From the sequence record OQ708376.1: a DNA stretch of 64,000 nt; one strand, given 5' to 3'. Shown piece by piece: positions 1 through 64,000 of this stretch (positions are counted from its first letter, which is position 1; each line of letters begins with the position of its first letter). This DNA is from Escherichia phage vB_EcoM_CRJP21. A model generated the notes under the pieces. It had not been told where the DNA came from, made no database searches, and worked only from the letters and a program-made list of their open reading frames with translations. The translations under genes and the position numbers were made by a program.

Positions 1-3
1 ATA

Positions 4-267
4 ATGGCACTTCGTATCTATGAGTGCCGATCCAATAGATACAATTTTTACCAGTACAGATTTGATAAAGAAGAATTTGATAGCATCAAAATGCTAAAGA
101 ATTTATGTAACAATAAAAAGAATATGCATATATCAGAATTTGTTGCTTTGTATTTTTATTTAAAAAGTTCATTGTATATGAACACGATGCAAAGATTCGA
201 TACTAGAATTAATGTATTCACCGATAAAGAATTTTATATATACGATAAATTCTTAGATAAGGTTTAA
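4..267 (+). CDS. hypothetical protein (87 aa)
   Basis: ATG ORF in track, AT-rich codon usage, same strand as downstream gene run. Confidence 0.4.
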   Translation: MALRIYECRSNRYNFYQYRFDKEEFDSIKMLKNLCNNKKNMHISEFVALYFYLKSSLYMNTMQRFDTRINVFTDKEFYIYDKFLDKV

Positions 268-268
268 T

Positions 269-766
269 ATGACAACTGTTTATATTGATAAACGATTAAA
301 TTTATTGATTACCGATTCTAGAGTTACGTCAACTATACCACGAAACTTATTTGGTTTTTTCCCACTAAGACCAAAATATCAATATGGAGTTGTTAATCAA
401 AAAACTTTATATGTACATGACCGTTTATTCAGTGCTAGTGGGTCAGTAAGTGAAATTGATAAAGTACTGGATTGGTTAATTAATAAAGTACCAGTTATAC
501 CTGACAGAAAGTTAAGTTGCCATTGTGTGCTTCTTTCTAAAGATTATGTTATTCATATGATTTTAACTAAAGGAAAGTTTATTAAAAAACTTGAATATCT
601 ACATGAAGACTACACTTTCTTTATGGGAAGTGGTGGAGAATACATGGTAGATGCTGCTATTCATGAAGAACATACAACTTTATATGATAAAGTGTTTAGT
701 ACTTTCATGGATGTGCATAACCATGATTGCTTCACAGATGATAATATTAATGTATATCGATTTTGA
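269..766 (+). CDS. hypothetical protein (165 aa)
   Basis: ORF starts 1 nt after upstream stop (TAA-T-ATG); same-strand operon-like packing. Confidence 0.5.
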   Translation: MTTVYIDKRLNLLITDSRVTSTIPRNLFGFFPLRPKYQYGVVNQKTLYVHDRLFSASGSVSEIDKVLDWLINKVPVIPDRKLSCHCVLLSKDYVIHMILTKGKFIKKLEYLHEDYTFFMGSGGEYMVDAAIHEEHTTLYDKVFSTFMDVHNHDCFTDDNINVYRF

Positions 767-787
767 TTTCGTCATTAGGAGATGTAA

Positions 788-1753
788 GTGAAAAAGCTTG
801 ATTTAAATACAATTGCCGAAGAAGTTCTGGATGAATGTTTTTCTAATGAAGAAGTCAACACACTAGAAGCCTTAGATTTCGTTGAAGATAAAGATGAAAA
901 TGAAGGTAAAGTACAAAGCAGTTTCAAATATAATATTACACTTAAGCGACCACCAAATGTTTCCAATGAAGATCTAATTCGTGATATTCAAGCTGGTATC
1001 AATGTAAAGAAAAACACTGAACTGTTAGTTCGTTACAATTATGGACTTATTATTGATGTAGCAAGTAAATGTACTTGTTATATCCCATTTGAAGATAAGA
1101 TTTCATATGGTGTTGAGGGGTTCATGAGAGCACTAAAAACCTTTGATCTTAATAAGAATGTGAAGTTCATTACCTATGCTTCTTCTAGTATTTACATGAC
1201 AGTTTATAACGAAAGTTCTGACGCTAACTATATGGTACACTTCCCACGTTATATGAGTGTTCATAAGATCAAAGTAAAAAGATTCTGTCAGGAATATATG
1301 CGTAAACATGGTGTTCGCCCAACTCCTGAAATAATCTCAGAGGGTACTGGGATTGAGATTCAGCATGTTAATAACTGTTTGTTATTTCAAAGCGAATACA
1401 CTTCTCTGGATGCACCATTAGACGGTGTTACCGATGGTACACTAGGTGACATTATTCATTCACCTGCTTCTGATTTTAACCTCAATGTTGATAGTATTCG
1501 TGCACCTTTACGTTATGCTATCAATGAACTGACTAACGAATTGAGTACTAAAGAACGTGAGATTATCCAGCGTGTTCATGGTCTAGGTGAATATGAACCT
1601 GAAACGCTTCGTGAGATTGCTGATAATGGTTTTGTTGATGATAATGGAAAATATGTTAAATCCCGTTCATCAATACACCGAAAGTACAGTGAAGCTATGC
1701 AAAAGCTTAAGAAGTTAGTACTTGCAAAAGGGTACGAATACGAAGATTTCTAA
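788..1753 (+). CDS. sigma-70 family RNA polymerase sigma factor (regions 2, 3 and 4 recognisable)
   Basis: GTG start 7 nt after AGGAG; region 2-like YGVEGFMRALKTFDLNKNVKFITYA, region 3-like KHGVRPTPEIISEGTGIE, region 4-like LSTKEREIIQRVHGLGEYEPETLREIA; motif-level match from memory, no search run. Confidence 0.65.
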   Translation: MKKLDLNTIAEEVLDECFSNEEVNTLEALDFVEDKDENEGKVQSSFKYNITLKRPPNVSNEDLIRDIQAGINVKKNTELLVRYNYGLIIDVASKCTCYIPFEDKISYGVEGFMRALKTFDLNKNVKFITYASSSIYMTVYNESSDANYMVHFPRYMSVHKIKVKRFCQEYMRKHGVRPTPEIISEGTGIEIQHVNNCLLFQSEYTSLDAPLDGVTDGTLGDIIHSPASDFNLNVDSIRAPLRYAINELTNELSTKEREIIQRVHGLGEYEPETLREIADNGFVDDNGKYVKSRSSIHRKYSEAMQKLKKLVLAKGYEYEDF

Positions 1754-1760
1754 AGAACAA

Positions 1761-1788
1761 GGGTTGGCTTATGCCAACCTTTTTTTTA
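1761..1788 (+). terminator. intrinsic terminator (GGGTTGGC-TTAT-GCCAACC + T8)
   Basis: GC stem-loop followed by T-run directly after sigma gene stop. Confidence 0.7.
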
Positions 1789-2404
1789 TGGGATGAAGTA
1801 AAAGTTTGTGATATAATTATCTTGTACAATTCTGTTGGCATGATATTCATGTACCTGATCCACTCGAAAACGTAGAGGGCAGTTGAGCAGTCCGACAGTG
1901 CGAACAGCAAAAGAAACCCGTTAGATGTGGGCATAGTTTGAACCCCTCACGGCAATGCGGCTGTATAAAGAACCACGTTAGGATAGCTGGTGGTTCCTTG
2001 ATAGACATATAAGGATAACACCTTACGAATTATCTAAGGGAGAGTTATCGAATTTTGTACAGGAAAGTTGCGTCCAAAATTTGAGTACTCACATTAAGTA
2101 TTTGATTGCATAGATACTTAATGAAGATACACTATGTTTAAAAGTGTAGACCGTCATATGAAACTGAAGTAGAGAGAAACAGGATGACCCGCTTTCGCAC
2201 TCGTTATGAGTAATCTTCAATGCAATAGCTCTGATACCATCAGCGTCAAATTTCCCTCCTTGTGGGGGGAAGAAAAATCCCTTCCTCAAATCCCGTCAAT
2301 ATTAAAAGTCCTTGACAGTTATTAATCATTCGCGTAGAATACGTAGTATTAGAAGCGAACAGACATCTCGAAGAGATGGATGATTAACCATTAAGGAATA
2401 TCAA

Positions 2405-2614
2405 ATGAATTCAGTAATCTTTTTAGTAGTCGCTTTCTCTGTTAATTCCGGTGTACAAATAACCCCAATGAATTCCATGAATCAATGCATAGCAGTACGT
2501 GATAGTACATACGAACAAGTAAACAAAGATATTTGGATTACAGTTAGTAAAGAACAAATGTGGTGTTACAATAGTAATACTAACACAAAGCTTATTGTAG
2601 GACAAACTCAATGA
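2405..2614 (+). CDS. hypothetical small protein with N-terminal hydrophobic segment
   Basis: ORF after AGGAAT RBS-like; downstream of TTGACA-N17-TAGAAT promoter at about 2322-2350. Confidence 0.45.
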   Translation: MNSVIFLVVAFSVNSGVQITPMNSMNQCIAVRDSTYEQVNKDIWITVSKEQMWCYNSNTNTKLIVGQTQ

Positions 2615-2841
2615 GTTATGGCGTTCGTTTTGAGATTCGTTCTATTGTCATCAATGCAGAGAAACAAGTATCGTTGGATGGTGATATACGTGAAATTTAT
2701 CTATCATGTATCCGTGCGAAATCTGAAGCAGATGCCTTAGTACAAATGTATAGTTTTAACTTTTCAAATGGATTCTATTTGGTACGAGTTATTGAAGTGA
2801 AAAAAGTACTTATTGGTTGTAGCATAGAAGGATTAATGTAA
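2611..2841 (+). CDS. hypothetical protein (76 aa)
   Basis: ATGA start/stop overlap with upstream ORF. Confidence 0.45.
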   Translation: MSYGVRFEIRSIVINAEKQVSLDGDIREIYLSCIRAKSEADALVQMYSFNFSNGFYLVRVIEVKKVLIGCSIEGLM

Positions 2842-2842
2842 A

Positions 2843-3631
2843 ATGAGCACTATAGATGAACTGATTCGACGGAATTCAAAATATTACCAACCATCAGAAA
2901 TTGTAGGTAACATTACCAAATCAGAGTTTGGTCCAAATACTCGAAAACTCATTCATGTAATGTCACGTGATGGCTTTAAATGTGATTGTTGCGGTGAATC
3001 TAATGTAGTATTCACTTTACACAAGCACAGTACTAAAGATCGTTATAAATTCAGACCTTATGTACTTAAAGGGAAACGCCTTGTACGCATGACGTTAGAC
3101 CATAATGTACTGGACTGTCTTCAGGGCGGTAATGATAAAGAGAACATGACTGCACTGTGTGAAGATTGTAACGCATTACGCCAGCATAAGTTTGCTGAAT
3201 ACAGTGAGTTTAAACACTGGTATAATAACGCGGATCGTTCAATCGAGCCTGACGTTAACTACTGCTTCATTGAGTACATTAAGAATGCCAAAGATACATA
3301 CATTCTTAAATCAATGTCACCTATTACCGTGTTTCCTGAGAACCTATTCACTACATTAAAGAATAGTTTTATTGTAGGTGATATTGATGCATTCAAGTAT
3401 TTTGACAAAGGTGCAAAACATTTTGAAATTCAATGTCTTAGTACTGCACTATGTGAACTCATTAAAATTTACATAAAAGAGTATTTGGGTATTGACAATG
3501 TACGTGTACCAGAGTATACTTTTTCTATTGAATTCGATTGTGAATCAATCAAAGAGTTTGGAATTCTTTTCAATAAACAAATAGAACTTGCAATTCAAAA
3601 CGAAATCAAGTACTATACTACTAACATTTAA
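2843..3631 (+). CDS. HNH endonuclease domain protein
   Basis: HNH-like motif TLDHNVLDCLQGGNDKENMTALCEDCN plus upstream CDCCGE cysteine pair; free-standing, not inside another gene. Confidence 0.6.
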   Translation: MSTIDELIRRNSKYYQPSEIVGNITKSEFGPNTRKLIHVMSRDGFKCDCCGESNVVFTLHKHSTKDRYKFRPYVLKGKRLVRMTLDHNVLDCLQGGNDKENMTALCEDCNALRQHKFAEYSEFKHWYNNADRSIEPDVNYCFIEYIKNAKDTYILKSMSPITVFPENLFTTLKNSFIVGDIDAFKYFDKGAKHFEIQCLSTALCELIKIYIKEYLGIDNVRVPEYTFSIEFDCESIKEFGILFNKQIELAIQNEIKYYTTNI

Positions 3632-3646
3632 TCAGAGGAAATTATC

Positions 3647-3829
3647 ATGCAAATTATCATTCTTATCGTTGGCATCATGCTGGGTGTTTACGGTCACTCC
3701 TGGATGAACGAGAAGTTTCCTAATACGCGTCCTGAGTATTGCAGTTCTAATGTATTCCAGAATGGTGAGAAACCAAAGGAAAGCATTGGTAAAAAGCTGG
3801 ATAAAGTACTTGATGTGATCAATGAATAA
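3647..3829 (+). CDS. small membrane protein (60 aa)
   Basis: GAGGA RBS; N-terminal hydrophobic helix IIILIVGIMLGVY. Confidence 0.45.
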   Translation: MQIIILIVGIMLGVYGHSWMNEKFPNTRPEYCSSNVFQNGEKPKESIGKKLDKVLDVINE

Positions 3830-3839
3830 GGGCCATAAA

Positions 3840-4040
3840 ATGTTTAAACCGAATTCCAATGTTGGTAAGAAAGTTCAATTACTTGAAGATGTATCCACCA
3901 TGAGTGGAATTTTCCCAAGAGGTCACATCATGACTATTATTGCCGAAACATCCCGTGGGTGGGATTTGGAAGATGCTGATGGTAATCGCATCCTTGAGGC
4001 TGGATTCTATGGTCATCGTGAATATAAAATCGTTGATTAA
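3840..4040 (+). CDS. hypothetical protein
   Basis: ORF in track 3822-4040; ATG at 3840 has better RBS spacing (AAGGG N7 ATG). Confidence 0.45.
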   Translation: MFKPNSNVGKKVQLLEDVSTMSGIFPRGHIMTIIAETSRGWDLEDADGNRILEAGFYGHREYKIVD

Positions 4041-4136
4041 GGATACAACATGACTTTAGAGATTGTCTTTGGTATTGTTAGCTTAGTCGTCTGTGTGGGT
4101 TGGTTTGGGTATCTGATGATTTTTAGTGATTAATAC

Positions 4137-4165
4137 TTGACATAAGATATCAGTACTGTATAATG
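4137..4165 (+). promoter_or_regulatory. sigma-70-type promoter TTGACA-N17-TGTATAAT
   Basis: consensus -35 and extended -10 with AGTACTG immediately upstream of -10. Confidence 0.6.
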
Positions 4166-4209
4166 TTTATATCAAACGAAATCCACTTTAACAAATGATA
4201 GGAAATATT

Positions 4210-4488
4210 ATGTCTTTTTCTAAAGAAGAACGTGACCTTATTAAAAAAGCAATCTGGTTTTATGCTAATGAAGGGAAGTGCGATGAAGAAAAAGCACGTG
4301 AACTGTGTAATATCTTTGAGAAGAAACAAGATCTAAAAGTGTATCGTATCCGTGATTTGGATGAAGGGGATCGTATTGTCCTAGCTGAAACAAAAGAAGA
4401 AGCAGAACAAATCTTCACTGATAAAAACGAAAATCCACATTGGATGGAAGAAGTCTGTGATGTTAAAAAAGGTACTTATATCGATTGA
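4210..4488 (+). CDS. hypothetical protein (92 aa)
   Basis: ORF downstream of promoter 4137-4165; ATG at 4210 preceded by AGGAAA. Confidence 0.5.
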   Translation: MSFSKEERDLIKKAIWFYANEGKCDEEKARELCNIFEKKQDLKVYRIRDLDEGDRIVLAETKEEAEQIFTDKNENPHWMEEVCDVKKGTYID

Positions 4489-4513
4489 CAGTACTGAATA
4501 ATAGCAGTATTAT
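4485..4513 (+). promoter_or_regulatory. promoter TTGACA-N17-TATTAT
   Basis: sigma-70-like hexamers overlapping 3' end of upstream ORF. Confidence 0.5.
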
Positions 4514-4526
4514 GTTTTATATAAAA

Positions 4527-4586
4527 GGGAATGCAGTGAAAGGAAAGACAGCATAATCGTACTCGTCACTGCGTTCCCGCCCTTTT
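4527..4586 (+). other. long imperfect hairpin (13 bp arms GGGAATGCAGTGA / TCACTGCGTTCCC) followed by T-run, in 5' leader
   Basis: inverted repeat read directly; lies between promoter 4485-4513 and gene 4608. Confidence 0.5.
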
Positions 4587-4607
4587 AAATTAAATGAGGA
4601 ATTAACT

Positions 4608-4916
4608 ATGTTTCAAACTAACACTCAAGGTTTTGTAATCATCGATTTGAATCAAAACAGCGGTCATTGGATGAAACCTACTGACGCATGTATGCAGTTT
4701 GATTTCTTAGGTTACAAAATTAGTGTAAGTACTGGTGCTTCTGTACTGAGAGGTGGTTGTATCGTTGAACATCTGGTAACTGATCCAGAAGGTCGTGAGT
4801 ATGAAATCGCAGGTTCAGTACAAGATGCCATTATGTTTGTATGTCAGCGTGAAATGAATGGTTCGAATTCAAATGCACTGACTCATGCTCTTTCTCAAGA
4901 AGTGGAGGTTCGTTAA
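4608..4916 (+). CDS. hypothetical protein (102 aa)
   Basis: ORF with GAGGA RBS. Confidence 0.55.
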   Translation: MFQTNTQGFVIIDLNQNSGHWMKPTDACMQFDFLGYKISVSTGASVLRGGCIVEHLVTDPEGREYEIAGSVQDAIMFVCQREMNGSNSNALTHALSQEVEVR

Positions 4917-5161
4917 TGAAATACATTGTAGCAGTACTCGTCGCATTTCTACTCACTGCATGTGATGCTTCTACCAAAGAACGTACAAGTGATTTTGTTC
5001 TACCTGCTGAATTAAAAGAAGCAGGGTGTAAGATTTATCGTATGCAACAAGATGGTGCTGGTGCGACTTTATACACTGTGTACTGTCCTAATGCAAATAC
5101 AAGTACTGGATACACTAGCGGTAAAACACGAATCAACACTTCCGTAATTCATGGAGAATAA
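4916..5161 (+). CDS. putative lipoprotein (signal peptide with lipobox LTAC)
   Basis: N-terminus MKYIVAVLVAFLLTAC; ATGA overlap with upstream gene. Confidence 0.55.
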   Translation: MKYIVAVLVAFLLTACDASTKERTSDFVLPAELKEAGCKIYRMQQDGAGATLYTVYCPNANTSTGYTSGKTRINTSVIHGE

Positions 5162-5163
5162 CA

Positions 5164-5532
5164 ATGAGCCTTGATACAACACGTGCAGCAGATTTATTAA
5201 CTCGTCTGAATGATGAAGAATATCTTGCTGAGATAAAGTACAAGCTTGACAAACTTGTTCGAAGTGCTGAAGTAATTGAAGTTGAAGGTCACTTACCGAT
5301 GGATCAATACCATAGGTTCAAGGAAGATATGGTTTATTATCCTAATGAAATTTGGATTGAGTGGCAACATTGGACTAACAAAACTCTTCGCATTGAAGGG
5401 TATTGTGTGAAGTATGAAAGTTCACCTGGTGATGTTACAAAAACTCTATCAATTTGGTGTACAAAAACAAATGAACTCGTTGAGGTGAATTTGAATTATA
5501 TGAATGGATTCCGTTGGGGTGATGTTAAATGA
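5164..5532 (+). CDS. hypothetical protein (122 aa)
   Basis: ORF, tight packing. Confidence 0.5.
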   Translation: MSLDTTRAADLLTRLNDEEYLAEIKYKLDKLVRSAEVIEVEGHLPMDQYHRFKEDMVYYPNEIWIEWQHWTNKTLRIEGYCVKYESSPGDVTKTLSIWCTKTNELVEVNLNYMNGFRWGDVK

Positions 5533-5804
5533 TTAAAAAACTCTTGACTGGAATCATTGTGTGCAGTACAATGTTTCTTACAGCATGTAATGATGACGGC
5601 AGGTTTAGTGCAAAAGACTTAGTTCGTCAGGATTGTACATTCACAGGTAAGTCTTTTATTAACGAGTATGAAATATGTACACAATCAGGTCGTATCTGTG
5701 GTGGTTGGGAAAAACGTCAGGAGCGATTGTATGTATATGAATGCCCTGGACATCACAACAAAGTACTAAGCACACACAAACTTGTTTATGATAAGGTTGA
5801 ATAA
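5529..5804 (+). CDS. putative lipoprotein (lipobox LTAC)
   Basis: N-terminus MIKKLLTGIIVCSTMFLTAC; several Cys downstream. Confidence 0.55.
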   Translation: MIKKLLTGIIVCSTMFLTACNDDGRFSAKDLVRQDCTFTGKSFINEYEICTQSGRICGGWEKRQERLYVYECPGHHNKVLSTHKLVYDKVE

Positions 5805-6019
5805 TGACTACCAATGAAATGATGCAGGTTATTTGGGATAAAGGTTGTGATATTAAAATCACTAGTACTGATGTTCGTGTATTCAAAACTGAATATATGG
5901 AGTACTTGGACCTTGATACTTATAATAATATTGTATCAATTGAACACAAAGGTGCAGTACTGGAAACCATTGACGTAGTACTCAAGAAAGCTACCGACCT
6001 ATTAGGAGTGGCAGTGTGA
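5804..6019 (+). CDS. hypothetical protein (71 aa)
   Basis: ORF, start overlaps upstream stop. Confidence 0.45.
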   Translation: MTTNEMMQVIWDKGCDIKITSTDVRVFKTEYMEYLDLDTYNNIVSIEHKGAVLETIDVVLKKATDLLGVAV

Positions 6020-6162
6020 ATAACAAAGAGTGGGAAGATTACCGCAAGAAGTGCAGGGAGTTTGATAAAGAACTTACTGGTACAGTGAATGCAGTAATGT
6101 GGGTATCTGTAATTATTGCAGTTCTTGCGTTGGGTGCTATTATTATTAATAAATTATTCTAA
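6016..6162 (+). CDS. small protein with C-terminal transmembrane helix (48 aa, GTG start)
   Basis: GTG 7 nt after AGGAG; hydrophobic VMWVSVIIAVLALGAIII; not in ORF track (short). Confidence 0.3.
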   Translation: MNNKEWEDYRKKCREFDKELTGTVNAVMWVSVIIAVLALGAIIINKLF

Positions 6163-6172
6163 GGCGAATATC

Positions 6173-6373
6173 ATGTTTACTTTATATCTCGCAGTAGTTC
6201 TCACCAATGGTGAAATCACTCGTACTATTGGTGAAGGTGTATATAAAACACCAGACCAGTGCTACTCTGCCACTCATTGGCCTCGCGATAGTGGGGATGA
6301 AACTCGCACTGAATTCAAATGCATGAAAGTAAAAGGTGATTTTGTTAACCTTAAGGTTATCGAGGCGAAATAA
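6173..6373 (+). CDS. hypothetical protein (66 aa)
   Basis: ORF track 6116-6373; internal ATG 6173 preceded by AAGGCGAA. Confidence 0.45.
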   Translation: MFTLYLAVVLTNGEITRTIGEGVYKTPDQCYSATHWPRDSGDETRTEFKCMKVKGDFVNLKVIEAK

Positions 6374-6891
6374 TGGATATTAATGAGTTGTTGAAATTAG
6401 TGTTTAATCGTGAACGCCGCGATACAAGACCAATTGAATATCAAGATGTGATACGCATTGAAACTGATTTCTGTTATGGTAAAACAACTCATGACCTTTT
6501 GAATCTCTCTGGAAAACGCTATGCTGATGTTTGTTTTTCAGAGAGAAGTGATGGTTCAGAAATAACGAGTACTGATATTGTTTGTTACGCACGCAGTGCT
6601 GATAAATCTTATGAAATAGAACTTATATATTCCCCTAGTTCTAAAACAAATCATCACCGCCATATTTTATATGATGTTTACACACCACCTGGTATTGCTG
6701 AATATTTTGTTATTGATTATAGTACTGAAGAAAATGTGTTTCAACAAAGTTTGATTCATAACTTTGAGGTGAATGATCCATTAGTACCAAAGTTGTTCAA
6801 ACTACTTGACACCATCGATGTTGATTTTGAATTTGTTATGTGCATTAGAACTTCTTTATTCAATGAATTCATGGAACTTTTTAATATATGA
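6373..6891 (+). CDS. hypothetical protein (172 aa)
   Basis: ORF, ATGA overlap. Confidence 0.55.
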   Translation: MDINELLKLVFNRERRDTRPIEYQDVIRIETDFCYGKTTHDLLNLSGKRYADVCFSERSDGSEITSTDIVCYARSADKSYEIELIYSPSSKTNHHRHILYDVYTPPGIAEYFVIDYSTEENVFQQSLIHNFEVNDPLVPKLFKLLDTIDVDFEFVMCIRTSLFNEFMELFNI

Positions 6892-7109
6892 ATAGATACT
6901 ATGTTGTGTATGAACACGTCTCTGAATTTAATAACATACGCGGGTTTTCCAGAGTAGTCACCAAGATGGATGTATTCATTCGTGCTCTTAGTGAAGTAGA
7001 TGCACTGTTTAAATTGTTTGATGAAATTACAAAGTATAACACACCTAAAACACACCGCTATGTGGAAACTGTACATAGCATTATGCTAACTGAAAGTGAT
7101 GAGGAATGA
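6888..7109 (+). CDS. hypothetical protein (73 aa)
   Basis: ORF, ATGA overlap. Confidence 0.45.
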   Translation: MNRYYVVYEHVSEFNNIRGFSRVVTKMDVFIRALSEVDALFKLFDEITKYNTPKTHRYVETVHSIMLTESDEE

Positions 7110-7112
7110 TAA

Positions 7113-7331
7113 ATGAATTTATATCTAGTTGAAGGTTTAGTACAAGTCTATAAACCAGAAGGTGAAGGTCAACGTTTTTCACACGTAGAAGAATTTAAGT
7201 ACGTTGTACAGGCTGATGGTCAGTACGATGCGGAAATTCAAGTAGATGAATCATTCCGTAAGAAAAATGAAATTGGTAAATTTCAATACCAGAACTTACA
7301 ATATAAAGTATGGCCTAGTATAAATGACTAA
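7113..7331 (+). CDS. hypothetical protein (72 aa)
   Basis: ORF with GAGGAAT RBS. Confidence 0.5.
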   Translation: MNLYLVEGLVQVYKPEGEGQRFSHVEEFKYVVQADGQYDAEIQVDESFRKKNEIGKFQYQNLQYKVWPSIND

Positions 7332-7539
7332 GATGTGGTGGTGTCATGGTGTATATAACGTGTATGTAAATGGTAGATATAAAATGTCTAGTACCTATGC
7401 AAGACGTGTTAATGCGAACAACCAAGTTGATGCTGCTTGTGAGATCATTGAGTGGTATGCTGAGTTCAATGCACCTGACTATATGTACGAAATAGTTACA
7501 ATAAATGTTGTACAAATCGATACATCTTTGATACAATAA
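7324..7539 (+). CDS. hypothetical protein
   Basis: ORF in track; start uncertain. Confidence 0.35.
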   Translation: MTKMWWCHGVYNVYVNGRYKMSSTYARRVNANNQVDAACEIIEWYAEFNAPDYMYEIVTINVVQIDTSLIQ

Positions 7540-7571
7540 CCACATCAAAAAAATTGCATCTGAGGATACTT

Positions 7572-8234
7572 ATGTTAGTTAATCTTAATTTCATCACTTC
7601 ACCTGACTGGGCATTACGTGGAGTTTCTTTAAACTTCAAGGAAACTATGTTTGACTACATTGGTGAGTGTACATTGGTAAATGCAACTTTTGATCCAAAT
7701 CATCCGTTTTGGGCTGAAATTCATGATCCAAATGTAAACAACAATACATCTGTTATGACTATTGTCCAGACTAAACATGCAGGTATCCTTGCAGGTTATC
7801 GACCTGCACATGCAATTGAACACTTCACTGATTACGATGTCGTGGATGAATACCCAATGATCCATGAAGATGGAAGTCTATACACATCTGAAGACTTCCG
7901 TGCTATCTTTAATAGTACTGATGATATTCTACCAAGTGGACGTCCACGTCCTGAGTCTTATCTTATGCATCCATCTTATGGTGTAGCAGATACGCTTGAA
8001 CAGATTATGAATAAGTACAAGAACCTAATTGAAGGTCCAGAAGAAATTGTCCTGTGCTATCACCCAGTACTGAAGTCTGAACAACCAAAGGATGGTGGAT
8101 GGCGTTGGCATAAGAATGGTGAGTATATCGGTACTAAACGAAGTAAAGAACGTTTTGAGTACTTGTATGATGAGCCAGATGTTGATGTGGTTTTGTGTTA
8201 TAATTTTATTAAGGTGAAAAAGAAATGTATCTAG
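7572..8234 (+). CDS. hypothetical protein (220 aa)
   Basis: ORF track 7554-8234; ATG 7572 follows GAGGA. Confidence 0.55.
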   Translation: MLVNLNFITSPDWALRGVSLNFKETMFDYIGECTLVNATFDPNHPFWAEIHDPNVNNNTSVMTIVQTKHAGILAGYRPAHAIEHFTDYDVVDEYPMIHEDGSLYTSEDFRAIFNSTDDILPSGRPRPESYLMHPSYGVADTLEQIMNKYKNLIEGPEEIVLCYHPVLKSEQPKDGGWRWHKNGEYIGTKRSKERFEYLYDEPDVDVVLCYNFIKVKKKCI

Positions 8235-8467
8235 TACTAAGTTTTGTTGTTGCACTATTGTTTATGTTCTATCCTACACTAGTGGCATTAGCCACTAGAC
8301 GAACGATGGTAGATCTCACTACTGTATTCTTGCTAAACGTGGCATTAGTACTGGTGTCTATTATCATTCCAGTGAGCTTTACAGTTATTGATATTATTTC
8401 GGTATTACTCTTCGTGTTAAGTTATCTTATGCTTATTGAAGAAACAAATGTTGACAAACGTTCGTAG
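8225..8467 (+). CDS. small membrane protein (80 aa)
   Basis: two hydrophobic helices; start overlaps upstream gene. Confidence 0.45.
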   Translation: MYLVLSFVVALLFMFYPTLVALATRRTMVDLTTVFLLNVALVLVSIIIPVSFTVIDIISVLLFVLSYLMLIEETNVDKRS

Positions 8468-8479
8468 TACTGTATAATG
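8451..8479 (+). promoter_or_regulatory. promoter TTGACA-N17-TGTATAAT
   Basis: consensus hexamers, AGTACTG before -10. Confidence 0.6.
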
Positions 8480-8524
8480 GTTCCTGTAGTCTGAAACTTA
8501 ACACTTAAACTTGAGGTAAAAAAT

Positions 8525-8851
8525 ATGCTATCAGTACTAATTTCAATTCCGTCTTTAATTCTGATTTGGCTTCTGGTTTACGAATGCTTTATTACTGATG
8601 ATAATGATAAAAAAGAGTTCTCTGAGTTGTTTATGCTTGATTCACCGATTGTGCGTATTTTCTATACAGTAGTTGTGGTTTCAGTAATTGTATGGGTTTT
8701 GAGTTTTATCTTCCCACTCGGTGCAGTAGTTAAAACTTTGGATTTAGTTGAGAACTTTGTTGCAATTATGTGGCTAATCAAAGCACTATTTGCAGGAAAT
8801 GTTAAAATTTGGATTGATATTATCAAATTCAAGTTCACGAATAAGATGTAA
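8525..8851 (+). CDS. membrane protein (108 aa)
   Basis: GAGG RBS; multiple hydrophobic segments. Confidence 0.5.
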   Translation: MLSVLISIPSLILIWLLVYECFITDDNDKKEFSELFMLDSPIVRIFYTVVVVSVIVWVLSFIFPLGAVVKTLDLVENFVAIMWLIKALFAGNVKIWIDIIKFKFTNKM

Positions 8852-8929
8852 CAGTGAAAATATCTCTATAGTATTAAATACTTCTGTACATATATATAGT
8901 ACAGAAGTATTTCTCGTTAGAGGTTTGTT

Positions 8930-9289
8930 ATGAAGAGTTATATAAAATTAATAGCACTTGTGTGTGCATTATTTTCATGTTTTAGTTATGGTGCAGCAGC
9001 AGAAACATATTGTCGTAGTACTAAGGGAACGTGGCATGTATTGACTAACGACCCTAGAAATGGTAAAAATATAGTTGTTGATGGTGTGATTTATCGTTTT
9101 AAAGTAGAAAGTATTATCGGTAATAAAAAAATCTCGACTTATAGAGATGATTCTGGTACATTAGCAAACGTAATATTAATTGTAGACCCAAGAACTGGTA
9201 ATGGTGATATCTATATAGTAATTTACTTGGACTCATCGGTACGCCGTGACCTAGATATAGATAAATTGAACTTACACTGTGAAATATAG
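8930..9289 (+). CDS. secreted protein (signal peptide)
   Basis: N-terminus MKSYIKLIALVCALFSCFSYGAAAE. Confidence 0.5.
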   Translation: MKSYIKLIALVCALFSCFSYGAAAETYCRSTKGTWHVLTNDPRNGKNIVVDGVIYRFKVESIIGNKKISTYRDDSGTLANVILIVDPRTGNGDIYIVIYLDSSVRRDLDIDKLNLHCEI

Positions 9290-9300
9290 GACTTAAAAAA

Positions 9301-9678
9301 ATGGTAAACACTATTTTACTTTTGTTGTTGAATATTCCAATTATTCTGTCTTTTTTAATTTCTATTTTTATGGCAGGATATTGTTTAGTTGCAGTAATTC
9401 ATTTCATTTTAACAAACAAATATGTCCTAATTTCTAAGCTTGATTCTATTTTTGCTTGCGATTCGATTGCTTATAACTTGTGGTTAATTTGTTCTTGCAT
9501 TATGGGAGTAACTTTCCTTCTGTATGTATTTGATGTCCTTGACCAAAAGTTCGTATACATCAGTACTGGATTGGCTCTTTATCCTGCTACGTGGTACTTG
9601 ATTTACGTTGGTGATATATGGTATAGTACTTATAAAGAATATCAGTACAAGAAATCACTTAACGTTGGAGGAAAATAA
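9301..9678 (+). CDS. membrane protein (125 aa)
   Basis: multiple hydrophobic helices. Confidence 0.5.
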   Translation: MVNTILLLLLNIPIILSFLISIFMAGYCLVAVIHFILTNKYVLISKLDSIFACDSIAYNLWLICSCIMGVTFLLYVFDVLDQKFVYISTGLALYPATWYLIYVGDIWYSTYKEYQYKKSLNVGGK

Positions 9679-9680
9679 TC

Positions 9681-10031
9681 ATGAAAATTATTTTATTTTT
9701 TGTATGTATGTTAATGTGTGGATTGTCATATGCTGAACCATTGGAAGGTTTAGTTTGTACAGATGGTAATATTAAACATATCTATCAAGGTGATAGTGAC
9801 GATCGAGATATTGTATATATTGATGGACAATCATATACGTTTGTTAAAGAGCATACAGTAGGCGACATTAGCTTCACTGAGTTTTCTAACGACACAGACC
9901 CTAACTTCTTAGCGTTTATTGAAGTAGATGTATATGAAGATAGTAATGGCACACAATATGCTAAATTAGTTATGATGCGTCGTGGTGCTAAAGAAACTAG
10001 TTTTGGTGGCTTGTGTAAATATAAGGATTGA
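9681..10031 (+). CDS. secreted protein (signal peptide)
   Basis: GGAGG RBS; N-terminus MKIILFFVCMLMCGLSYAEP. Confidence 0.55.
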   Translation: MKIILFFVCMLMCGLSYAEPLEGLVCTDGNIKHIYQGDSDDRDIVYIDGQSYTFVKEHTVGDISFTEFSNDTDPNFLAFIEVDVYEDSNGTQYAKLVMMRRGAKETSFGGLCKYKD

Positions 10032-10035
10032 TATT

Positions 10036-10227
10036 ATGTTGATTTATCAAAGTGATAATATTCGTGTTATGCAGCATCCCTACTTACAAATCTTTGATGT
10101 GCAGCAGTATATGGAAGGTGATGACCCAAGAACCTATGGTCGTAAGTATGATTACTTCACTGTAAAGCAGTGTAAAAATATTAACGAAGTACGACAATTA
10201 GTTCAAGAACTTCAAAACAAAGGTTGA
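10036..10227 (+). CDS. hypothetical protein (63 aa)
   Basis: ORF track 9982-10227; ATG 10036 after AAGGA. Confidence 0.45.
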   Translation: MLIYQSDNIRVMQHPYLQIFDVQQYMEGDDPRTYGRKYDYFTVKQCKNINEVRQLVQELQNKG

Positions 10228-10256
10228 CTTCGGTCAGCCTTTTTTGTTATAATTCT
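10221..10256 (+). terminator. bifunctional terminator/promoter element (GGTTGAC-TTCG-GTCAGCC + T-run; -35 TTGACT in stem, TATAAT downstream)
   Basis: 8 bp stem with UUCG loop and T5; TTGACT-N18-TATAAT. Confidence 0.7.
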
Positions 10257-10281
10257 CTTAATAAATTAGAGGATTTTAATT

Positions 10282-10722
10282 ATGTATGTATATCGTTTTG
10301 AACTTAAATTCAGTTACATTGAACCTAACTTAGAACCTGCACGAACTGTAGGTCCGTTTGCACGGTATTCAACCAGATACAGTACTAAAAATGGATTTGA
10401 CCGTTTGCTTATGACTACACCTTCTCAATTCCAACCTGAACCAACTGAGGATGGGATCTATTCAATCAAAAGTGGATGGGTATTTGGCTGTCAAAGTTTG
10501 AAAGATTTGTTCAGATTCTTCACTATGGACTTGGGTAAATTGCATCGTGCTGGGTTTGCTATATCTGTATATGAAGTTCCAGACCACCATGTAGACATTG
10601 GTCGTAATCAGGTTCAGTACTATTGCGGTAGTGCTAAATTAGTTCGTATCATGTCAGTTAAGGAAGCAAAGGATGAGTTCCGACAAAGTAAAAGAGAAAC
10701 ACATGAGGTAATATATGGATAA
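10282..10722 (+). CDS. hypothetical protein (146 aa)
   Basis: GAGGAT RBS. Confidence 0.55.
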   Translation: MYVYRFELKFSYIEPNLEPARTVGPFARYSTRYSTKNGFDRLLMTTPSQFQPEPTEDGIYSIKSGWVFGCQSLKDLFRFFTMDLGKLHRAGFAISVYEVPDHHVDIGRNQVQYYCGSAKLVRIMSVKEAKDEFRQSKRETHEVIYG

Positions 10723-11059
10723 AACTCAAATAGAATTAAAGAAATTTGTTTCATTCTATCTTCCTGATGACCCACGTAATTCACAAAAAGATATTGAATA
10801 TTATAATATCCTATCTAAACAGTTAATGAGAAAGTTTCAACAGTGTTTAACTATATTCAATACAGATGGAAGACGTAGATACCGAATCGTTTCAATGAAT
10901 GATGAAAACGCAAATTTCTTTGATTACGATGTAGTTTTTAGAGCATATAATGATGATCGTATAAAATTAAATTATGATCAAATTATACTTGACCTGAATG
11001 TTATATGTGTTATAATCACTCACGTAGCCGAACTTAATGGTTTTAAAGAATGGTATTGA
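10715..11059 (+). CDS. hypothetical protein (114 aa)
   Basis: overlapping start. Confidence 0.5.
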   Translation: MDKTQIELKKFVSFYLPDDPRNSQKDIEYYNILSKQLMRKFQQCLTIFNTDGRRRYRIVSMNDENANFFDYDVVFRAYNDDRIKLNYDQIILDLNVICVIITHVAELNGFKEWY

Positions 11060-11073
11060 ATAGAGGATAACAT

Positions 11074-11340
11074 ATGAAGCTTAAATTACAATATAATGGA
11101 TTTACTTTACGTAATGATACTGAATTTATTAATCGTTCTCCTGGTGCTGAACTGTTTTTACGAGAGATGAACATTCCTTTCATCATTACTACAGTGGGCG
11201 ACCGTGAAGTTCTACAATATGCAGAGCATCCGATTATTGATGTTCCTTGGTACTCTGAGCATATGTACATGGATATGGCACGTCGCTACAACTGTAAGTT
11301 CGTAGTTGAAGGTGATAAAATTACAGTCGAATTTAAATAA
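11074..11340 (+). CDS. hypothetical protein (88 aa)
   Basis: GAGGAT RBS. Confidence 0.5.
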   Translation: MKLKLQYNGFTLRNDTEFINRSPGAELFLREMNIPFIITTVGDREVLQYAEHPIIDVPWYSEHMYMDMARRYNCKFVVEGDKITVEFK

Positions 11341-11352
11341 GGTAAATTAAAA

Positions 11353-11646
11353 ATGATCAGTACTTCAGTTAATGAAAGCATCGTCGCTGACGTAGAAATG
11401 GTTAAAGAATGTGCAGATGAAACTCTTCGTGATATGTACATTAATGATTTAATTACTGAATACGGTAGTCGTGGTGTACACGAATTTATTCGTTTAAGTG
11501 GAGAGTTGATGAAAAATCGAATTCGTATGAAGCTTAACGTACATCCAAAAGCATGGGCATTTACATTAAAATACGCAGAAGATATTGTTAATTTGCGTCG
11601 AACTGAAGTATATGAACGTTTGCACAATGGTATGTTAGATAAATGA
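11353..11646 (+). CDS. hypothetical protein (97 aa)
   Basis: ORF in track. Confidence 0.5.
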   Translation: MISTSVNESIVADVEMVKECADETLRDMYINDLITEYGSRGVHEFIRLSGELMKNRIRMKLNVHPKAWAFTLKYAEDIVNLRRTEVYERLHNGMLDK

Positions 11647-11655
11647 TTGTAAAAT

Positions 11656-11685
11656 AGGAATTCTTAAATGAATTCCTTTTTGTTT
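11656..11685 (+). terminator. intrinsic terminator (AGGAATTC-N-GAATTCCT + T-run)
   Basis: perfect inverted repeat followed by TTTTTGTTT. Confidence 0.65.
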
Positions 11686-11698
11686 ATAAGGTATAGTA

Positions 11699-11920
11699 AT
11701 GAAATATATAGTACTTGTACTGATATTATTCAGTACTGTTGTAAGTGCTAAACAAAAAGAATATGTTAAATGTATAAATTATGAAGAGAAATATGTTGAA
11801 ACATATAAAAAAAGTATAATTAAAAACGTTTCGATTACTAACAGAGCAACAATCATTGTACTTAAAAATGGGTTAATTATGCTATATAAACCACACGTTA
11901 AATGTGAAATTATTAATTGA
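11699..11920 (+). CDS. secreted protein (signal peptide)
   Basis: N-terminus MKYIVLVLILFSTVVSA. Confidence 0.5.
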   Translation: MKYIVLVLILFSTVVSAKQKEYVKCINYEEKYVETYKKSIIKNVSITNRATIIVLKNGLIMLYKPHVKCEIIN

Positions 11921-11927
11921 GGAAATT

Positions 11928-12500
11928 ATGAATCGTAAAGGTCGTTTTAAAGTATCAAAAAAGAACAAAAGTTCTAGGTTTAAACCTATTGTTTTAACAG
12001 TTAAATCTAACAAAGATTTAACTGCACTTAGTAAAAAGATAATTTCATCTAAGATTGAAGTATCATACGTAAATTCATTAAAATATATGAATGTCAAACC
12101 ACTGGACCAACTCATTTCACTTATATTTGAACGTAATGATTTTGAGATATCAGTAGATGATTATAGAGCCTATAATGCTGGTTTCATTAATGTTACTTGT
12201 AATAAAAAACTAACTGAGTTGGAAAATTTGTCATGTATAATAAATCTAGATAAAGGTGTTGTGAAGTACCATTTTGTACATTTCACTAATATCAATAATG
12301 GAATGGGTGTACAATCCAGACCTATAGTGCCTACGTGTGATGTTACTAAATTAGCAAAGCTCAATGATGAAGAATATTTTCAAGAAAGCATTGTAACTGA
12401 GCATTTAGATGATATAATAGCTACTTACAAAGAATGCATATGGGTGTTGAATGCTATAAAACCTAAATTGTGTTTAATGAATATTGTTCGTGATTTATGA
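11928..12500 (+). CDS. hypothetical protein (190 aa)
   Basis: ORF track 11904-12500; ATG 11928 after GAGGAAAT. Confidence 0.5.
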   Translation: MNRKGRFKVSKKNKSSRFKPIVLTVKSNKDLTALSKKIISSKIEVSYVNSLKYMNVKPLDQLISLIFERNDFEISVDDYRAYNAGFINVTCNKKLTELENLSCIINLDKGVVKYHFVHFTNINNGMGVQSRPIVPTCDVTKLAKLNDEEYFQESIVTEHLDDIIATYKECIWVLNAIKPKLCLMNIVRDL

Positions 12501-12513
12501 ATGGGGAATCGTA

Positions 12514-12957
12514 ATGAGTTGGGTAAATGTTAATAGTATTGAACTTAACGAACAAGATATTTTTGCATTTGTAAATTTAACTAATAACACAGTACTAAAA
12601 GGGCGTTTGTTCAGTGCTAGTGATGGGTACAAATGGATCTCTTTGATGGATGATAGTGGTGTGATTTATAATGTAATGCAATTACCCCAATGGGTATATA
12701 GTAACACTGCTGACGATGTTCTTACCGCAGTTATGCGTGAGTTTGAAAAACTCCCAGGTGGTGATATCAAAAACAAAGTTTTTAATGCAGAACGTAAAAA
12801 TTATACAGCACAGCAATTGGAATCCCTTGCCATTGCTGCTTATCAAGCTGCTATTAAGAAGCCAGAGTGCGTTATTCTTAAGTATGTACCAGACTTAAAA
12901 CTTACGTTGGAAGACATGGATGCATTCATTTTTACATCTGAACTTGAACAGTACTAA
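12514..12957 (+). CDS. hypothetical protein (147 aa)
   Basis: ORF track 12484-12957; ATG 12514 after GGGGAATCG. Confidence 0.5.
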   Translation: MSWVNVNSIELNEQDIFAFVNLTNNTVLKGRLFSASDGYKWISLMDDSGVIYNVMQLPQWVYSNTADDVLTAVMREFEKLPGGDIKNKVFNAERKNYTAQQLESLAIAAYQAAIKKPECVILKYVPDLKLTLEDMDAFIFTSELEQY

Positions 12958-13072
12958 TTTAACTTTGGGACAACCATTCTTATTATGATATAATGTTTTA
13001 TGTCATTCGATATAAATGACAACGGAACTATAAATATTATAGTAAAATTTATCTCTTATAGGAGTTATAAAA

Positions 13073-13456
13073 ATGGTTGATAAATGGAATAAGAAAGATC
13101 CATCACATGATGTTGATATTTCTGGTCTAGACAATGCACATAAGCACAAGTATCTAGATTCACTAGGTCTTCTAAAACCAGACCAAAGTCTTGCACATGA
13201 TCGTCCATCCCGTGAAAAAGCATTTAGCCTAGAATCACTAGGTCATGAGCTTAATCGTGTGTTTGAGGATCACCCAATCTATGTACGTGATATTATCGAG
13301 AAACTTAAAGTAACTCCTAAAGAGCACTTTAAAGCAACTGTACACTCTGCATTCCGTGCATTGCATGATTCTCTAAAGAAAACTCACAATCTTCGTAAAA
13401 TTCATGATGAAATCGTGAATGCAATCGAAAGTGAAAAACATAAGTTCAAGAAGTAA
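13073..13456 (+). CDS. hypothetical protein (127 aa); shares LDSLGLL motif with 13727-15214
   Basis: AGGAG RBS. Confidence 0.55.
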   Translation: MVDKWNKKDPSHDVDISGLDNAHKHKYLDSLGLLKPDQSLAHDRPSREKAFSLESLGHELNRVFEDHPIYVRDIIEKLKVTPKEHFKATVHSAFRALHDSLKKTHNLRKIHDEIVNAIESEKHKFKK

Positions 13457-13461
13457 TAAAA

Positions 13462-13496
13462 AGGGGTTGACTAAGGTCAGCCCTTTGTTGTATCAT
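13462..13496 (+). terminator. bifunctional terminator/promoter element (variant loop TAAG)
   Basis: GGGGTTGAC-TAAG-GTCAGCCC + T-run; TATCAT downstream. Confidence 0.6.
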
Positions 13497-13525
13497 AACT
13501 TCTCAATATAACTGAGGTATCATAT

Positions 13526-13639
13526 ATGCAAGGTTTGAAATTTGTAGTTGCTGCACTCATCGCCGCAGTTCTGGTTGGTGGTGTATTCTATGTAGTGGAT
13601 CAAAAAGTAAATCCACCTGCACAAGAACAATCTAAGTAA
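13526..13639 (+). CDS. small membrane protein (37 aa)
   Basis: TGAGGT RBS N7 ATG; single hydrophobic helix; flanked by terminator/promoter elements on both sides; below ORF-track size cutoff. Confidence 0.4.
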   Translation: MQGLKFVVAALIAAVLVGGVFYVVDQKVNPPAQEQSK

Positions 13640-13646
13640 CAAAATA

Positions 13647-13680
13647 AGGTTGACTTCGGTCAGCCTTTTCTTTATACTAT
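13647..13680 (+). terminator. bifunctional terminator/promoter element
   Basis: GGTTGAC-TTCG-GTCAGCC + T-run; TATACT downstream. Confidence 0.65.
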
Positions 13681-13726
13681 AAATATAGTCATAGAGAAAA
13701 AAATGAAATCTATGGAGAGAAATCAA

Positions 13727-15214
13727 ATGCCAAGTAATTTTACTGATAAAAATGGTGGTAACATGGCTGGTCACTCTGATAAATGGAGTGAACGCAACCG
13801 CCGTCCAAATAGTTATCAAGCAGGTCAAGGTTCACGTGGGTCACGTAACCAAGGAACTGGTCTAGCTGGTAAAGCAAACGCAGAAGCAGGTGAAGTTAAG
13901 AGTACTGAGAACATGACTGAGCTAGAAAAGCTACGTTATGTTAACTCATTAGGTCTTCTTAACGCAACACAAAAACAACGCCTTGCTGATATGGAACGTG
14001 CTGAGAAAGAACAAGCAGTTCCTAAAGAAGAACCAAAAGCAGAAGTACCTAAAGCTGCTAACCCTGTTAAAGAGTTATCAGATAACTTAGGTAAGATCTT
14101 TGCTAACAAACCACAGTTGATTCAGGGTATTGTCAAAGCACTACAGGCAGTTCCTAAAGAAGAACTCAAAGGTAAAGCACAAGCTGTACTTGATGTAATG
14201 AAAGGTAATAAGAGCACTGAACCAACTGAAGTATTCAGTACTATCATGCGTGCACTTGAAGGTACACACAAAGAAGATTCCAAAGAACCTGAACAGGGTG
14301 AAGCAAGTCTTGATGGTATTCTTAAAACTTTTGATAATATTGGTAAAGCAGACCGTGCTAATGCCCAGCAAGTCAAGAATGTACTGGCTAAACTTGAAAA
14401 CCGTTTAGAAGGTAAAGACAATAAGGTTAAGCTCGTATCAGATGCAGTTAACAGTGCACTTAAATCTTATGTACAAGGTGAGAAAAGTCGCTTCGTAACA
14501 GCTATGGATGCTGCATTCAACACTATGAAAAAGTATGAAGCAGAACATGGTGAGAAGGTAACACCAGATGGTTATCTAAAGCGTGCAGATGAAGAGGGTG
14601 CAGTTGAACAGAAAGATGTTGAGCCTGAGCAAGAAGAAATACCTGATACCGTTGATATGGATGGATACATTCATCGTCCTGAGATGGAAGAGTTTGGGTC
14701 AGATAAAGAAGGTTTTGAACATGCAATGGCAGTATATAAAGCATTAGTTAAAAATCCAGATTATGCTAACCGTTTTGTTGACGAGTTTGATAGTGCATGG
14801 AATAACTACAAAGAGAAAGGTTATGACTTCCCTGCTGAAGCTGCATTCTTTGAACTTGGTAAACTATTAGCTAAACATGGAATTGACGTTGGTTCATCTG
14901 ATTCCGAAGGTATGGAAGAAGAACATCTTGAAATGACCGATAAATCAATTCATGAACTTCAAAAGCTAATGATGTGGATATCCGAGATTGGCAAAAAAGC
15001 AGGTGCTGATCGTAAAAGTATCAACAAAAACATTAGTTGGATTAAAGATAATGTTGGTAACAATGCTCGTAAACTTCAAAAGGCGTGGGCTGATTTAGTA
15101 AATGGTGCAGATGATGTTGACATTGAATCACCAGAAGCATATGAGTATGCACTAACTACACTTGATAACTCATTCAAAGAGTACGACAGTGGTGTTGGAA
15201 AGGATAAAAAATAA
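13727..15214 (+). CDS. large acidic Lys/Glu-rich protein (about 495 aa), unknown function
   Basis: ORF track 13703-15214; ATG 13727 after GGAGAG; low-complexity acidic composition. Confidence 0.55.
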   Translation: MPSNFTDKNGGNMAGHSDKWSERNRRPNSYQAGQGSRGSRNQGTGLAGKANAEAGEVKSTENMTELEKLRYVNSLGLLNATQKQRLADMERAEKEQAVPKEEPKAEVPKAANPVKELSDNLGKIFANKPQLIQGIVKALQAVPKEELKGKAQAVLDVMKGNKSTEPTEVFSTIMRALEGTHKEDSKEPEQGEASLDGILKTFDNIGKADRANAQQVKNVLAKLENRLEGKDNKVKLVSDAVNSALKSYVQGEKSRFVTAMDAAFNTMKKYEAEHGEKVTPDGYLKRADEEGAVEQKDVEPEQEEIPDTVDMDGYIHRPEMEEFGSDKEGFEHAMAVYKALVKNPDYANRFVDEFDSAWNNYKEKGYDFPAEAAFFELGKLLAKHGIDVGSSDSEGMEEEHLEMTDKSIHELQKLMMWISEIGKKAGADRKSINKNISWIKDNVGNNARKLQKAWADLVNGADDVDIESPEAYEYALTTLDNSFKEYDSGVGKDKK

Positions 15215-15223
15215 ACATTTAAA

Positions 15224-15260
15224 AGGTTGACTTCGGTCAACCTTTTTTTGTAAATATAAA
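15224..15260 (+). terminator. bifunctional terminator/promoter element (perfect stem GGTTGAC/GTCAACC)
   Basis: UUCG-loop hairpin + T7. Confidence 0.7.
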
Positions 15261-15285
15261 AGAGGAATTAAGAAGAGGGATTACA

Positions 15286-15537
15286 ATGAAAAAATATATT
15301 ATATTTGGAATTGTATTATTTTCCAGTACTAGTTATGGTGCAGATTATCATTGCTCCGTAGCAAGACAGGATTTCAGAAATGGGGATTTCTATACCACTT
15401 CATACACAAAAGGAATAATACACGACATCGACACAACTATTGGATTTAATGCATTTGATAACAAAGATTCATATACTTCAGGTATACTATCTGAGCGTAA
15501 GACTGATGTAATGGGAATAGAAAAAGAGTTCCGGTGA
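15286..15537 (+). CDS. secreted protein (signal peptide)
   Basis: N-terminus MKKYIIFGIVLFSSTSYGA. Confidence 0.5.
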   Translation: MKKYIIFGIVLFSSTSYGADYHCSVARQDFRNGDFYTTSYTKGIIHDIDTTIGFNAFDNKDSYTSGILSERKTDVMGIEKEFR

Positions 15538-15547
15538 TTCAGTAGCA

Positions 15548-15871
15548 ATGTGCAATGACATTGAAAGTACTAAAACAATTTATTATAATAATGAACGTAA
15601 TTATCGTTTTCATAATTTAACCACAAATAAAAGTTTACTATTTTACAATTGTAAAGAAGTAAAACTCCCACCCGACAATAGCTGTAACCCGACGAACCCA
15701 TCACCAGCACAATGTAATACTCAATCTGAACCTGATAACAATAAAAAAGACAAAGATAAAGATAAAAAAGAAGACAAAAAACCTTTAAAAGATAAAAAGA
15801 AAGATAAAAAACCTAATCCGTTTAAAAATAATAAACCAGCACAACCCGATATGACGTGTAAAATAAAATAA
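15548..15871 (+). CDS. Cys-containing protein with Lys/Asp-rich low-complexity tail
   Basis: ORF in track; weak RBS; KDKDKDKKEDKK repeat. Confidence 0.3.
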   Translation: MCNDIESTKTIYYNNERNYRFHNLTTNKSLLFYNCKEVKLPPDNSCNPTNPSPAQCNTQSEPDNNKKDKDKDKKEDKKPLKDKKKDKKPNPFKNNKPAQPDMTCKIK

Positions 15872-15880
15872 GGATATATA

Positions 15881-16300
15881 ATGAAAAAGATTTTTTTAAG
15901 TATTATTTTAGTACTTTTTAGTTTTAATGTATATGCAGCAGATGCTAAACAGGTTGCAAATACAGTAAAAGATGTTATAGTAGATAATGCTCCTACATTA
16001 GAGGAAATTGGGGTAAAAACTTGTGATATAGTAATATATAATTTAGTTAATGATGAACGAGTTATGTTGAATACGTATGAACAAGTAGTCCCATTGGTTG
16101 AATCTGGTGATGCTTTTAGCTTTACATATAAAGTTAAATTAACAGGAGGGGTTGAAGTTAATCTTGACATTGATACCGCTTCAGTACTAAAAGATAAACT
16201 AGGATATGTGTTCAATCGTATTCGTGAAGAAGGTCATCTTAAGTATGTTTATGAAAGTAAAATACTAAAACGTGCAATAGTTATAGAAAACTGTAAATGA
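15881..16300 (+). CDS. secreted protein (signal peptide)
   Basis: N-terminus MKKIFLSIILVLFSFNVYAADA. Confidence 0.55.
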   Translation: MKKIFLSIILVLFSFNVYAADAKQVANTVKDVIVDNAPTLEEIGVKTCDIVIYNLVNDERVMLNTYEQVVPLVESGDAFSFTYKVKLTGGVEVNLDIDTASVLKDKLGYVFNRIREEGHLKYVYESKILKRAIVIENCK

Positions 16301-16307
16301 TAATAAA

Positions 16308-16340
16308 AGGGTTGACTTCGGTCAGCCTTTTTTGTTATGA
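16308..16340 (+). terminator. bifunctional terminator/promoter element
   Basis: GGGTTGAC-TTCG-GTCAGCC + T6. Confidence 0.7.
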
Positions 16341-16369
16341 TGTTGATATTAACTACAGAGGATAAAGTA

Positions 16370-17011
16370 ATGACTAAGCAAGAAATATTCAAAACTTTAA
16401 TTGACATTTTGCGTCCATCAAAAACTCGTTGTGCGATGGAGTTTGATATTCCTTATGCTGAACGCGTAATCTTTCCACAAGTTAAAGCTGCTGGACTTAC
16501 TTTGCTTGGAATGGGGATGTACTCTGTAGTAGTTGAACATAAAAACTATCCTGGACGAGCATTTAAAGTAACCACTTCACGCTGGGATGGTTTTCGTGCT
16601 TATGCAAAGTACTGCATTGAAAACGCAGGAACCAAGTTTCTTCCAGTGATCTACAGTGCCAACGAACAAGGAAACTTTGGATGGTATGAGATGGACAAGT
16701 ACTATCCTATAATTAAACAAAAAAATAATTATGATGACTTTGTTAGTACTAAAATTGGAGATTTGTATTCGTATGCACATGCTGGTCAGTACGCAACTTC
16801 AGTGAATGATATGCGTGGAAATTCTGAAGAGATTGCTATTGCAACGGTCGCTGCTAACATCATGAAAGAGTTTCACGGGCGTTTTGTACCAGACATTCAT
16901 TCAAGTAATGTGATGATGGATAAAGATGGGAATGTATTCATTACTGATCCTCTTTCGTGTGATGTGCGTAGAGAAATACCAATTACTGAAGAAGATCCAG
17001 TTTTTTATTGA
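16370..17011 (+). CDS. hypothetical protein with possible kinase/phosphotransferase-like motif (DIHSSNVMMDKDGNVFITD)
   Basis: ORF track 16337-17011; ATG 16370 after GAGGA; motif-level resemblance only. Confidence 0.5.
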   Translation: MTKQEIFKTLIDILRPSKTRCAMEFDIPYAERVIFPQVKAAGLTLLGMGMYSVVVEHKNYPGRAFKVTTSRWDGFRAYAKYCIENAGTKFLPVIYSANEQGNFGWYEMDKYYPIIKQKNNYDDFVSTKIGDLYSYAHAGQYATSVNDMRGNSEEIAIATVAANIMKEFHGRFVPDIHSSNVMMDKDGNVFITDPLSCDVRREIPITEEDPVFY

Positions 17012-17072
17012 CAGAACTGATGTTCTGATGTATTCTTAATAAACCATAAAAATTGCGGTAAAGGATAAAATC

Positions 17073-17354
17073 ATGCGTTCATTTGAAAACTTAATAGGTA
17101 AGCATCTTTTATCTGAAATTGATGCAGACGTTAAAGAATTATCCAAATCAAAAAGTTACATTCATTTGGATGAACTGTTTGTTAAGTACGGTGAGATTGG
17201 TTTTAAGTCATTATTTGTTTTTACTATGAAAGTACATAGTTTAAAGTACTTCGATTTGAGTGCTAAAGATGGTGAACCGAATCTATATTACATGTATTAC
17301 CTTAAGAACAAAGATGAAGCTAATACATTACTCTCTGAATATATATTGGGGTAA
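17073..17354 (+). CDS. hypothetical protein (93 aa)
   Basis: AGGA RBS. Confidence 0.5.
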   Translation: MRSFENLIGKHLLSEIDADVKELSKSKSYIHLDELFVKYGEIGFKSLFVFTMKVHSLKYFDLSAKDGEPNLYYMYYLKNKDEANTLLSEYILG

Positions 17355-17356
17355 AA

Positions 17357-17695
17357 ATGGAACAATATTTTGAATTAATAAACAAAGTATCATTTTATGT
17401 AGTATCTTTGGTTTGGGTGTATTATATGTTTTGCTATATTATTGCATTCTTCCGATACACTACTTTATATGAACGTATCTACTATGATGCCCCAATTTCA
17501 TTCTTGATGTTTTGTGCCTGTACGTGGGGAATATTAGAAGTACTGATATGTGGGTATAGTACTGATGAATTAAATCTGGTATCGGTGTTGACTGGGTTTT
17601 CATTTGTTGTTATGATAGCTGCCGTTCCAGTATGGTTGTTCTTTGGACTAGTTCATCGCATTGATATATGGCGTTCTAATATCCCTGAAAAGTAA
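17357..17695 (+). CDS. small membrane protein, paralog family member (array A, 1 of 3)
   Basis: hydrophobic helices; C-terminal R-x-N-[ILM]-P-[EN]-[KRE] tail shared with 10 other ORFs. Confidence 0.55.
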   Translation: MEQYFELINKVSFYVVSLVWVYYMFCYIIAFFRYTTLYERIYYDAPISFLMFCACTWGILEVLICGYSTDELNLVSVLTGFSFVVMIAAVPVWLFFGLVHRIDIWRSNIPEK

Positions 17696-17704
17696 GGATT
17701 GGTA

Positions 17705-18046
17705 ATGATTTATTACACTAACATGTTTGCCTATGCTGTTGCTTGCATTTACATTGTTTACTTCTTATTCGGTGGAGTACTGTGCTTCTTTAAGTACAAA
17801 ACGTTGTTCAACCGAATGTACCCAAATCATCCAATTGTAGTTGTACTTTTGATTCTTTCAGTTTCTCAAATAATCGTTGAAACTACAATGGGTATCAGTA
17901 GTGTACATTATAGTTTTGGTACTATAGTAATTATTACTATGCTTATTGCATACATTTTAGTACTTGGATATGGTATCTTTGGTAATATTGGTATGAAAAT
18001 GTATCATCGAATTAAAACATTACGTGATAATCTACCGGAGCGTTGA
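17705..18046 (+). CDS. small membrane protein, paralog family member (array A, 2 of 3)
   Basis: ATG 17705 after AAGGA; C-terminal tail RDNLPER. Confidence 0.55.
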   Translation: MIYYTNMFAYAVACIYIVYFLFGGVLCFFKYKTLFNRMYPNHPIVVVLLILSVSQIIVETTMGISSVHYSFGTIVIITMLIAYILVLGYGIFGNIGMKMYHRIKTLRDNLPER

Positions 18047-18047
18047 T

Positions 18048-18392
18048 ATGTATAATTTGAACCTAATCTCATATATTATAACAACACTGTTTACATTCTA
18101 TGCCTTTGTTGGTATAATCCTACTGTACTTTAAATTTTATAAAGTGTTTAACCGTTTCTATCCTTCAATGGAGAATGAGTTTTTCTTTGTGTTGTACGTA
18201 GGTTACACATTAATGGCTACATGTTTCACTGTAGCCGATGGTGTCATCGGCATTAAAACTGATTCCCCAAATGGTAGTACGCTGGTTGCATTTATTCTTA
18301 CTGGATTCCTTGCAACTTATATTGCCTTCATTACAACATGGTCAGTGGTTGAATTTCTCTTGCGACTACGAAAGAATATGCCGAATCGATAG
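18048..18392 (+). CDS. small membrane protein, paralog family member (array A, 3 of 3)
   Basis: ATG 18048 after GGAG; C-terminal tail RKNMPNR. Confidence 0.55.
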   Translation: MYNLNLISYIITTLFTFYAFVGIILLYFKFYKVFNRFYPSMENEFFFVLYVGYTLMATCFTVADGVIGIKTDSPNGSTLVAFILTGFLATYIAFITTWSVVEFLLRLRKNMPNR

Positions 18393-18401
18393 GAGACATA
18401 T

Positions 18402-18656
18402 ATGTTTGCGTTGCGTAATAAAAACACTAAAGAATTATTATGTATTGATACCGTATGGGATTGTGCGGGGTCAACTACAGTTCTTGAAGAAGGAACTGGA
18501 TATTGCGTGTTTGTTGTACATGATAGGAATGAACTCGAATTATTACTTGCTGAGTTCAATGCTGGTGGTAATCCTAACAGTACTGAATACCCTGAGATTA
18601 TCAATCCAGCACCACCAGGCTCTTATGAAATTCTACAACTGTGGGAGTTGAAGTAA
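18402..18656 (+). CDS. hypothetical protein (84 aa)
   Basis: GGAGA RBS. Confidence 0.5.
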   Translation: MFALRNKNTKELLCIDTVWDCAGSTTVLEEGTGYCVFVVHDRNELELLLAEFNAGGNPNSTEYPEIINPAPPGSYEILQLWELK

Positions 18657-19036
18657 TGCGTCAAATGCACAAAGTAACCGAGCTAAACAAGCGTCTGGTT
18701 AAACAATCAATGTTCGAGGATAAAGAGTCTTATTATAACTTTAAACGTGCAGTAGAGGCTGCTATCCACATTCAGAAGCTTAAAGAACGTGGTTGTATTA
18801 TTCTGGAAAATGGTTCGGAAGTTGTAACGGATGACTTTAGTGTAGCGTTTGATGTTTCACCTGACGGGACGCTATCAATGCCCCGCTTAGGAACTGGAAA
18901 CATGACTGTTTGGGTTGGCTTCACTATGGGGAATGTACCTGGTACTGTGTACGTAGATGATGCAGAATTGAAAGACAGTTTCAAAAACTTATCTTATCTT
19001 GAACCACAATACGCACATGAAATGAATTTATTTTGA
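18656..19036 (+). CDS. hypothetical protein (126 aa)
   Basis: ORF track 18641-19036; ATG 18656 after GGAG. Confidence 0.5.
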   Translation: MRQMHKVTELNKRLVKQSMFEDKESYYNFKRAVEAAIHIQKLKERGCIILENGSEVVTDDFSVAFDVSPDGTLSMPRLGTGNMTVWVGFTMGNVPGTVYVDDAELKDSFKNLSYLEPQYAHEMNLF

Positions 19037-19037
19037 G

Positions 19038-19094
19038 TTGACAAACACATTCAGTACTGTATAATGCTTATCAAGGGGATGAACTTCTCATCCC
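19038..19094 (+). promoter_or_regulatory. promoter TTGACA-N17-TGTATAAT followed by 5' stem-loop GGGATGA-N-TCATCCC
   Basis: consensus hexamers; hairpin just downstream of predicted start site. Confidence 0.6.
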
Positions 19095-19112
19095 TACAAT
19101 CGAGGAACTACC

Positions 19113-19667
19113 ATGATTACTTTTAAGAAAACTGCTAACCACATCCATGAAATCTACATTAACGGTCACAAAGCTGGCCTTCTTCGTTTACTCGCCCATC
19201 ACCCTGATGCTACCGTATCTGATAATGAACCTAAAGATTGGCGTGTCTTTTTCTTTGGAAAGTACAGTGATTTTCAAGTATCAAACCTGAAGAACATTCG
19301 TTCAGTATGCACGTTAAATGAAATTAAAGAAAAGTTAGCACAAGCATTGAAAACTAATCCAGATGGTGTTCTTCCACCTGATAACTTTGTAGAGAAAGGT
19401 TATGCCTTAGCTCATTTCAAAGATGGTACTATTCAATCTATCAGTACTGAATATGAATATCATTGGACTGAGTACTTCACTTATGGTTCGAGTAATACAT
19501 TGATGGATTCACGTAGTAAATTGGAAGAAGTACTGACTCGTATGAATGAACGCGAGCGTCAGTTATATGACAAACCAGAAATGTGGAGTTCAACTTACAT
19601 TGACCGTATTGACTATGTTATTATGACTCCAATCTTTGACACTGCTTACTATGATTCTTTGAAATAA
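19113..19667 (+). CDS. hypothetical protein (184 aa)
   Basis: GAGGAACT RBS. Confidence 0.55.
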   Translation: MITFKKTANHIHEIYINGHKAGLLRLLAHHPDATVSDNEPKDWRVFFFGKYSDFQVSNLKNIRSVCTLNEIKEKLAQALKTNPDGVLPPDNFVEKGYALAHFKDGTIQSISTEYEYHWTEYFTYGSSNTLMDSRSKLEEVLTRMNERERQLYDKPEMWSSTYIDRIDYVIMTPIFDTAYYDSLK

Positions 19668-19679
19668 GGATAACTTATA

Positions 19680-19856
19680 TGAAACTACGTACTCGTAATC
19701 GACTGATGGATGCACTGTACCATGAACAGCTTTCACTGAATGAAGTGAAGCGTCAGTTAATGTACACATATCAGTTTCCCGCTCGCATTGCAAAACAACG
19801 TGCTAAAGAATTGCTGAAAGAAGCAATCGAGTACTGGGAATCTGATTCGTACTAAT
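19680..19856 (+). CDS. hypothetical basic protein (58 aa)
   Basis: AAGGA N8 ATG; below ORF-track cutoff. Confidence 0.4.
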
Positions 19857-19894
19857 ATTACGTGATATGTCACGTTAATTAAGTGAGGCGATAA

Positions 19895-20146
19895 ATGAAA
19901 ATATTATTAGTTCTAATACTACTAATAGTTTTACCATTTACTTTAGTATCCCCTGGACTTGCATGGAATGTATTTGTGTACTTAGTATGTACTATTGTAG
20001 TAAATGGTATCTTGTTCTTAGTTCTATTCATAAATGGAATAGGACACGGTGGAGGATGGACCAGTACTGCTGATATTGTACATAAAACCACTATGTCTTT
20101 ATTTGTAATGTGGAATTTATTCTGGACTTGGTTTGTGTTCTTCTAA
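19895..20146 (+). CDS. small membrane protein (83 aa)
   Basis: GAGG RBS; hydrophobic helices. Confidence 0.5.
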   Translation: MKILLVLILLIVLPFTLVSPGLAWNVFVYLVCTIVVNGILFLVLFINGIGHGGGWTSTADIVHKTTMSLFVMWNLFWTWFVFF

Positions 20147-20154
20147 TTAAAAAT

Positions 20155-20526
20155 ATGAATATAGATTTGAAAGGTGCAACACGAACTGTTATCCTCGTTG
20201 GGGAATATGCTATCAAGATTCCAACCTTTAAAAGTTGGAAGCTATTCTTAACAGGGATGATAGCTAACCTCAATGAACGTTCGTGGATGCAGTACTCCAA
20301 TCGTAGTGATAGTAGTATCTGTCCTACGTTGTGGTCATCATGTACTGGACTAGTAACTGTACAGAAACGTTGTAAGCCAGTTCAACATAGGGGTTTATTT
20401 TGGGTGGAGTTGTGTGCTTTAGCATTGAATTCAGAGTTAAGTACTGACTTCTTCTATTCAGATGCGAAGCCAGAAAACTTTGGGTATCTGGGTGGTAAGT
20501 TAGTTAAACTTGATTATGGAGATTAA
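20155..20526 (+). CDS. small protein with protein-kinase-like catalytic motifs (AIK, D-x-KPEN, DYG)
   Basis: ORF track 20110-20526; motifs EYAIKIP, SDAKPENFGY, VKLDYGD; motif-level only. Confidence 0.4.
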   Translation: MNIDLKGATRTVILVGEYAIKIPTFKSWKLFLTGMIANLNERSWMQYSNRSDSSICPTLWSSCTGLVTVQKRCKPVQHRGLFWVELCALALNSELSTDFFYSDAKPENFGYLGGKLVKLDYGD

Positions 20527-20527
20527 T

Positions 20528-20797
20528 ATGTACGCACTGTATAATAAAGAAAAGAAACGATTTGCTAAGGTTGAAATTTCGATTGATACATTTGATATGT
20601 TGGAGTACTGTATTGTAACTGACCTATATGCTAACTTGTATTACGTTCTTGATGACGTATCAGTACTGCAACGATTGCTTGAGAATTCCAAAAGTCAATG
20701 CCAGGGCATCCATGATGGTTCATCTTATGAAACACCTGAGTGTTCCTACGGCTATCTGGACGGGTATGAGATTGTGAAGTTGGGGATCATTGAATAA
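20528..20797 (+). CDS. hypothetical protein (89 aa)
   Basis: ATG 20528 after GGAG. Confidence 0.45.
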   Translation: MYALYNKEKKRFAKVEISIDTFDMLEYCIVTDLYANLYYVLDDVSVLQRLLENSKSQCQGIHDGSSYETPECSYGYLDGYEIVKLGIIE

Positions 20798-20802
20798 AGA
20801 AA

Positions 20803-20836
20803 AGGGTTGACTTCGGTCAGCCCTTTTTGCTATAAT
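20803..20836 (+). terminator. bifunctional terminator/promoter element
   Basis: GGGTTGAC-TTCG-GTCAGCCC + T5; TTGACT-N18-TATAAT. Confidence 0.7.
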
Positions 20837-20864
20837 TATTTCATCAAGACGAGAGGATGAATAC

Positions 20865-21380
20865 ATGACACGCATTAACTTAGTACACGTTAAAGAACTT
20901 GCTGACCAACATCTGATGGCTGAATATCGTGAACTCCCACGTGTATTTGGTGCTGTACAAAAACACGTTCAAGCACGTAAGCGTGTACGTGATTTCAAAA
21001 TTAACAGTACTTATCTGTTAGGTTCAGGTCATGTGACATTCTTTTACGACAAGTTGCTGTACTTACAGAAGCGTCATATCGATATTGTTAACGAATGTTT
21101 GCGTCGTGGTATGAAGATTCAAAACACTGAAGTAAACGACATTAGCGGATTCCCTGCTGAGTTTTGTAATGACTACGTACCATCGGAGTCAGAGATTAAA
21201 ATGTCTCGTGACCGTTTGATTGAGAAGCTCCAGATGAAGCCTACGTGGTATAAGTTTACTGATGTTGAATGTCCACAGTACGTTAAAGATATGCAGAACG
21301 TAAGTAGTAAGAACGAATCTAGTACTGATATGTTCGACGAAATTGAAGAACAAATCAAAGATGAAATGAATAATTATTAA
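20865..21380 (+). CDS. denV: pyrimidine dimer DNA glycosylase (T4 endonuclease V homolog) with C-terminal extension
   Basis: N-terminus [34 protein letters not shown]...[10 protein letters not shown]...PTWYK closely matches T4 DenV as I recall it; AGAGGAT RBS. Confidence 0.85.
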
Positions 21381-21385
21381 AGGAA

Positions 21386-21405
21386 AGGGTTGACTTCGGT
21401 TACAC
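21386..21405 (+). terminator. degenerate copy of terminator/promoter element
   Basis: GGGTTGACTTCGGTTAC, stem disrupted. Confidence 0.3.
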
Positions 21406-21418
21406 AAAGGAACATAAC

Positions 21419-21613
21419 ATGTTATTAGTATATTCAAAGCGTTTCTGGATTTCTTTTATTGTACTATCGCTAATCGGCTTCGGTTTGAGTATACTCTTTT
21501 CGTGGGATGAATTGGGCACATGGTATTATGAAGTCCCGTGGTACATGAAGATAGCTCCTTGTTATGCGGCATTGTTCGTGTCATTCCTTATTGTTGTCTT
21601 CAGCGAGGATTAG
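21419..21613 (+). CDS. small membrane protein (64 aa)
   Basis: AAGGAAC RBS; two hydrophobic helices. Confidence 0.5.
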   Translation: MLLVYSKRFWISFIVLSLIGFGLSILFSWDELGTWYYEVPWYMKIAPCYAALFVSFLIVVFSED

Positions 21614-21719
21614 TTGATGTAGTATGTGCTACACCAAAGTATTTGGATATTTTAGATATAAACATTGACACCTGTTCTATCTTTCTGTATTATGTACATC
21701 ACCAAATGAGGAATACAAC

Positions 21720-22079
21720 ATGGCATCTTTAAGTGAAATCGCAGAATACAACCCACTAACAATCTCAACAATTCAACGTACAAAAACTTTTTATTTCCGT
21801 CCTTCTGATGGATGGAAACGTGGAATGAATGGTGACTATCGAGTACTGGAAGATTCACTAATCGAGCGTATCAACTCTGAACTACAGAAGTATGAAGGTG
21901 TTAAAGTTGTGCGTTCAACTTCTCGTTATTTTGAGTACTACATTGAGTCTTCAACTGTAAATGAAAACTCATCATTCTCGGTGGACAACACTGATATTCT
22001 TCGTAATGCAGTTGGTCTGTTATGCAACATTGCAGAAGAAATGGGCTTAACTATTACTACTATGAGTGAATTAGAATAA
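21720..22079 (+). CDS. hypothetical protein (119 aa)
   Basis: GAGGAAT RBS. Confidence 0.55.
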   Translation: MASLSEIAEYNPLTISTIQRTKTFYFRPSDGWKRGMNGDYRVLEDSLIERINSELQKYEGVKVVRSTSRYFEYYIESSTVNENSSFSVDNTDILRNAVGLLCNIAEEMGLTITTMSELE

Positions 22080-22083
22080 CATA

Positions 22084-22118
22084 AAGGGTTGACTTCGGTC
22101 AGCCCTTTTTGCTATAAT
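22084..22118 (+). terminator. bifunctional terminator/promoter element
   Basis: GGGTTGAC-TTCG-GTCAGCCC + T5; TATAAT downstream. Confidence 0.7.
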
Positions 22119-22144
22119 ACTTTCATCAACAGAAGAGGTAACAC

Positions 22145-22375
22145 ATGAAACTATCTTTTATACGATTGGCTGAATTCTTTGGTACTGATGTAATTACTCT
22201 ACAACAAATAGCAGATAATACATCATTAACTACGCAAGAAGTACTTGACTTAGATGTAATTCAGTGCAATAATACTTCAATCGATTACAAAGAAGGTCTT
22301 GTCGAAAAAGATAAGATTCAGGCTAAGATTAATGGTGCTGGACGGGTTCAGTACTGGAAAGCTATATTAAGTTGA
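22145..22375 (+). CDS. hypothetical protein (76 aa)
   Basis: AGAGG RBS. Confidence 0.5.
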   Translation: MKLSFIRLAEFFGTDVITLQQIADNTSLTTQEVLDLDVIQCNNTSIDYKEGLVEKDKIQAKINGAGRVQYWKAILS

Positions 22376-22390
22376 ATTGGAGATTTGTAT

Positions 22391-24034
22391 ATGATTGGAA
22401 GTTTTTGTTTTATTGACAAAAAAAAACGTTCAAAACCTTATATTATTGCTGAAAAGGTAAGAAATATATTTTCTAATATAAAAGAAATAAATTGTGACTT
22501 TATTGGTTTTGATATTAACTCAATACTTGAATGGGAAGGGGAAAAAACATATATTTTATATGAAATAAATGGTATAACAAAAAAGATTAGATATGATATT
22601 CTAAGACAACATTCTAATAATGGTTCTTTTCCGAATAAAAAACATTTTAATTCTGAAGAATTAAAAAAATGTAGTAAAGAAAAAAAAATATTTGATTATG
22701 ATAAGTCAATGAGATTGTCATCTTATTATTCAACACCAAATATAATAACGGTTGGTGATAAAGATATATCATATTTTACTGCTCTTCAGTTAGAAGCTAT
22801 ATCTCCATATATGCATTTTAACTCTATCACACCCACTGAATATTCGAAAAAAATATTGAATAAGATAAAAGAGTTTAAAAATGTTGAAGTTATTTTTTAT
22901 GGATTTTATGTATCATACTATTCAGAATGGAATAACAAAAAAACAAAAATAGTAATATCTTTTAATGAATATGTTACCTATCATATGACAATTGATGATT
23001 TTTTATATAGTTTAGATAGTAATATAACAGATATTCCTCGTTTTAATTATAATAATGAAAATTTTATTTATCGTATGATGTTTTTTGGATATGCTAATAA
23101 TCATACTTTTGATTTATCAAATTTAAACATTAAAAATTCCAAATCAATAATTAGAAAAAAATGTAAAGTATGTAAAAGTACTGATGTAGTGAGTATTGCA
23201 CAACATATTAGGAATCCTAGTTGCTCTGTATGTTTTTATAATACTGAAAAATTTAATTATAATGAATATGAAGCATGTGAAGAAGTTGTTAATGAGTATA
23301 AGGGATTTCATTATATGAATCATGATAATATAAAATTCATTCCAATTGGATGTTCTTACACACCATTTGAATGGTATGAAATAATAAAATATAAGGGTGG
23401 TGATTCTTTTATTGGTTTTTATATTAACAGTTCTTCAGAGTTTGACGGTAATAAGACGAAAATTTTATTAGATATTAATGGGGTAATATTAACTCCAACA
23501 ATTCTCAATTTTCTTGAGAGATACGAAAATATGTATAAAGACCTAATAAATCCAACAATATCTTTGGAAATTATGTCTAATAATAAATACAAACCCTCGG
23601 TTGCACGTCACAAAAGAATCTTTAGTCAACCTATTTTAACATTAGGAGGGATTATTTCATCAAATGATTTATCATCATATGAAATGATAGTCGCATTGTT
23701 CCTAATCAAAAATAATATTGATTTTCATTTTCAATTCAGAACTGAAGAATCAATAGAATTTATGGGAAATAGAAGATATGATTTTTATGTACCAGATTAT
23801 AATCTAATCATTGAAGTTGATGGTGCACAGCATACAAACTATTGCCCAATATTTCATAGAAGTGAAGAGTGCTTACAAAAACAAATGGAAATTGATGAAA
23901 TAAAACTTGAATTTGCAAAAGAATCAGGATATAATTTTGCTCGCATTAACTATGATGAATCTATTGTTGATGAACTTATTAATGTGATTAAAAAAATATC
24001 ATCTGAAAATAATCAGATTATTAGAACTTATTAA
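22391..24034 (+). CDS. Asn/Lys-rich protein with C-terminal PD-(D/E)xK-like nuclease motif
   Basis: ORF track 22385-24034; C-terminal RRYDFYVPDYNLIIEVDGAQH resembles Vsr/DUF559-type fold; motif-level only. Confidence 0.45.
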   Translation: MIGSFCFIDKKKRSKPYIIAEKVRNIFSNIKEINCDFIGFDINSILEWEGEKTYILYEINGITKKIRYDILRQHSNNGSFPNKKHFNSEELKKCSKEKKIFDYDKSMRLSSYYSTPNIITVGDKDISYFTALQLEAISPYMHFNSITPTEYSKKILNKIKEFKNVEVIFYGFYVSYYSEWNNKKTKIVISFNEYVTYHMTIDDFLYSLDSNITDIPRFNYNNENFIYRMMFFGYANNHTFDLSNLNIKNSKSIIRKKCKVCKSTDVVSIAQHIRNPSCSVCFYNTEKFNYNEYEACEEVVNEYKGFHYMNHDNIKFIPIGCSYTPFEWYEIIKYKGGDSFIGFYINSSSEFDGNKTKILLDINGVILTPTILNFLERYENMYKDLINPTISLEIMSNNKYKPSVARHKRIFSQPILTLGGIISSNDLSSYEMIVALFLIKNNIDFHFQFRTEESIEFMGNRRYDFYVPDYNLIIEVDGAQHTNYCPIFHRSEECLQKQMEIDEIKLEFAKESGYNFARINYDESIVDELINVIKKISSENNQIIRTY

Positions 24035-24042
24035 TAATAAAA

Positions 24043-24076
24043 AGGGTTGACTTCGGTCGGCCCTTTTTGCTATAAT
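24043..24076 (+). terminator. bifunctional terminator/promoter element
   Basis: GGGTTGAC-TTCG-GTCGGCCC + T5; TATAAT downstream. Confidence 0.7.
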
Positions 24077-24104
24077 TATTTCATCAACTACAGAGGGTAA
24101 CGAA

Positions 24105-24878
24105 ATGAACCGTACAGAGAAAGCAATCCAAATCGAAAAGAACTTCAACTCCATGATGGCAGCACTGGAATGTCTTCTTGATACACAAACTAACTCTATC
24201 AACTCTCTGATCGTTTCTGGTAAGGGTGGTGTTGGTAAAACTTATAACGTTGACCAACGGTTGCAGAAAGCTGATGATAACTTTGAAATCGACTACAAGA
24301 AAATCAGTGGTAAAGTAACTACTTTGGGTCTGTATGAAGCACTGTATCGTTCACGTCATGCAGCATCTGTACTGTTACTTGATGACGTTGATATCTTCTC
24401 GGACGAGACTAATATTGATTTGCTTAAAGCTGTGTTGGATACGTCAGAGAAGCGTGTAGTTTCTTACGCGACTTCTGCTAAGTACTTGGAACAGCAGGGT
24501 ATCCCTAAGCAGTTTGAATTCCGTGGTAAAGTAATCTTTCTGACTAACAAAAACCTGTCACAGATTGCTAAAGGTAAAAGCAGCTTAGCACCACACATCG
24601 ATGCACTGATCACTCGTAGTATCTTTGTTGACCTGCAACTGTTCACCAACGAAGAAGTGATGATTCACATTGAGAACATCATGAACAAAACTAACATCCT
24701 TGAAAACAATGGTGTTAACAAAAATGGTTGTAAAGCAATCCTGAATTGGATGCTGAGCAATGAAGATCGTCTACGTAGTCCTTCACTGCGTATGCCAGTA
24801 CTGATCGCTGGTCTGTATAATAAATTCCCATACGATTGGGAGTCAATGGCAGAGAATATGTTCCTTGATAAAATTTAA
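24105..24878 (+). CDS. P-loop NTPase (Walker A SGKGGVGKT, Walker B-like LLLDDVD)
   Basis: GGGTAACG RBS; Walker motifs read directly. Confidence 0.55.
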   Translation: MNRTEKAIQIEKNFNSMMAALECLLDTQTNSINSLIVSGKGGVGKTYNVDQRLQKADDNFEIDYKKISGKVTTLGLYEALYRSRHAASVLLLDDVDIFSDETNIDLLKAVLDTSEKRVVSYATSAKYLEQQGIPKQFEFRGKVIFLTNKNLSQIAKGKSSLAPHIDALITRSIFVDLQLFTNEEVMIHIENIMNKTNILENNGVNKNGCKAILNWMLSNEDRLRSPSLRMPVLIAGLYNKFPYDWESMAENMFLDKI

Positions 24879-24887
24879 TTACATGCA

Positions 24888-24916
24888 TTGACAGTACTAA
24901 CAATGTGTAGTACTAT
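24888..24916 (+). promoter_or_regulatory. promoter TTGACA-N17-TACTAT
   Basis: consensus -35, near-consensus -10, ahead of membrane-protein array. Confidence 0.5.
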
Positions 24917-24945
24917 AACAAAAGTTTAATCACTGGAGACACCCA

Positions 24946-25287
24946 ATGCGTGAGTTTTTTGAATCTAATATAATGCTTGGTATTACACTGATATACATGT
25001 TTGTATTCTTGTTTTATCATTCAATTGTAATTAGTCTTTGGTATTTTAAAAGGAAAGTTGTTTTTAAATTGTATTCGTATGATAATGTATTCTTAGTTGT
25101 ATATAGCATTATACAAGGTGGGTTTATTTTATTTGGTGTGATGACATATGTGATTTACATGTTACAAATTGATAATACACCACACATTACACAATATGTT
25201 GTGTTTTCAGGACTAATCGTCTGGTTATTGGTGTGTACTATGTATTTTATTATTAAAGCTCGTGATAACTTTAAATGGGGATTCTAA
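24946..25287 (+). CDS. small membrane protein, paralog family (array B, 1 of 8)
   Basis: GGAGAC RBS; clear paralog of 25275-25625 (shared LIY-F-F-YH and WYFK-K-VFKLY segments). Confidence 0.6.
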   Translation: MREFFESNIMLGITLIYMFVFLFYHSIVISLWYFKRKVVFKLYSYDNVFLVVYSIIQGGFILFGVMTYVIYMLQIDNTPHITQYVVFSGLIVWLLVCTMYFIIKARDNFKWGF

Positions 25288-25625
25288 TGTTAGAATTTTT
25301 TAAATCAGATACAATGATTAGTATTACTTTGATTTATCTGTTTGGTTTTTTCTTTTATCATGCACTAGTTGTAGTACTATGGTATTTTAAAAAGAAAATT
25401 GTTTTTAAACTGTATCCAGTGAGGAATTCATCACTAGTTCTTTACACACTTGTTCAAGGTTTGTTTGCAATTGTTGGTCTTATGGCACACTTAATTTATT
25501 GTGCTAATCCTCACTTGAACTCAATCTCACAATATATTGTATTCTTTGGGTTGTTCATTTGGTTAGTTGCATACTTAATCCATCTCATTATTCATGGTAG
25601 AGATAAAATTCGCGGAGACTTCTAA
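25275..25625 (+). CDS. small membrane protein, paralog family (array B, 2 of 8)
   Basis: paralog of upstream gene; overlapping start. Confidence 0.6.
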   Translation: MGILMLEFFKSDTMISITLIYLFGFFFYHALVVVLWYFKKKIVFKLYPVRNSSLVLYTLVQGLFAIVGLMAHLIYCANPHLNSISQYIVFFGLFIWLVAYLIHLIIHGRDKIRGDF

Positions 25626-25972
25626 TGTTTGAAGCTTATCTTGAGTTTTTAAGGAGTAGTCCAGTTGCACATTCACTTGCAGGGATTATTCTAACAACTT
25701 ATGTATCATTTTGGTTAGTTATGTTTCTAGGATGGTATTTTAAACGACAATTCTATAAACGTAATGGTGAAGATTTTATGAATTCTGCCATTAATCAATC
25801 GTTGTTTGCATCAACATTGATTGCATGTATTGTAGCAACACTCACAGGAAAGGTACTACCAGCTTTTTCCGCAGTTTACGGCACACTTGGGATGATATGT
25901 TTAACTTTTATATTGACCATTAAAATTTGTTGTGTTATGATTGAACTTCGAAATAAGATACCGGAGGAATGA
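25625..25972 (+). CDS. small membrane protein, paralog family (array B, 3 of 8)
   Basis: ATGA overlap; WYFKRQFYKRN motif; tail RNKIPEE. Confidence 0.55.
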   Translation: MFEAYLEFLRSSPVAHSLAGIILTTYVSFWLVMFLGWYFKRQFYKRNGEDFMNSAINQSLFASTLIACIVATLTGKVLPAFSAVYGTLGMICLTFILTIKICCVMIELRNKIPEE

Positions 25973-26307
25973 TGGAGTACTTTATTGATTTACTGCCGTG
26001 GTATATGAAAGTTAGTACTTTGTACTATATTATTAGTGCTGGGTTCTACTTTCTGATGTGGTTCTTCAAACGACCAATTTCAGTATTCATCTCTGATAAC
26101 ATGCTGCAATTAAAATTACACGCATGGTTTGGTATGGCGATGATTATGCCAATTATTCACTACTCAATGATTAGTAGAGGTTTCCGTTCTAATGGTGAAC
26201 CAATTGTATTAGTATTCTATTGGGGTTCAACTATTGCATATGTAAGTTTGTTGTTGTTCCCAGTCGTTCATAAGTTACGTGCTAAAGTTCCTGATGCGAG
26301 GTACTAA
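25969..26307 (+). CDS. small membrane protein, paralog family (array B, 4 of 8)
   Basis: ATGA overlap; hydrophobic helices. Confidence 0.55.
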   Translation: MMEYFIDLLPWYMKVSTLYYIISAGFYFLMWFFKRPISVFISDNMLQLKLHAWFGMAMIMPIIHYSMISRGFRSNGEPIVLVFYWGSTIAYVSLLLFPVVHKLRAKVPDARY

Positions 26308-26621
26308 TGGATATAGTAACATTGATTTACACGTTGTATTCATTCTATTTCATTATGTGTTGGGTTGGATTTTTATTTGTACTCAAGATGTTTGATTATG
26401 TTGAAAAACAGATAAAAGAATTTTGTATTCCTTTTATCGGTTCAACCATTATTAGTGTTTCTTGTGTGTATTTTTTGGTTTTTGATCCACCAGATAACAC
26501 TGCAATGATTGACTTGATGTTACTACCAACAACTGTTACTTTTTTATGTAGTCTGATGCCGCCGATTAGCCGTGGACTAACAGAATTTAGACGCAATCAA
26601 AAGCGTAAACGAGGGATGTAA
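26307..26621 (+). CDS. small membrane protein, paralog family (array B, 5 of 8)
   Basis: overlapping start; basic C-terminal tail. Confidence 0.5.
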   Translation: MDIVTLIYTLYSFYFIMCWVGFLFVLKMFDYVEKQIKEFCIPFIGSTIISVSCVYFLVFDPPDNTAMIDLMLLPTTVTFLCSLMPPISRGLTEFRRNQKRKRGM

Positions 26622-26989
26622 TGGAAATTGCTCTTATTATCTTAACTGCTATGCTGTTTATTAGTACTGTGGTTATAATTGGTAAATTCTTTTGTGTATC
26701 ATTTTTAGAAACGGTATACGATGAAATTGCTGATGATTATGAATTACAAGCCGGATTTTTCATTACGTATTGGCTTAGTTTATTTTGTCTAGTCATTGCT
26801 TGGATTTTACATATCTTTAAATGGGGTATGGTAGACGGTGATCCTATTATGGCAATTATTGTTCTAGTGTTTGGTATCCTTGGTGGTGCAGTGCATAATC
26901 TAATGGTTATCTGGCAAACTGTTCAATATGTTTTGGTTCCCTATTTCGAAAAGATGCACAGTACAATTAAAAAACGTAAACGAGGTTAG
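26621..26989 (+). CDS. small membrane protein, paralog family (array B, 6 of 8)
   Basis: overlapping start; basic tail KKRKRG. Confidence 0.5.
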   Translation: MEIALIILTAMLFISTVVIIGKFFCVSFLETVYDEIADDYELQAGFFITYWLSLFCLVIAWILHIFKWGMVDGDPIMAIIVLVFGILGGAVHNLMVIWQTVQYVLVPYFEKMHSTIKKRKRG

Positions 26990-26990
26990 T

Positions 26991-27353
26991 ATGAACGGGA
27001 TAGAATTATCTTTCGTTGGTCAATTACTAGTAATGGCGTATACATTTATCTTCTCACTGAATGCATTCGTGTGCATTGGGAAGTACTTCCATAAGCGACC
27101 ATTATCAAATATATATGATGTAATCCAAAAGAGATATAGTCCAGCATATACTGTGTTGGGTACAGTATTCAATTTTGGTTTTATTGTATTAATAATTGGA
27201 CTGTTCACATCCTCTTTGAATACAATAACCTTTGGTCTTATGATATGTTCATTGGTATTAGCCGTAATTATATGTTGTTTAGTACTGCACCTTGTGGTAC
27301 TATTGTATATAAAGATCTCTGAAATCCACCAACGTTTGGGTATGAGGAAATAA
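26991..27353 (+). CDS. small membrane protein, paralog family (array B, 7 of 8)
   Basis: ORF track 26928-27353; ATG 26991 directly after upstream stop, CGAGG RBS. Confidence 0.5.
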   Translation: MNGIELSFVGQLLVMAYTFIFSLNAFVCIGKYFHKRPLSNIYDVIQKRYSPAYTVLGTVFNFGFIVLIIGLFTSSLNTITFGLMICSLVLAVIICCLVLHLVVLLYIKISEIHQRLGMRK

Positions 27354-27354
27354 T

Positions 27355-27726
27355 ATGAGTTACCGTGAGATATTTTCCATTATTTCAATTATTATGTTCA
27401 GTACTGGAACACTGGTATGGTTATTATACTTCTTCTGTATTAATCCAGTGTATAATATGTTATGTAATATTAAATCAAGTGCCGGATATATCACTTTTAT
27501 GGTCTTTATGGGATATTATTGTCTAAGCATTTTAGGTGTTGTTTTGGTTGTTATATTTGATGTGGGACCAAATAGTGATGGTATGGAAATACATGAATTA
27601 ATAACCATGTTTGGATGTATGATACCAACAGCACTACTGTTTGTAGCTACTGGTAGTGGATTGATAAAATTATATAATTATTTAAAATCCATTCATAATT
27701 CCATTCATAATAAGCGTATGTCATAA
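27355..27726 (+). CDS. small membrane protein, paralog family (array B, 8 of 8)
   Basis: ORF directly after upstream stop. Confidence 0.5.
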   Translation: MSYREIFSIISIIMFSTGTLVWLLYFFCINPVYNMLCNIKSSAGYITFMVFMGYYCLSILGVVLVVIFDVGPNSDGMEIHELITMFGCMIPTALLFVATGSGLIKLYNYLKSIHNSIHNKRMS

Positions 27727-27767
27727 TAAAAATCCAGTACTATTAAGTACTGGATGTATAAGGAGTT

Positions 27768-28430
27768 ATGATGAAATCAAAATTAGGTTTGTTTTATAAA
27801 AATTATTTTGTTAAACAACGTAAATTTATAAAAAAATATTTCTCTGGAGAGAAGTCTAGTCCTATAATCTTTAAAAGACCAAGTTATAATACTTACTTAG
27901 CTGGTGCTAAACAGTCTAAGAAATTTATTACTCTTTTACATAAAAACAACATTAAAGCTTCTTATGTTGAAACGAGAAGAAACTCATCAATAACTCCGGG
28001 TGATTTTATTGAGTACGGATGTTTCAATATTAAGTACAATGATAATACATACTTTATGGATATTGATTGTAATACATCCAATCTTTTTAACATTGTAGTA
28101 AATCCATTAAAACAATATAATGTTTATGGTGATTCTATTATCAAATTAATCAAAAACAAAGATGGCTTTGATTTTGAAATAAATGTTTTAGATGATAATT
28201 TTGACGAAGTACCCGTAAACCCTGAAATCTGTGATATTTTAAACAGTTTAAAAGGTAGTACCTACAATATATCATCTGATTTAATGTTTCAGTACTCATT
28301 AATCCATAAAGATATTGAAAAGTATATTGAATGCTCCAGAATTTTGAATTTTCTCTATGATGAATTTAAAAAGAGTTCTAAAATAACTGCATACACTTTG
28401 TACAATATTCCTAAAATGGTGAATCTTTGA
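27768..28430 (+). CDS. hypothetical protein (220 aa)
   Basis: AAGGAG RBS; converges with minus-strand array. Confidence 0.55.
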   Translation: MMKSKLGLFYKNYFVKQRKFIKKYFSGEKSSPIIFKRPSYNTYLAGAKQSKKFITLLHKNNIKASYVETRRNSSITPGDFIEYGCFNIKYNDNTYFMDIDCNTSNLFNIVVNPLKQYNVYGDSIIKLIKNKDGFDFEINVLDDNFDEVPVNPEICDILNSLKGSTYNISSDLMFQYSLIHKDIEKYIECSRILNFLYDEFKKSSKITAYTLYNIPKMVNL

Positions 28431-38229: not shown

Positions 38230-39432
38230 CTATTGTTGCCATAACTGCGTTGGCATTAATGTTAGTGTAGTAATACTATAAGTGCCATCTGGCAATCTAC
38301 CACCATTTCCATTCCAGCCACCACATGCATATAATTTATAATCTTTAGTAATTATTATGGTTCTGCTCCAATCTTTAGATGCCATAAGAACATTTTCATA
38401 ACCACCACTTATTGCACTAAGATTAAAAATATTCCAAGTTCTAACTAATGTATTAGTTCCATTACCTTCTTGACCATATGAGTTAGCACCACTACTTCTA
38501 ACATATGGTGCGTATTGTGCCATAGGTGCACCAATTGATGCATTTCCCATATTACTTGGACAAATAAAAGTACTGTACTTACTTACATCAACCGTGACCG
38601 ATGTGTTCCTAATTGGTGTTAGCTGATTTACCGATGTAGTCGTACCATTACCCGCTTGTCCAGTACTGTTAGCCCCGCTATAATATACAGACCCACCAGT
38701 AGTAAACCACCAAGTAACATCGTATGTAGTACTAATATGTTCTACATTACTAATCACGAATTTGTTCAAATATACAACAGAACTACCACCACATCCACTT
38801 TCACCAAAGTTATCCTTACCACAAAACCATGCATCTTTATTTGATTTGATATAGTGCGTTCCTTGTAATGAACATGCCATATGTGTAACTTCACCCATAT
38901 TAGTCATAACTGTGAGTGTAGGGATGGAATTTTTATTACCAGAGCCACATTCACCATTGGTATTTCTTCCACACGCAATTACTCTACCATCGGTTAATAA
39001 TATTCTAGTACTTTCACCTATATATACACTCTTGATCATATTAGCCATAACACCTATTTTATTAAATGCAACAGTAACATCAGTCCATGTTGTCAAATAA
39101 CCATTAACAGGTGTTGCATCTCCATAATCAGAAAATGCAGCCACAGACCCAGTGTAGTATATTTTATTATCCAAATCAATCATCAACGAACCTTGAACAC
39201 CAAGCCAAAAGGCTGCACAGTTCCTTGCAAGTACTGTAAATGACGAAACTGCTGCTGAATTCCCAAGACCAAATTGATACATGTTATTACTACCATAACC
39301 ATATAAAGTATTAGTTGGGTTATGTAGATACATACAGTTTGTATAATGTTGTTGTAAAACATCTGAGAACTCTACAGGTTCTGGACCTGGTGCAATATTT
39401 GCGTACTTAACCATTCTTCCAAAAGGTAACAT
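38230..39432 (-). CDS. RCC1-like beta-propeller repeat protein (paralog 9 of 9, first transcribed)
   Basis: N-terminus MLPFGRMVKYANIAPGP; motifs GSNNMYQFGLGN, GANSYGQEGNG; AAGGAGGGAAAT RBS with TATAAT-like box upstream. Confidence 0.7.
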   Translation of the reverse strand: MLPFGRMVKYANIAPGPEPVEFSDVLQQHYTNCMYLHNPTNTLYGYGSNNMYQFGLGNSAAVSSFTVLARNCAAFWLGVQGSLMIDLDNKIYYTGSVAAFSDYGDATPVNGYLTTWTDVTVAFNKIGVMANMIKSVYIGESTRILLTDGRVIACGRNTNGECGSGNKNSIPTLTVMTNMGEVTHMACSLQGTHYIKSNKDAWFCGKDNFGESGCGGSSVVYLNKFVISNVEHISTTYDVTWWFTTGGSVYYSGANSTGQAGNGTTTSVNQLTPIRNTSVTVDVSKYSTFICPSNMGNASIGAPMAQYAPYVRSSGANSYGQEGNGTNTLVRTWNIFNLSAISGGYENVLMASKDWSRTIIITKDYKLYACGGWNGNGGRLPDGTYSITTLTLMPTQLWQQ

Positions 39433-39480
39433 ATTTCCCTCCTTATTAATTATATCATATTTACCCCATAAAGAAAACCC

Positions 39481-39509
39481 TTGACATCCTTTCAGTACTG
39501 GTGTACTAT
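39481..39509 (+). promoter_or_regulatory. promoter TTGACA-N17-TACTAT ahead of small-protein array
   Basis: consensus -35; divergent from RCC1-array promoter region. Confidence 0.5.
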
Positions 39510-39534
39510 AGAAGGAATATAAGGAGAACTACAC

Positions 39535-39762
39535 ATGACAAATACTCTTAAGTACTACCTCAATACTCTAAATGAACTAGAGTACGGGGAATTTCTCGCG
39601 GATAGTTCGTGGCTAATTGAGCTAAAAAATTATAATAGTCCAGGATGCACCCTTATGATGAACAATGCAATTGATACCCTCATTGTGAGTATTTTACACA
39701 GCAACATCTGCGGGGATAGCAATAAACAATTATCAAAAATCTTAGTACTGCTATCTATATGA
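39535..39762 (+). CDS. small protein, tandem paralog family S (member 1)
   Basis: AGGAGAAC RBS; first of about 17 consecutive ~60 aa ORFs. Confidence 0.5.
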   Translation: MTNTLKYYLNTLNELEYGEFLADSSWLIELKNYNSPGCTLMMNNAIDTLIVSILHSNICGDSNKQLSKILVLLSI

Positions 39763-39962
39763 ACATTGAACAGTACTACATCGATGCACTACCAACAAAA
39801 GGTCTACGAGAAAGCCTACTGTATACACAAAATACTTTTATACACTACAAACGTTGTCCTAAACTCCTGAACTCGTACAGGAGTAATATCATAAGAAATG
39901 CTTTACAAGGGGCAGAAAGTATGCAATACTATTATATCCTTGCCCTTTTAATCGAGTACTAA
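39759..39962 (+). CDS. small protein, tandem paralog family S
   Basis: ATGA overlap; C-terminus YYYILALLIEY. Confidence 0.5.
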   Translation: MNIEQYYIDALPTKGLRESLLYTQNTFIHYKRCPKLLNSYRSNIIRNALQGAESMQYYYILALLIEY

Positions 39963-39963
39963 T

Positions 39964-40173
39964 ATGAATACTGAACATAAAGAATTCTACACCAAATACC
40001 TTAGCAACGAAGAACAATTGTTTCTAAGGAGTGTATCACCTTTAAGTATAGATACACCACACGCCAGAGATTGCTTTAATAATTGTATACGTAGTACTAT
40101 AGAAGCAATCGAATGTAATAACAAAAATATTATGTACTCAGGTTTAATAGGACTAATATATTTCTATGAATAA
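39964..40173 (+). CDS. small protein, tandem paralog family S
   Basis: MNTEHKEFYTKY; near-duplicate of 42804-43013. Confidence 0.55.
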   Translation: MNTEHKEFYTKYLSNEEQLFLRSVSPLSIDTPHARDCFNNCIRSTIEAIECNNKNIMYSGLIGLIYFYE

Positions 40174-40360
40174 TCATAAAGATTTCTATTGTAGTAAACT
40201 ACCCAAACAAGAACAGCTATCATTCTCTTTAGCACCACCTATGAGAAAGGATAATCTGTATTATAATTACGATTTCAGGATGGTGACACGTTATGCAATA
40301 GAACATACGTTCCCTGCAACTAAGTACCGCTCTATCCTGAACCTCATCTTTAAGTTCTAA
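40166..40360 (+). CDS. small protein, tandem paralog family S
   Basis: MNNHKDFY; overlapping start. Confidence 0.5.
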   Translation: MNNHKDFYCSKLPKQEQLSFSLAPPMRKDNLYYNYDFRMVTRYAIEHTFPATKYRSILNLIFKF

Positions 40361-40407
40361 AAGGTACACCAGGGACCGAGTACTTTAACATAGTAAGGCT
40401 AATTACA

Positions 40408-40593
40408 ATGAATCATATAAGCTACTACTACCAACAACTATCCGACAGAGACAAGTACAGTCACAACTCCCATGTGTGGTACTACAAACGCGGCAGTATA
40501 AGAGACAAACAACATTACTTCTGTATTTCTATTAAAGAAGCACTGACAACTAAGTACACGTACCGAGCAGTACTGAAACTTATTGAAATGTAA
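40408..40593 (+). CDS. small protein, tandem paralog family S
   Basis: ORF; C-terminal KYTYRAVLKLIEM resembles next member. Confidence 0.5.
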   Translation: MNHISYYYQQLSDRDKYSHNSHVWYYKRGSIRDKQHYFCISIKEALTTKYTYRAVLKLIEM

Positions 40594-40601
40594 GGAAGAA
40601 A

Positions 40602-40784
40602 ATGAACATAGAATTCTATTTAACTAAACTACAACACGCCGAAAGATTCAACTTCAATAAGTTCAATATTTTCTACAATTGCGGGAACAAAAAAGATAAA
40701 CACACCTTCCTATATGTCGTCACAAGAGATGCACAAAACGAAAAGTACACATACAGAGAAGTAATGAAACTAATCGCTATTTAA
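40602..40784 (+). CDS. small protein, tandem paralog family S
   Basis: C-terminus KYTYREVMKLIAI. Confidence 0.5.
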   Translation: MNIEFYLTKLQHAERFNFNKFNIFYNCGNKKDKHTFLYVVTRDAQNEKYTYREVMKLIAI

Positions 40785-40792
40785 GGAATACT

Positions 40793-40972
40793 ATGCAACA
40801 ATTCTATAGAGAACGTATAACCATAAAAGACCGTTTCATGTACGACACCTTCGTGAAGTACTACAAACTAGGAACAAAAAGTACTAAAAATATTAATCTC
40901 AATAGCTGCATTTATGCTGTACTAACACAAGATAATCCCTACAGGGAAATCCTCGCCCTGGCATCTATATAA
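40793..40972 (+). CDS. small protein, tandem paralog family S (59 aa, below track cutoff)
   Basis: AAGGAAT RBS; MQQFYRER...REILALASI. Confidence 0.45.
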   Translation: MQQFYRERITIKDRFMYDTFVKYYKLGTKSTKNINLNSCIYAVLTQDNPYREILALASI

Positions 40973-40982
40973 AGGAAACCAA

Positions 40983-41654
40983 ATGAAACTTAATGCACAC
41001 AGCAAACAATACCTTAAGCACTTTAAGTACCTCAATAGTATTCAGGCAGAATCAGTTACATCTGCATATACGTATCACCCGAATGTACTAAAGAAACGAA
41101 ATAAAAAGGAAAAATCCAGTACAAATGGAGTTAACGTATCAAAGAACCTTGAATTGTACATGAAGAAAAATAATATAGCTGTTCATTATATGAATATCTA
41201 TAATACTGATTTAAAAGTATTGAGTACTAATACGAGCACAAAGGTACTAAAGAACGCATCCTTCATCATCAATATGCAGTTGGATAATACCCCGTGCACT
41301 TTAATGCTATACTTCGGGAATACATACTTCTTCGGGAATTGTAACACCTCCCACGATGTCAATACAGCACAATTCCAAATGGGTGGCATATACTCTACTG
41401 ATGCAGAAAAAGTACACGAGAATATGCACTTCTGGCAAGCACAACGTACAGAAGAAACTGATACAGTACTACAATTCCTCAAAGAATTACAAGGCAAAGA
41501 ATTATCCGAGGAAGAACTATTCATGTACAGTACTGTAATCGATAATCCAGCACTCTATAAAAATGCGTACAATCTGACAAAACATGTACAGGAAATTATC
41601 AGTACTAATAAGAAAATGCATCACCTCATTACGTATATTACAAACTATGTATAA
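40983..41654 (+). CDS. hypothetical protein (223 aa) embedded in small-protein array
   Basis: AAGGAAAC RBS; much longer than neighbours. Confidence 0.5.
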   Translation: MKLNAHSKQYLKHFKYLNSIQAESVTSAYTYHPNVLKKRNKKEKSSTNGVNVSKNLELYMKKNNIAVHYMNIYNTDLKVLSTNTSTKVLKNASFIINMQLDNTPCTLMLYFGNTYFFGNCNTSHDVNTAQFQMGGIYSTDAEKVHENMHFWQAQRTEETDTVLQFLKELQGKELSEEELFMYSTVIDNPALYKNAYNLTKHVQEIISTNKKMHHLITYITNYV

Positions 41655-41847
41655 AGAATTCTACATAAAAGAACTACCAAAGTTTCTACAAGGAAATCTA
41701 TTAGAAGATGAACCTCGCGGTATTGACTGTATATATGAAGCTGATTACTTCCGTACATGTACTGAACAAGTACTTAATGAAGAAGCTAATGAAAACAATT
41801 ATCAAGTACAACTGTACCACACCCTGTACCTTGCGTTCCAGTACTAA
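41647..41847 (+). CDS. small protein, tandem paralog family S
   Basis: start at MYKEFYIKELP (41647), overlapping upstream stop. Confidence 0.55.
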   Translation: MYKEFYIKELPKFLQGNLLEDEPRGIDCIYEADYFRTCTEQVLNEEANENNYQVQLYHTLYLAFQY

Positions 41848-41856
41848 GGATAATAT

Positions 41857-42042
41857 ATGTATAAAGAATACTACATAGAGAAACTCCCAATGTATCTCCA
41901 ACACCTTGTACCAAACGTTGCATTGGGTATAGAAAAAAACTACGAAAAAGACTACTTCATTCAGTGCACTAAATCCTCGATATATATTGAAGACTATAAT
42001 CGAGTACTGTATCATATCCTTTTACTAATATATAGGTACTAA
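41857..42042 (+). CDS. small protein, tandem paralog family S
   Basis: MYKEYYIEKLP...LLIYRY. Confidence 0.55.
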   Translation: MYKEYYIEKLPMYLQHLVPNVALGIEKNYEKDYFIQCTKSSIYIEDYNRVLYHILLLIYRY

Positions 42043-42043
42043 T

Positions 42044-42226
42044 ATGCACAAAGAATACTACACACAATTTCTCCCCAGCATTTTTGAACACTACGCCAGA
42101 TATAAAGTCCCTATGGATAACGATTTGGCAGTACTGGGATTCAATAACTGCATAGAACGAAGTATAGAAAATAGTAGTAGTTATGACCAGCTATATAACA
42201 CTATCCTACTTATATTCAGGTACTAA
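42044..42226 (+). CDS. small protein, tandem paralog family S
   Basis: MHKEYYTQFLP...LLIFRY. Confidence 0.55.
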   Translation: MHKEYYTQFLPSIFEHYARYKVPMDNDLAVLGFNNCIERSIENSSSYDQLYNTILLIFRY

Positions 42227-42227
42227 C

Positions 42228-42416
42228 ATGCATAAAGAATACTACACAAAACATTTCCCAATGTACCTCAGAACTAATCTATTAGATAAACCTCGCGGTA
42301 TCAATGCACAAAACGATAAAGTGTACTTTACTATGTGCACTAAAGCATGTATACTAGATTTTGACAGCTATCATCGAGTACTGTATCATACCCTGTACCT
42401 AGCTTTCGTATTCTAA
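42228..42416 (+). CDS. small protein, tandem paralog family S
   Basis: start at MHKEYYTKHFP (42228), 1 nt after upstream stop. Confidence 0.55.
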   Translation: MHKEYYTKHFPMYLRTNLLDKPRGINAQNDKVYFTMCTKACILDFDSYHRVLYHTLYLAFVF

Positions 42417-42425
42417 GAGAACAAT

Positions 42426-42611
42426 ATGCATAAAGAATTCTACTTAAGCCATCTCGATCTAAACTCCCAAATGCTTATACCACAAATCCCAATAGATATC
42501 AAGGATAAGAAAAATACCGAACAATTCATTTACCATACACAGTGTGCGATCACCCCAAATTACATTCCATATGAATTGTACTACATTCTCGCCCTAATAT
42601 ATAGGTACTAA
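42426..42611 (+). CDS. small protein, tandem paralog family S
   Basis: MHKEFYLSHL...ALIYRY. Confidence 0.55.
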   Translation: MHKEFYLSHLDLNSQMLIPQIPIDIKDKKNTEQFIYHTQCAITPNYIPYELYYILALIYRY

Positions 42612-42612
42612 T

Positions 42613-42798
42613 ATGCATAGAGAATACTACACACAATTTGTTAAAGGGAACTACAAACATGCCGTACCCAGAACCCCTTTAAATTTTCATGACCCAAGTA
42701 CTATATTCTTGTTCCATGACGCAATACGTACAGTACTCAATACTAAAGATGAAGATGTGCAGTACGTATTCTTACTATTACTTATATACAGACACTAA
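42613..42798 (+). CDS. small protein, tandem paralog family S
   Basis: MHREYYTQFV...LLIYRH. Confidence 0.55.
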   Translation: MHREYYTQFVKGNYKHAVPRTPLNFHDPSTIFLFHDAIRTVLNTKDEDVQYVFLLLLIYRH

Positions 42799-42803
42799 CT
42801 AAT

Positions 42804-43013
42804 ATGAATAAAGAACATAAAGAATTCTACTCCAAATACATAAGCCCCTCAGAACAAATGTTTCTAAGGACTACTCCACCTTTAAGTACTAATACATTTT
42901 TCGGCAGAGTATGCTACAATAATTGTATTCAAATGACTTTAAACGCAAACGAAGATGGTAACAGTACTAACCTGTACTCAGGTATCATAGGTATACTATT
43001 CCTGTATGAATAA
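42804..43013 (+). CDS. small protein, tandem paralog family S
   Basis: MNKEHKEFYSKY...LFLYE. Confidence 0.55.
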   Translation: MNKEHKEFYSKYISPSEQMFLRTTPPLSTNTFFGRVCYNNCIQMTLNANEDGNSTNLYSGIIGILFLYE

Positions 43014-43194
43014 TTACAAAGACTTCTATTTGAATACACTACCTACTGTACTTTCTCTAAGTGCTCAATGTAAAATCCCGCTGGATAATGCTTACGCCAG
43101 ATATAGCTATTCCATAACTGTTAATCGATGTATAGAGAATCATTGCAGTACTAACCAGTACTATAACATAATCCTACTTATATTCAGGTACTAA
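43006..43194 (+). CDS. small protein, tandem paralog family S
   Basis: MNNYKDFY...LLIFRY. Confidence 0.55.
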   Translation: MNNYKDFYLNTLPTVLSLSAQCKIPLDNAYARYSYSITVNRCIENHCSTNQYYNIILLIFRY

Positions 43195-43195
43195 T

Positions 43196-43378
43196 ATGAA
43201 TAAAGAACATAAAGAATTCTATATACGAAAACTAACATTCGTCCCCGTAAGAATATATAAAGAATGCGACCCAAGATTATACCTATGGCACTTCAATGAG
43301 TGCATAAAAGATTCTATATACCCTAAGAACTACAAAGAACAATTGTGCTCAGTACTAACACTAGTACTATCATATTAA
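43196..43378 (+). CDS. small protein, tandem paralog family S
   Basis: MNKEHKEFYIRKL. Confidence 0.55.
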   Translation: MNKEHKEFYIRKLTFVPVRIYKECDPRLYLWHFNECIKDSIYPKNYKEQLCSVLTLVLSY

Positions 43379-43393
43379 TTAATAGAGAATACT

Positions 43394-43585
43394 ATGTATA
43401 AAAACTTCTATATAAGTAAACTAAAAGAAAATGAACAAGTATGGATTAGATCTATAATAGTACTGGCATTTAATAGATATGCATTTAACAGATGTACCGA
43501 GATTGCTATAGACCCTTATAATATTAAAGAGAATGTACAGTATAATCAGTACTACTATATCTTAATGCTTATATATAGGAAGTAA
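43394..43585 (+). CDS. small protein, tandem paralog family S (last member)
   Basis: MYKNFYISKL...LIYRK. Confidence 0.5.
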   Translation: MYKNFYISKLKENEQVWIRSIIVLAFNRYAFNRCTEIAIDPYNIKENVQYNQYYYILMLIYRK

Positions 43586-44570
43586 TTAAACACAAGTAGA
43601 CAGGGGAAGCTCCTAGTGAACAACCTTTATGTACAGGCGAATTGTTAAAATTCAGCCTGGACAAATGCGATCACTAGGATTCTCCCCAGGCTAAACCCCG
43701 TAATCATAGGTAGTCATAAGTAATCATATATAAACATTTATATGAGCACCGTAGAATCACAGAATGATTATATATGATTCAGTACTGATTAGTATAGACA
43801 AGAATTCTCAAGAATGCACGGGAAGGATTCAGTACTGATATGCCACTAAGTAGGCAGAGGAAGTCTGCCGTACTTTGTAGTTTCCAAGCTCCTTTTCCAT
43901 TTTTCAAATTACATCAAATGTAATCAAAAGTAATCACGCAATGATTAGTACTGAATTATTACTTTCACCTTAATTACAATTACCCTTTTACCCTTCGGGG
44001 TAAAATTCAATTACCCCTTGAGGCTCCAGCAAAAAGTTGGTTAGTACTCCATCCTAAATCTCGATCCTAAAAATTTTGGAGTACCTATGAAATAAAAGTT
44101 GGATCTTCGAAAGTTGAAATTTACGTTGGGACGTTTATGATTTGTGGGATATAATGATGTTTGTAGACGGGTAGTTCTCAAGAATATCAGTACTGAAAGA
44201 TGAAAGAAAGTTATTGACTTTATGATTCAGTACTGTATAATGTTCTACATAGGGTGATGAGTTGCTGCGAACAATTCATTTACTCTACCTCCTGTCGTGA
44301 GACAGTACAGAAAAGATAGTTCCTCCTGTGGTGGTACATCTTTTTGAACCTCATATGAAAATCGTAATAACAGTACTGATATTAACAGAATGGTGTCAGT
44401 ACTGATTTTAATCTAAAGCATTATGCCACCAGCACAAGCTGGTGGATTCCCTCTAACAGTATTCAGTACTACATGATGGTCTTCATCCTCCTAGGGTAAC
44501 ATAGTGAGGGCTATGATGGCAGTACTGAATACTCCCTTTCAAAAGATAGATCTATGGTATAGTACTGACG

Positions 44571-44759
44571 GATTTTGGGCGTAGTTACCCTGGATGGATT
44601 TTGGGCGTAGATATGTCTAGCCCTCCAGAAGTCTGGAAGTAAAGATGGCTATCCATCTAGACGGCTAAACGGCTAGATTTCTGGATGGCTGGATGGCTAG
44701 ACGTTTGGACGGCTAAACGGCTAGATGGTTACACGTCTGGAAGTATAGACGGCTAAATC
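44571..44759. repeat. iteron-like short direct repeat cluster (GGATTTTGGGCGTAG x2; ACGGCTAAACGGCTAGAT x2; GGATGGCT x2; GTCTGGAAGTA x2)
   Basis: direct repeats read in ORF-free region. Confidence 0.7.
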
Positions 44760-45384
44760 AAAATTTTATTTTGTTTTTTCCAATAGTTCCCCTACCGCGT
44801 GGGGATAGTTTCCCCGCAGTATCTGGTGTTAGATTTTTCTGAATCTGGAATCATTATCTTATAAACTGGGGGCAATGTCAACGGCCTGGCCGGATATTTT
44901 TAAAAATTTTTTCAGTACTGAATTTTGGGCGTAACTATGCACCCGGTGGGCTTGAGTCTTTCTCGACTTGATGGAACTATTATACAGTACTGGAAAAATA
45001 AAGCAATACCCTGGAAGCAAAAAAGTTTTAATTAATTTGCTTGCTATCCTGGGCCGGACTATGGTACTATATTTCAGTACTGAGAAAGTGCGTTTACCTG
45101 CTAGGGTGCGGGAGTGTATCCTTTTTTTATATCTTGAATTTTGGACGGATCTTCCCACCCCCTGGGGTATCCGCTTTCTCGCGTCTATGTAGTAATTATA
45201 CGCTTTTTCAGGATCAAGTCAATACCTAAAAACAAAATAATTGAAAATAATTTAACGCGTTTAAACGGCCTGTAAAGCCCTGGAATGATTGGAATGGTGC
45301 AAATGTATAGCTTATGTGTATTAATGCGTTAGAATGCGTCTGAGGACGTTTTACGGGGTATAGGGATGATTTAGTGGATTGATT

Positions 45385-45471
45385 CAGTACTGAATAATAG
45401 TACTCCTATATAGAAAGATAGTTCCCCTGGATGATTGCAGTACTGAATAATAGTACTCCTATATAGAAAGA
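45385..45471. repeat. 34 bp direct repeat x2 (CAGTACTGAATAATAGTACTCCTATATAGAAAGA) separated by 19 bp
   Basis: two identical copies at 45385-45418 and 45438-45471. Confidence 0.8.
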
Positions 45472-45502
45472 AAACTATTTTAAAAGTATTTGTAGAAAGT
45501 AC

Positions 45503-45561
45503 TTGCACCGTACTGATAAAAGCGTATAATGTTTTACATCGAGAGCGGGAACACTTCCCGC
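45503..45561 (+). promoter_or_regulatory. promoter (TTGCAC-N16-TATAAT) + 5' stem-loop AGCGGGAAC-N-TTCCCGCT
   Basis: first of about 25 promoter/5'-hairpin cassettes. Confidence 0.6.
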
Positions 45562-45585
45562 TACACATTAAGAGAGATTAAAACG

Positions 45586-45948
45586 ATGGCGACTCAAATC
45601 AATAAAATCATGCTTAACCTGGTAAACTTCCGCGATGAGATGAAAGGTCTTCCGGCTGAAACTGTAAAAATTCACATTGCAGCTTATCGGGAACTTATTG
45701 CAATGTTGCCGCTTAAGCGTGAACAATACGCCGCTACTTTGATGCTGGATTCAATGATCCATATAATGATCTCAAATGATTTGACGATGGTTTATCAGTA
45801 TATGGGCGAAAATTTCGCGGTGTGTAGTAAGCCAGTACCAGGGATGGCAACAACTGAGGAATTGCACGGCTTAAACTTAAAACAAGATGCATGGGATAAT
45901 ATGCCTCGTTTCCTGGTATGGGCTGACAGTGGCAAAATTTACAAATAA
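45586..45948 (+). CDS. hypothetical protein (120 aa)
   Basis: ORF track 45529-45948; ATG 45586 downstream of promoter and hairpin. Confidence 0.55.
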   Translation: MATQINKIMLNLVNFRDEMKGLPAETVKIHIAAYRELIAMLPLKREQYAATLMLDSMIHIMISNDLTMVYQYMGENFAVCSKPVPGMATTEELHGLNLKQDAWDNMPRFLVWADSGKIYK

Positions 45949-45962
45949 GTTTAATAAAGTAC

Positions 45963-46021
45963 TTGCAAACTATGTTTAATGGCGTATAATGTTTTACATC
46001 AGGTGGGGAATAGTTCCCCAC
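45963..46021 (+). promoter_or_regulatory. promoter TTGCAA-N16-TATAAT + 5' stem-loop GTGGGGAA-TAGT-TCCCCAC
   Basis: consensus hexamers; hairpin at predicted +5 to +25. Confidence 0.6.
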
Positions 46022-46041
46022 TATATAAGAGGATTAAAAAA

Positions 46042-46281
46042 ATGGCTAAATCAAAAATGTTCTTAGGTCACAAAAACAAAACTCATTGGAATGTAAGCCT
46101 TTGGATTAATAACGATGAGGGATTGTATCGGTTGGCCCAGGACTTTATTAACGATAGCACTAATCGCAATGATGCGGCCCGTCATATGATGTTATTTTTA
46201 GAACAGACTGGACAAGATAAAACACCGGACGGATTCAAATATAGCACTACTGCGATCCGTGCGGCGATGGTTGGAATGTAA
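46042..46281 (+). CDS. hypothetical protein (79 aa)
   Basis: ATG 46042 after GAGGAT. Confidence 0.55.
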   Translation: MAKSKMFLGHKNKTHWNVSLWINNDEGLYRLAQDFINDSTNRNDAARHMMLFLEQTGQDKTPDGFKYSTTAIRAAMVGM

Positions 46282-46291
46282 TAGAATTTAT

Positions 46292-46330
46292 TTAAAGTAC
46301 TATCATTTTTTTGCGATAGTACTTTATAAT
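46292..46330 (+). promoter_or_regulatory. palindrome-containing promoter-like element (AAAGTACTATC-N10-GATAGTACTTT then TATAAT)
   Basis: inverted repeat + -10 hexamer; no good -35. Confidence 0.4.
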
Positions 46331-46367
46331 AGTGTTTTATTCATACACCAACGATAAGGGCAACAGC

Positions 46368-46634
46368 ATGAAAATTAAGTATTTTGCGACGCGTGAACAA
46401 GCTCGGATCGCCGCACGCCAGGACGGGGCAACGTTTAAAGATATGGGCGTACAATCGGAACGTGGTAAACGTTGGGCCATTGTAAAGCGTAGTACCGCCA
46501 GATCATTACAGTACTGGTTAGCGGCCTTAAAAAGTCCCGATAGTGTATCGCGTCGAGTGGTAGAAATAAAGCTCGACCGAAAGGGCAACCGCGTGACCGT
46601 GTACCGTACTAAAAAGATTGCAGTACTTGAATAA
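46368..46634 (+). CDS. hypothetical protein (88 aa); paralog of 58345-58740
   Basis: MKIKYFATREQARIAARQDGATFKDMG vs MITKFYATREAARIVAREEGAAFKDMG. Confidence 0.6.
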   Translation: MKIKYFATREQARIAARQDGATFKDMGVQSERGKRWAIVKRSTARSLQYWLAALKSPDSVSRRVVEIKLDRKGNRVTVYRTKKIAVLE

Positions 46635-46642
46635 AAAGTACT

Positions 46643-46700
46643 TGCAAACTATGTTTAATGGCGTATAATGTTTTACATCGAGAGCGGGAACTCTTCCCGC
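46643..46700 (+). promoter_or_regulatory. promoter TTGCAA-N15-TATAAT + 5' stem-loop GCGGGAAC-N-TTCCCGC
   Basis: near-identical to cassette at 45963. Confidence 0.6.
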
Positions 46701-46721
46701 CTATAACCTGGAGTAATGAAA

Positions 46722-46952
46722 ATGACTAATATGTATATGACTGAAGTTAAAACCGTAAAAGATACTACCACGAATAAAACTACTTACTTACAGCGGATCT
46801 GTGGTGTATGGCAACGTATCAGCAAATCAAAGTACTTTAAATTAACATCATATGCAAACCGTTCGGATTCATTCAGTACTGAAATAAAAGGTAATAAAGT
46901 ACACCAATACGGCACTTATTATTATTATAGCCTGGACGCGATTGCAGTATAA
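46722..46952 (+). CDS. hypothetical protein (76 aa)
   Basis: ORF track 46716-46952; ATG 46722 has better spacing from GGAG. Confidence 0.5.
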   Translation: MTNMYMTEVKTVKDTTTNKTTYLQRICGVWQRISKSKYFKLTSYANRSDSFSTEIKGNKVHQYGTYYYYSLDAIAV

Positions 46953-47202
46953 GCAGTTTACAAATCTTTACAATTGCCGGTATTGACTTATTTTGTCAGT
47001 ACTGGCATAATGTATTCATTGGCAGATAAGCCGTAGCCCATAGGGTGCGGGAGTGTATCTATAGAAAAATTAGTTTAGTATAGTTACAATTGTGCACCCG
47101 GTGGGTTAGCTGTTGTCATGGGGTATATTATACCAGTACTTGATAATGCTGTCAATACTTTTTTTTTACTATTCAGTACTGAAAACTATTTTTAAAAAGT
47201 AC

Positions 47203-47348
47203 TTGCAAACTATGTTTAAAGGCGTATAATGTTTTACATCAGGACGGGGAACGAAATAAGTAACTTCCCGTTAAGTAGCCCAGGAGTAAGGCACACGAAA
47301 AACTCCCCTGATAAAATAGTTTGACAAATGTTTTTAAAAGCGTATAAT
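47203..47348 (+). promoter_or_regulatory. tandem promoters (TTGCAA..TATAAT and TTGACA..TATAAT) flanking about 80 nt structured leader
   Basis: two consensus promoters about 118 bp apart; leader holds CGGGGAAC...CCCCG-type hairpins; second copy at 57123-57267. Confidence 0.55.
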
Positions 47349-47380
47349 ACTTACATCAACTACTGAATGAGGGTTACAAA

Positions 47381-47992
47381 ATGAAAACTATCACTACTAC
47401 TACTTATGTTATGGCTTTTTCTGAATTGAACGCAGAACAACAAACGTCAGCTATCGAACTGGTTCGGGAACGTGAAAAAAACTCAAACGACAATTATTTT
47501 TCTGAAAGTGAAATTGAATACTATAAAGAAACAGTACTACCGGAATATGGCATTAATGACGCTGAAATACAATTCAGTGGTTTTTGGTCCCAGGGTGACG
47601 GTGCATCAATCAGTACTGACCACGTTGACGCAGTGAAGTTTTTACGCAAGGTAAGAGCATTAACTAAGTATCGCTCAATCCGTCACTTGCTGAATGAAGA
47701 TGATTTGGCGATGAGTGTAAAACGTTCGCACTCCCACTACTCGCATGAGAATACTGTAAGCGGGTACATTGAATCGGCTTACACTGATTTAACCGCAAAA
47801 CAAGAAACGTTAGTTAATGAGCTTGAGGAACTACTCACTGAAACTATTCGTGAATTGTCCCGCAAGTTGTACCGTGATTTAGAGAATGCATATGAGGATC
47901 AATTCACTACTGAAAACATTACGGCACTGATTGAGGGTAACGAATATCAATTCAATGTTATTGATGGCGTAGTAGAATCAATCGAATATTAA
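47381..47992 (+). CDS. hypothetical protein (203 aa)
   Basis: ORF after tandem promoter element; GAGGGT RBS. Confidence 0.6.
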   Translation: MKTITTTTYVMAFSELNAEQQTSAIELVREREKNSNDNYFSESEIEYYKETVLPEYGINDAEIQFSGFWSQGDGASISTDHVDAVKFLRKVRALTKYRSIRHLLNEDDLAMSVKRSHSHYSHENTVSGYIESAYTDLTAKQETLVNELEELLTETIRELSRKLYRDLENAYEDQFTTENITALIEGNEYQFNVIDGVVESIEY

Positions 47993-48005
47993 TTTAAAAA
48001 GTACT

Positions 48006-48075
48006 TGCAAACTAAGTTTAAAAGCGTATAATACTTTATATCGAGAGCGGGAATAGTTCCCGCTACTAATGAGGA
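48006..48075 (+). promoter_or_regulatory. promoter TTGCAA..TATAAT + 5' stem-loop AGCGGGAATAGTTCCCGCT
   Basis: cassette architecture. Confidence 0.6.
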
Positions 48076-48084
48076 ATACTACAA

Positions 48085-48249
48085 ATGAATACTTTTACCT
48101 TCGCTCAATTGAACGCCCTGGATGTATTGTCTGATGCTTTGCGGGATGCAACTGAAAGCGGTTTATTTGACAATGTTGACATTCACCCTGATGTAATTAA
48201 TAATTTTTGTGATGCTATCGCAGAAGTACTGGAAGATCTAAAAAAATAA
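48085..48249 (+). CDS. hypothetical acidic protein (54 aa)
   Basis: GAGGAAT RBS after promoter/hairpin cassette; below track cutoff. Confidence 0.45.
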   Translation: MNTFTFAQLNALDVLSDALRDATESGLFDNVDIHPDVINNFCDAIAEVLEDLKK

Positions 48250-48258
48250 TAGAAAGTA

Positions 48259-48319
48259 CTTGCAATTAGTTTTCAGTACTGTATAATGGTTTACATCAAA
48301 GGGAGAAATGGTTCTCCCT
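48259..48319 (+). promoter_or_regulatory. promoter TTGCAA-N18-TATAAT + 5' stem-loop GGGAGAA-ATGG-TTCTCCC
   Basis: cassette architecture. Confidence 0.6.
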
Positions 48320-48337
48320 GGTAATGAGGAAAATACA

Positions 48338-48559
48338 ATGGCTAATATCACTACTCTTTCCCAACTGGAAGCACTGGTTAAATCTATGCGGGAACATGCT
48401 GACAAAATCGGCGTACAAGATCCAGCCGTTTGCTTCTGCGACGAATTGAATGATGATACCCTGGTAATAGCAGAAGTCCAGGACGTTTCTAACTATTCCT
48501 CGCGTTACACTGGCGGCGTAGCAAATAAAGGTGACTTCTGTTTATACCTTACAAAATAA
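48338..48559 (+). CDS. hypothetical protein (73 aa)
   Basis: ORF track 48308-48559; ATG 48338 after GAGGAAAAT. Confidence 0.55.
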   Translation: MANITTLSQLEALVKSMREHADKIGVQDPAVCFCDELNDDTLVIAEVQDVSNYSSRYTGGVANKGDFCLYLTK

Positions 48560-48563
48560 CAAC

Positions 48564-48593
48564 GCGGGGAGATAATAACTCCCCGTTACTTTT
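48564..48593 (+). terminator. intrinsic terminator (CGGGGAG-N-CTCCCCG + T-run)
   Basis: hairpin + TTACTTTTT. Confidence 0.6.
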
Positions 48594-48727
48594 TCAGTAC
48601 TGAATCATTTAATAGACGGATCTCGGCACCCGGTGGGTTAGTGACTGTTTCGTCTTGATGTAGTAATTATGCCAGTACTGGATGCACTTGTCAACAATTA
48701 TTTTCCAAATACTTTTTATTAAAATAC

Positions 48728-48783
48728 TTGCAATTAGTTTTTAAACGCGTATAATGTTTTGCATAGGGGGAGCGGTTCCCCTG
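48728..48783 (+). promoter_or_regulatory. promoter TTGCAA..TATAAT + 5' G-rich stem-loop
   Basis: cassette architecture. Confidence 0.55.
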
Positions 48784-48802
48784 GTAACTAAGGAATAATA
48801 AA

Positions 48803-49039
48803 ATGCTTGAACAAATCAAATCAACGTCTTCGAATGTAACGGGAACGGTAGCACACTTTACTAGTGATGAATCGCGGGGCGTTCCCTATTGTGCTGTACA
48901 TGTAAACACTGAGGGTAACTACTGGTTTACGGTTTACGGATCATATTCATTTGGACGGCCTGGACATCAAAAAATTCTGGATAAAGTACAACCAACGGGT
49001 AAAAATATCACTGCCGAAATGTTTTATAAAAAATCATAA
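48803..49039 (+). CDS. hypothetical protein (78 aa)
   Basis: AAGGAAT RBS. Confidence 0.55.
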   Translation: MLEQIKSTSSNVTGTVAHFTSDESRGVPYCAVHVNTEGNYWFTVYGSYSFGRPGHQKILDKVQPTGKNITAEMFYKKS

Positions 49040-49044
49040 AGTAC

Positions 49045-49103
49045 TTGCAATTAGTTTTTAGTACTGTATAATATTTTACATCGCAAGGGGAAACGGTTTC
49101 CCC
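49045..49103 (+). promoter_or_regulatory. promoter TTGCAA-N16-TATAAT + 5' stem-loop GGGGAAAC-GG-TTTCCCC
   Basis: cassette architecture. Confidence 0.6.
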
Positions 49104-49123
49104 TGGTAACTAAGGATAATCAA

Positions 49124-49423
49124 ATGAAAATTGCAATCATCGCCCTGGCTTTATCTGTTTCCTCTTTCGCTGTTAATGCGTCATTAGATGTAAGTAGTGA
49201 AAAATTCATTCAGTGCACTGTTGCAATGACCGATGAAAGAACTGGCGAGATTGTATTAAAGGATTTAGAGATCCAGCCGGAAGCATTTAAAAACGGCCCG
49301 TTCCATGAAGAAGACGAAAACGGTAGCACGACAATTTATTATGATGCCAGTACTAAACGCGGTTCGGTCACTGTAATGGATACCGAGAAAGTAACTCATA
49401 CCGGCGTTATTAATTGCCGTTGA
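49124..49423 (+). CDS. secreted protein (signal peptide)
   Basis: N-terminus MKIAIIALALSVSSFAVNAS. Confidence 0.55.
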   Translation: MKIAIIALALSVSSFAVNASLDVSSEKFIQCTVAMTDERTGEIVLKDLEIQPEAFKNGPFHEEDENGSTTIYYDASTKRGSVTVMDTEKVTHTGVINCR

Positions 49424-49444
49424 TAGATACTACGGGGTAACATC

Positions 49445-49675
49445 ATGACTAAGCGAATTGTTTTACTTAACGAAAGCAGTACTACACAACTACTTAACGC
49501 CGTGCATTATGATATTGAAACGAGCGTTAATCTTATCAGTACTGTAGTTCTGTTGGACACTGGAAAGGTAGCCAATGATAAAGCGATTGCAGGTATACTA
49601 ACGGATCTTGTGCCTGGTAGCAGTGCACCAATAACGTTAAATGGTAAAGTGTTTAATATTTTACTCACTGATTAA
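49445..49675 (+). CDS. hypothetical protein (76 aa)
   Basis: ORF in track; GGGG-rich RBS. Confidence 0.45.
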   Translation: MTKRIVLLNESSTTQLLNAVHYDIETSVNLISTVVLLDTGKVANDKAIAGILTDLVPGSSAPITLNGKVFNILLTD

Positions 49676-49681
49676 GTACAT

Positions 49682-49709
49682 AGCCCACCTGGTGGGCTTT
49701 TTTGTTTTT
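49682..49709 (+). terminator. intrinsic terminator (AGCCCACC-TGGT-GGGCT + T-run)
   Basis: hairpin + T6GT5. Confidence 0.7.
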
Positions 49710-49757
49710 GTAGTATCGTAGTACTGAGATACTTTGAAAATAGTTTTAAAAAAGTAG

Positions 49758-49785
49758 TTGACATTACCACAGAAAAGCGTAGAAT
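49758..49785 (+). promoter_or_regulatory. promoter TTGACA-N16-TAGAAT with about 120 nt leader
   Basis: hexamers read; long leader before ATG 49909. Confidence 0.5.
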
Positions 49786-49908
49786 GTATTACATCAAGAC
49801 GGGGAGCACTAAGTAGACCGCCAGTAAGTCGAACGAAAAACTGGACACGTCGAGAAAACTTTGATACACTAATAAACGTAAACTAAACTTTAATTGAGGA
49901 TTTATAAA

Positions 49909-50391
49909 ATGGCTAATGTAAAATCATTCATCAAAGCACTGGTAGCAAATGAAACTAACGTCGCGGCTGAGATCCTGGCTGAACTGGATAACGATACCAT
50001 GAAAGCGGTACGCAACAATTTTAACATTGCGTACAGTGAAGCTAAAGAACTGCAAGCCAAAAAGGTAGCAGAACTGGAAGAACAGAAAAAAGCCCGTGAA
50101 GCAGAACTACAAGCAACAATTGAAAGTATTCAGGCGGCAGTGTCTGGATTGGATCTGGAAGTGGTTGTAGAAATGGCACATAAAGCCCTGGCGGTTAAGT
50201 ACGGTGAAGATAAGCCGGAATCTAAACCTAAAAAATGGATTCAAGAACGTGTTACTGTAGTACTTGATAACGGTGAAGAACATTTGATTCCTGTACGCGG
50301 TAACTGCATTGCGGTAGTACTGGACGCTATCAAAGAAAGCGGTATGACTCGCGAGGAATGGATCGAAGCTCATCGCAAAGTTGAAGCATAA
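49909..50391 (+). CDS. hypothetical protein (160 aa)
   Basis: ORF track 49894-50391; ATG 49909 after GAGGAT. Confidence 0.55.
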   Translation: MANVKSFIKALVANETNVAAEILAELDNDTMKAVRNNFNIAYSEAKELQAKKVAELEEQKKAREAELQATIESIQAAVSGLDLEVVVEMAHKALAVKYGEDKPESKPKKWIQERVTVVLDNGEEHLIPVRGNCIAVVLDAIKESGMTREEWIEAHRKVEA

Positions 50392-50412
50392 CAATTAAAG
50401 TACTGAATCACT

Positions 50413-50439
50413 AGCCCACCTTAAACAGTGGGCTTTTTT
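50413..50439 (+). terminator. intrinsic terminator (AGCCCAC-N-GTGGGCT + T6)
   Basis: hairpin + T-run after gene stop. Confidence 0.7.
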
Positions 50440-50593
50440 GTGTCTGTAGTATTCCAGTCCACCAGCACCGCCTAGAATCGATTCTAACGCATTAAACTGA
50501 TTATCTGATACATCGCCCTAGCTGGTGGCGTTAAGGTCGTTAGAATGCGATTGAGAGCGTTTAAAGTATTTTGCAAAAAGTAATAAAAAGTAC

Positions 50594-50655
50594 TTGCACG
50601 ATTAAGAGATTAGCGTATAATGTTTTACATCGAGAGGGGGAAACGGTTCTCCTTC
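50594..50655 (+). promoter_or_regulatory. promoter TTGCAC..TATAAT + 5' stem-loop
   Basis: cassette architecture. Confidence 0.55.
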
Positions 50656-50676
50656 CAAATCAAAGGAATCAAAACA

Positions 50677-50904
50677 ATGGCTATTATCATTACTCGCGTA
50701 TCTGGTACTACTGGCAACGAACAAGTAGTTGCAGTCATTACTAACAAGGCAGGTGCGGAATTGCAAAATGCAATGAATACCTGGGCCGTTAATGAGTTCG
50801 GTCAGTGGGCAAGTGTAGCATACATTGAAACCTATCAAGTGCCGTCGATTAGTTTAACTGATTTGGGCGTTGAGCGTATCCTTTGCCTGGATGAATTAAA
50901 TTAA
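50677..50904 (+). CDS. hypothetical protein (75 aa)
   Basis: ORF track 50620-50904; ATG 50677 after AAGGAAT. Confidence 0.55.
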   Translation: MAIIITRVSGTTGNEQVVAVITNKAGAELQNAMNTWAVNEFGQWASVAYIETYQVPSISLTDLGVERILCLDELN

Positions 50905-50913
50905 AAAAAGTAC

Positions 50914-50973
50914 TTGCAAAGTAAATCGAATAAAGTATAATACATTACATCAAGGGGAGAAATGATTCTCCCC
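50914..50973 (+). promoter_or_regulatory. promoter TTGCAA-N16-TATAAT + 5' stem-loop GGGGAGAA-ATGA-TTCTCCCC
   Basis: cassette architecture. Confidence 0.6.
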
Positions 50974-50990
50974 ACTACAAGGAAACTAAA

Positions 50991-51203
50991 ATGGCTATCA
51001 TTACTAAAATCAAAGTTAACAAGACTATCGTTAAACTGGCAGAAGTGAAAGAAGGTTATAAAGTATCTTGGTGCGGTATGTATCGGACGTTCGCAGATAT
51101 AGATGATGCGATCAATTATTACAGTGACACGGTTAAAAACTTTGTTCGTGCTGATGTGGTTATGGCAGTGGCAACATATAAAGCAGCGAAAGAAAGTAAG
51201 TAA
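50991..51203 (+). CDS. hypothetical protein (70 aa)
   Basis: AAGGAAAC RBS. Confidence 0.55.
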   Translation: MAIITKIKVNKTIVKLAEVKEGYKVSWCGMYRTFADIDDAINYYSDTVKNFVRADVVMAVATYKAAKESK

Positions 51204-51226
51204 AAATATTATCACAGTACTATTGA

Positions 51227-51261
51227 CATAGTTTGATAGTACTGGCATAATAGATTTTATC
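51227..51261 (+). promoter_or_regulatory. promoter with embedded palindrome AGTACTAT-TGACATAGTTTG-ATAGTACT (operator-like), -10 CATAAT
   Basis: 8 bp inverted arms flank -35 TTGACA and spacer; the same or a closely related palindrome architecture recurs at 46292, 53833, 54093, 58262 and 61888. Confidence 0.55.
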
Positions 51262-51294
51262 AAGACGACACATATTAATTTAAGGAATACTAAA

Positions 51295-51618
51295 ATGGCT
51301 AAAACTATCATCAACACCGTTTCCCTGGCTGCAATCCATGCAATCAATGTTGACGGTAAACGTTGGACTGATTCATATGGCAATACTTATCATTCTTGTC
51401 ATGTAAGCGTTGAACTGGATAACGGCTTGAATGATCTGGCGGTTGAATCATTTACTTATGGCTATGAGGATGCATATCAACAAACGGCGGTATCACTCTT
51501 AAAGGAATCAGTAGACGGGCTTGATACTGTTGAAACCTCCCTCTATCGTTTGTGCAATGATCTTAATATCCCGTTGCATTGTACTGTACAGGATGTAAAA
51601 CGTAAAAAAGATCTTTAA
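51295..51618 (+). CDS. hypothetical protein (107 aa); paralog of 57926-58249
   Basis: shared W/RWTD-x-GNTYHSC, FTYGY, DVKRKKD segments. Confidence 0.6.
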   Translation: MAKTIINTVSLAAIHAINVDGKRWTDSYGNTYHSCHVSVELDNGLNDLAVESFTYGYEDAYQQTAVSLLKESVDGLDTVETSLYRLCNDLNIPLHCTVQDVKRKKDL

Positions 51619-51698
51619 TTAGCTTTACTTTATGCAGATACTTTGATATAGTGTCTGCATAGGGGAAAGAAATTAAATCAACTTAAGAGGAAAGTAAA

Positions 51699-51968
51699 AT
51701 GAAAAATATCAGTACTTTAATCGATGCAGGTACACATGTTCGTCGGTCTATGGTTGCAACCAGTTCTACAAAACAAGTAGCGAGCGGTTATCTTGTATTT
51801 GTGCACGATGGAAAACTCCTGGAACGTTCAATCAATTTTGATGTTAAAAACAATTGCCGTTTTATTATCTTTCGCCGTGAACAATATAAAATTGATTTGC
51901 CAGCGAAGCCCATTAGCGGGGCGTACAACGTGCAATCATTGTTTGAGCGTCAACCTTACACCTATTAA
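51699..51968 (+). CDS. hypothetical protein (89 aa)
   Basis: AGAGGAAAGT RBS. Confidence 0.5.
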   Translation: MKNISTLIDAGTHVRRSMVATSSTKQVASGYLVFVHDGKLLERSINFDVKNNCRFIIFRREQYKIDLPAKPISGAYNVQSLFERQPYTY

Positions 51969-52019
51969 TCAAAACATCGTTAGCGGTCGATTTAGGCCGC
52001 TTATATTGGGGATTATACC

Positions 52020-52292
52020 ATGAACGTTAATCAAGTACTGAATGAGATCGAAAGCATCATTAAACCGATGAAGCGTACTGATGCTATGTTAACACCGGAA
52101 GAATGCCGCCTTTATGAGCGTTACAGCGTCGAACAAGTCCAGGCAATGGCTATGGCTACCCCAGCCGTTTCACCGCCTGAGAATGCGTTACAGGACGTTA
52201 CAGGGGATTATATCATTAATCCAGTACTAGGGAAGATGACTGCAATCACCGAAGATCAAAAAGACTACTTAAGCCAGTACTTAAAAGGTTAA
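52020..52292 (+). CDS. hypothetical protein (90 aa)
   Basis: ORF in track. Confidence 0.5.
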   Translation: MNVNQVLNEIESIIKPMKRTDAMLTPEECRLYERYSVEQVQAMAMATPAVSPPENALQDVTGDYIINPVLGKMTAITEDQKDYLSQYLKG

Positions 52293-52297
52293 TTAAT

Positions 52298-52507
52298 ATG
52301 CTTACTGTACAGGATAAGATCGACATCTTAAAGGTTAATATGTATGTGATTGATGCCGTACCTGGTAAAGTATTTGCATACGATGATAGTACTGTAAGCG
52401 ATTTCTACTATAGCCAGGACGTGGGGGATCTTTCTGTACAGTCGGTTATTGAAAACGTAGTTAATGCAGCGTATGAGCATTTACTTTCAAATAGTACTTG
52501 CAATTAG
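52298..52507 (+). CDS. hypothetical protein (69 aa)
   Basis: ORF in track; 3' end overlaps next promoter. Confidence 0.45.
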   Translation: MLTVQDKIDILKVNMYVIDAVPGKVFAYDDSTVSDFYYSQDVGDLSVQSVIENVVNAAYEHLLSNSTCN

Positions 52508-52557
52508 TTTTTAAACGCGTATAATGTTTTACATGAAGGGGAGAAATGATTCTCCCC
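52498..52557 (+). promoter_or_regulatory. promoter TTGCAA-N16-TATAAT + 5' stem-loop GGGGAGAA-ATGA-TTCTCCCC
   Basis: cassette architecture. Confidence 0.6.
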
Positions 52558-52575
52558 AATAACAGGAGAAACAAA

Positions 52576-52728
52576 ATGAAACAATACAACGCTCGGTTTG
52601 ATGTTACTATCGGTAACGGCAAAGGTCAATTCTCTTTCAGTACTCGCCGCAGTTATACAGAAAACTTCCTGCGTAATTGTGCACTGACCGCCGCTCAAAT
52701 TAAACACTATTTTCAGGCTAAAAAATGA
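52576..52728 (+). CDS. hypothetical basic protein (50 aa)
   Basis: ORF track 52546-52728; ATG 52576 after AGGAGAAAC. Confidence 0.45.
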   Translation: MKQYNARFDVTIGNGKGQFSFSTRRSYTENFLRNCALTAAQIKHYFQAKK

Positions 52729-52814
52729 AATCATTAGCTTATTACAGTTCGGCCCTGGTCGGTGCATTGATCGCGGCATTGTTAGTAACCTATCTATTCT
52801 TTATGGTGATTTAA
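52725..52814 (+). CDS. putative membrane micro-protein (29 aa)
   Basis: ATGA overlap with upstream stop; single hydrophobic helix; speculative. Confidence 0.25.
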   Translation: MKSLAYYSSALVGALIAALLVTYLFFMVI

Positions 52815-52958
52815 ATGAATCCAACAGGTTTAAACTATAAAAGTTGTTCTGCATTTACGAAAGCAAATAAAGCGAATGCACGTAAAGCGAAAGTACAGGA
52901 ATACATCAAGCAAGGCATGACGCGAAAAGCGGCGATTATAAAAGCTAAAAATAAATGA
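52815..52958 (+). CDS. putative basic micro-protein (47 aa)
   Basis: ATG directly after upstream stop; ends at terminator element; speculative. Confidence 0.25.
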   Translation: MNPTGLNYKSCSAFTKANKANARKAKVQEYIKQGMTRKAAIIKAKNK

Positions 52959-52963
52959 AAAAA

Positions 52964-52996
52964 GTGGTTGACTTCGGTCAGCCATTTTGTTATTAT
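52964..52996 (+). terminator. bifunctional terminator/promoter element (variant)
   Basis: GGTTGAC-TTCG-GTCAGCC; TATTAT downstream. Confidence 0.55.
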
Positions 52997-53089
52997 ATAT
53001 TCATTGAGAGATAGCTCACTAGCCCACAGGGTGCAGGAGTGTATCTATTGTATGAGTATTGAGTACTGAAAACTATTTTTAAAAAGTAC

Positions 53090-53148
53090 TTGCAAACTAT
53101 CTCAATAAGCGTATAATGTTTTACATCGAAAGGGGAAACGGTTTCCCC
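53090..53148 (+). promoter_or_regulatory. promoter TTGCAA-N16-TATAAT + 5' stem-loop GGGGAAAC-GG-TTTCCCC
   Basis: cassette architecture. Confidence 0.6.
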
Positions 53149-53168
53149 TGGTAATAAGGAAACAAATC

Positions 53169-53510
53169 ATGACTATCTCAATTGCTCAATCTAACTTTGA
53201 AAATGAAATCATCGCCCAGGCACTGCGTTTAAATGATGGTCGGGCCGAAATTAATTACGGTTTCAATTCAGGCGGTTGCGAAAAATATCAGTACTTTGTA
53301 ACGGCTGATGGCGGTGTCCTGGGTATCAATACAGTTATTGTAAACATCCAAAAAATTAATTTCAATGATCCAGACGATAGCCAGTTTTACATCACTGGCG
53401 TAGACGTGAACTATGAGGATGACTCACTAACTGATGATCACACTGGCGAGCGGTTAGAAAGTGCATACGGTGAAGATGATTATCAGTCCGGTCCAGAAGA
53501 TTTCGAATAA
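53169..53510 (+). CDS. hypothetical acidic protein (113 aa)
   Basis: AAGGAAAC RBS. Confidence 0.55.
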   Translation: MTISIAQSNFENEIIAQALRLNDGRAEINYGFNSGGCEKYQYFVTADGGVLGINTVIVNIQKINFNDPDDSQFYITGVDVNYEDDSLTDDHTGERLESAYGEDDYQSGPEDFE

Positions 53511-53524
53511 TATAAAAAAATAGT

Positions 53525-53584
53525 TTGACAATAGATTATAGTACTGTATAATAGTTTACATCAAGGGGAGAAAAACTTCTCCCC
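53525..53584 (+). promoter_or_regulatory. promoter TTGACA-N16-TGTATAAT + 5' stem-loop
   Basis: cassette architecture. Confidence 0.6.
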
Positions 53585-53606
53585 ACTAACAGAGAGAGAA
53601 AACAAA

Positions 53607-53819
53607 ATGGCTAATATCCGGTCGAAATTAAAAAATGCAAAACAAGTTTTATTTTCAGATCATGAATACTTTAATAAAGATATTACAGGAGTTACAAGTA
53701 TCAAGGAAGTAAAAGAAAAAACCGGCGTTTTGTGTGATGTGCGATTAGTTGGAACATTTGGGAATAACGTGCTATATCGCTGCGGTGATTACAATTTTAC
53801 ACTGACTATCATTAACTAA
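53607..53819 (+). CDS. hypothetical protein (70 aa)
   Basis: AGAGAGAGA RBS-like. Confidence 0.5.
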   Translation: MANIRSKLKNAKQVLFSDHEYFNKDITGVTSIKEVKEKTGVLCDVRLVGTFGNNVLYRCGDYNFTLTIIN

Positions 53820-53832
53820 AAATATTATCACA

Positions 53833-53867
53833 GTACTATTGACATAGTTTGATAGTACTGACATAAT
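53833..53867 (+). promoter_or_regulatory. palindrome-containing promoter (AGTACTATTGACATAGTTTGATAGTACT)
   Basis: same architecture as 51227. Confidence 0.55.
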
Positions 53868-53901
53868 AACTTTTATCAACTACACTATTAAGGAATTAAA
53901 A

Positions 53902-54081
53902 ATGGCTATCATCGCAAAAACTGAAATCGTTGGTCTGGATTCTATCATCATGACGTTTGAAGATCAAAAAGGTATGTATGTAGTTTCATATGGTGATTAT
54001 GTTCGGGAGTATGAAACGGTAGACGAAGCCTTTGAAAGTTACATTCGCCAGGTGAATAAAGCATACGACGATTACCGCTAA
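53902..54081 (+). CDS. hypothetical protein (59 aa)
   Basis: AAGGAAT RBS; below track cutoff. Confidence 0.45.
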   Translation: MAIIAKTEIVGLDSIIMTFEDQKGMYVVSYGDYVREYETVDEAFESYIRQVNKAYDDYR

Positions 54082-54092
54082 AATATATTACC

Positions 54093-54136
54093 AGTACTAT
54101 TAAAGATATTGACAACGTTTGATAGTACTGTATAAT
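54093..54136 (+). promoter_or_regulatory. palindrome-containing promoter (AGTACTAT..TTGACA..ATAGTACTG TATAAT)
   Basis: same architecture as 51227. Confidence 0.55.
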
Positions 54137-54180
54137 AAGTTTTATCAACAGTAGTTAACTTAACCTAAGAGAGAAATAAA

Positions 54181-54324
54181 ATGATCGCACTGGATTCATT
54201 CATCGACGCAGTACTGGCAAAAACTGGCGAGGATCTGACCGCAGAACAATACGCAATGATCGAGCAATGCCAGCAAGACGGTAAATCGGTGAAAGATACT
54301 GTTAAGATTATCCGCAAGATGTAA
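54181..54324 (+). CDS. hypothetical protein (47 aa)
   Basis: AGAGAGAAAT RBS-like; below track cutoff. Confidence 0.4.
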   Translation: MIALDSFIDAVLAKTGEDLTAEQYAMIEQCQQDGKSVKDTVKIIRKM

Positions 54325-54330
54325 GATTAT

Positions 54331-54362
54331 AGCCCACTGGTTAACGCTGGTGGGCTTTAATT
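54331..54362 (+). terminator. terminator-like hairpin AGCCCACTGG-N-CCAGCGGGCT-like with weak T tract
   Basis: inverted repeat read; T-run weak. Confidence 0.4.
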
Positions 54363-54429
54363 CATTACCCTATACAATGCCAGTACTAAACCGTTTATCT
54401 CGTTAGAATGCGTTACAGGACGTTTAACA

Positions 54430-54627
54430 ATGATTAGCATGAAATCAGTACAAAAACAAATAGAAACATTATCAAAAATTAAACGTAAACAGTACTCCTT
54501 AGAATATACAATCAATGGTAACTATCATCTAATGAAAGAGAATAATTTTATAGTCATTGATGAATCATTGCAAATCATTAGTATAGTACTGAAAGCATTA
54601 ATCAATGACAGAAAAAAATTAAAATAA
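54430..54627 (+). CDS. hypothetical protein (65 aa)
   Basis: ORF in track; AT-rich. Confidence 0.4.
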   Translation: MISMKSVQKQIETLSKIKRKQYSLEYTINGNYHLMKENNFIVIDESLQIISIVLKALINDRKKLK

Positions 54628-54631
54628 ACTA

Positions 54632-54660
54632 TTGACAATATCATCAAGTACTGGCATAAT
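54632..54660 (+). promoter_or_regulatory. promoter TTGACA-N17-CATAAT
   Basis: hexamers read; followed by about 300 nt without a + strand ORF. Confidence 0.5.
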
Positions 54661-54958
54661 ACTTACATCAAGACGAGAACGTCACTAACCCATAGGGTGC
54701 ACAAATGTAACTGTATAATATTGATCAAAAAATGATCTGATCAATACTTGATCAATTTGCGTAAAGTAGTATAATTCTATGCAGTTGGTTAGACGAAAGG
54801 TTATGATTAGTAGTGCAAGTGTATAAAAATTTTCATGGTGTATCGTTTCGCACATATGGGGATGAATATGTGGTATCATGTGGATTGGAAAAAGTAAGAA
54901 CAAGTAATATTATTGTCGCATTACAGTACTATAGTATTTTTATAATGAGGTTAAAATA

Positions 54959-55216
54959 ATGGCTGTAGGATTCGCGAAAGATGGGGCCGAACAAGACGAG
55001 ATTAACGCAGTGATTCAGGCCGCCGTTAACCACGCTAGAAAGCAAATTAACGCACAAATAGAATCACTGATACATTGCCTCGACTGCGGCGATATAATCC
55101 CTGAGAATCGACGCCAGGCCGTTAAGGGATGTAAGTACTGCATAACTTGCCAGGAGGATCATGATAGTACTTTTAAACGTCCCCCGCGTAATTGTTGGCA
55201 TAGATCTATGAGATAA
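54959..55216 (+). CDS. DksA/TraR family C4-type zinc-finger protein
   Basis: CLDCGDIIPENRRQAVKGCKYCITCQ matches TraR-type C-x2-C-x17-C-x2-C pattern with conserved IP..RR. Confidence 0.6.
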   Translation: MAVGFAKDGAEQDEINAVIQAAVNHARKQINAQIESLIHCLDCGDIIPENRRQAVKGCKYCITCQEDHDSTFKRPPRNCWHRSMR

Positions 55217-55222
55217 AAAGTA

Positions 55223-55250
55223 TTGACAGTACTGAAAGATAGTGTATAAT
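55223..55250 (+). promoter_or_regulatory. promoter TTGACA-N16-TATAAT
   Basis: consensus hexamers. Confidence 0.55.
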
Positions 55251-55279
55251 GTTTTATATCTTAACTGAGGATAGAAATC

Positions 55280-55636
55280 ATGGGAATACAACATATCACG
55301 CGTACTACTGACAATGGCGAGATCACTGGTTATCAAGTACAGGGCAAAGTAGCACAATTGCAGTACTGGTTTGTTAAACGTGGAATCATTGCACCGGATC
55401 TTGATTATGACCGTGTAGCGTTTATTGATTCTCTTTATGTTGATCCTGATAGTCGGGGCAATGGTGAAGGTAACGAATTAATGAATGCCTTTATTGATGC
55501 CGCCGATGATTCAGATTGTATCATTTTAGAATGCGATACGGGAGAAGATAACGCCTTTAATCTTAAAGAATGGTACGAAGGTTTCGGATTCGAGGTACTG
55601 ATCGATAGTGAATATCCTATCATGATTTTATCATAG
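55280..55636 (+). CDS. GNAT-like N-acetyltransferase (putative)
   Basis: YVDPDSRGNGEGNELM and NAFNLKEWYEGFGFE resemble GNAT motifs A and B; motif-level only. Confidence 0.45.
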   Translation: MGIQHITRTTDNGEITGYQVQGKVAQLQYWFVKRGIIAPDLDYDRVAFIDSLYVDPDSRGNGEGNELMNAFIDAADDSDCIILECDTGEDNAFNLKEWYEGFGFEVLIDSEYPIMILS

Positions 55637-55638
55637 TA

Positions 55639-55696
55639 CTTGCATTTAGTTTTCAGTAGTGTTATAGTACTTACATCAAGGGGAAACATCTTCCCC
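55639..55696 (+). promoter_or_regulatory. promoter-like + 5' stem-loop GGGGAAACATCTTCCCC
   Basis: weaker -10 (TATAGT). Confidence 0.45.
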
Positions 55697-55708
55697 TACT
55701 AAGAGGAA

Positions 55709-55903
55709 ATGAAAATGGAAAACTTATCAAGTATTTTAGTACAAGATGATTTCGGTAATCCTGGAAGTGCTATCATTGTTCGGGGTAATAAAGCAACATT
55801 TGTTATTGCTGGTGGACCTGTACAGCGTAGCATTAAAAACAATGCCGTTACTATTAATAATGTACGCTATCGCTTAGATAAAGAATTGATTCATAAACTG
55901 TAA
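55709..55903 (+). CDS. hypothetical protein (64 aa)
   Basis: GAGGAAAT RBS. Confidence 0.5.
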   Translation: MKMENLSSILVQDDFGNPGSAIIVRGNKATFVIAGGPVQRSIKNNAVTINNVRYRLDKELIHKL

Positions 55904-55930
55904 TATTAATTTAATAGAGGATAACAATAA

Positions 55931-56254
55931 ATGTACATTCATACTACTATCACAAAGGAAGTCCGTTGCCAGTTCGAAAGTATTCCGGGCGTATGTTTCA
56001 TCACTGGTACGTTTTCCCCTGGTGATCGTGATAATCCAGTACTGTTACAATTACGCCATCCATCATGGGATAAAGCATTTGATCTACCGTTGAATGAATT
56101 CGCAACTACTGCTGAAAAGTACATTAAAAATATTCGCGAGAATGATCGACTATTCATTAATGCTTTTAGTGATTCCGCGTTAAGCGAGATCCACGGTGTA
56201 TTGGTTGCAATCATGGAATCAATGGAGAAAACTAAATTCAAACAAGGTGAATAA
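55931..56254 (+). CDS. hypothetical protein (107 aa)
   Basis: AGAGGAT RBS. Confidence 0.55.
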   Translation: MYIHTTITKEVRCQFESIPGVCFITGTFSPGDRDNPVLLQLRHPSWDKAFDLPLNEFATTAEKYIKNIRENDRLFINAFSDSALSEIHGVLVAIMESMEKTKFKQGE

Positions 56255-56260
56255 AAACTA

Positions 56261-56320
56261 TTGACAAGATAATCTAGTACTGTATAATAAGTTACATGAA
56301 GGGGAGAAATGATTCTCCCC
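56261..56320 (+). promoter_or_regulatory. promoter TTGACA-N17-TATAAT + 5' stem-loop GGGGAGAA-ATGA-TTCTCCCC
   Basis: cassette architecture. Confidence 0.6.
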
Positions 56321-56337
56321 ACTGAGAGGAAAGAAAA

Positions 56338-56550
56338 ATGCAAGGTCAACTAATCGTTCGTAAATGGTCTGATACTAACGCTAAACCGTGGGATGTACAA
56401 TACATCGGACCGGATGGGGTATCACGTTATCAGCCTGGCGTAACGCATAGTACTGAGCAATATGCCGCCGCTCACCGCGAACGCCTGTTAGAATCCATGA
56501 AACAGGGATACGGTGAAAAATTCATTCAAGATCATTGGCTGAAAGATTAA
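56338..56550 (+). CDS. hypothetical protein (70 aa)
   Basis: GAGAGGAAAG RBS. Confidence 0.55.
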   Translation: MQGQLIVRKWSDTNAKPWDVQYIGPDGVSRYQPGVTHSTEQYAAAHRERLLESMKQGYGEKFIQDHWLKD

Positions 56551-56567
56551 TATAAGGAGTACAGCTT

Positions 56568-56660
56568 ATGCAAATGAATCCGATGATTATTGTTTTAGCT
56601 GTACTTATGATCATTCATGCAATAGTAGAAGTATTAACGCAATCAGGAGTAATAAAATGA
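56568..56660 (+). CDS. putative membrane micro-protein (30 aa)
   Basis: AAGGAG N8 ATG; hydrophobic; speculative. Confidence 0.3.
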   Translation: MQMNPMIIVLAVLMIIHAIVEVLTQSGVIK

Positions 56661-56830
56661 TTCAAGTAGAATTATCAGTACTGAAAGATCTGTTTTATCG
56701 GTTAGGTACTACTGGCGAGTATCCTAAAAGTGATACCGCAAAACTTTTTGTATCACTCGACTTATGGCAACGCGAACAATTAGTAATGTCCTGGCGTAAA
56801 GGTAAAGCAGATAGCGAGGTGAAAGCATGA
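56657..56830 (+). CDS. hypothetical protein (57 aa)
   Basis: ATGA overlap; AGGAG upstream. Confidence 0.35.
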   Translation: MIQVELSVLKDLFYRLGTTGEYPKSDTAKLFVSLDLWQREQLVMSWRKGKADSEVKA

Positions 56831-56976
56831 AAGAATTCTTATTCGAAGTAGTGTTTCAAGGTGTCGGTAGTAACCAACTGATTCGCTCAAGTGGTTACAA
56901 TGTTAACCAGGCATGGAATAACATTAAACAAATGTACCCGAACGCTATCACCTATCGCAACCCGAAACAAGTTTAA
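56827..56976 (+). CDS. hypothetical protein (49 aa)
   Basis: ATGA overlap; ends just before terminator element. Confidence 0.35.
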   Translation: MKEFLFEVVFQGVGSNQLIRSSGYNVNQAWNNIKQMYPNAITYRNPKQV

Positions 56977-56990
56977 AAATAATTGAAAAA

Positions 56991-57026
56991 GGGATTGACT
57001 CCGGTCAGTCCCTTTGCTATTATATA
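56991..57026 (+). terminator. bifunctional terminator/promoter element (GGGATTGAC-TCCG-GTCAGTCCC)
   Basis: hairpin; TTGACT-N17-TATTAT; identical copies at 60261 and 62519. Confidence 0.6.
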
Positions 57027-57122
57027 CGCATAGAAACAAATCAGCCCACAGGGTGCATAAATGTATCTATTGTTTGCTGGTGGCTAGTACTGAAAACTAT
57101 TTTTAAAAAAGTACTTGCATTG

Positions 57123-57267
57123 TACTTAGAATCAAGTATAATGTTTTACATCAGGACGGGGAACGAAACAAGTAACCCCGTTAAGTAGTCCAGGAGTAAG
57201 ACATAAGAAAACCTCCCCTGATAAAATAGTTTGACAATAGAAAGTAAACGAGTATAATACTTACATC
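57123..57267 (+). promoter_or_regulatory. tandem promoters flanking about 80 nt structured leader (second copy of 47203-47348 element)
   Basis: near-identical to 47203-47348. Confidence 0.55.
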
Positions 57268-57291
57268 AACCACTGATAAGGAAACATTAAA

Positions 57292-57567
57292 ATGCGGATT
57301 CTACTGACAGCTAACGAAATCGAACAAGTACTGACTACTAACCTGGAAGACTGGAAACGTGAAGCAGATATCCAGGCGGTTCAACGGCTTAACGATGAGT
57401 TAACGCCGGATGACTTAAGCAAGATTGTAGATCCTCAATTCTACGAAGATATCCACGACACCGCGTTAAGCGTCGAGGATGTACTAGATAAGCACTACAT
57501 TGATATTGATTTGCAGGTTTACGGTCGTAAAAACTTTATCACTATTCACGACATTTACAATAATTAA
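57292..57567 (+). CDS. hypothetical acidic protein (91 aa)
   Basis: AAGGAAAC RBS. Confidence 0.55.
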   Translation: MRILLTANEIEQVLTTNLEDWKREADIQAVQRLNDELTPDDLSKIVDPQFYEDIHDTALSVEDVLDKHYIDIDLQVYGRKNFITIHDIYNN

Positions 57568-57570
57568 GTA

Positions 57571-57630
57571 TTGACAAAGTATCTTAGTACTGTATAATAG
57601 TTTACATCGAGAGGGGGAATGGTTCCCCTC
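57571..57630 (+). promoter_or_regulatory. promoter TTGACA-N17-TGTATAAT + 5' stem-loop GAGGGGGAA-TGG-TTCCCCTC
   Basis: cassette architecture. Confidence 0.6.
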
Positions 57631-57653
57631 CTAACAAAGAGAGAGAAATAAAA

Positions 57654-57836
57654 ATGGCTAAATGCACTATCTGTAAGAAAGAAATCGTATTAGTTCCAAG
57701 TGCCCGTGAACGTGCCGCTCGGTTCGGTGGCAAAGCGTCAGACTATACAAAAATGTTTACTACCCATGCAGCTTGCCAGGTAGCAAAACGTTCACAAGAA
57801 AGCGTAGAATTAATGCGTAAACTTTCCAAAAAATAA
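57654..57836 (+). CDS. hypothetical basic protein (60 aa) with CTICKK...HAAC cysteines
   Basis: AGAGAGAGA RBS-like. Confidence 0.5.
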   Translation: MAKCTICKKEIVLVPSARERAARFGGKASDYTKMFTTHAACQVAKRSQESVELMRKLSKK

Positions 57837-57839
57837 GTA

Positions 57840-57900
57840 TTGACAAAGTATCTTAGTACTGTATAATAGTTTACATCAAGCGAGGGGAATGGTTCCCCTC
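57840..57900 (+). promoter_or_regulatory. promoter TTGACA-N17-TGTATAAT + 5' stem-loop (duplicate of 57571 cassette)
   Basis: near-identical to preceding cassette. Confidence 0.6.
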
Positions 57901-57925
57901 CTAACTAAAAGAGAGAGAAATAAAA

Positions 57926-58249
57926 ATGGCTATGATCCTTACCCAGAAAGTAGAACTGAAAATTGTAACCTCCTTTGACATTAAAGTTAATCGCTGGACT
58001 GATCGGAACGGTAACACTTACCACTCTTGCTACGTGTCCGCGTTAATTGGCGACCGCTGGGAAGACTTGGGACATGAAACCTTTACTTACGGTTACGGTA
58101 CACAAGGAGAATACACGGGCTTGGAGATCATTAAAGAAACCGTTATAGGTTTCAACCCGAAAGAAAAAGTTATTCACCGCATCGAAAAAGAGATTAACAA
58201 AGAAATAACAGTTCGCTACTACGATGTAAAACGTAAGAAAGACATGTAA
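57926..58249 (+). CDS. hypothetical protein (107 aa); paralog of 51295-51618
   Basis: shared motifs as noted. Confidence 0.6.
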   Translation: MAMILTQKVELKIVTSFDIKVNRWTDRNGNTYHSCYVSALIGDRWEDLGHETFTYGYGTQGEYTGLEIIKETVIGFNPKEKVIHRIEKEINKEITVRYYDVKRKKDM

Positions 58250-58261
58250 TAGAATCCATTT

Positions 58262-58300
58262 AAAGTACTATTTGACATTGCCCAGATAGTACTTTATAAT
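58262..58300 (+). promoter_or_regulatory. palindrome-containing promoter (AAGTACTAT-TTGACA-...-ATAGTACTT TATAAT)
   Basis: TTGACA-N17-TATAAT with flanking inverted arms. Confidence 0.55.
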
Positions 58301-58344
58301 AGACTCTAACTTGTAGTACTAACTCAACTAATAGGATGTATACC

Positions 58345-58740
58345 ATGATTACTAAATTCTACGCTACCCGTGAAGCTGCCCGTATTGTTGCACGCGAGGA
58401 AGGAGCAGCATTTAAAGACATGGGCAAAGATGCACCGAAAGGTCAACGCTGGGCCGTACAGTTCAAAGAAATCTCTGATATCGTGAATTCACCGGAGCCA
58501 GTACTAACAGCAGCAGAACTAAAACGAGCGGATTTACTGGCGGCAGTACTTAACGCACAAGATGAATTTATCGCTGATTCTGATATCAAAGTACAGACAA
58601 ACCATACCGCTTGGACTCACGCGGATCACCTGGCAAACCTTAAGCGTCCAAGTGAACTGGTTCGCAACCAGAAAGAGATCCGACACGACCGTAAGGGTAA
58701 TCGTGTAACAGTATACAGTAAACGCCGCCAGGTTATCTAA
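58345..58740 (+). CDS. hypothetical protein (131 aa); paralog of 46368-46634
   Basis: ORF track 58336-58740; ATG 58345 matches paralog N-terminus. Confidence 0.55.
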   Translation: MITKFYATREAARIVAREEGAAFKDMGKDAPKGQRWAVQFKEISDIVNSPEPVLTAAELKRADLLAAVLNAQDEFIADSDIKVQTNHTAWTHADHLANLKRPSELVRNQKEIRHDRKGNRVTVYSKRRQVI

Positions 58741-58762
58741 TAACTTGCAGTACTAACAACAC

Positions 58763-58788
58763 GGCGGGATCAGTTCCCGCCTTTTTTA
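58763..58788 (+). terminator. intrinsic terminator (GGCGGGA-N-TCCCGCC + T6)
   Basis: hairpin + T-run. Confidence 0.7.
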
Positions 58789-58802
58789 TAGGATAAACTA
58801 AA

Positions 58803-59057
58803 ATGATTAAGGTACAACTATCTAAAGATAATATCTTGCGGGTACACTATAAAGCACCACAGAGAATCATCACAAAGGCCGTACAGCTTGCTAATGAGTT
58901 TATTAATGGTAACCTATTACCAAGGAAGTTAAGCAACGGAAAACTGCGTGTAATCGATGTAGACACTAACAACAGAATAGTAATTGAGAACACAGGAAAG
59001 ATAAACCTATATGAACACCAACAATATAATAAGAAAATAAAACTAATATCACGTTGA
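58803..59057 (+). CDS. hypothetical protein (84 aa)
   Basis: ORF in track. Confidence 0.5.
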   Translation: MIKVQLSKDNILRVHYKAPQRIITKAVQLANEFINGNLLPRKLSNGKLRVIDVDTNNRIVIENTGKINLYEHQQYNKKIKLISR

Positions 59058-59110
59058 CAGTACTCAATTGTTTTAGTACTATGTACATATACCAACACGG
59101 GAGAAACAAA

Positions 59111-59329
59111 ATGAAATTATCTAAAATCGAAAAGAAAACTATTGATGAAGCAGTTAAGCACGGTTATACCTTTCGTAATGATTCACATTTTACCAATTTT
59201 CAACAAGGGTATCGTACTATTAAAAAACTCATTGACAAAGGTTTATTAGTTGAAGTCAATAACGGCAATGGTATTGAGTATCAACCAACACAAGACGCAT
59301 TTTATTTTAAGAAATATAATATTATCTAA
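59111..59329 (+). CDS. hypothetical protein (72 aa)
   Basis: ORF track 59054-59329; ATG 59111 after GGGAGAAAC. Confidence 0.5.
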   Translation: MKLSKIEKKTIDEAVKHGYTFRNDSHFTNFQQGYRTIKKLIDKGLLVEVNNGNGIEYQPTQDAFYFKKYNII

Positions 59330-59387
59330 TTGACAGTACTCAAATGTTTTAGTACTATATGTACATACCAACACGGGGAAAAACAAA

Positions 59388-59630
59388 ATGATTACTTTAG
59401 AAAAACGTATCAAAGAAACTACATCGCTGGTGGAACTGTTAACAGTACTGAAATGCCGTACTACTCGGTTTAGTACACCGGACTTTATTAATATGGTTGA
59501 TGTTAATGGTCGCTATCGTATCACGGTCGAACAAGGAGCGGCGAAAGTATTCAGTACTAAAAACACTAAGGAAGTGATTCACGCTGTAAGTGTTAAAAAA
59601 GTAGTTGCCATTGATAGTAAAGTACTGTAA
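59388..59630 (+). CDS. hypothetical protein (80 aa)
   Basis: preceded by near-duplicate of the 59055-59110 intergenic. Confidence 0.5.
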   Translation: MITLEKRIKETTSLVELLTVLKCRTTRFSTPDFINMVDVNGRYRITVEQGAAKVFSTKNTKEVIHAVSVKKVVAIDSKVL

Positions 59631-59661
59631 GATAGTTTCATTAACTCAAGGAGAACATGCA

Positions 59662-60246
59662 ATGCGTAATTATACTAAATTCATCCGTACCCTGTCAGAA
59701 ATGGAAACCAACAAAGAGATCCTTTCAGCTTGTCGGTTAGCTGGTCTGGAGATCATCGGTGCGGGTTCTTCCCGTATTGTATTCGCTTTAAATGATCGGT
59801 TAGTGATTAAGGTCGCGAATTGTGATGCGGGTGTAGAACAAAATGAAACTGAATGTAAGGTATGGAATTTTTTAGATTATGACCGCCCTCAATTGAAACA
59901 GTACTTTGCAAAGGTGCATATGCATTTATGCGATCCTGATAATATGTTTATCGTTATGGATCGGTTGAGTACTGCAAGTAAAGGCAGTGTAAAGCACGTA
60001 AACGCGTGCAATGAATTAAAGTACAATATTAAACGTAATGCCATTGAACGCCAGCACCGCTTTGCTGATGCACTACAACACGTTGATGATACATTATCAA
60101 CACTAACGATAAGAGATATCAGAAAACAGAATATCGGCCAGGATCGTAATGGCCTTATTAAAGTACTTGATTACGGTTTAACCCGCAATATCTGGAATCA
60201 GTACTATAAAAAGCGTGATGTAGAAGCAAGTAAGGTAACACGATAA
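59662..60246 (+). CDS. small protein-kinase-like protein (G-loop GAGSSRIV, VIKV, RDIRKQN, DYG)
   Basis: ORF track 59605-60246; ATG 59662 after AAGGAG; kinase subdomain motifs in canonical order. Confidence 0.45.
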   Translation: MRNYTKFIRTLSEMETNKEILSACRLAGLEIIGAGSSRIVFALNDRLVIKVANCDAGVEQNETECKVWNFLDYDRPQLKQYFAKVHMHLCDPDNMFIVMDRLSTASKGSVKHVNACNELKYNIKRNAIERQHRFADALQHVDDTLSTLTIRDIRKQNIGQDRNGLIKVLDYGLTRNIWNQYYKKRDVEASKVTR

Positions 60247-60260
60247 AAAAGATTAAAAAA

Positions 60261-60296
60261 GGGATTGACTCCGGTCAGTCCCTTTGCTATTATATA
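60261..60296 (+). terminator. bifunctional terminator/promoter element
   Basis: GGGATTGAC-TCCG-GTCAGTCCC; TATTAT downstream. Confidence 0.6.
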
Positions 60297-60387
60297 TTCA
60301 TTGAGAGATAACTCACTGACCCATAGGGTGCGGAAGTGTATCTATTATATAAGTATTCAGTACTGAAAACTATTTTTAAAAAAGTAC

Positions 60388-60448
60388 TTGCATTGTACTT
60401 AGAATCAAGTATAATGTTTTACATAGAGAGGGGGAAATGGTTCTCCCT
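60388..60448 (+). promoter_or_regulatory. promoter TTGCAT..TATAAT + 5' stem-loop
   Basis: cassette architecture. Confidence 0.6.
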
Positions 60449-60467
60449 GGTAATAAGGAATAAAATC

Positions 60468-60689
60468 ATGACTACAATGACTTGCATTTACGCTTCCAAT
60501 CTTCTGAATGATGCGGCCTTTAATGTTGATTCAGAATATCAATGTTATCGGGATGAAAATAAAAAAGTTTTTGTAGTTGATAATAATGGTTTCCATATTG
60601 AATTACAATCCGGTTTCACTGGTGTTGATGGTAAATCAGTGTGGGGCGTACAGGATGATAAAGGCACATATCATTTTAAACGTAATTAA
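60468..60689 (+). CDS. hypothetical protein (73 aa)
   Basis: ORF track 60336-60689; ATG 60468 after AAGGAAT. Confidence 0.55.
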   Translation: MTTMTCIYASNLLNDAAFNVDSEYQCYRDENKKVFVVDNNGFHIELQSGFTGVDGKSVWGVQDDKGTYHFKRN

Positions 60690-60693
60690 GTAT

Positions 60694-60751
60694 TGACAAA
60701 GTATATCAGTACTGTATAATAGTTTACATCAAGGGGAGAATAGTTCTCCCC
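60694..60751 (+). promoter_or_regulatory. promoter TTGACA-N15-TGTATAAT + 5' stem-loop GGGGAGAA-TAG-TTCTCCCC
   Basis: cassette architecture. Confidence 0.6.
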
Positions 60752-60773
60752 GATACTAAAAGGAAACAAAATT

Positions 60774-61046
60774 ATGTCCAGCTACTCCGCTACTATGATC
60801 ATTAAAGATATGAACGGTAATCCTACTTCTGCTGGTGGATCATTTGGAAACATTAATTTAGATGGTCGGTTATCCATGCAATCAGCCATCGATGCAGCGA
60901 AAGAAGTTTTTAAGAATGAATGTACTGTTAGTAAGATGGATTATATGGGATTCGCTATCGAGAAAACTAATCGTTTTGTGAACTACAAAAATCCACTGAT
61001 GATTGATACTAACCTGAAAGCTAACGAAGTGGGGTACTTATTATGA
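60774..61046 (+). CDS. hypothetical protein (90 aa)
   Basis: AAAGGAAAC RBS. Confidence 0.55.
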   Translation: MSSYSATMIIKDMNGNPTSAGGSFGNINLDGRLSMQSAIDAAKEVFKNECTVSKMDYMGFAIEKTNRFVNYKNPLMIDTNLKANEVGYLL

Positions 61047-61234
61047 CAGTAGAAGAAGTTAAAAAAGTACTGGCAGTACTACGCTATCATAATCATTGCA
61101 AGGTGAAGAATGATCCTGATTATGTTGATTCATCCCTGGAGGAAGACACATTAAACGCAATAAGCCATATGCAAACATTAGCAAAGCGTATGACCGAAAA
61201 GAATAGACCGGACTATATCGGAAATAAAATTTAA
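61043..61234 (+). CDS. hypothetical protein (63 aa)
   Basis: ATGA overlap. Confidence 0.45.
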   Translation: MTVEEVKKVLAVLRYHNHCKVKNDPDYVDSSLEEDTLNAISHMQTLAKRMTEKNRPDYIGNKI

Positions 61235-61242
61235 AAAGTACT

Positions 61243-61302
61243 TGCATTGTAGTTAGATTAACGTATAATGTTTTACATAGAGCGGGGGAATAGTTCTCCC
61301 GC
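61243..61302 (+). promoter_or_regulatory. promoter TTGCAT..TATAAT + 5' stem-loop
   Basis: cassette architecture. Confidence 0.6.
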
Positions 61303-61320
61303 CAGTCCAGGAGATACACC

Positions 61321-61584
61321 ATGAACACTATCGAAATCACTATCAATGCACACGTATACGACAACGTAGTACTGCAAACTACTATGACCGCTAATGATAC
61401 CAGTACTTTGCGGAATACCGTTGTAAGTGCTGTATGTGCTGCAATCGGTGATGTAGCCCTGGAAAATGCAGAACACATCAACAACGGTTTCACTATGTGC
61501 AAACGTGATAACGCAAAACATATCATCTTAGAAGGTTACGGCGGTGTAGAATATAATCTTTATATGAAAAAAGTACTTGCATAA
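61321..61584 (+). CDS. hypothetical protein (87 aa)
   Basis: AGGAGAT RBS. Confidence 0.55.
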   Translation: MNTIEITINAHVYDNVVLQTTMTANDTSTLRNTVVSAVCAAIGDVALENAEHINNGFTMCKRDNAKHIILEGYGGVEYNLYMKKVLA

Positions 61585-61632
61585 TAACTAAAACAAAGTA
61601 TAATGTTTTGCATAGGGGGAGATATCCTCCCC
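61576..61632 (+). promoter_or_regulatory. promoter TTGCAT..TATAAT + 5' stem-loop GGGGGAGA-TAT-CCTCCCCC
   Basis: overlaps 3' end of upstream gene. Confidence 0.55.
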
Positions 61633-61651
61633 CACTAAAAGGAGTAATAAA

Positions 61652-61876
61652 ATGGCTAACTTTGATGAACTGATGCGGGAAGTAGCTAACCTGGCAGAAG
61701 AGAAGAAATCATTCGATTCTATCTATAACACCGCTCACCGTGATTCAGTACTGGCATGTACTCAGGATCAAAAAGATGAACTAATCGCCACCTATCATGA
61801 AGCATGGAAGTACTACCGACAATGGGAGAAAGAAGAAAGTGAGTCTACCATTGACGGCCTCAATAATCTAATCTAA
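61652..61876 (+). CDS. hypothetical protein (74 aa)
   Basis: AAGGAGT RBS. Confidence 0.55.
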   Translation: MANFDELMREVANLAEEKKSFDSIYNTAHRDSVLACTQDQKDELIATYHEAWKYYRQWEKEESESTIDGLNNLI

Positions 61877-61887
61877 AAGTTTTATTT

Positions 61888-61923
61888 CAGTACTATTGAC
61901 ATAGCTTGATAGTACTGATGTAA
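61888..61923 (+). promoter_or_regulatory. palindrome-containing promoter (AGTACTATTGACATAGCTTGATAGTACT)
   Basis: same architecture as 51227. Confidence 0.5.
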
Positions 61924-61952
61924 TAACTTTACTAACTACAAGGGGAAACATA

Positions 61953-62210
61953 ATGGAACAGTTCACACAATATCGGGTAAATCCTCAAGCTATGGCCTAC
62001 GTAGAAGACCATAAAACATTACCAGTACTGCAACCAGTTAAAGGCCATATCTATCGTGCTATGTCGTGGAGTACTGCACAGGATGGATATAAAACCGTTG
62101 CCGTGGGTATGTATTGCGGGAATGGTGAATGGTTTGATCCAAATAATCCGGTAGCCATTGACAGTACTGAAAAAATGAAATGGGCCGACTACATCGAAGA
62201 TATTTCATAA
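61953..62210 (+). CDS. hypothetical protein (85 aa)
   Basis: AAGGGGAAAC RBS. Confidence 0.5.
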   Translation: MEQFTQYRVNPQAMAYVEDHKTLPVLQPVKGHIYRAMSWSTAQDGYKTVAVGMYCGNGEWFDPNNPVAIDSTEKMKWADYIEDIS

Positions 62211-62216
62211 AACTAT

Positions 62217-62280
62217 TTGACAGTACTAACCAGTAATGTATAATGTTTTACATAGAGCGGGGGAATAGTTCTCCCGTCAA
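62217..62280 (+). promoter_or_regulatory. promoter TTGACA-N16-TATAAT + 5' stem-loop
   Basis: cassette architecture. Confidence 0.6.
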
Positions 62281-62299
62281 TAGTTTGGAGTAAAACATT

Positions 62300-62500
62300 A
62301 TGTCTATCGCTATCGCCCTGGTTGAAGTACTGAAAGAAGCTAAAGCCAACCTTATCGATGTACAGATTAAGGAATTACAAAATGGTTTAATCGGCTGTAC
62401 TTGTACCGCTGGTGGAGCGGCAGACTATCGGGAATTCGAATCACTTGAATCGATGGTCCGTTATCTTACCATGATCGTAGAAGATTGGAGAATCATCTAA
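62300..62500 (+). CDS. hypothetical protein (66 aa)
   Basis: GGAGTAAAAC RBS. Confidence 0.5.
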   Translation: MSIAIALVEVLKEAKANLIDVQIKELQNGLIGCTCTAGGAADYREFESLESMVRYLTMIVEDWRII

Positions 62501-62518
62501 CAAAAAAGAATAAAAAAA

Positions 62519-62554
62519 GGGATTGACTCCGGTCAGTCCCTTTGCTATTATATA
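62519..62554 (+). terminator. bifunctional terminator/promoter element
   Basis: GGGATTGAC-TCCG-GTCAGTCCC; TATTAT downstream. Confidence 0.6.
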
Positions 62555-62664
62555 CTCATAGACAAAAACTAGCCCACTGGGTGCAGGAGTGTATCTAAAA
62601 TATATAGTTAATAACGGTGAGTAACTATCTGCTGGTGGGGTGAAAACTATTAATAAAAAAAGTA

Positions 62665-62695
62665 TTGACAAAGTATATCAGTACTGCAATAATGT
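62665..62695 (+). promoter_or_regulatory. promoter TTGACA-N17-GCAATAAT
   Basis: hexamers read; -10 weaker. Confidence 0.45.
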
Positions 62696-62746
62696 ATCTC
62701 GTAGGGCGGCAATGGTGCGACGGCCCACAAAGTTAGGAGATTCAAA

Positions 62747-63079
62747 ATGAGTACTTCAATCGCTATCGTTAAAGCTTTCATCCGTACCAATGTTTCATCT
62801 GTATTCATCGACGGTCTGGATCGGGAAGTAGAATACTCAATCATTATCGCACAGACTGCAAACGGTGCTCGGTATATCCTTAATGATAGTGAAGCAAATC
62901 ACTACTACTTCACTAAAGCTACTGGCTTTAAACGCATCGATGCTGACGTAGTATACACTAAGATGAATAAGCTGGTAGACAAGATTAACGCGAAAGGTAC
63001 TATCGATTTACAGTACTGGACCGAAACCGATCCAGAATATGGATCTCACCGCTACCTGAATCCAGGTATTAAAATGTAA
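62747..63079 (+). CDS. hypothetical protein (110 aa)
   Basis: TTAGGAGAT RBS. Confidence 0.55.
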   Translation: MSTSIAIVKAFIRTNVSSVFIDGLDREVEYSIIIAQTANGARYILNDSEANHYYFTKATGFKRIDADVVYTKMNKLVDKINAKGTIDLQYWTETDPEYGSHRYLNPGIKM

Positions 63080-63085
63080 AAAGTA

Positions 63086-64000: not shown

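What the first reader, a model, noticed from the sequence alone, without database searches (positions are those of the whole stretch)
45328..54421. Repeated motif CGTTAGAATGCG-N7-GACGTTT
Near-identical ~30 bp motifs occur at about 45328-45357 and 54391-54421, with a related form at about 50527-50555 inside an imperfect palindromic region (50460-50570). All are non-coding and outside the standard promoter cassettes. They could be a distinct promoter class (perhaps for the phage sigma factor) or binding sites.
Basis: inference. Interest (0 to 1): 0.4.

Follow-up and report, generated by a model that had tools for sequence, protein, structure and literature searches.

The report
Conserved mobile-element box in terminal repeat
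The repeated ~26-bp motif is real, but it occurs only in this jumbo phage's 20-kb terminal repeat and belongs to a sequence family shared with T5-like phages (inside their DNA-injection stop region), other large phages, chromosomal islands and plasmids, so it is not a promoter for the phage's own sigma factor but an apparently undescribed cis-acting element, probably read by host machinery.

Summary
The motif is real, but the spacing is N6, not N7: CGTTAGAATGCG-N6-RRCGTTT. It occurs at 45327, 50538 and 54401, with a fourth, degenerate copy at 52176 inside an ORF. All four are on the + strand, against 0.01 expected by chance.

The window is an Asteriusvirus (121Q/fEgEco12-like). The confirmed physical terminus of fEgEco12 maps to window 43849, so all copies lie 1.5-10.6 kb inside the ~20-kb direct terminal repeat. 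None occurs elsewhere in the window, and pattern scans found none elsewhere in the 121Q genome.

The same box, T[TC]AGAA[TCA]GCG-WTNNAG-RRCGTTTTAG preceded by an A-run, occurs in:
- T5-like phages, once per terminal repeat, inside the annotated injection stop signal
- RaK2-like terminal repeats, in inverted orientation
- Stephanstirmvirinae and SPN3US-like jumbo phages
- thrW-adjacent islands
- IncX plasmids, beside oriV
- ColE2-type and rolling-circle plasmids, upstream of rep

T5 uses only host sigma-70 RNA polymerase, so a phage-sigma promoter class is not supported. Sigma-70 promoter, terminator, mini-ORF, RNA hairpin, known ssi and Rfam readings each failed at least one test.

Best reading (moderate confidence): an orientation-specific recognition site for conserved host machinery, placed upstream of the first-expressed or replication module. 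I found no description of it.

The parts
45327..45354 (+). Site 1: CG-TTAGAATGCG-TCTGAG-GACGTTTTAC. It lies about 1.48 kb from the physical left end of the terminal repeat, in a 1.9-kb non-coding leader, and about 150 nt upstream of the first early promoter (TTGCAC 45503, TATAAT 45525).
   Evidence: Conserved at the same place in fEgEco12, vB_Ec-M-J and 121Q.
50538..50565 (+). Site 2: CG-TTAGAATGCG-ATTGAG-AGCGTTTAAA. It lies about 100 nt after a terminator hairpin (50413-50439) and about 30 nt upstream of an early promoter (TTGCAC 50594, TATAAT 50616).
54401..54428 (+). Site 3: CG-TTAGAATGCG-TTACAG-GACGTTTAAC. It lies 42 nt after a Chi-containing terminator-like hairpin (54331-54358) and ends just before the ATG (54430) of a 65-aa ORF.
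52176..52203 (+). Degenerate fourth copy, CC-TGAGAATGCG-TTACAG-GACGTTACAG, embedded in ORF 52020-52292 and read there as ..PENALQDVTG... It is 20/21 identical to site 3, including the spacer.
   Evidence: (conserved in L064 and L037).
50473..50493 (-). Inverted partial copy of the left unit (ATTCTAACGCATT = reverse complement of AATGCGTTAGAAT), overlapping the palindrome TAGAATCGATTCTA, 47 nt upstream of site 2. The same 'inverted unit about 45-57 nt upstream' arrangement is seen in IncX and ColE2-type plasmids.
50459..50528 (.). Inverted Chi pair (CCACCAGC 50459 / GCTGGTGG 50521) bracketing the palindromic region just upstream of site 2. This is context, not part of the box.
43849..64000 (+). 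Direct terminal repeat that holds all copies. fEgEco12 nucleotide 1 (termini confirmed by PhageTerm and restriction digests; repeat of 20,993 bp) aligns to window 43849, and fEgEco12 ~20,993 aligns to the window end.
   Evidence: BLAST mapping; PMC13070987; vB_Ec-M-J 'Direct Terminal Repeats' 1-21525.

Best explanation
The box is a sequence-specific, orientation-specific cis-acting DNA element. It belongs to a family that many unrelated mobile elements of Enterobacterales carry in non-coding DNA, at the upstream border of the module that is expressed or used first after entry: phage early genes in terminal repeats, plasmid rep genes or oriV, and island early operons.

Its anatomy is an A-run, 3-4 G/C bases, then T[TC]AGAA[TCA]GCG-WTNNAG-RRCGTTTTAG. 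This can be read as an imperfect 9-8-9 palindrome or as three phased decamers with GCG every 10 bp.

Small plasmids with no candidate binder of their own, and phages that share no detectable proteins, keep the same 26 bp. The reader of the site is therefore most likely a conserved host factor or host DNA-transaction machine, not a phage protein.

In this phage the four co-oriented copies would mark or insulate early transcription units in the first 11 kb of the terminal repeat.

**Shown:** the family, its anatomy, its placement and its orientation bias.

**Inferred:** that it acts as a protein-recognition site, that the protein is host-encoded, and what binding achieves.
For: - **Non-chance repetition.** Four copies against 0.01 expected, all on the + strand.
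- **Positional conservation.** The four copies keep their positions in fEgEco12, vB_Ec-M-J and 121Q, and all lie inside the terminal repeat.
- **T5-like phages.** The same box occurs once per terminal repeat, at AY543070 9350-9374, inside the annotated injection stop signal, between the terminator palC and palD with its DnaA boxes.
- **Other phages.** It occurs in the RaK2/Muenster terminal repeat, Stephanstirmvirinae and SPN3US-like phages.
- **Plasmids and islands.**
  - It occurs in 1405 E. coli records and 2325 PLSDB records.
  - IncX plasmids carry it beside iterons and DnaA boxes.
  - Elsewhere it lies upstream of ColE2-type rep, Rep_1 rep, and the early operon of a thrW-adjacent island.
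- **Family profile.** There are 112 unique variants. Positions T0, A2, A4, A5, G7-C8-G9, A14-G15 and C18-G19-T20-T21 are invariant, and an A-run occupies -8..-5.
- **Promoter context.** A strong sigma-70 promoter lies within 300 nt downstream, co-oriented, in 43/121 loci. The controls are 5 upstream, 6 divergent and 0 convergent.
- **No shared protein.** No protein is shared between the window and T5 1-50 kb or with the island's small neighbour protein. The 5.7-kb ColE2-type plasmid carries the box but has only six annotated genes.
Against: - **No binding protein was identified.** No consensus I know for an E. coli DNA-binding protein fits (IHF, Fis, DnaA, LexA, ArgR, Lrp, DeoR, RcsB, XerCD, Tus). 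These comparisons were made from memory only.
- **No near-consensus copy in core bacterial chromosomes.** The genome-contig scan gave only chance-like hits plus a T5-like contaminant. Only 1235 of 5426 E. coli genomes have any match, all in accessory DNA where examined. A host regulator without chromosomal sites would be unusual.
- **Variable geometry.** The distance to the downstream promoter ranges from -15 to about 260 nt, and the box is inverted in RaK2-like phages. This argues against a classical activator or repressor geometry.
- **Non-independent counts.** Many of the 43 promoter-linked loci are close relatives.
- **A single-strand reading is not excluded.** The box sequence itself folds into a strand-specific hairpin.
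Confidence: 0.4

Rival explanations
1. The box is a strand-specific hairpin element that acts when the + strand is single-stranded, as DNA during replication or entry, or as RNA. Positions 0-8 (TYAGAAYGC) would pair with 17-25 (GCGTTTTAG), using G-T/G-U wobbles, around an 8-nt loop. It could be a priming, assembly or processing signal.
For: - This hairpin is the minimum-free-energy fold in about 70% of 104 variants, with a mean z of -2.4 against shuffles.
- Position 6 varies T/C, and both pair with G19. T0 pairs with G25 or A25 in 90%.
- On the opposite strand the wobbles become C-A mismatches, which would explain the strict strandedness.
- The outward extension of the stem shows slightly more complementarity than permutations (4/500).
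- The box is placed next to rep genes and oriV in plasmids.
Against: - Changes at position 1 (T to C, 35/104), position 17 (G to A, 27/104) and position 3 (G to C) are never compensated.
- Flank pairing is no better than expected.
- The alternative outer stem shows no covariation (55-61 of 500 permutations).
- Loop positions G9, A14 and G15 are as invariant as the stem.
- The PWM finds nothing in the phiX174 n'-site, the G4 origin or ColE1.
- The 'ssi' of pIGRK, delimited by the authors' primers, is unrelated (PWM -22).
- In the ColE2-type plasmid the box is about 4.5 kb from the origin in the inferred direction of replication (inference).
- Rfam has no match.
Confidence: 0.2
2. In the lytic phages the box is a translated mini-ORF, ATG-CGW-NNN-AGR-RCG-TTY-stop, giving M-R-(L/F/Y/S)-R-(T/A)-F. 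It would be a leader or arrest peptide, or a tRNA-sequestering minigene, in the first DNA to enter the cell.
For: - In all lytic-phage copies the ATG is present.
- Most variable positions fall on third codon positions: CGA/CGT, AGG/AGA, TTT/TTC, TAG/TAA.
- The window copies read MRLRTFYGV*, MRLRAFKVFCKK* and MRYRTFNND*.
- The site 3 mini-ORF overlaps the start of ORF 54430.
- R-x-R resembles the '+x+' macrolide arrest motif. This is from memory only.
Against: - Bona fide family members lack the ATG: AACGCG in 32 of 112 and AAAGCG in 4.
- L122 and L103 have TAG as codon 3, and L108, L109 and L111 have AGC at codon 4.
- There is no Shine-Dalgarno sequence upstream.
- Enrichment of variation at third positions is only about p = 0.07 by my hypergeometric estimate.
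- The box sits after terminators and before promoters, so it is probably poorly transcribed.
- It is antisense to the early genes in RaK2-like phages.
- The peptide strings are absent from the literature.
Confidence: 0.08
3. The box is a promoter: either a distinct class for the phage-encoded sigma factor or a host promoter using TAGAAT as the -10 element with a GCG discriminator.
For: - TAGAAT is a good -10 hexamer.
- Asteriusviruses do encode a sigma factor (PMC13070987).
- Site 3 has no other promoter before ORF 54430.
- A GTAT lies exactly 20 nt upstream of TTAGAAT in T5, site 1, L070 and L079.
Against: - No -35/-10 pair is detected at any site.
- T-7 of the putative -10 is C or A in 36 of 112 family members, and T-12 is C in 36.
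- No further copies exist in the window, and pattern scans found none elsewhere in the 121Q genome.
- The box is present in T5-like phages, which use sigma-70 only, and in plasmids.
- SPN3US-like phages have their own early promoter consensus 35-45 nt downstream of the box.
Confidence: 0.05
4. The box is a recombination site or cassette junction. It could be the core of a tyrosine-recombinase-type site (9-bp arms, 8-bp variable centre), or a conserved linker that lets unrelated mobile elements exchange early-gene modules.
For: - It has a 9-8-9 imperfect inverted-repeat architecture with a partly variable centre.
- Unrelated elements share mosaic flank similarity:
  - 'ccctatacaatgcc' upstream of both site 3 and L069, and in inverted orientation in site 1, L070 and L079
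  - 'attaaactgatt' upstream of site 2 and L122
  - 'gctatattag' after the box in T5-like phages and L069
- The fourth copy and the MobA copies show that the box can be captured into genes.
Against: - T5 and small ColE2-type plasmids encode no matching recombinase.
- The arms do not resemble XerC/XerD sites, a comparison made from memory.
- The gene order around the four sites is stable among Asteriusviruses.
- The strong conservation of the 26-bp core against diverged flanks argues for selection on the core rather than recent transfer.
Confidence: 0.12

Closest known systems
Injection stop signal (iss) / Repeat Region 3 of the phage T5 left terminal repeat (Heusterspreute 1987; Wang 2005; Davison, bioRxiv 10.1101/866236)
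   Same: The T5 copy of the box (AY543070 9350-9374; AY587007 9271-9295) lies inside the annotated iss (9140-10149). It sits directly after the last pre-early terminator (palC) and about 60 nt before palD, IRD' and the DnaA boxes. As in this phage, it is in a long direct terminal repeat that carries small early genes.
   Different: The box is not one of the named repeats or palindromes of the iss, and Davison's figure starts at 9330, after it. T5 has one copy per repeat near the inner end, whereas this phage has four spread over 1.5-10.6 kb. No two-step injection is known for Asteriusviruses. The box also occurs in plasmids, which are not injected.
Single-strand initiation signals / primosome assembly sites of plasmids and phages (phiX174 n'-type, G4-type; 'ssi-like palindromic sequence' of pHW126-like plasmids)
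   Same: Both are non-coding, orientation-specific, hairpin-capable elements next to rep genes or origins in small enterobacterial plasmids (including R6K/IncX and ColE2 types, in which ssi signals were reported) and are non-essential accessories (PMC6854812; 10.1101/2022.12.05.519187).
   Different: There is no sequence match to the phiX174 F-G intergenic n'-site, the G4 complementary-strand origin, ColE1 or the primer-delimited pIGRK ssi. The hairpin lacks compensatory changes. The ssi sequences of R6K and ColE2 themselves (Nomura 1991) could not be obtained.
PeSL (promoter-early stem-loop) regulatory cassettes of T4-type phages
   Same: Both are short conserved non-coding modules between small early genes in hyperplastic regions, and both are shared among phages. 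This window is full of such sigma-70 promoter + stem-loop + RBS cassettes.
   Different: The box is distinct from those cassettes. It has no -35/-10 pair, it lies upstream of them, and it is shared far beyond one phage family, including plasmids.
ColE2-P9 type replication origin (Rep primase binding/priming site)
   Same: They share the words TCAGA, ACAGCGC and a T-run. The box co-occurs with ColE2-type Rep genes in two plasmid groups.
   Different: The canonical ColE2 origin is present separately, right after rep, in the same plasmid (L133 ~1249-1300), and spacing within the box differs by about 5 nt. The box also occurs in replicons without ColE2-type Rep.
Short arrest or leader mini-ORFs (ErmDL-type M-R-L-R '+x+' peptides; lambda bar minigenes)
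   Same: The phage copies read as 6-12-codon ORFs starting M-R-x-R.
   Different: The ATG and the reading frame are not conserved across the family, and there is no SD. The resemblance is from memory only.

Membership tests
Sigma-70 promoter | -35 (TTGACA-like) and -10 (TATAAT-like) hexamers 16-18 bp apart, or an extended -10 (TGn) | tested here: not met
   The consensus scan finds no promoter overlapping the box at site 1, site 3 or the T5 copy. The bases preceding TAGAAT are CGT or GCT, not TGn.
Sigma-70 promoter | Invariant A-11 and T-7 in the -10 hexamer across functional homologues | tested here: not met
   The position equivalent to T-7 is C in 32 and A in 4 of 112 variants. The position equivalent to T-12 is C in 36.
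Phage-sigma / late promoter class | Motif recurs genome-wide upstream of the genes of one temporal class (late or structural) | tested here: not met
   There are only 4 copies, all in the terminal repeat. The 348,532-bp 121Q genome gave only the three equivalent sites in three pattern scans.
Phage-sigma / late promoter class | Motif restricted to phages that encode the cognate sigma factor | tested here: not met
   The box is present in T5-like phages (host sigma-70 only; PMC7472727), IncX and ColE2-type plasmids, and chromosomal islands.
Intrinsic (rho-independent) terminator | GC-rich stem with a 3-8 nt loop, immediately followed by a U-run | tested here: not met
   The terminator scan does not call the box. 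The only stem directly followed by the T-run has a 13-nt loop, exists in a minority of variants, and shows no covariation. Canonical terminators lie separately, 40-100 nt upstream.
Protein-coding mini-ORF / leader peptide | Start codon, open frame and stop conserved in all homologues | tested here: not met
   The ATG is replaced by ACG or AAG in 36 of 112. TAG occurs at codon 3 in L122 and L103. No frame is consistently open.
Structured RNA family (Rfam) | Match to a curated covariance model | tested here: not met
   No hit at any box copy at E<=1 in the window 43-58 kb, T5, IncX, ColE2-type or island loci.
Structured RNA/ssDNA hairpin (new) | Base pairs maintained by compensatory changes | tested here: inconclusive
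   The core pairs are invariant or change on one side only. T/C at position 6 both pair with G19, but changes at positions 1, 3 and 17 are uncompensated. Support for the stem extension is weak (4/500).
phiX174-type or G4-type ssi / pHW126-type ssi | Sequence similarity to an experimentally defined ssi | tested here: not met
   The best PWM scores are -1.9 (phiX174), -11.7 (G4), -7.5 (ColE1) and -22 (pIGRK), against 41.6 for a true member.
phiX174-type or G4-type ssi / pHW126-type ssi | Supports complementary-strand priming on SSB-coated single-stranded DNA in one orientation | not testable with these tools
   Needs the M13 delta-ori plaque assay or in vitro priming.
T5 injection stop signal | Lies in the non-coding region at the inner end of the first-step-transfer DNA | tested here: met
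   This applies to the T5 copy only, at 9350-9374 within the annotated iss 9140-10149.
T5 injection stop signal | Required in cis for the pause of DNA transfer | not testable with these tools
   No mutational data for this 26-bp box were found in the papers read. Nothing is known for Asteriusviruses.
Tyrosine-recombinase core site (dif/cer/lox-like) | Two inverted recombinase-binding arms flanking a 6-8 bp central region | tested here: inconclusive
   The 9-8-9 imperfect symmetry is present (6-7 of 9 arm positions symmetric). However, the arms do not resemble XerCD sites (from memory), and no cognate recombinase is encoded in T5 or the small plasmids.
Host transcription-factor regulon site | Related sites upstream of chromosomal target genes in the host | tested here: not met
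   There is no Enterobacteriaceae chromosomal hit in 185,579 species genomes for the exact pattern. E. coli matches are limited to plasmids and accessory islands.

The most novel reading that the evidence does not exclude
The box is a previously unrecognised 'establishment' signal common to many enterobacterial mobile elements. It would be read by one conserved host machine at the moment foreign DNA arrives. In phages with long terminal repeats, it would be a cis component of staged DNA entry. That would make the sequence basis of the long-unresolved T5 injection stop directly testable, and it would predict paused, multi-step genome entry, with up to three or four stops, in Asteriusvirus and RaK2-type jumbo phages.
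Probability: 0.12. Interest if true: 0.85.

Novelty: new variant of a known kind. Interest (0 to 1): 0.6.

Why it matters
- **An unusual level of conservation.** A 26-bp non-coding sequence is kept almost letter for letter in T5-like siphoviruses, 350-kb jumbo myoviruses, SPN3US-like phages, chromosomal islands, IncX conjugative plasmids and 4-6-kb ColE2-type or rolling-circle plasmids. These elements share no detectable proteins. Such a sequence must be read by something they all meet, namely the host.
- **A handle on the T5 injection stop region.** The box gives a small, mutable target inside a region whose active sequence has never been pinned down.
- **A practical marker.** The box marks the early or terminal-repeat region of several phage groups used in therapy, and it marks IncX plasmids that carry mcr-1 and carbapenemase genes.

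Tried and rejected
- **N7 spacing as written.** It gives zero matches.
- **tRNA or tRNA fragment.** ARAGORN finds none in the window.
- **Rfam family.** No match.
- **T5 nick site.** The nick sites share CCCTGCG|CT, which is unrelated to the box.
- **Shared T5/Asteriusvirus protein that could bind the box.** tblastn of all window ORFs against T5 1-50 kb found nothing significant. T5 50-122 kb was not searched. The island's 60-aa neighbour protein is absent from both.
- **Host chromosomal regulon site.** None found.
- **G4-type primase site.** No similarity.
- **phiX174 n'-site or ColE1 origin/pas.** No PWM match. The resemblance I recalled to the pUC origin 'GAAAAACGCCAGCAACGCGGCCTTTTTACGG' is not borne out at PWM level.
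- **pHW126/pIGRK 'ssi-like palindrome'.** It was located with the authors' deletion primers and is unrelated.
- **ColE2 origin.** It is a separate element in the same plasmid.
- **Frpo single-strand promoters of F-type leading regions.** The one 147-kb IncF-type plasmid hit I examined lay in colicin-plasmid-like DNA rather than the leading region. Other large-plasmid hits were not checked.
- **Outer 'bidirectional terminator' stem (A-run/CGC ... GCG/T-run).** No covariation.
- **Long ORF through the box.** No frame is consistently open.
- **Literature searches.** Searches by peptide string and by 10-11-mer DNA strings returned nothing relevant.
- **Consensus comparisons done by eye from memory.** I compared the box with IHF, Fis, Lrp, DeoR (TGTTAGAA half-site), RcsAB, SlyA, CsrA, the ops element, boxA, sigma-E/28/32/54 and KorB. 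None fits all variants, and none counts as a test.

Full report
**1. The observation**

Reading the three places confirms a shared block. The pattern as written, with N7, matches nothing. With six spacer bases, CGTTAGAATGCG-N6-GACGTTT matches at:
- 45327-45351 (0 mismatches)
- 54401-54425 (0 mismatches)
- 50538-50562 (2 mismatches)
- a fourth place, 52176-52200 (3 mismatches)

All four are on the + strand, against 0.01 expected from dinucleotide-preserving shuffles.

The fourth copy is inside ORF 52020-52292. It is 20/21 identical to site 3, including the spacer TTACAG, so it is homologous rather than a chance match. A PWM built from all homologues and a relaxed regex find no other copy on either strand of the 64-kb window.

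The palindromic region noted upstream of site 2 is real. It contains an inverted pair of Chi octamers (50459 and 50521), a perfect 14-nt palindrome TAGAATCGATTCTA (50473), and an inverted partial copy of the motif's left unit (50481).

**2. Where the window comes from and where the sites sit**

[quoted passage not shown] Its nucleotide 1 aligns to window 43849, and its repeat end aligns to the window end. vB_Ec-M-J is annotated the same way.

Window 43849-64000 is therefore the terminal repeat. The four copies lie 1.48, 6.7, 8.3 and 10.6 kb from the physical end, all pointing inward. The same four copies sit at equivalent positions in fEgEco12 and vB_Ec-M-J, and the three strong ones in 121Q.

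The repeat is packed with small genes behind near-identical sigma-70 promoter + stem-loop + RBS cassettes.
- Site 1 lies in the 1.9-kb non-coding leader, about 150 nt before the first cassette.
- Site 2 follows a terminator by about 100 nt and precedes a cassette by about 30 nt.
- Site 3 follows a terminator-like hairpin by 42 nt and abuts the start of a 65-aa ORF.

**3. The motif is not specific to this phage**

An exact-pattern scan of IMG/VR found the box in about 30 contigs of 104-122 kb, including T5 itself, twice per genome. In T5 it is at AY543070 9350-9374. That places it in the left terminal repeat, inside the annotated 'injection stop signal (iss)' 9140-10149. It lies directly after the last pre-early terminator (palC) and about 60 nt before palD, IRD' and the paired DnaA boxes. 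Davison's comparative study of 25 T5-like iss regions names many repeats, but not this box, and his figure begins at 9330.

Looser scans found the box in other large phages:
- RaK2. In its relative Muenster the box is about 2 kb from the end of a PhageTerm-predicted 20,030-bp terminal repeat, but on the opposite strand, immediately upstream of CDS_004.
- Klebsiella Stephanstirmvirinae.
- SPN3US-like jumbo phages, 35-45 nt upstream of a TATATATTAC element that I take, from memory, to be their phiKZ-type early promoter.

A BLAST of four variants against 5,426 complete E. coli genomes hit 1,405 records, with 873 places on plasmids and 614 on chromosomes. PLSDB gave 2,325 records. The contexts examined were:
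- IncX plasmids, with two copies about 180 nt apart, between the oriV iterons and DnaA boxes and a phd/yefM-relE module.
- A 5.7-kb ColE2-type plasmid, with the box about 200 nt upstream of rep and the canonical ColE2 origin separately downstream of rep.
- MOBQ/ColE2-type plasmids, where the box is embedded in the 3' part of mobA and read as ..QNALQDVL...
- A Rep_1 rolling-circle plasmid.
- thrW-adjacent islands with a capsid gene, where the box lies about 100 nt upstream of a TTGACA-17-TAATAAT promoter and an early operon.

A metagenome scan added many more. By contrast, one representative genome of each of 185,579 bacterial species gave only chance-like hits and a T5-like contaminant. None was in an Enterobacteriaceae chromosome.

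**4. Anatomy of the family**

From 112 unique variants, the consensus is AAAA (-8..-5), C/T, three G/C-rich bases, then T0 [T/C] A G A A [T/C/A] G C G | W T N N A G | R R C G T T T T A G | R G G.
- Positions 0, 2, 4, 5, 7-9, 14, 15 and 18-21 are invariant.
- The sequence can be read as an imperfect inverted repeat, with arms 0-8 and 17-25 and an 8-bp centre.
- It can also be read as three phased decamers, with GCG every 10 bp.
- In several elements an inverted copy of the first unit lies 45-57 nt upstream: window 50481, IncX, and the ColE2-type plasmid, where it forms the loop of a 10-bp A5CG/CGT5 hairpin.
- Unrelated elements also share patches of flank. For example, 'ccctatacaatgcc' precedes site 3 and L069, and occurs inverted before site 1, L070 and L079. 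'attaaactgatt' precedes site 2 and L122.

**5. Tests of specific mechanisms**

*Promoter.* No -35/-10 pair overlaps the box in the window or T5. The -10-like TAGAAT loses its key T in a third of the family. The box is absent from the rest of the window, and three pattern scans found no further copy in the 121Q genome. T5 uses sigma-70 for all gene classes. SPN3US-like phages carry what looks like their own early promoter downstream of the box.

*Terminator.* Canonical terminators lie separately upstream. The only stem abutting the T-run has a 13-nt loop and shows no covariation.

*Mini-ORF.* In lytic phages the box reads ATG-CGW-NNN-AGR-RCG-TTY-stop (M-R-x-R-T/A-F), with variation concentrated at third codon positions. 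This was attractive, but family members with ACG or AAG in place of ATG, with TAG at codon 3, or with AGC at codon 4 exclude it as the common function. No frame is consistently open.

*Hairpin.* The + strand can fold 0-8 onto 17-25 with G-U pairs. This is the minimum-free-energy structure in about 70% of variants (mean z of -2.4), and the T/C polymorphism at position 6 is pair-neutral. Frequent changes at positions 1, 3 and 17 are uncompensated, and flank pairing is at expectation. Only the stem extension shows a weak excess (4/500). This is inconclusive.

*Known priming signals.* The PWM finds nothing in the phiX174 n'-site region, the G4 origin or ColE1. The literature describes a non-essential 'palindromic sequence similar to ssi' upstream of the REP module of pHW126-like plasmids. 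I located that element in pIGRK with the authors' deletion primers, and it is unrelated to the box.

*Other tests.* Rfam has no match. No protein is shared between the window and T5 1-50 kb.

**6. Placement rule**

Across 121 distinct loci, a strong sigma-70 promoter (at least 10/12 matches) lies within 300 nt downstream on the same strand in 43. The controls are 5 upstream on the same strand, 6 divergent and 0 convergent. Distances from the box to the promoter range from about -15 to 260 nt. Many of these loci are related, so the counts are not independent.

The typical order is terminator, then box, then first promoter of an early or replication module. The RaK2-like inversion is the clear exception.

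**7. Interpretation**

What is shown:
- a real, strongly constrained, orientation-biased 26-30-bp element
- confined here to the terminal repeat
- a member of a family spread across unrelated mobile elements of Enterobacterales
- usually found at the upstream edge of the first-used module, and in T5 inside the iss

What is inferred:
- Elements as small as a six-gene plasmid, and as different as T5 and a 350-kb myovirus, keep the same letters.
- Loop and stem positions are equally invariant, and compensatory changes are absent. Recognition is therefore more likely sequence-specific protein binding than a free-standing nucleic-acid fold.

I put about 0.4 on this reading, 0.2 on a strand-specific single-strand hairpin signal, about 0.12 on a recombination or cassette-junction role, under 0.1 on the mini-ORF and 0.05 on any promoter.

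**8. Novelty**

I found no description of the box:
- It is not among the named T5 iss repeats.
- It is not in Rfam.
- It did not turn up in full-text searches for the peptide or DNA strings.
- It is not the ssi elements I could test.

This remains the main route by which the box could turn out to be already known. As a kind of thing, a cis-acting recognition site in non-coding mobile-element DNA is familiar. Its breadth across phages, islands and plasmids, and its presence in the T5 injection stop region, are not.

Noticed in passing
window 44426-62638 (Chi at 44438, 50521, 54346, 55808, 57076, 59426, 60831, 62408, 62631 on +; 44426, 50459 on -): Chi octamers (GCTGGTGG) are strongly enriched in the terminal repeat. 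There are 9 on the + strand in 20 kb of a 35% GC genome, against 2 in the other 44 kb, plus two head-to-head inverted Chi pairs. Chi lies 10-50 nt upstream of sites 2 and 3, and of site 1 in 121Q. This may protect the linear ends from RecBCD.
   Followed up: partly
whole window; densest at 40000-64000: AGTACT occurs 280 times in 64 kb, against roughly 20 expected from composition. CAGTACTG occurs 59 times, 15 of them in 44-48 kb. It is built into the early promoter cassettes (AAAGTACTTGCAA ... CAGTACTGTATAAT) and also occurs on its own.
   Followed up: no
window 44627-44754: A tandem array of about 16 eight-bp units (AGACGGCT, AAACGGCT, GGATGGCT, AGACGTTT ...) lies in the non-coding leader of the terminal repeat. 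From memory it resembles tandem MetJ 'met boxes' (AGACGTCT). One unit (GGACGTTT) resembles the right end of the box.
   Followed up: no
window 43849 and 64000: The physical genome end of fEgEco12 maps to 43849, and the end of its terminal repeat maps to the last base of the window. The window therefore appears to be the right end of a genome record: about 44 kb of unique DNA followed by the whole right terminal repeat.
   Followed up: yes
window 45384-45470: Two direct copies of a ~32-nt unit (cagtactgaataatagtactcctatatagaaaga) lie between site 1 and the first early promoter. Function is unknown.
   Followed up: no
window 45195-45222 (- strand): A near-consensus sigma-70 promoter (TTGACT-16-TATAAT, 11/12) points leftward towards the genome end, in the non-coding leader about 100 nt upstream of site 1. 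No ORF follows it.
   Followed up: no
L035 1854-1873 (T5 AY587007 9330-9349, 'palindrome D'): T5 palD, ACTGTATAAATATACAGT, fits the LexA-box pattern CTGT-N8-ACAG perfectly. Related T5-like contigs (L067, L071) have a similar box 8 nt after the motif. It is not discussed as an SOS box in the T5 paper read.
   Followed up: no
window 52020-52292; L153, L164, L257 mobA 3' end: The box can be embedded in genes in one particular frame, giving ..(Q/E)NALQDV(L/T).. both in a terminal-repeat ORF of this phage and in MOBQ relaxases of ColE2-type plasmids. This may be capture of the DNA element by coding sequence.
   Followed up: partly
window 45365-45373: A two-codon minigene, ATG ATT TAG, sits directly after site 1, preceded by AGGG. 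From memory it is reminiscent of lambda bar minigenes (ATG ATA TAA). It may be coincidence.
   Followed up: no
window 43000-58000: At least 16 copies of an ~80-nt early cassette are present: AAAGTACTTGCAA-N16/17-TATAAT, TTTACATC, a GGGGAGAAAnnnTTCTCCCC stem-loop, and an RBS. It resembles the PeSL cassettes of T4-type phages.
   Followed up: partly
L133 1249-1300 vs box: The canonical ColE2 origin (..CCTTATCAGATAACAGCGCC..ttttttt) shares the words TCAGA, ACAGCGC and a T-run with the box variant TCAGAATGCGATACAGCGCGTTTT. Whether this reflects common ancestry or a common priming chemistry is unknown.
   Followed up: partly

Follow-up and report, generated by a model that had tools for sequence, protein, structure and literature searches.

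The stretch of DNA analysed here, 64,000 nucleotides of Escherichia phage vB_EcoM_CRJP21 (OQ708376.1) and referred to below as the window, ends in an array of small genes that forms a direct terminal repeat. The annotated 21.5-kb repeat of Asteriusvirus vB_Ec-M-J corresponds to window positions 43849-64000, repeat and window ending at the same point, and position 1 of the packaged vB_Ec-M-J genome, its left physical end, maps to 43849. Most genes of the array have a sigma-70 promoter of their own, followed by a GC-rich hairpin, and about 25 of these promoter cassettes are near-identical, with the form AGTACTTGCA..N16..TATAATGTTTTACATC. In most of the early cassettes (44209-63136) the first transcribed bases are AUCGAGAG(C/G)GGG, a near match to the T7 A1 start AUCGAGAGGGACACGG, and the palindrome AGTACT recurs on the immediate 5' side of the -35 hexamer and of the -10 hexamer. 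At three points of the array, 3.4, 5.9 and 13.3 kb from the left physical end, a promoter is followed by a larger structured element, of which we call the copies A, C and B, respectively; around it the window is 97-99.9% identical to Asteriusvirus jumbo coliphages, among them Ecwhy_1, PBECO4 and 121Q (the PBECO4/121Q type).

A first-pass annotation of the sequence had described the segment 47203-47348 and a near-copy as a duplicated element, in which two promoters flank a structured leader that might be a small RNA or a cis-regulatory leader. The duplication holds: 47150-47400 and 57070-57320 align with 85% mean column identity and a single 2-nt indel, which falls inside the element. The flanking promoters are likewise present at both sites, and a fold of about 75 nt with two hairpins, H1 and P2, is recovered by single-sequence folding and by RNAalifold. 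The count of two was right for a 24-nt core pattern, which occurs only at the quoted sites (0 expected), but missed a third, divergent copy at 49793-49865. The window thereby holds exactly three copies, A (47238-47312), B (57150-57222) and C (49793-49865), all on the plus strand, each taken to run from the predicted +1 to the last base of the closing helix; the core covariance model (R1) matches 47270-47312, 49808-49850 and 57180-57222 at 52-55 bits, and its next best match in the window scores 9 bits.

Copy A (75 nt; covariance-model match 54.5 bits, E=8e-12) lies downstream of promoter P1 (47203-47230, plus strand; TTGCAA, 16-nt spacer, TATAAT), which has an A/T-rich, UP-like stretch on its 5' side (47176-47199). 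Because this promoter is one of the approximately 25 near-identical early cassettes, the promoter part of the A/B duplication is generic, and it is the RNA-coding part of about 75 nt that is specific. Transcription of copy A is predicted to start at 47238, by analogy with the T7 A1 start; the +1 was placed at the A of 'ATC' because the initial transcribed sequence of the cassettes resembles the T7 A1 transcript. From that point the closing helix, also designated P1, pairs AUCAGG (47238-47243) with CCUGAU (47307-47312), enclosing hairpin H1 (47244-47271), the heptamer UAAGUAG (47272-47278) and helix P2, in which GGAG (47283-47286) pairs with CUCC (47303-47306) around the loop UAAGGCACACGAAAAA (47287-47302). 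Two further strands, G-C-C at 47278-47280 and G-G-C at 47290-47292 within the loop, would form a pseudoknot. Single-sequence folding, the RNAalifold consensus and covariation all support this fold. Downstream, promoter P2 (47321-47348, plus strand; TTGACA-16-TATAAT, agreeing with the consensus at 12 of 12 positions) drives a gene of unknown function at 47381-47992 (phrog_5162).

Copy B (73 nt; 52.7 bits, with the same fold) repeats this arrangement: promoter P1 (57115-57142, plus strand; -35 TTGCAT at 57115-57120, -10 TATAAT at 57137-57142), helix P1 (57150-57155 with 57217-57222), H1 (57156-57181), UAAGUAG (57182-57188), helix P2 (57193-57196 with 57213-57216) around the loop UAAGACAUAAGAAAAC (57197-57212), a tertiary pair between U57189 and A57201, and a promoter P2 (57231-57258, plus strand; TTGACA-16-TATAAT) that drives the gene at 57292-57567 (phrog_14947). 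Between A and B the element is 89% identical, compared with 79-80% for the 60-nt flanks. Copy C (73 nt; 52.7 bits) sits between two strong terminators and lacks both H1 and a second promoter. Its own promoter (49758-49785, plus strand; TTGACA-16-TAGAAT) follows directly on the terminator at 49682-49698, and its closing helix is made of two segments (AUCAA 49793-49797 with UUGAU 49861-49865, and GACG 49798-49801 with CGUC 49848-49851), followed inward by UAAGUAG (49810-49816) and a P2 helix of CCAG (49821-49824) with CUGG (49841-49844) around a loop at 49825-49840. The gene after it (49909-50391, phrog_27871) ends before a terminator at 50413-50434, and since no second promoter intervenes, this copy is simply the 5' leader of an mRNA. 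For the phrog_27871 protein, which is 160 aa long and matches no Pfam family, a homologue (E=8e-8) is encoded immediately behind the element of Erwinia phage Hallingskeid, the only element-gene pairing that we saw conserved (loci 49909-50391; L147 8167-8793; L146 3758-4345); judged by eye only, a similar C-terminal stretch can be made out in gp006 of Salmonella phage Munch.

Several other repeated features share the window with the element. One is a second family of cassettes, seemingly gene-less, in which a strong promoter and about 25 nt precede CCCA-NN-GGGUGC-N5-6-GU(A/C)UCUAU; pattern matches lie at 47037, 53023, 54689, 57045, 60320 and 62573 on the plus strand and at 44939, 45155, 47094 and 48626 on the minus strand. 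There are 11 matches where 0.8 would be expected by chance, 10 of them inside the terminal repeat, and no Rfam family matches these cassettes. Element copies A and B are each preceded by one of them, and those at 47037 (plus) and 47094 (minus) are convergent and overlapping. Another is a set of composite terminator/promoter hairpins, GGGTTGAC-TTCG-GTCAGCCC followed by a T-rich run and a hexamer that resembles a -10 element (TATAAT, TATTAT or a close relative of these), whose -35 hexamer falls within the terminator stem; 11 copies (0 expected) lie at 10221, 13464, 13647, 16309, 20804, 22086, 24044, 52965, 56992, 60262 and 62520, and they fit the idea of a composite promoter-terminator promoter-early stem-loop (PeSL; PMC4122927). 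Farther upstream, a 68-118 nt repeat at 30795-39504, in six or seven copies spaced about 1.2 kb apart, is suggestive of a series of paralogous units, on the minus strand, whose upstream regions are conserved. Finally, about 0.8 kb from the left genome end, units of the form NGANGGCT (GGATGGCT, AGACGGCT, AAACGGCT and others) repeat with an 8-nt period at 44627-44754; this array may be a signal related to the terminus or to injection; T7 too has short repeat arrays near its left end.

The element extends well beyond this genus. A BLAST search with the element alone found it in all Asteriusvirus records and, at 88-92% identity, in the Justusliebigvirus (phi92-like) phages outra, muut and EmilieFrey and in two Vequintavirinae, A7_1 and A5-4; phages A73 and W70 are probably carriers of the Justusliebigvirus type as well. 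Elements of the copy C type occur in other jumbo phages, among them Munch (Salmonella), fENko-Kae01 (Klebsiella) and Hallingskeid (Erwinia), and where such a record begins at the physical end the element again lies a few kb from that end. Pattern scans of viral and metagenomic contigs revealed the core in many T7-like contigs of 37-45 kb, T7 itself among them. The T7 element (63.5 bits) spans bases 536-593, that is, +39 to +96 of the A1 transcript, and lies between promoters A1 (498) and A2 (626) of the annotated record, upstream of A3 (750) and of the gene 0.3 start (925), in a stretch that carries no annotation; the covariance model finds no second element in the A2-A3 leader. Judged by this match, the A1-A2 leader is a member of the same RNA family. 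With the T7 version as query, BLAST retrieved 486 records of T7-like phages infecting Escherichia, Klebsiella, Salmonella, Yersinia, Enterobacter, Citrobacter, Shigella and Serratia. Exact-pattern scans undercount the family, because Kayfunavirus and Przondovirus variants (L151-L158), in which ACGAACAAC replaces ACGAAAAAC or CAAGUAG replaces UAAGUAG, deviate from the pattern and still score 43-63 bits.

All members are built on an invariant core, in which UAAGUAG and four further nucleotides lead into helix P2 (4-5 bp) and a conserved loop of 16-17 nt, (A)UAAG.C..ACGAAAAA, whose variation across the family is described by (A)UAAG-N-C-NN-A(C/A)GAA(A/C)A(A/C/U); the three window copies all carry UAAGUAG, N4 and a 4-5 bp hairpin with a loop of the form (A)UAAG.C..A(C/A)GAA.A. 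Helix P2 occurs as GGAG/CUCC, CCAG/CUGG, CCUG/CAGG, CUUG/CAAG and CCUG/CGGG; it is paired in 94% of cases, with changes on both sides at four of its five pairs, and none of 500 shuffles reached the observed covariation. The closing helix P1, formed between the strand upstream of UAAGUAG and the strand right after P2, covaries as well. It takes at least nine forms in T7-like phages (GUCAA/UUGAC, GUCAAG/CUUGAC, GUCAGA/UCUGAC, GUCAC/GUGAC, GUCAUC/GAUGAC, GUCAUC/GAUGGC, GUCGGU/ACCGAC, GAUUAG/CUAAUC and GCUAA/UUAGC), and there its 5' strand is at the same time the loop of a small hairpin, S1, giving a second pseudoknot; S1 covaries in turn (CCGG/CCGG, CCAG/CUGG, CGGG/CCCG, CCAC/GUGG). For S1, P1 and P2 of the T7-like phages together, both-sided changes affect 10 of 15 pairs and pairing holds in 90% of cells, values reached in 0 of 500 shuffles, and pairing falls to 16-35% when the partner columns are slid. 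In window copies A and B, RNAalifold gives a three-way junction, with AUCAGG/CCUGAU starting at the predicted +1 and enclosing H1; in copy C and the other jumbo phages the closing helix is split in two, and H1 may be present or absent. Each window copy thus combines a closing helix (AUCAGG/CCUGAU in A and B, AUCAA+GACG/CGUC+UUGAU in C) with an upstream sigma-70 promoter.

A tertiary contact can also be read from the alignment. In 18 of 18 distinct cores the nucleotide that follows UAAGUAG (N1) can form a Watson-Crick pair with the one that follows the UAAG of the loop (N1') (A-U 12, U-A 4, C-G 1, G-C 1); the pair is C-G in copy A, U-A in copy B and A-U in copy C, and one more U-A comes from a further Kayfunavirus sequence. 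Flanked by an invariant G-C and an invariant C-G, it makes a 3-bp helix, G-N-C/G-N'-C, between junction and loop, which on this comparative evidence is predicted to form an H-type pseudoknot with an A-rich third loop, ..ACGAAAAA. Among the pairs that are not Watson-Crick, G-U or U-G outnumbers A-C or C-A by 10 to 1, which argues that the pairing takes place in the sense-strand RNA and is not a property of double-stranded DNA. Covariation, which the first-pass annotation had proposed as a check between the two copies, is seen across phage families, where both-sided changes are found, but not among the closely related A/B-type copies, whose changes are one-sided only; the structural case for the window copies accordingly rests on homology to the wider family. 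Single-sequence folding z-scores are modest (-1.8, -2.4). An extra G and an extra C in muut, considered as a compensatory pair, are unpaired in the final model and may be homopolymer noise. The cross-family covariation of the helices and of the tertiary pair supports the earlier suggestion of a small RNA or a cis-regulatory leader, and we regard it as very probable that this is a real structured RNA family.

The family is apparently undescribed. A scan of Rfam 15, which the first-pass annotation had proposed, gave no match anywhere in the window at the gathering threshold and only noise for copy A and the T7 leader at E<=10, and 3.2 kb of the T7 left end gave none at E<=0.1; this marks the element as undescribed and does not speak against it. 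ARAGORN found no tRNA or tmRNA genes in the window. Across the relatives the element is never annotated as a functional element, and in the literature that we searched the motif goes undescribed, the T7 sequence turning up there only as a template, as in PMC7430646, where the T7 A1 template carries the element sequence; the older T7 literature in subscription journals lay outside the search. A small open reading frame was considered and rejected: the 31-codon frame of copy A begins in the -10 hexamer, upstream of the predicted start, and the 2-nt indel breaks that of copy B; minus-strand frames over the element are likewise unconserved. No terminator follows the element and no ribosome-binding site is sequestered. 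A resemblance to type III antitoxin RNAs (ToxI-like, with 34-45 nt tandem repeats beside a toxin gene) was considered and rejected: copies of the element are single and kilobases apart, Rfam offers no match, and the neighbours are small proteins of unknown function.

The element is better conserved than the sequence around it. Compared with phages of other families it is 84-92% identical, against 55-82% for the 60-nt flanks, two 100% flanks excepted. Both exceptions belong to muut, whose upstream flank is 100% identical to that of outra and whose downstream flank, with promoter P2 and a gene for 91 aa, is 100% identical to that of window copy B, the same promoter and gene following the element at muut 1500-1700 and at 57150-57567. 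Because these flanks match two different phages perfectly, the element can be placed at recombination junctions, and the mosaic indicates that a phi92-like phage and a jumbo phage recently exchanged DNA, the breakpoint falling at the element. In Vequintavirinae A7_1 it lies between two promoters of that lineage's own type (TTGACA..TTAAGAT). By a strict regular expression, 41 of 50 distinct loci have an upstream promoter at a fixed distance, and 38 of 50 have a downstream promoter within 41 nt. The genes that follow belong to unrelated families (phrog_5162, phrog_27871, phrog_14947, DUF7249 and T7 ocr), and a role as a gene-specific regulator was rejected, the downstream proteins being unrelated and only copy C and Hallingskeid keeping a homologous neighbour. 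An origin in the host was rejected too, the element being absent from the chromosomes of E. coli and of other bacteria: a scan of 185,579 species genomes gave 34 pattern matches, 33 of them without the stem and the remaining one a T7-like contig, and BLAST found no match in 5,426 E. coli genomes.

Virulent phages of Enterobacterales encode, right behind strong early promoters of the host type, a conserved RNA domain that is pseudoknotted and specific to one strand. It lies in the part of the genome that is first to enter the cell, is swapped between unrelated phages of the same host group, does not depend on the gene downstream and is present in three copies per terminal repeat; it is predicted to be made at the very start of infection. 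That one RNA is common to T7, jumbo, phi92-like and rV5-like phages implies a function tied to the host and not to a phage lineage, exerted as infection begins. A cassette of promoter plus element has no open reading frame and no terminator and stands upstream of ordinary cassettes of promoter plus gene, from which we infer that its product is the RNA itself. Host RNA polymerase starting at promoter P1 would make the element as the first 75 nt or so of the transcript. The RNA would then close on itself, its first nucleotides pairing with its last in helix P1, with H1 as an optional hairpin and P2 as a short one, and the 16-17 nt loop of P2 would pair back through 3 bp onto the junction beside the invariant UAAGUAG. 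The invariant unpaired nucleotides would in this way be presented to a component common to all the hosts, a host protein or the transcription or RNA-decay machinery, and the abundant early RNA may bind or titrate it. The acting form might be the 5' domain of the promoter P1 transcript, or a piece set free when the A/U-rich spacer is cut. As neither a terminator nor a defined 3' end follows the element, a discrete small RNA is a conjecture. We give about an even chance to the reading as a whole, that of a structured immediate-early RNA family from gene-less promoter cassettes that acts on a conserved host component, and rather less than that to the specific proposal that the element works by binding or titrating a host factor. 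More tentative still is the view that it represents a new immediate-early class of double-pseudoknot phage RNA, spread over T7-like podoviruses, jumbo myoviruses and phi92/rV5-like phages, that captures or modifies a host component in the first minute of infection, with RNA polymerase, a factor in RNA decay or RNA chaperoning, or a defence sensor as candidates.

The conserved unpaired bases could, against this reading, serve the fold itself and not a partner, and the element would then be a purely cis-acting protective 5' domain that buries the triphosphate end in a compact fold against decay by RppH and RNase E, or against Rho. This explanation, to which we would assign a clearly minor share of the probability, draws on the way the element takes the place of the simple GC hairpins after the other 25 or so promoters, on a helix P1 that starts at the predicted +1, on a pseudoknot with an A-rich loop, a mechanically stable type of fold, and on copy C, which is the sole leader of its gene. 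Those same neighbouring cassettes make do with a plain hairpin, however, and an invariance of sequence that spans unrelated phage families exceeds what a stabiliser needs. The established picture in T7 also stands against it: Dunn and Studier reportedly found in 1983 that RNase III cuts the leader off the gene 0.3 mRNA at R0.3, and protection of that mRNA therefore does not explain the conservation of the T7 element. Because of this cut, and because promoter P2 after copies A and B makes an mRNA without the element, we favour an RNA product over a mere mRNA stabiliser. A cis-acting modifier like the put sites of phage HK022, in which nascent RNA binds its own polymerase and makes it resist pausing or termination, would account for a promoter-proximal position in every lineage whatever the downstream gene, for a location in the DNA that enters the cell first, and for the sharing of the element by unrelated phages, which implies that host components suffice. 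We consider it unlikely: polymerases that start at P2, or at A2 and A3 in T7, would escape modification, the transcription units of the terminal repeat are short, and the strong terminator after the copy C gene would be pointless; the covariance model moreover finds nothing similar in the HK022 immunity region, and in architecture the element is unlike a pair of adjacent stem-loops.

In general architecture, the combination of an H-type pseudoknot, an A-rich third loop and invariant junction bases also recalls small aptamers such as preQ1-I and SAM-II, and the element might by the same token bind a host metabolite or ion and switch the downstream gene. Nothing that could serve as an expression platform accompanies it, however; with no terminator or sequestered ribosome-binding site (the site is 60 to 330 nt away), and usually a promoter between element and gene, a gene-specific riboswitch is improbable, the more so as the downstream genes are functionally unrelated and no Rfam riboswitch model matches even at E<=10, and we give it little weight. 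About as little weight falls on an explanation at the level of DNA alone, as a PeSL-type recombination cassette, an UP element or operator of the downstream promoter, or a neutral hitch-hiking duplication. The mosaic boundaries do coincide with the element (the flanks of muut, outra and copy B), the A-tract of the T7 loop lies at about -45 of promoter A2, and PeSL cassettes are documented in T4-type phages (PMC2839356, PMC4122927); yet compensatory change in three helices and in the tertiary pair, together with the strong preference for G-U over A-C, points to RNA. As an UP element it was rejected for want of conserved spacing, the distance to the downstream promoter varying from 1 to 41 nt and the promoter being absent from copy C. 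Recombination may well make use of the element, probably as a genuine side effect of the kind known from PeSLs, yet leaves its structure unexplained.

The reading as a host-directed early RNA bears on one of the best-studied viruses. A stretch between A1 and A2 of T7 that has been treated as spacer contains a covarying, pseudoknotted RNA, which jumbo phages of 350 kb also keep in their terminal repeats and which has been passed between them and the phi92-like and rV5-like phages; if the element does belong to a new class of the kind outlined above, the first 100 or so nucleotides transcribed by T7 have an undiscovered function. It may be a common phage RNA tool against Enterobacterales, and one that is directly testable in T7. 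With the covariance model, annotators could mark a feature that at present they leave blank or hide under spurious 'hypothetical protein' calls.

Among known structured RNAs, the pistol self-cleaving ribozyme also has a hairpin loop pseudoknotted with a downstream strand and a linker that resembles UUAAAUAG. It was rejected as a relative: its Rfam model gives no match even at E<=10 on short stretches, the strands come in another order and a P3 helix is missing. Run-off transcription routinely uses T7 A1 templates, and we know of no report of cleavage. Stem-loops that stabilise a transcript at its 5' terminus, such as that of the ompA 5' UTR, hold the 5' end in a helix near +1 and need neither a conserved loop nor a pseudoknot; the element is like them in tying up its 5' end in a helix that begins no more than a few nucleotides from +1. 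The putL and putR sites of HK022 are cis-acting antiterminator RNAs, structured and located just downstream of early promoters, for which the host polymerase alone suffices. The element is like them in position and logic only: put consists of two stem-loops with a single unpaired base between them, the element of a three-way junction or pseudoknot with an 11-nt linker from H1 to P2, and across HK022 22.0-40.7 kb no score of the covariance model exceeds 8 bits.

PeSL cassettes of T4-type phages place an early promoter and a stem-loop before small genes, in variable regions and at recombination junctions (PMC2839356, PMC4122927). The 25 or so cassettes of the window, with their composite hairpins and mosaic flanks, fit this description. 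The element itself differs from the simple, terminator-like hairpin of a PeSL in having 73-75 nt, three helices, a pseudoknot and invariant loops, and in being shared with podoviruses. The closest counterpart is the A1-A2 leader of T7 (536-593), which has the same core and hairpin, the same G-N-C/G-N'-C pairing and the same place between tandem sigma-70 promoters. In the T7 type, unlike in the window, the loop of a small hairpin supplies the closing strand and so adds a second pseudoknot, and a separate 5' domain of about 38 nt precedes the element; in copies A and B, unlike in T7, the closing helix P1 begins at +1 and encloses H1, giving a three-way junction.

Follow-up and report, generated by a model that had tools for sequence, protein, structure and literature searches.

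Among described systems, the element analyzed here is closest to the PeSLs ("promoter-early stem-loops"), mobile regulatory cassettes in T4-like phages (Arbiol et al. 2010, PMC2839356; Comeau et al. 2014, PMC4122927), whose stem-loops have been assigned an insulating, terminator-type role between gene cassettes; recombination between PeSL cassettes and mini-circles has also been documented (PMC2839356). Our window, i.e., the whole stretch of 64,000 nucleotides that we analyzed, comes from a 121Q/PBECO4-like jumbo coliphage (Asteriusvirus) and is 94-97% identical to several phages of that group. A preliminary description had reported a subclass of promoters in it with 8-bp inverted arms around the -35 and spacer, and had interpreted the arms as the operator of a dimeric repressor or activator. 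We find that this inverted repeat forms the inner stem within a longer palindrome, an early-promoter cassette that spans about 55-73 nt. With a probability of roughly 45%, we propose that the cassette is a variant of the PeSL whose stem-loop overlaps the -35 and spacer.

Like PeSLs, the cassette is a repeated, strongly conserved intergenic block in which a stem-loop goes together with an A/T-rich tract and a strong early promoter of the sigma-70 type. The block is clustered where small uncharacterised genes are packed, adjoins unrelated genes and is common to several phages. However, the stem-loop of described PeSLs is upstream of the A/T tract, whereas here it covers the promoter, the loop containing the -35 and the 3' strand of the outer stem the -10. 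Moreover, the stem is A/U-rich and made of AGTACT, while PeSL stems are G/C runs, and the carriers (RaK2-like jumbo, rV5-like and phAPEC8-like phages) are outside the coverage of the PeSL papers. The window also has textbook units of the A3-4G3-loop-C3T3-4 kind, e.g., at 52961..52996 (+ strand), where an A3-4G3...C3T3-4 terminator hairpin with TTGACT in its stem is followed by a -10, in agreement with the stem-loop type of phage nt-1 (PMC4122927). More such copies are at 56988, 60258 and 62516, and others have -35 starts at 10224, 13467, 13650, 16312, 20807, 22089 and 24047.

Palindromic promoter cassettes and their genes

An exact search of the window for AGTACTAT-N(10-14)-ATAGTACT gave five matches, all on the + strand (46296-46323, 51216-51243, 53832-53859, 58264-58293 and 61889-61916), and none in 100 dinucleotide shuffles, so the arm pair that had been proposed as a motif is upheld. 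The spacing is N12 or, at 58264, N14. The arms enclose TTGACA in four of the five matches, and the downstream arm stops 1-2 nt 5' of the -10. The proposed placement of the arms around the -35 and spacer thus stands for these four. The match at 46296 has perfect 9-bp arms (AGTACTATC/GATAGTACT), but no -35 consensus is recognisable there by reading the sequence. The promoter at 54093 has both arms as proposed, 21 nt apart, so that the upstream arm is 9 bp farther from the -35. The promoter coordinates originally given are 1-11 nt off the true starts.

The cassette consists of a UP-like A/T tract, cAGTACTAT, TGACA-N6-Y-G, ATAGTACTg, (C/T)ATAAT and a T-rich start region, and its palindrome reaches about 25 nt to each side, taking in the UP-like tract and the -10. 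All copies in the window are on the + strand. The first (51200..51260) has arms AGTACTAT at 51216-51223 and ATAGTACT at 51236-51243, with, by sequence reading, the -35 TTGACA at 51223-51228 and the -10 CATAAT at 51246-51251. It precedes a gene for 107 aa (51295..51618, PHROG 6246), whose homologues in phAPEC8, Nernie and metagenomic contigs have a palindromic cassette upstream every time, of whichever arm type. The second (53817..53875; arms 53832-53839 and 53852-53859, -35 53839-53844, -10 CATAAT 53862-53867) precedes a gene for 59 aa (53902..54081); the cassettes at 51216 and 53832 are near-identical along about 70 nt. The third (61876..61930; arms 61889-61896 and 61909-61916, -35 61896-61901, -10 TGTAAT 61919-61924) is followed by a gene for 85 aa (61953..62210). 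The variant with arms 21 nt apart (54079..54144; arms 54093-54100 and 54122-54129, -35 54109-54114, -10 TATAAT 54131-54136) is followed by one for 47 aa (54181..54324).

A second subtype (AAAGTACTAT...ATAGTACTTT-ATAAT) is found at 46276..46344 (9-bp arms 46296-46304 and 46315-46323, -10 TATAAT 46325-46330, without a -35 consensus) and, in its N14 form, at 58242..58314 (arms 58264-58271 and 58286-58293, -35 58272-58277, -10 TATAAT 58295-58300). The genes behind these cassettes (46368..46634, 88 aa, and 58345..58740, 131 aa; both PHROG 8127) encode paralogues (35% identity, E = 2e-18), and the Hallingskeid orthologue of the latter (H_15096, 44% identity) is likewise preceded by a class II cassette.

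The claim of a distinct promoter subclass is confirmed, as it is sharply defined and conserved well outside the window. Copies occur in RaK2 (two) and in Erwinia phage Hallingskeid (seven, inside 6 kb), and Salmonella phage Munch has a variant of the cassette. It is also present in rV5-like and phAPEC8-like phages, and phages without AGTACT richness carry copies as well (A5-4, A73, Nernie and phAPEC8); A5-4 has two arm types in tandem, and phAPEC8-like genomes have one such site only. In four jumbo-phage lineages it is upstream of at least 10 unrelated small-gene families, and it is near base-for-base identical between genera where the downstream proteins are 44-52% identical or unrelated. The cassette therefore travels with, and is exchanged among, small genes that are unrelated to each other, both inside single phage families and across them.

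Predicted stem-loop and covariation

Folding energies of the six cassettes in the window range from -15.7 to -22.1 kcal/mol, and their z-scores relative to dinucleotide shuffles from -3.9 to -5.7, whereas two ordinary early promoters have no fold signal (z = +0.88 and -0.58). As RNA, 51200..51260 folds at -19.5 kcal/mol (z = -4.73; stems of 6+6+12 bp), 61876..61930 at -20.5 kcal/mol (z = -4.57) and the cassette at 58242 at -22.1 kcal/mol (z = -5.69); z is -4.19 for 53817..53875, -3.94 for 54079..54144 and -4.75 for the cassette at 46276. Folding is stronger for the sense than for the antisense strand in the window at 51196 (-19.5 vs -15.0 kcal/mol), in A73 (-26.5 vs -9.9) and in Nernie (-24.6 vs -21.7).

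We gathered homologous cassettes by BLAST and by a pattern that leaves the outer arms free. Variant arms among them remain complementary: CAGTACTAT/ATAGTACTG, CTTGTACTAT/ATAGTACAAG, CTTATACTAT/ATAGTATAAG, CTAGCGCTAT/ATAGTGCTGG, CCACACCTAT/ATAGGTGTGG and CATACCTAT/ATAGGTATG. In rV5-like and phAPEC8-like phages, complementarity is kept by TGTACT/AGTACA, TATACT/AGTATA and AGCGCT/AGTGCT arms. The variant arms include G·U pairs, which only the sense strand tolerates. In an alignment of 29 sequences, 89.9% of the cells of a 13-bp helix are paired and five pairs are changed on both sides (30 cells). None of 500 shuffles reached the observed helix value, and slid controls were 19-57% paired. All 29 sequences have C or U facing the G of TTGACA. 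Among the pattern matches, 44 of 151 are complementary at 5-6 of the 6 outer positions, where about 0.7 would be expected by chance. It is important to consider that part of the covariation set was selected for complementarity (at least 4/6 outer positions), and that the homologues defined by BLAST show few compensatory events that are independent, at about four positions. The complementary arm variants, the G·U pairs and the fold advantage of the sense strand favor a stem-loop over a sequence-specific dimer site.

As duplex DNA, the cassette would be a near-consensus sigma-70 promoter, at which host RNA polymerase would start transcription of small early genes. Sense read-through RNA from an upstream early gene would form, as covariation and folding suggest, an interrupted hairpin of about 24-30 bp, whose loop contains most of the -35 hexamer and whose stem arms, in RaK2-like jumbo phages, consist of AGTACT. 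The hairpin's role in RNA, which we infer from sequence only, is likeliest to be that of an attenuator or terminator, a site of RNase III-type processing, or an element that stabilises 3' ends and insulates adjoining gene cassettes. An A/U-rich hairpin with no U-tract directly after the strong inner stem would, however, be a poor canonical intrinsic terminator. The early genes of phage T7 have RNase III processing hairpins between them. Like the cassettes, these are hairpins of about 20-30 bp that internal loops interrupt, and they are located between tandem early genes; however, the T7 sites do not overlap promoters, and cleavage here is purely hypothetical.

AGTACT as a genome-wide word

Each arm contains AGTACT, which is the top-ranked 6-mer in the window (positions 1..64000), with 280 sites where about 21 are expected; its favored flanks are cAGTACTg. 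It is also the commonest hexamer in RaK2, GAP32, Hallingskeid and Munch, and so ranks first in five lineages, and it occurs at 7-18 times expectation across the RaK2-like jumbo-phage clade. By comparison, coliphage muut has 2 sites per 40 kb and E. coli 3 per 50 kb. In coding DNA, a synonymous-codon test gave 4-6 times expectation in each of the three reading frames, and 87% of sites are intact relative to 121Q, compared to 62% for control hexamers. Codon choice and conservation indicate that AGTACT is held by DNA-level selection in the whole clade.

AGTACT also has fixed positions in promoters. In four genomes from three genera it occupies a slot at +15/+16 from the -35 start, which is also visible in the promoter lists of Hallingskeid and Munch, and in non-palindromic early promoters it is in fixed slots at about -19..-14 and flanking the -35. 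The common type is exemplified by 57571..57598 (+ strand; TTGACA-N9-AGTACTG-TATAAT, with AGTACT in the spacer slot only), and more non-palindromic early promoters are at 4137, 8451, 19038, 53525, 56261, 57840 and 60693. Given this selection and these slots, a clade-specific AGTACT reader is likely, and it may additionally act on the palindromic promoters. We found no description of the genome-wide enrichment or of its reader in the literature, nor any transcriptome of this phage group.

Chi, DNA uptake sequences and KOPS are over-represented genomic words, each with a dedicated reader. AGTACT, whose reader is only putative, resembles them in being an exact short word far above expectation throughout coding DNA, kept by synonymous choice and conserved across a clade. 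In contrast to them, it is in a virus, is also at set promoter positions and, as a perfect palindrome, carries no orientation. The binding site of E. coli SlmA reportedly has the consensus GTGAGTACTCAC (Cho et al. 2011; Tonthat et al. 2011), with AGTACT as its six central bases, and the enterobacterial hosts have SlmA. However, the flanks are opposite to that consensus, given the preference for cAGTACTg; GAGTACTC is present at 1 of the 280 sites, and GTnAGTACTnAC is absent from the window.

Alternative explanations

A weaker rival of the PeSL-like stem-loop is a protein operator, which we consider somewhat unlikely. A phage-encoded symmetric protein would bind both arms and occlude the -35 and spacer, and the promoter subset would be shut off or activated together. 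The dimer originally envisaged for the 8-bp arms fits poorly, as each arm is itself a self-palindromic AGTACT of which the window has 280; a tetramer that places a dimer on each AGTACT, at a distance of 21-22 bp along the same helix face, is more plausible. In favor of an operator, RNA polymerase contacts the region that the arms overlap, AGTACT is under purifying selection at the DNA level, the inner AT..AT flanks of the arms occur together much more often than by chance, and AGTACT pairs 20-24 bp apart enclose the -35 in several unrelated promoter families, some without the extended palindrome (e.g., AAAAAGTAC-TTGCAA...AGTACTG, 20 bp apart, and in GAP32 AGTACT-TTGACA-N10-AGTACTT, 22 bp apart). 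All 22 jumbo-phage and AGTACT-armed copies among the 29 aligned have the same arm core, AGTACTAT/ATAGTACT, while the intervening 6-7 nt of the loop vary freely. Because pairing alone would permit drift in the core, a sequence-specific reader or concerted evolution also acts; similarly, the G of GATAG is invariant, though A would pair better with the opposite T.

Lambdoid OR/OL and the P22 Arc/Mnt operators likewise have an inverted repeat over a sigma-70 -35 and spacer that recurs at several promoters of one genome. However, the half-sites here are 21-22 bp apart centre to centre, the palindrome, with its UP-like tract and -10, is too long for an operator, and the arms change by compensatory substitution between phages. 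The cassettes of phAPEC8, Nernie and A73 have other arm sequences with complementarity retained, one regulator cannot read both of the adjacent arm types of A5-4, and phAPEC8-like genomes have just a single site. In a duplex site, neither G·U-type pairing nor a better fold of the sense strand would be meaningful. A search for a candidate regulator among ten proteins (nine encoded beside the sigma-factor gene and one protein-kinase-like early protein) was negative, the sole match being a DksA/TraR zinc finger.

An improbable explanation is that the palindrome acts as DNA structure, i.e., as a supercoiling-sensing cruciform, or as a hot spot of recombination or a linker through which cassettes are exchanged, with RNA uninvolved. 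The palindrome is long and A/T-rich and is located before unrelated genes in different phage families, and the documented recombination between PeSL cassettes also counts for this idea. However, a cruciform requires pairing in both strands, which are unequal (A73, above), and central unpaired stretches of 6-13 nt disfavor extrusion.

That the arms are a by-product, namely two independent copies of a word accumulating in unconstrained sequence (the spacer and upstream flank) of a duplicated promoter-plus-gene lineage without its own function, is very doubtful: AGTACT is indeed present in 40 of 61 promoter-like sites, its non-coding density is 2.4 times that in coding DNA, and both the paralogy of 46368 and 58345 and the near-identity of 51216 and 53832 fit duplication, but other AGTACT-bearing promoters have fold z of about 0, the cassette is conserved between genera far beyond its downstream proteins, and compensatory arm variants occur outside the AGTACT-rich clade. 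Moreover, of the 14 AGTACT pairs 20-24 bp apart in the window, five have inner AT..AT flanks, compared to 0.116 expected from flank frequencies (Poisson P = 1.6e-7), although these are not five independent events, since the cassette copies are partly paralogous. The AGTACT background alone does not account for the arms.

The palindrome over the early promoters

The six palindromic promoters lie in the early region of the window (44-64 kb, + strand), a run of small genes of unknown function that each have their own sigma-70-type promoter. The window also holds an array of RCC1-like paralogues (28-39 kb, - strand) and mixed genes that include a sigma-70-family sigma factor (1-28 kb). Between 50000 and 56000, its identity to a number of Escherichia and Salmonella jumbo phages of Asteriusvirus is 94-97%, and its identity to 121Q is 90%.

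The promoters are found at 46276..46344, 51200..51260, 53817..53875, 54079..54144, 58242..58314 and 61876..61930 (all +). A search for AGTACTAT-N(10-14)-ATAGTACT, i.e., for the two inverted arms built on the hexamer AGTACT, yielded exactly five matches in the window (46296, 51216, 53832, 58264 and 61889) and none in 100 dinucleotide shuffles. The preliminary description placed the arms around TTGACA and the spacer. In our reading of the sequence they do lie there, ending 1-2 nt before the -10, except at 46296, where the arms are perfect over 9 bp and there is no -35. Near 54093, both arms are present as well, with a distance of 21 nt between them. The promoter positions originally proposed are otherwise sound, apart from small coordinate offsets. 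When the six promoters are aligned with two from Klebsiella phage RaK2, GATAGTACT is invariant in all eight, and AGTACTAT occurs at the same register in seven. The cassettes carry TTGACA-17-CATAAT/TATAAT with AAAA(A)TATTATC upstream, so that, as in the promoter-early stem-loop (PeSL) cassettes of T4-like phages, a sigma-70-like early promoter has an A/T-rich tract upstream of its -35.

Upon folding, the entire promoter proves to be an interrupted palindrome that extends from the UP-like tract to just beyond the -10. The fold of 51196-51272 has stems of 6+6+12 bp and an energy of -19.5 kcal/mol (z = -4.73), and the remaining five cassettes have z-scores of -3.9 to -5.7, while two ordinary early promoters used as controls have z-scores of +0.88 and -0.58. 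A stable stem-loop inside a conserved intergenic block, which is a PeSL property, is thus present at all six promoters. Two other explanations of the palindrome were rejected. A canonical intrinsic terminator is not supported, as a terminator scan of the window listed none of the six cassettes and no canonical U-tract directly follows the inner stem; ordinary early promoters likewise have no separate terminators. A divergent promoter was considered because the bottom strand of the jumbo-phage version has a mirrored -10 (GATAAT). However, this element is absent in phAPEC8, and our reading of the sequence found no usable -35 at the proper distance.

Covariation of the arms

In phages that are not rich in AGTACT, the cassette is single or paired, and its arms differ while remaining complementary. 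Phage A5-4 has one cassette with the left and right arms AGTACTAT and ATAGTACT and a second with CTAGCGCTAT and ATAGTGCTGG. The latter arms are also those of the A73 cassette, while Nernie has CTTGTACTAT and ATAGTACAAG, and phAPEC8 has CTTATACTAT and ATAGTATAAG. A pattern that fixes only CTATTGAC-N7-GATAG-N6-YATAAT and leaves the outer arms free had 151 matches, mostly from a metagenome scan. Among these, 44 have 5-6 of 6 complementary outer positions, where about 0.7 would be expected by chance, and these include unrelated arms such as CCACAC/GTGTGG, CATAC/GTATG and ATAC/GTAT.

In an ungapped alignment of 29 sequences, the 13-bp helix is 89.9% paired, as against 19-57% for slid partners, and both-sided changes occur at five pairs (30 cells). 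None of 500 shuffles reached the observed covariation; part of the aligned sequences had been selected for at least 4 of 6 complementary positions, and the homologues defined by BLAST supply about four independent compensatory positions. In every sequence, the G of TTGACA faces a C or a U. Within the arms, G·T mismatches number five and A·C mismatches three, which are too few cases to judge a bias. Folding is stronger for the sense strand than for the antisense strand at window position 51196 (-19.5 versus -15.0 kcal/mol), in A73 (-26.5 versus -9.9 kcal/mol) and in Nernie (-24.6 versus -21.7 kcal/mol). Taken together, the better fold of the sense strand, the G·U-type pairs and the presence of two arm types in one phage favor a stem-loop of the sense strand over a duplex operator or a cruciform.

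These data bear directly on the proposal in the preliminary description that a dimeric repressor or activator binds an operator superimposed on the promoter. The promoter subclass is real and conserved, and an inverted repeat that lies over the core promoter and is common to a set of promoters is what an operator would look like. However, an operator is recognized by its sequence and has no need of complementarity, whereas the arms show compensatory changes and G·U-type pairs, and A5-4 has two arm types within one phage. No cognate DNA-binding regulator was found among the downstream and neighboring proteins that were scanned. A sequence-specific operator at the arms is therefore not the best reading, and we regard it as unlikely. 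That the palindrome serves only DNA structure or recombination is less probable still, as the advantage of the sense-strand fold and the G·U-type pairs count against a cruciform. It is very improbable that the arms are a by-product of AGTACT enrichment since inner AT..AT flanks number 5 among AGTACT pairs where 0.116 are expected (P = 1.6e-7), and the fold z-scores of the cassettes differ from those of ordinary early promoters.

Pairing is not the sole constraint in the AGTACT-rich clade, because in 22 aligned copies from jumbo phages or with AGTACT arms, these arms are fully invariant while the loops vary freely. Either a putative reader of AGTACT acts on the cassettes too, or the cassettes evolve in concert.

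Cassette-like distribution and comparison with PeSLs

Copies of the cassette are spread over several phages. Erwinia phage Hallingskeid has a near-identical module seven times in 6 kb, RaK2 has two copies, Salmonella phage Munch has a variant form, and several metagenomic contigs also carry the module. Strict patterns applied to IMG/VR matched only 121Q, RaK2 and one phAPEC8-like contig, and a loose pattern gave mainly chance matches. The genes downstream of cassettes belong to no fewer than 10 unrelated families, none of which has a known function. Three of these are recurrent: a family like the gene at 51295, with a phAPEC8 homologue of 37% identity; RaK2 ORF351 and Hallingskeid 9393, which are 52% identical; and the genes at 46368 and 58345 with Hallingskeid 15096. 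Pfam and PHROG scans of the downstream and neighboring proteins detected only families of unknown function, DksA/TraR and the sigma-70-family sigma factor. The cassette occurs in different phage families, and homologous genes can follow differing arm types; for example, a family of 70-aa proteins is preceded by AGTACT arms in 121Q and by AGCGCT/AGTGCT arms in A5-4. This would be the behavior of a mobile regulatory cassette rather than that of a gene-specific operator.

In T4-like phages, PeSLs take the form of conserved blocks of some 100 bp that lie between genes (Arbiol et al. 2010, PMC2839356; Comeau et al. 2014, PMC4122927). They consist of a stem-loop, for which termination has been shown, a tract rich in A/T and a strong early promoter of the sigma-70 type; they cluster among small genes of unknown function and mediate modular shuffling (PMC2839356, PMC4122927). 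Of the PeSL properties that sequence can decide, the palindromic cassettes share all but the placement of the stem-loop; they are, for example, present in many copies beside small, unrelated genes, with six between 46 and 62 kb in the window. In PeSLs, the stem-loop directly precedes the A/T tract and promoter, whereas that of the cassettes embraces the -35 and spacer, with the -10 included in the outer stem. Moreover, the stem-loop of the cassettes is A/U-rich and lacks an adjacent U-tract. Because of this superimposed, A/U-rich stem-loop, we consider the cassette to be a variant of PeSLs and not a member.

Our best reading, to which we assign a probability of roughly 45%, is that the palindromic promoters are PeSL-like promoter/stem-loop cassettes built from the clade's AGTACT word. 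What the sequences show directly is the palindrome with its covarying arms, the spread of the block in the manner of a cassette, and selection on AGTACT at the DNA level. In such a cassette, the host's sigma-70 polymerase would initiate at the promoter on duplex DNA, and RNA reading through from the upstream gene would fold into the hairpin, which would attenuate, be processed or stabilize the upstream message. The repeated block would also act as a linker in cassette exchange. If the reading is correct, the PeSL idea, in which phages exchange small genes by means of units that each contain their own promoter and stem-loop, would reach from classical T4-like phages to 350-kb jumbo, rV5-like and phAPEC8-like phages, and the superimposed layout would be a compact natural part in which a strong sigma-70 promoter carries its own insulator. 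For the RaK2-like supergroup, the CBB paper lists UP-element promoters of the RpoD type, late ATAAATA promoters and a -35 class with TGAAACG, which it suggests for relatives; it names neither the palindrome nor AGTACT.

Several other features of the window concern promoters or terminators. Units that match the nt-1 type of PeSL (AAAGGG-TTGACT-loop-GTCAGCCC-TTTTT-TATAAT) occur as hairpin plus promoter at 52961-52996, 56988-57023, 60258-60293 and 62516-62551, and further units have -35 elements starting at 10224, 13467, 13650, 16312, 20807, 22089 and 24047. All of these are composite terminator-promoter units, in which an AAAGGG...CCCTTT hairpin with a TTCG or TCCG loop has TTGACT in its stem, and a T-run forms the spacer before the -10. 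The sigma-70-family sigma factor (788-1753, +) has regions 2, 3 and 4 according to Pfam, and a DksA/TraR-type zinc-finger protein encoded in the early region (54959-55216, +; Pfam E = 5e-11) is likely a modulator of host RNA polymerase. About nine RCC1-like paralogues are arrayed at 28411-39432 (-). The terminators of this array are split-word hairpins (GCCAGTAC-loop-GTACTGGC) followed by a T-run, and its intergenic gaps include 29564-29634, 30841-30915, 32092-32162 and 35831-35901 (-). Each gene of the array is preceded by a TAAATATAGTATAAT motif, a possible promoter of the late type.

The unrelated 146-kb coliphage muut shares window positions 57231-57600 (19667-20050 of its locus L007), comprising two promoters and the gene between them, with a 44-nt identical promoter. 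The only two AGTACT sites in 40 kb of muut are both within this patch. Such sharing indicates a recent horizontal transfer of a cassette.

DNA-level selection on the word AGTACT

AGTACT is the most frequent hexamer of the window, with 280 sites where about 21 are expected. Its one-mismatch variants are not enriched (4-57 copies each), so the word behaves as an exact 6-bp palindrome with no one-base tolerance, as would a ScaI-type modification target, and its sole flank preference is cAGTACTg. According to a crude gene call, 190 sites are coding, in all three frames (1 per 281 bp), and 90 are non-coding (1 per 118 bp). Relative to codon usage, AGTACT is chosen in 79 of 141 Ser-Thr pairs in frame 0 (20.0 expected), in 36 of 70 cases of [K/Q/E]-Tyr-[T-initial codon] in frame 1 (6.0 expected) and in 66 of 122 cases of xxA-Val-Leu in frame 2 (11.7 expected), which amounts to 4-6 times expectation in synonymous choice. 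The dipeptides ST and VL are themselves over-represented 1.5-1.6 times, unlike TS and LV. Where the early region of the window has diverged from 121Q (about 89% identity), 87% of AGTACT sites are intact in that phage versus 62% of control hexamer windows; the corresponding values are 79% versus 59% for coding sites and 93% versus 68.5% for non-coding sites.

In five lineages of RaK2-like jumbo phages, no other hexamer is as frequent as this word, which reaches 7-18 times expectation. We counted 133 sites per 50 kb in the replication/structural region of 121Q, 114 per 50 kb in RaK2 (220 per 40 kb in its early region), 114 and 253 per 50 kb in Cronobacter phage GAP32, 150 per 21.5 kb in Hallingskeid and 84 per 13.4 kb in Munch. 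By comparison, there are 2 sites in 40 kb of muut, whose G+C content is similar, 2 in 12.7 kb of phAPEC8 and 3 in one 50-kb stretch of E. coli K-12. With its use in all frames, through synonymous choice, and its conservation in relatives, AGTACT resembles a genomic signature word such as Chi or DUS, and the hexamer ranks, codon test and conservation establish it as a clade-wide word under DNA-level selection. Our literature search on AGTACT in jumbo phages and on Asteriusvirus/RaK2 promoters and transcriptomes found no earlier description.

Regular spacing is not supported, as under-dispersion is weak and inconsistent (CV 0.77-1.09). The sites are more even than random in parts of the window (1-28000 and 44000-64000) and in two loci from other phages, L004 and L006 (CV 0.77-0.86, P = 0.0005-0.10), and in 6 of the 7 regions tested, the widest gap is smaller than the median of the simulations; the effect is absent in other regions. 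The words CGTACG and GGTACC have no sites in the window, 121Q 200-250 kb or GAP32 100-150 kb, where other NGTACN words occur; this may reflect restriction-site avoidance.

The occurrence of an exact hexamer at 7-18 times expectation, in every frame, in at least five lineages and in phages of four host genera implies a dedicated reader. This reader is likely, apparently undescribed, and could be a protein that binds DNA, an enzyme that modifies it or a nuclease. So exact a hexamer would fit enzymes of the restriction-modification type more than transcription factors. SlmA binds a 12-bp palindrome (GTGAGTACTCAC) with conserved outer GT..AC. It was excluded, as the flanks of AGTACT are opposite to this consensus: GTnAGTACTnAC is absent from the window and occurs twice in related phages (about 380 kb), and GAGTACTC is found at 1 of the 280 AGTACT sites. 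AGTACTGTATAAT and GTACT resemble half-sites of LexA and TrpR, but in our reading of the sequence no second half-site occurs at the right spacing. The clade encodes a conserved Dam-type methyltransferase (PF05869) and a C5-cytosine methyltransferase (PMC7247149), and Mom is restricted to the RaK2 branch, which argues against it as the reader. The Dam-type enzyme was set aside as a candidate too; RaK2 DNA is reported to behave in a way typical of Dam, Dcm and CpG methylation (PMC3622015). No link to AGTACT was found for either methyltransferase or for Mom.

Many promoters contain the word. Of 61 promoter-like sites in the window (at most one mismatch), 40 have AGTACT in the core. One slot is in the spacer (TTGACA-N9-AGTACTG-TATAAT, offset +15/+16 from the -35 start, about -19..-14) and is filled in 18 of 40 promoters of the window, 16 of 30 in 121Q, 21 of 31 in RaK2 and 7 of 21 in GAP32. 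The other is beside the -35, in the forms AGTAC-TTGCAA or AGTAC-TTGACA, AGTACTA-TTGACA, AGTACT-TTGACA and TTGAC-AGTACT. Promoters with two AGTACT words 20-24 bp apart occur in every lineage, in promoter families that are unrelated in sequence. An extended -10 (TGn) was rejected as the cause of the spacer word: promoters with 16-bp spacers have the TG at -14/-13, and the AGTACTT-TATAAT form of GAP32 and Munch has no TG.

AGTACT occurs every ~150-450 bp in the clade, roughly 70 times more densely than in one sampled 50-kb E. coli stretch. It is conceivable, if rather doubtful, that across the RaK2-like jumbo-phage clade it serves as a mark of "self", read by a putative phage factor that also shuts off or re-programs early transcription globally, with the palindromic cassettes as its strongest, paired sites. 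Such a factor would act on early transcription because most early promoters have the word at about -19..-14 or next to the -35. If so, AGTACT would amount to a novel type of viral code, regulatory or marking identity, that extends over the whole genome. The word poses a larger question than the cassette. The answer would bear on how jumbo phages discriminate self from host DNA and time early expression.

Two kinds of promoter with the word at the -35 were located in the window. In AAAAAGTAC-TTGCAA promoters, a large family, AGTACT overlaps the -35, which is TTGCAA instead of TTGACA; these are at 45963, 46642, 47203, 48005, 48260, 49045, 50914, 52498 and 53090 (+), and the family is abundant also in RaK2, Hallingskeid, GAP32 and Munch. 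In TTGAC-AGTACT-N10-AG-TACTAT promoters (59054-59082 and 59330-59358, +), the -35 shares its 3' end with one AGTACT, and another overlaps the -10 (TACTAT).

Follow-up and report, generated by a model that had tools for sequence, protein, structure and literature searches.

Genomic setting and features of the locus

The window analysed here, meaning the whole 64-kb stretch of DNA, belongs to an Asteriusvirus jumbo coliphage (PBECO4/121Q group, ~350 kb). The 1-kb stretch around the locus of interest matches 36 Asteriusvirus records, which include jumbo coliphages and Salmonella phages, and shows 99.7% identity with Escherichia phage SHEFM2K. In the records with determined ends, the locus is located within the long direct terminal repeat, ~11-12 kb in and amid early genes; for example in vB_Ec-M-J, it lies ~12 kb into a terminal repeat annotated as 1-21525 (21.5 kb). 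Its surroundings consist of numerous short early genes, each standing behind a sigma-70-type promoter. For the related phage CBB, RpoD-like promoters with UP-like elements have been predicted, concentrated in the presumed early-gene region and with three further ones on the terminal repeat, while past promoter prediction the early regulation of Rak2-like phages has hardly been studied (PMC5259590). The features that we identify at the locus are listed below.

54619..54627, + strand: left copy of the 9-bp direct repeat TTAAAATAA, made up of the final codons and the stop codon of the 65-aa gene at 54430-54627; left indel edge
54628..54959, + strand: accessory 332-bp cassette, containing P1, the leader box, the GATC/Fis-like array with P2, and the 48-aa gene
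54632..54660, + strand: predicted promoter P1 (TTGACA, 17-nt spacer, CATAAT; TG before the -10; 11/12)
54689..54712, + strand: conserved leader box CCCATAGGGTGC-N5-TGTAACT (TGTATCT in other copies), ~30 nt downstream of P1
54714..54719, + strand: TATAAT-like hexamer just 3' of the leader box, with no usable -35; no promoter found
54723..54737, no strand assigned: distal Fis-like site GATCAAAAAATGATC, with two GATC; exact match to the Fis consensus; centre at ~-52 of the predicted P2 start
54739..54753, no strand assigned: proximal Fis-like site GATCAATACTTGATC; 1 mismatch to the Fis consensus; centre at ~-36, overlapping the P2 -35
54748..54775, + strand: predicted internal promoter P2 (TTGATC, 16-nt spacer, TATAAT; 10/12; predicted start near 54782)
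54813..54959, + strand: 48-aa gene (GTG start; AAAGG Shine-Dalgarno at 54796-54800; phrog_38664 = 121Q gp293)
54959..55216, + strand: DksA/TraR-family C4 zinc-finger gene, 85 aa (PF01258, 5.4e-11, 42.7 bits against a cut-off of 24.9)

The protein-coding genes

The initial annotation regarded 54661-54958 as a 300-nt non-coding stretch, with no plus-strand open reading frame until 54959. Our analysis shows otherwise: a GTG-initiated frame of 48 aa is present at 54813-54959, the truly non-coding part is restricted to 54661-54812, and about half of what had been taken for non-coding DNA is a real protein gene. This frame is annotated as gp293 in 121Q and also appears in several other records, and its product matches the phrog_38664 profile over the full length (residues 1-48, E 7.4e-36). 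The 121Q allele has 63% DNA identity over the first 31 codons, with both frame and length kept and with differences by codon position of 10/7/19. Homologues occur in three phage clades; Erwinia phage Hallingskeid, Pectobacterium phage CBB and nine metagenomic clusters have versions of 47-62 aa. In CBB (NC_041878, 16896-17045; L014 692-841) the homologue is an unannotated 49-aa frame between gp042 and gp043, whose stop overlaps the gp043 ATG. AlphaFold models the 48-aa protein as four strands and a C-terminal helix (pLDDT 91.5); a search with this fold gives no significant PDB match, DNA-binding folds included (best E 0.47), and the protein has no Pfam match.

Two competing gene models exist for the same DNA. 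A 29-aa version of the small gene (54870-54959, +), given in two records annotated with PHANOTATE (SHEFM2K and BAU.Micro_ELP-22), would leave out N-terminal strands that are conserved in other clades, and 48 aa is therefore preferred. A minus-strand frame of 72 aa at 54685-54903, given in the same two records, is open neither in 121Q nor in Hallingskeid. The annotation is thus corrected on two counts, with a real 48-aa gene at this place and the minus-strand frame of some records spurious. Among the neighbours, no paralogy is detected between the 48-aa protein and the 65-aa gene next to it. A weak match to the 48-aa protein is given by the product of a 59-aa gene (phrog_9374, 53902-54081; hhalign E 0.001, probability 21%), and a G-x-Y-V-V-S-x-G hairpin with the following helix is common to both; the Hallingskeid homologue of the small protein weakly matches both phrogs (phrog_38664 and phrog_9374). 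The 59-aa gene may be a distant tandem paralogue of the 48-aa gene.

The TAA stop of the 48-aa gene overlaps the ATG of the 85-aa gene (TAATG). The latter has been correctly called DksA/TraR-like, with a C4 zinc finger and a PF01258 domain, and its closest solved structures are E. coli YbiI (2KGO, 2.9e-12) and TraR (5W1S, 1.6e-5). It resembles these short DksA-type proteins in the C4 zinc finger and, with YbiI, in an alignment over the whole length; on the other hand the 85-aa gene is not itself part of the GATC feature, and the binding of its product to RNA polymerase is putative. The gene is without a promoter of its own and is translationally coupled to the 48-aa gene.

An accessory cassette at a stop/start junction

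The block containing the promoters, the array and the small gene is flanked by two copies of TTAAAATAA, at 54619-54627 and 54951-54959, and is present in the PBECO4- and 121Q-type phages while absent from the phAPEC6 type. In ph0011, which is of phAPEC6 type, one junction copy (AGGTTAAAATAATG) is left, 54628-54958 are absent, and the stop of the upstream 65-aa gene (gene 292) directly overlaps the ATG of the dksA-like gene. BLAST alignments of phAPEC6 and UE-S1 likewise have a gap of ~330 bp here, and the three cassette-minus phages (ph0011, phAPEC6 and UE-S1) have no detectable small gene at any other place. Since the block is absent in the phAPEC6 type with no small gene copy elsewhere, the cassette is accessory. 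Where present, which is in only some Asteriusviruses, it gives the DksA-like gene two extra predicted promoters. The PBECO4- and 121Q-type alleles of the cassette are ~79% identical overall, with near-identical ends and a strongly diverged middle (~54720-54905). In Hallingskeid, the homologous cassette is directly preceded by an HNH endonuclease gene (L012 114-542), which may be relevant to the mobility of such cassettes.

This arrangement invites comparison with the promoter-early stem-loop (PeSL) cassettes of T4-type phages, which mediate the gain and loss of small early genes (PMC2839356, PMC4122927). Common to both are an optional small early gene with its own sigma-70 promoter in the hyperplastic early region of a T4-related myovirus, and an inverted repeat across the -35 in the sister P1 promoters of the window. 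They differ in that the focal indel ends in the 9-bp repeat TTAAAATAA at a stop/start junction and not in repeated promoter modules, and in that the focal P1 has no stem-loop; in fact no composite terminator/promoter stem-loop of the PeSL kind is found at the cassette border, nor a terminator-like hairpin at the focal P1. The P1-type promoters with an inverted repeat across the -35 are located at ~52985-53010, 56998-57025, 60270-60297 and 62527-62552. An example of the repeat is GGGATTGACTCCGGTCAGTCCC followed by TTTGCTATTAT, which resembles the PeSL-type composite terminator/promoter of T4-like phages (PMC4122927).

Promoters and the leader box

The promoter proposed earlier at 54632-54660 (P1) is borne out with a score of 11/12, and five other cassettes in the window have P1 promoters that align with it. 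As for the "second TATAAT-like box" of the initial annotation, there are two TATAAT hexamers, at 54714-54719 and 54770-54775. The latter is the -10 of the predicted promoter P2, and is invariant in both Asteriusvirus alleles; the Hallingskeid clade has a homologous promoter, TTGAC(T/A)-17-AATAAT. At the former no promoter is predicted. Sister cassettes read TGTATCTAT/TGTATCTAA through the leader box and its 3' edge, so that the TATAAT at 54714 is not conserved, and this hexamer is probably not a promoter.

A repeated motif had also been reported in the stretch, and it is indeed found as CCCATAGGGTGC at 54689-54700, with 6 plus-strand copies or near-copies in the window against 1.4 expected by chance on both strands. 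It forms the first part of the leader box, whose consensus is CCCAyAGGGTGC-N5-TGTAwCT with copies at 47037, 53023, 54689, 57045, 60320 and 62573, all on the plus strand. The same box is present in Erwinia phage Hallingskeid (L012 596-628) and in metagenomic relatives; it hardly varies between the jumbo phages of E. coli and those of Erwinia, with variable flanks. The box thus belongs to a repeated early module, in which a sigma-70 promoter is followed ~30 nt on by the box. In at least 3 copies (53023, 57045 and 60320), an UP-like tract rich in A/T and a second promoter come next. The focal copy has the GATC array where the UP-like tract and the -35 of the second promoter would otherwise stand. 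Candidate roles of the box are a DNA site, an RNA hairpin CCC-N3-GGG, and a processing or antitermination signal; the positions of the CCC-N3-GGG stem never vary, so that covariation is uninformative.

The proposal of a long regulated leader or an sRNA finds no support in the stretch, about half of which is a protein gene. The leader folds no better than chance (z -1.77, with 11 of 200 shuffles folding as well; a second fold has a z-score of +1.06), Rfam gives no match, either at the gathering score or with E allowed up to 1, and the stretch has no predicted terminator.

A unique GATC cluster in a GATC-poor genome

The four-GATC cluster is confirmed, with sites at 54723, 54734, 54739 and 54750. 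Of the three motif copies described for it, TTGATCAA is exact at 54721 and 54748, and the third copy is only cTGATCAA. The array of the window is both a near-palindrome and a direct repeat. A check of the GATC frequency across the window, as had been suggested, shows that the cluster is locally unique in a stretch that is depleted overall. The 133 GATC observed compare with 167 in shuffles and with 211 expected under a Markov-2 model (ratio 0.63); the depletion is even stronger in the whole genome of the relative TH47, with 581 against 1243 expected under the same model (ratio 0.47). When 133 sites are placed uniformly, at least 4 GATC within 31 bp occur in 100 of 20,000 trials (p ~0.005), and the 54723-54753 cluster is the sole place in the 64-kb window with at least 3 GATC in 60 bp. 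In TH47, nowhere in the 352 kb except at the homologous locus do 4 or more GATC fall within 70 bp, and the only two TGATCAA-N4-TGATCAA pairs of this genome are both located there, at the homologous promoter. The idea that the cluster is a regulatory feature is supported by its unusual statistics, by the sigma-70-type promoter that it brackets, and by the conservation of its position across diverged alleles and in an Erwinia phage clade. On the whole, the GATC cluster is real, non-random and conserved.

Two 15-mers matching the Fis consensus

The four GATC are organized as two pairs, 11 bp apart within the pair, and each pair frames a 15-mer GATCAA-N4-TGATC. The consensus of E. coli Fis is GnTYAWWWWWTRAnC, in which positions 1, 4, 5, 11, 12 and 15 are the most important (PMC4278767); it is credited to Finkel & Johnson 1992 and Shao et al. 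2008 in two later papers (PMC4278767, PMC6907758), and a high-affinity form of the site is GNTYAAAWTTTRANC (PMC6907758). The distal 15-mer, 54723-54737, is the sole strict match to this consensus in the 64-kb window. Matches with at most 1 mismatch are not enriched over the whole window (14 observed against 13.6 expected), and the case for Fis therefore rests on local pairing and conservation. Strict matches elsewhere in TH47 have no obvious promoter context; among them, a second perfect GATC-framed 15-mer, GATCAATTTTTGATC, is found at 26415-26429 (MT446416) with no obvious promoter nearby. A scan of 54500-55000 gives no consensus match for DnaA, IHF, FNR or CRP.

We then consider ten lineages, which are related to each other, so that the site counts below are not independent events. 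G1 and C15 of the 15-bp core are present in both sites of the window and in all 20 sites of the ten lineages. Y4, A5, T11, R12 and the A/T-rich central pentamer are kept as well, with 0-1 mismatch to the consensus in 19 of the 20 sites and 2 in the proximal site of Turkey5. In ten of ten lineages, covering two phage genera, the centre of the distal site falls at -51 to -53 of P2; to our knowledge, -52 is not among the classical Fis activation positions. The second site moves, with its centre at -36 in the window, +5 in the 121Q type and -9 in the Hallingskeid clade, and always lies on core promoter DNA (the -35, the -10 or the +1). The resulting centre-to-centre distances of 16, 43 and 57 bp are not helically phased. 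Although Fis allows GNTY, GATC is kept in 38 of 40 half-sites. The two exceptions are TTAATC in L022, where the site is still an exact match, and TTGTTC in Turkey5, where the site has 2 mismatches.

Compared with the Fis-regulated sigma-70 promoters of E. coli, the phage promoter has the same 15-bp dyad (G1, Y4, A5, T11, R12 and C15 with an A/T-rich centre) and a placement that may likewise suit promoter control, with one site upstream of the -35 in the place of an UP element and one overlapping the core promoter. It differs in half-sites that are almost always exactly GATC, in the non-classical centre of the distal site, and in its setting, which is an early gene of a virulent jumbo phage with sites known from sequence.

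Conservation and turnover of the array

Despite the diverged middle of the cassette, three GATC stand at aligned positions in the PBECO4- and 121Q-type alleles, while others have been gained or lost. The window allele has one additional TGATCAA, arising from five substitutions in seven positions, and in the 121Q allele two further sites follow shortly after the -10. The same layout precedes the homologous small gene in Hallingskeid and six diverged metagenomic relatives, where the order is P1, box, TGATCAA-N4-TGATCAA, -35, and then GATCAATAATTGATC containing the -10. The within-pair spacing is 11 bp for every pair in every lineage, with a variable N4 spacer (taaa, gaaa, taag, ttat). The flanks of the GATC are kept too: T(-1) in 40 of 45 sites against 0.36 for background GATC, and AA(+1,+2) in 39 and 38 of 45 sites against 0.27 and 0.40, respectively. 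A scan of IMG/VR for further lineages returned only 121Q.

In other clades, the genes downstream of the small gene are not DksA-like, showing that the array goes with the small gene and its promoter. The link of the cluster to the DksA/TraR-like gene, as drawn in the initial annotation, is thus secondary. In the CBB-like clade, the small gene stands behind a single promoter with no array.

Interpretation: a candidate two-site operator on P2

Tentatively, we prefer to explain the array as a two-site operator on P2 that would be read by host Fis, with Dam methylation/SeqA as a second input. From upstream to downstream, the operon would comprise P1 as a consensus sigma-70 promoter, the leader box, P2, and the 48-aa gene overlapping the start of the DksA/TraR-like gene; because of this overlap, both proteins would be made from P1 and P2 transcripts. 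The GATC are the outer tetranucleotides of two 15-bp dyads, GATCAA-N4-TGATC, and the two sites would together be the operator of a DNA-bending protein that binds as a dimer, for which host Fis is the most probable candidate. We infer both this binding and the sign of the regulation: occupancy of the proximal site would set the output of P2 by host growth state, and P1 would supply unregulated read-through. The 11-bp spacing, A5, T11, the A/T-rich spacer and the TTAATC of L022 are all explained by the Fis consensus.

What the Fis consensus leaves aside is the choice of GATC. GATC stands in nearly every half-site of a genome that avoids it, where GNTY would suffice, and this points to Dam methylation/SeqA as an added reader. 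The methylation may come from host Dam or from a phage enzyme, with SeqA possibly acting on hemimethylated replicated DNA. Enterobacterial hosts have Dam. TH47 encodes a PF05869 Dam-family methyltransferase, which is a candidate GATC enzyme, and an N6-adenine methyltransferase has been reported for this phage group (PMC11895373, PMC7247149). No Dam of E. coli or T4 type is found in TH47; a weak tblastn match to Dam there falls in an unrelated frame that looks like a GIY-YIG homing endonuclease by sequence. SeqA requires close GATC pairs on one helical face and favours those ~10 or 20 bp apart (PMC2912659), and the 11-bp spacing gives such same-face pairs in all lineages.

A precedent is E. coli rsd, where tandem promoters P1/P2 with a Dam-dependent cluster of five GATC precede the gene of an RNA-polymerase modulator (PMC3089606). 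Likeness to rsd and SeqA-type promoters is seen in the tandem promoters, in the clustered GATC in and around core elements, and in the same-face spacing, and in both cases the regulated operon encodes a factor acting on RNA polymerase, as predicted for the phage protein. The phage GATC are however denser (4 in 31 bp, against 5 in 350 bp for rsd) and, unlike in Dam/SeqA promoters, are embedded in a larger conserved 15-mer, known here as a sequence pattern. In the rsd study, Fis binding was unchanged by methylation (PMC3089606).

Could methylation account for P2 without any sequence-specific protein? It would then alter the binding of RNA polymerase, or SeqA on hemimethylated pairs would shut P2 off after the first round of replication. 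The GATC at 54750-54753 lies inside the P2 -35 hexamer TTGATC, and the -10 of the Hallingskeid clade has a GATC on either side; the retention of GATC against genomic avoidance, the pair spacing suited to SeqA, the methyltransferases mentioned above and the rsd precedent all fit this explanation. It leaves unexplained, however, the conserved A5, T11 and A/T-rich spacer, as well as the two lost GATC that changed and yet stayed near the Fis consensus, and we regard it as rather unlikely. By the same evidence, the term "methylation-sensitive" used for the cluster in the initial annotation is not established: clustered GATC are there, but the conserved unit is a 15-mer matching the Fis consensus, larger than GATC, and L022 and Turkey5 lost a GATC while staying within two mismatches.

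We give a similarly low standing to an operator for a phage-encoded dimeric repressor, for example through autoregulation by the 48-aa protein, with two palindromic 15-17-bp sites TGATCAA-N3-TTGATCA. Such an operator fits every conserved position equally well, including those free in the Fis consensus (2, 14 and the outer T/A). The confinement of the TGATCAA-N4-TGATCAA pairs of TH47 to this promoter is in its favour, and so is the fact that the array travels with the small gene, the sole gene always downstream, and not with the DksA-like gene. Against it, no candidate repressor is identified: the 48-aa protein is a candidate by position, but its predicted fold, with no significant match to a solved structure and no Pfam match, gives no support, and the CBB-like clade keeps the protein without the array.

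An absence of any dedicated function is very unlikely. The array could then be an A/T-rich, UP-element-like region with short GATCAA duplications from slippage or recombination, and it does sit where sister cassettes have an A/T-rich UP-like element upstream of P2, in a near-palindromic and directly repeated form that could arise by duplication. However, two genera keep both its position and its sequence while the adjoining spacer DNA is scrambled, the sites turn over with their number maintained, and GATC is avoided genome-wide. Most improbable of all is a structured leader or sRNA from P1, or a GATC-marked replication origin or packaging site: P1 does lie ~150 nt upstream of the open reading frame with a conserved box between, and GATC repeats characterise oriC as well as the P1 ori and pac sites, but the leader fold is not significant, the locus is ~12 kb inside a 21.5-kb terminal repeat and not at its edge, and the block has no DnaA box and is dispensable in phAPEC6-type phages.

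Returning to the Fis operator, its most far-reaching form would be a dual-input switch, with both Fis and the Dam/SeqA system reading the same 15-mers; we hold this to be distinctly unlikely. If true, the phage would sense the host growth state (through the Fis level) and the replication status (through full versus hemimethylation) at one promoter, the switch would time when a TraR/DksA-like RNA-polymerase modulator and its 48-aa partner are made, and Fis sites framed by GATC would form a class of Fis operator of their own, gated by methylation. The paired GATC sites at this promoter have not been previously noticed in these phages, while the kind of control is ordinary. We have here a new example of familiar promoter control, in which only the possible link between a Fis-type site and GATC methylation could prove unusual, and the conceptual gain is modest unless the dual reading holds. 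What it offers is a concrete hypothesis, namely that a virulent jumbo phage ties one early operon to host physiology via Fis and Dam/SeqA.

Other short palindromes in the window

Besides GATC, two other 4-bp palindromes deviate in frequency. GCGC is completely absent both from the 64-kb window, where 56 are expected, and from the 352,450 bp of TH47 (MT446416; L026-L033), where 172 are expected, an avoidance far stronger than for any other 4-bp palindrome, which suggests selection by a GCGC-specific nuclease of host or phage. GTAC is over-represented, by 1.53x in the window and 1.37x in TH47, and the palindrome AGTACT recurs in or beside early-promoter spacers, for example at 54647-54652 in P1.
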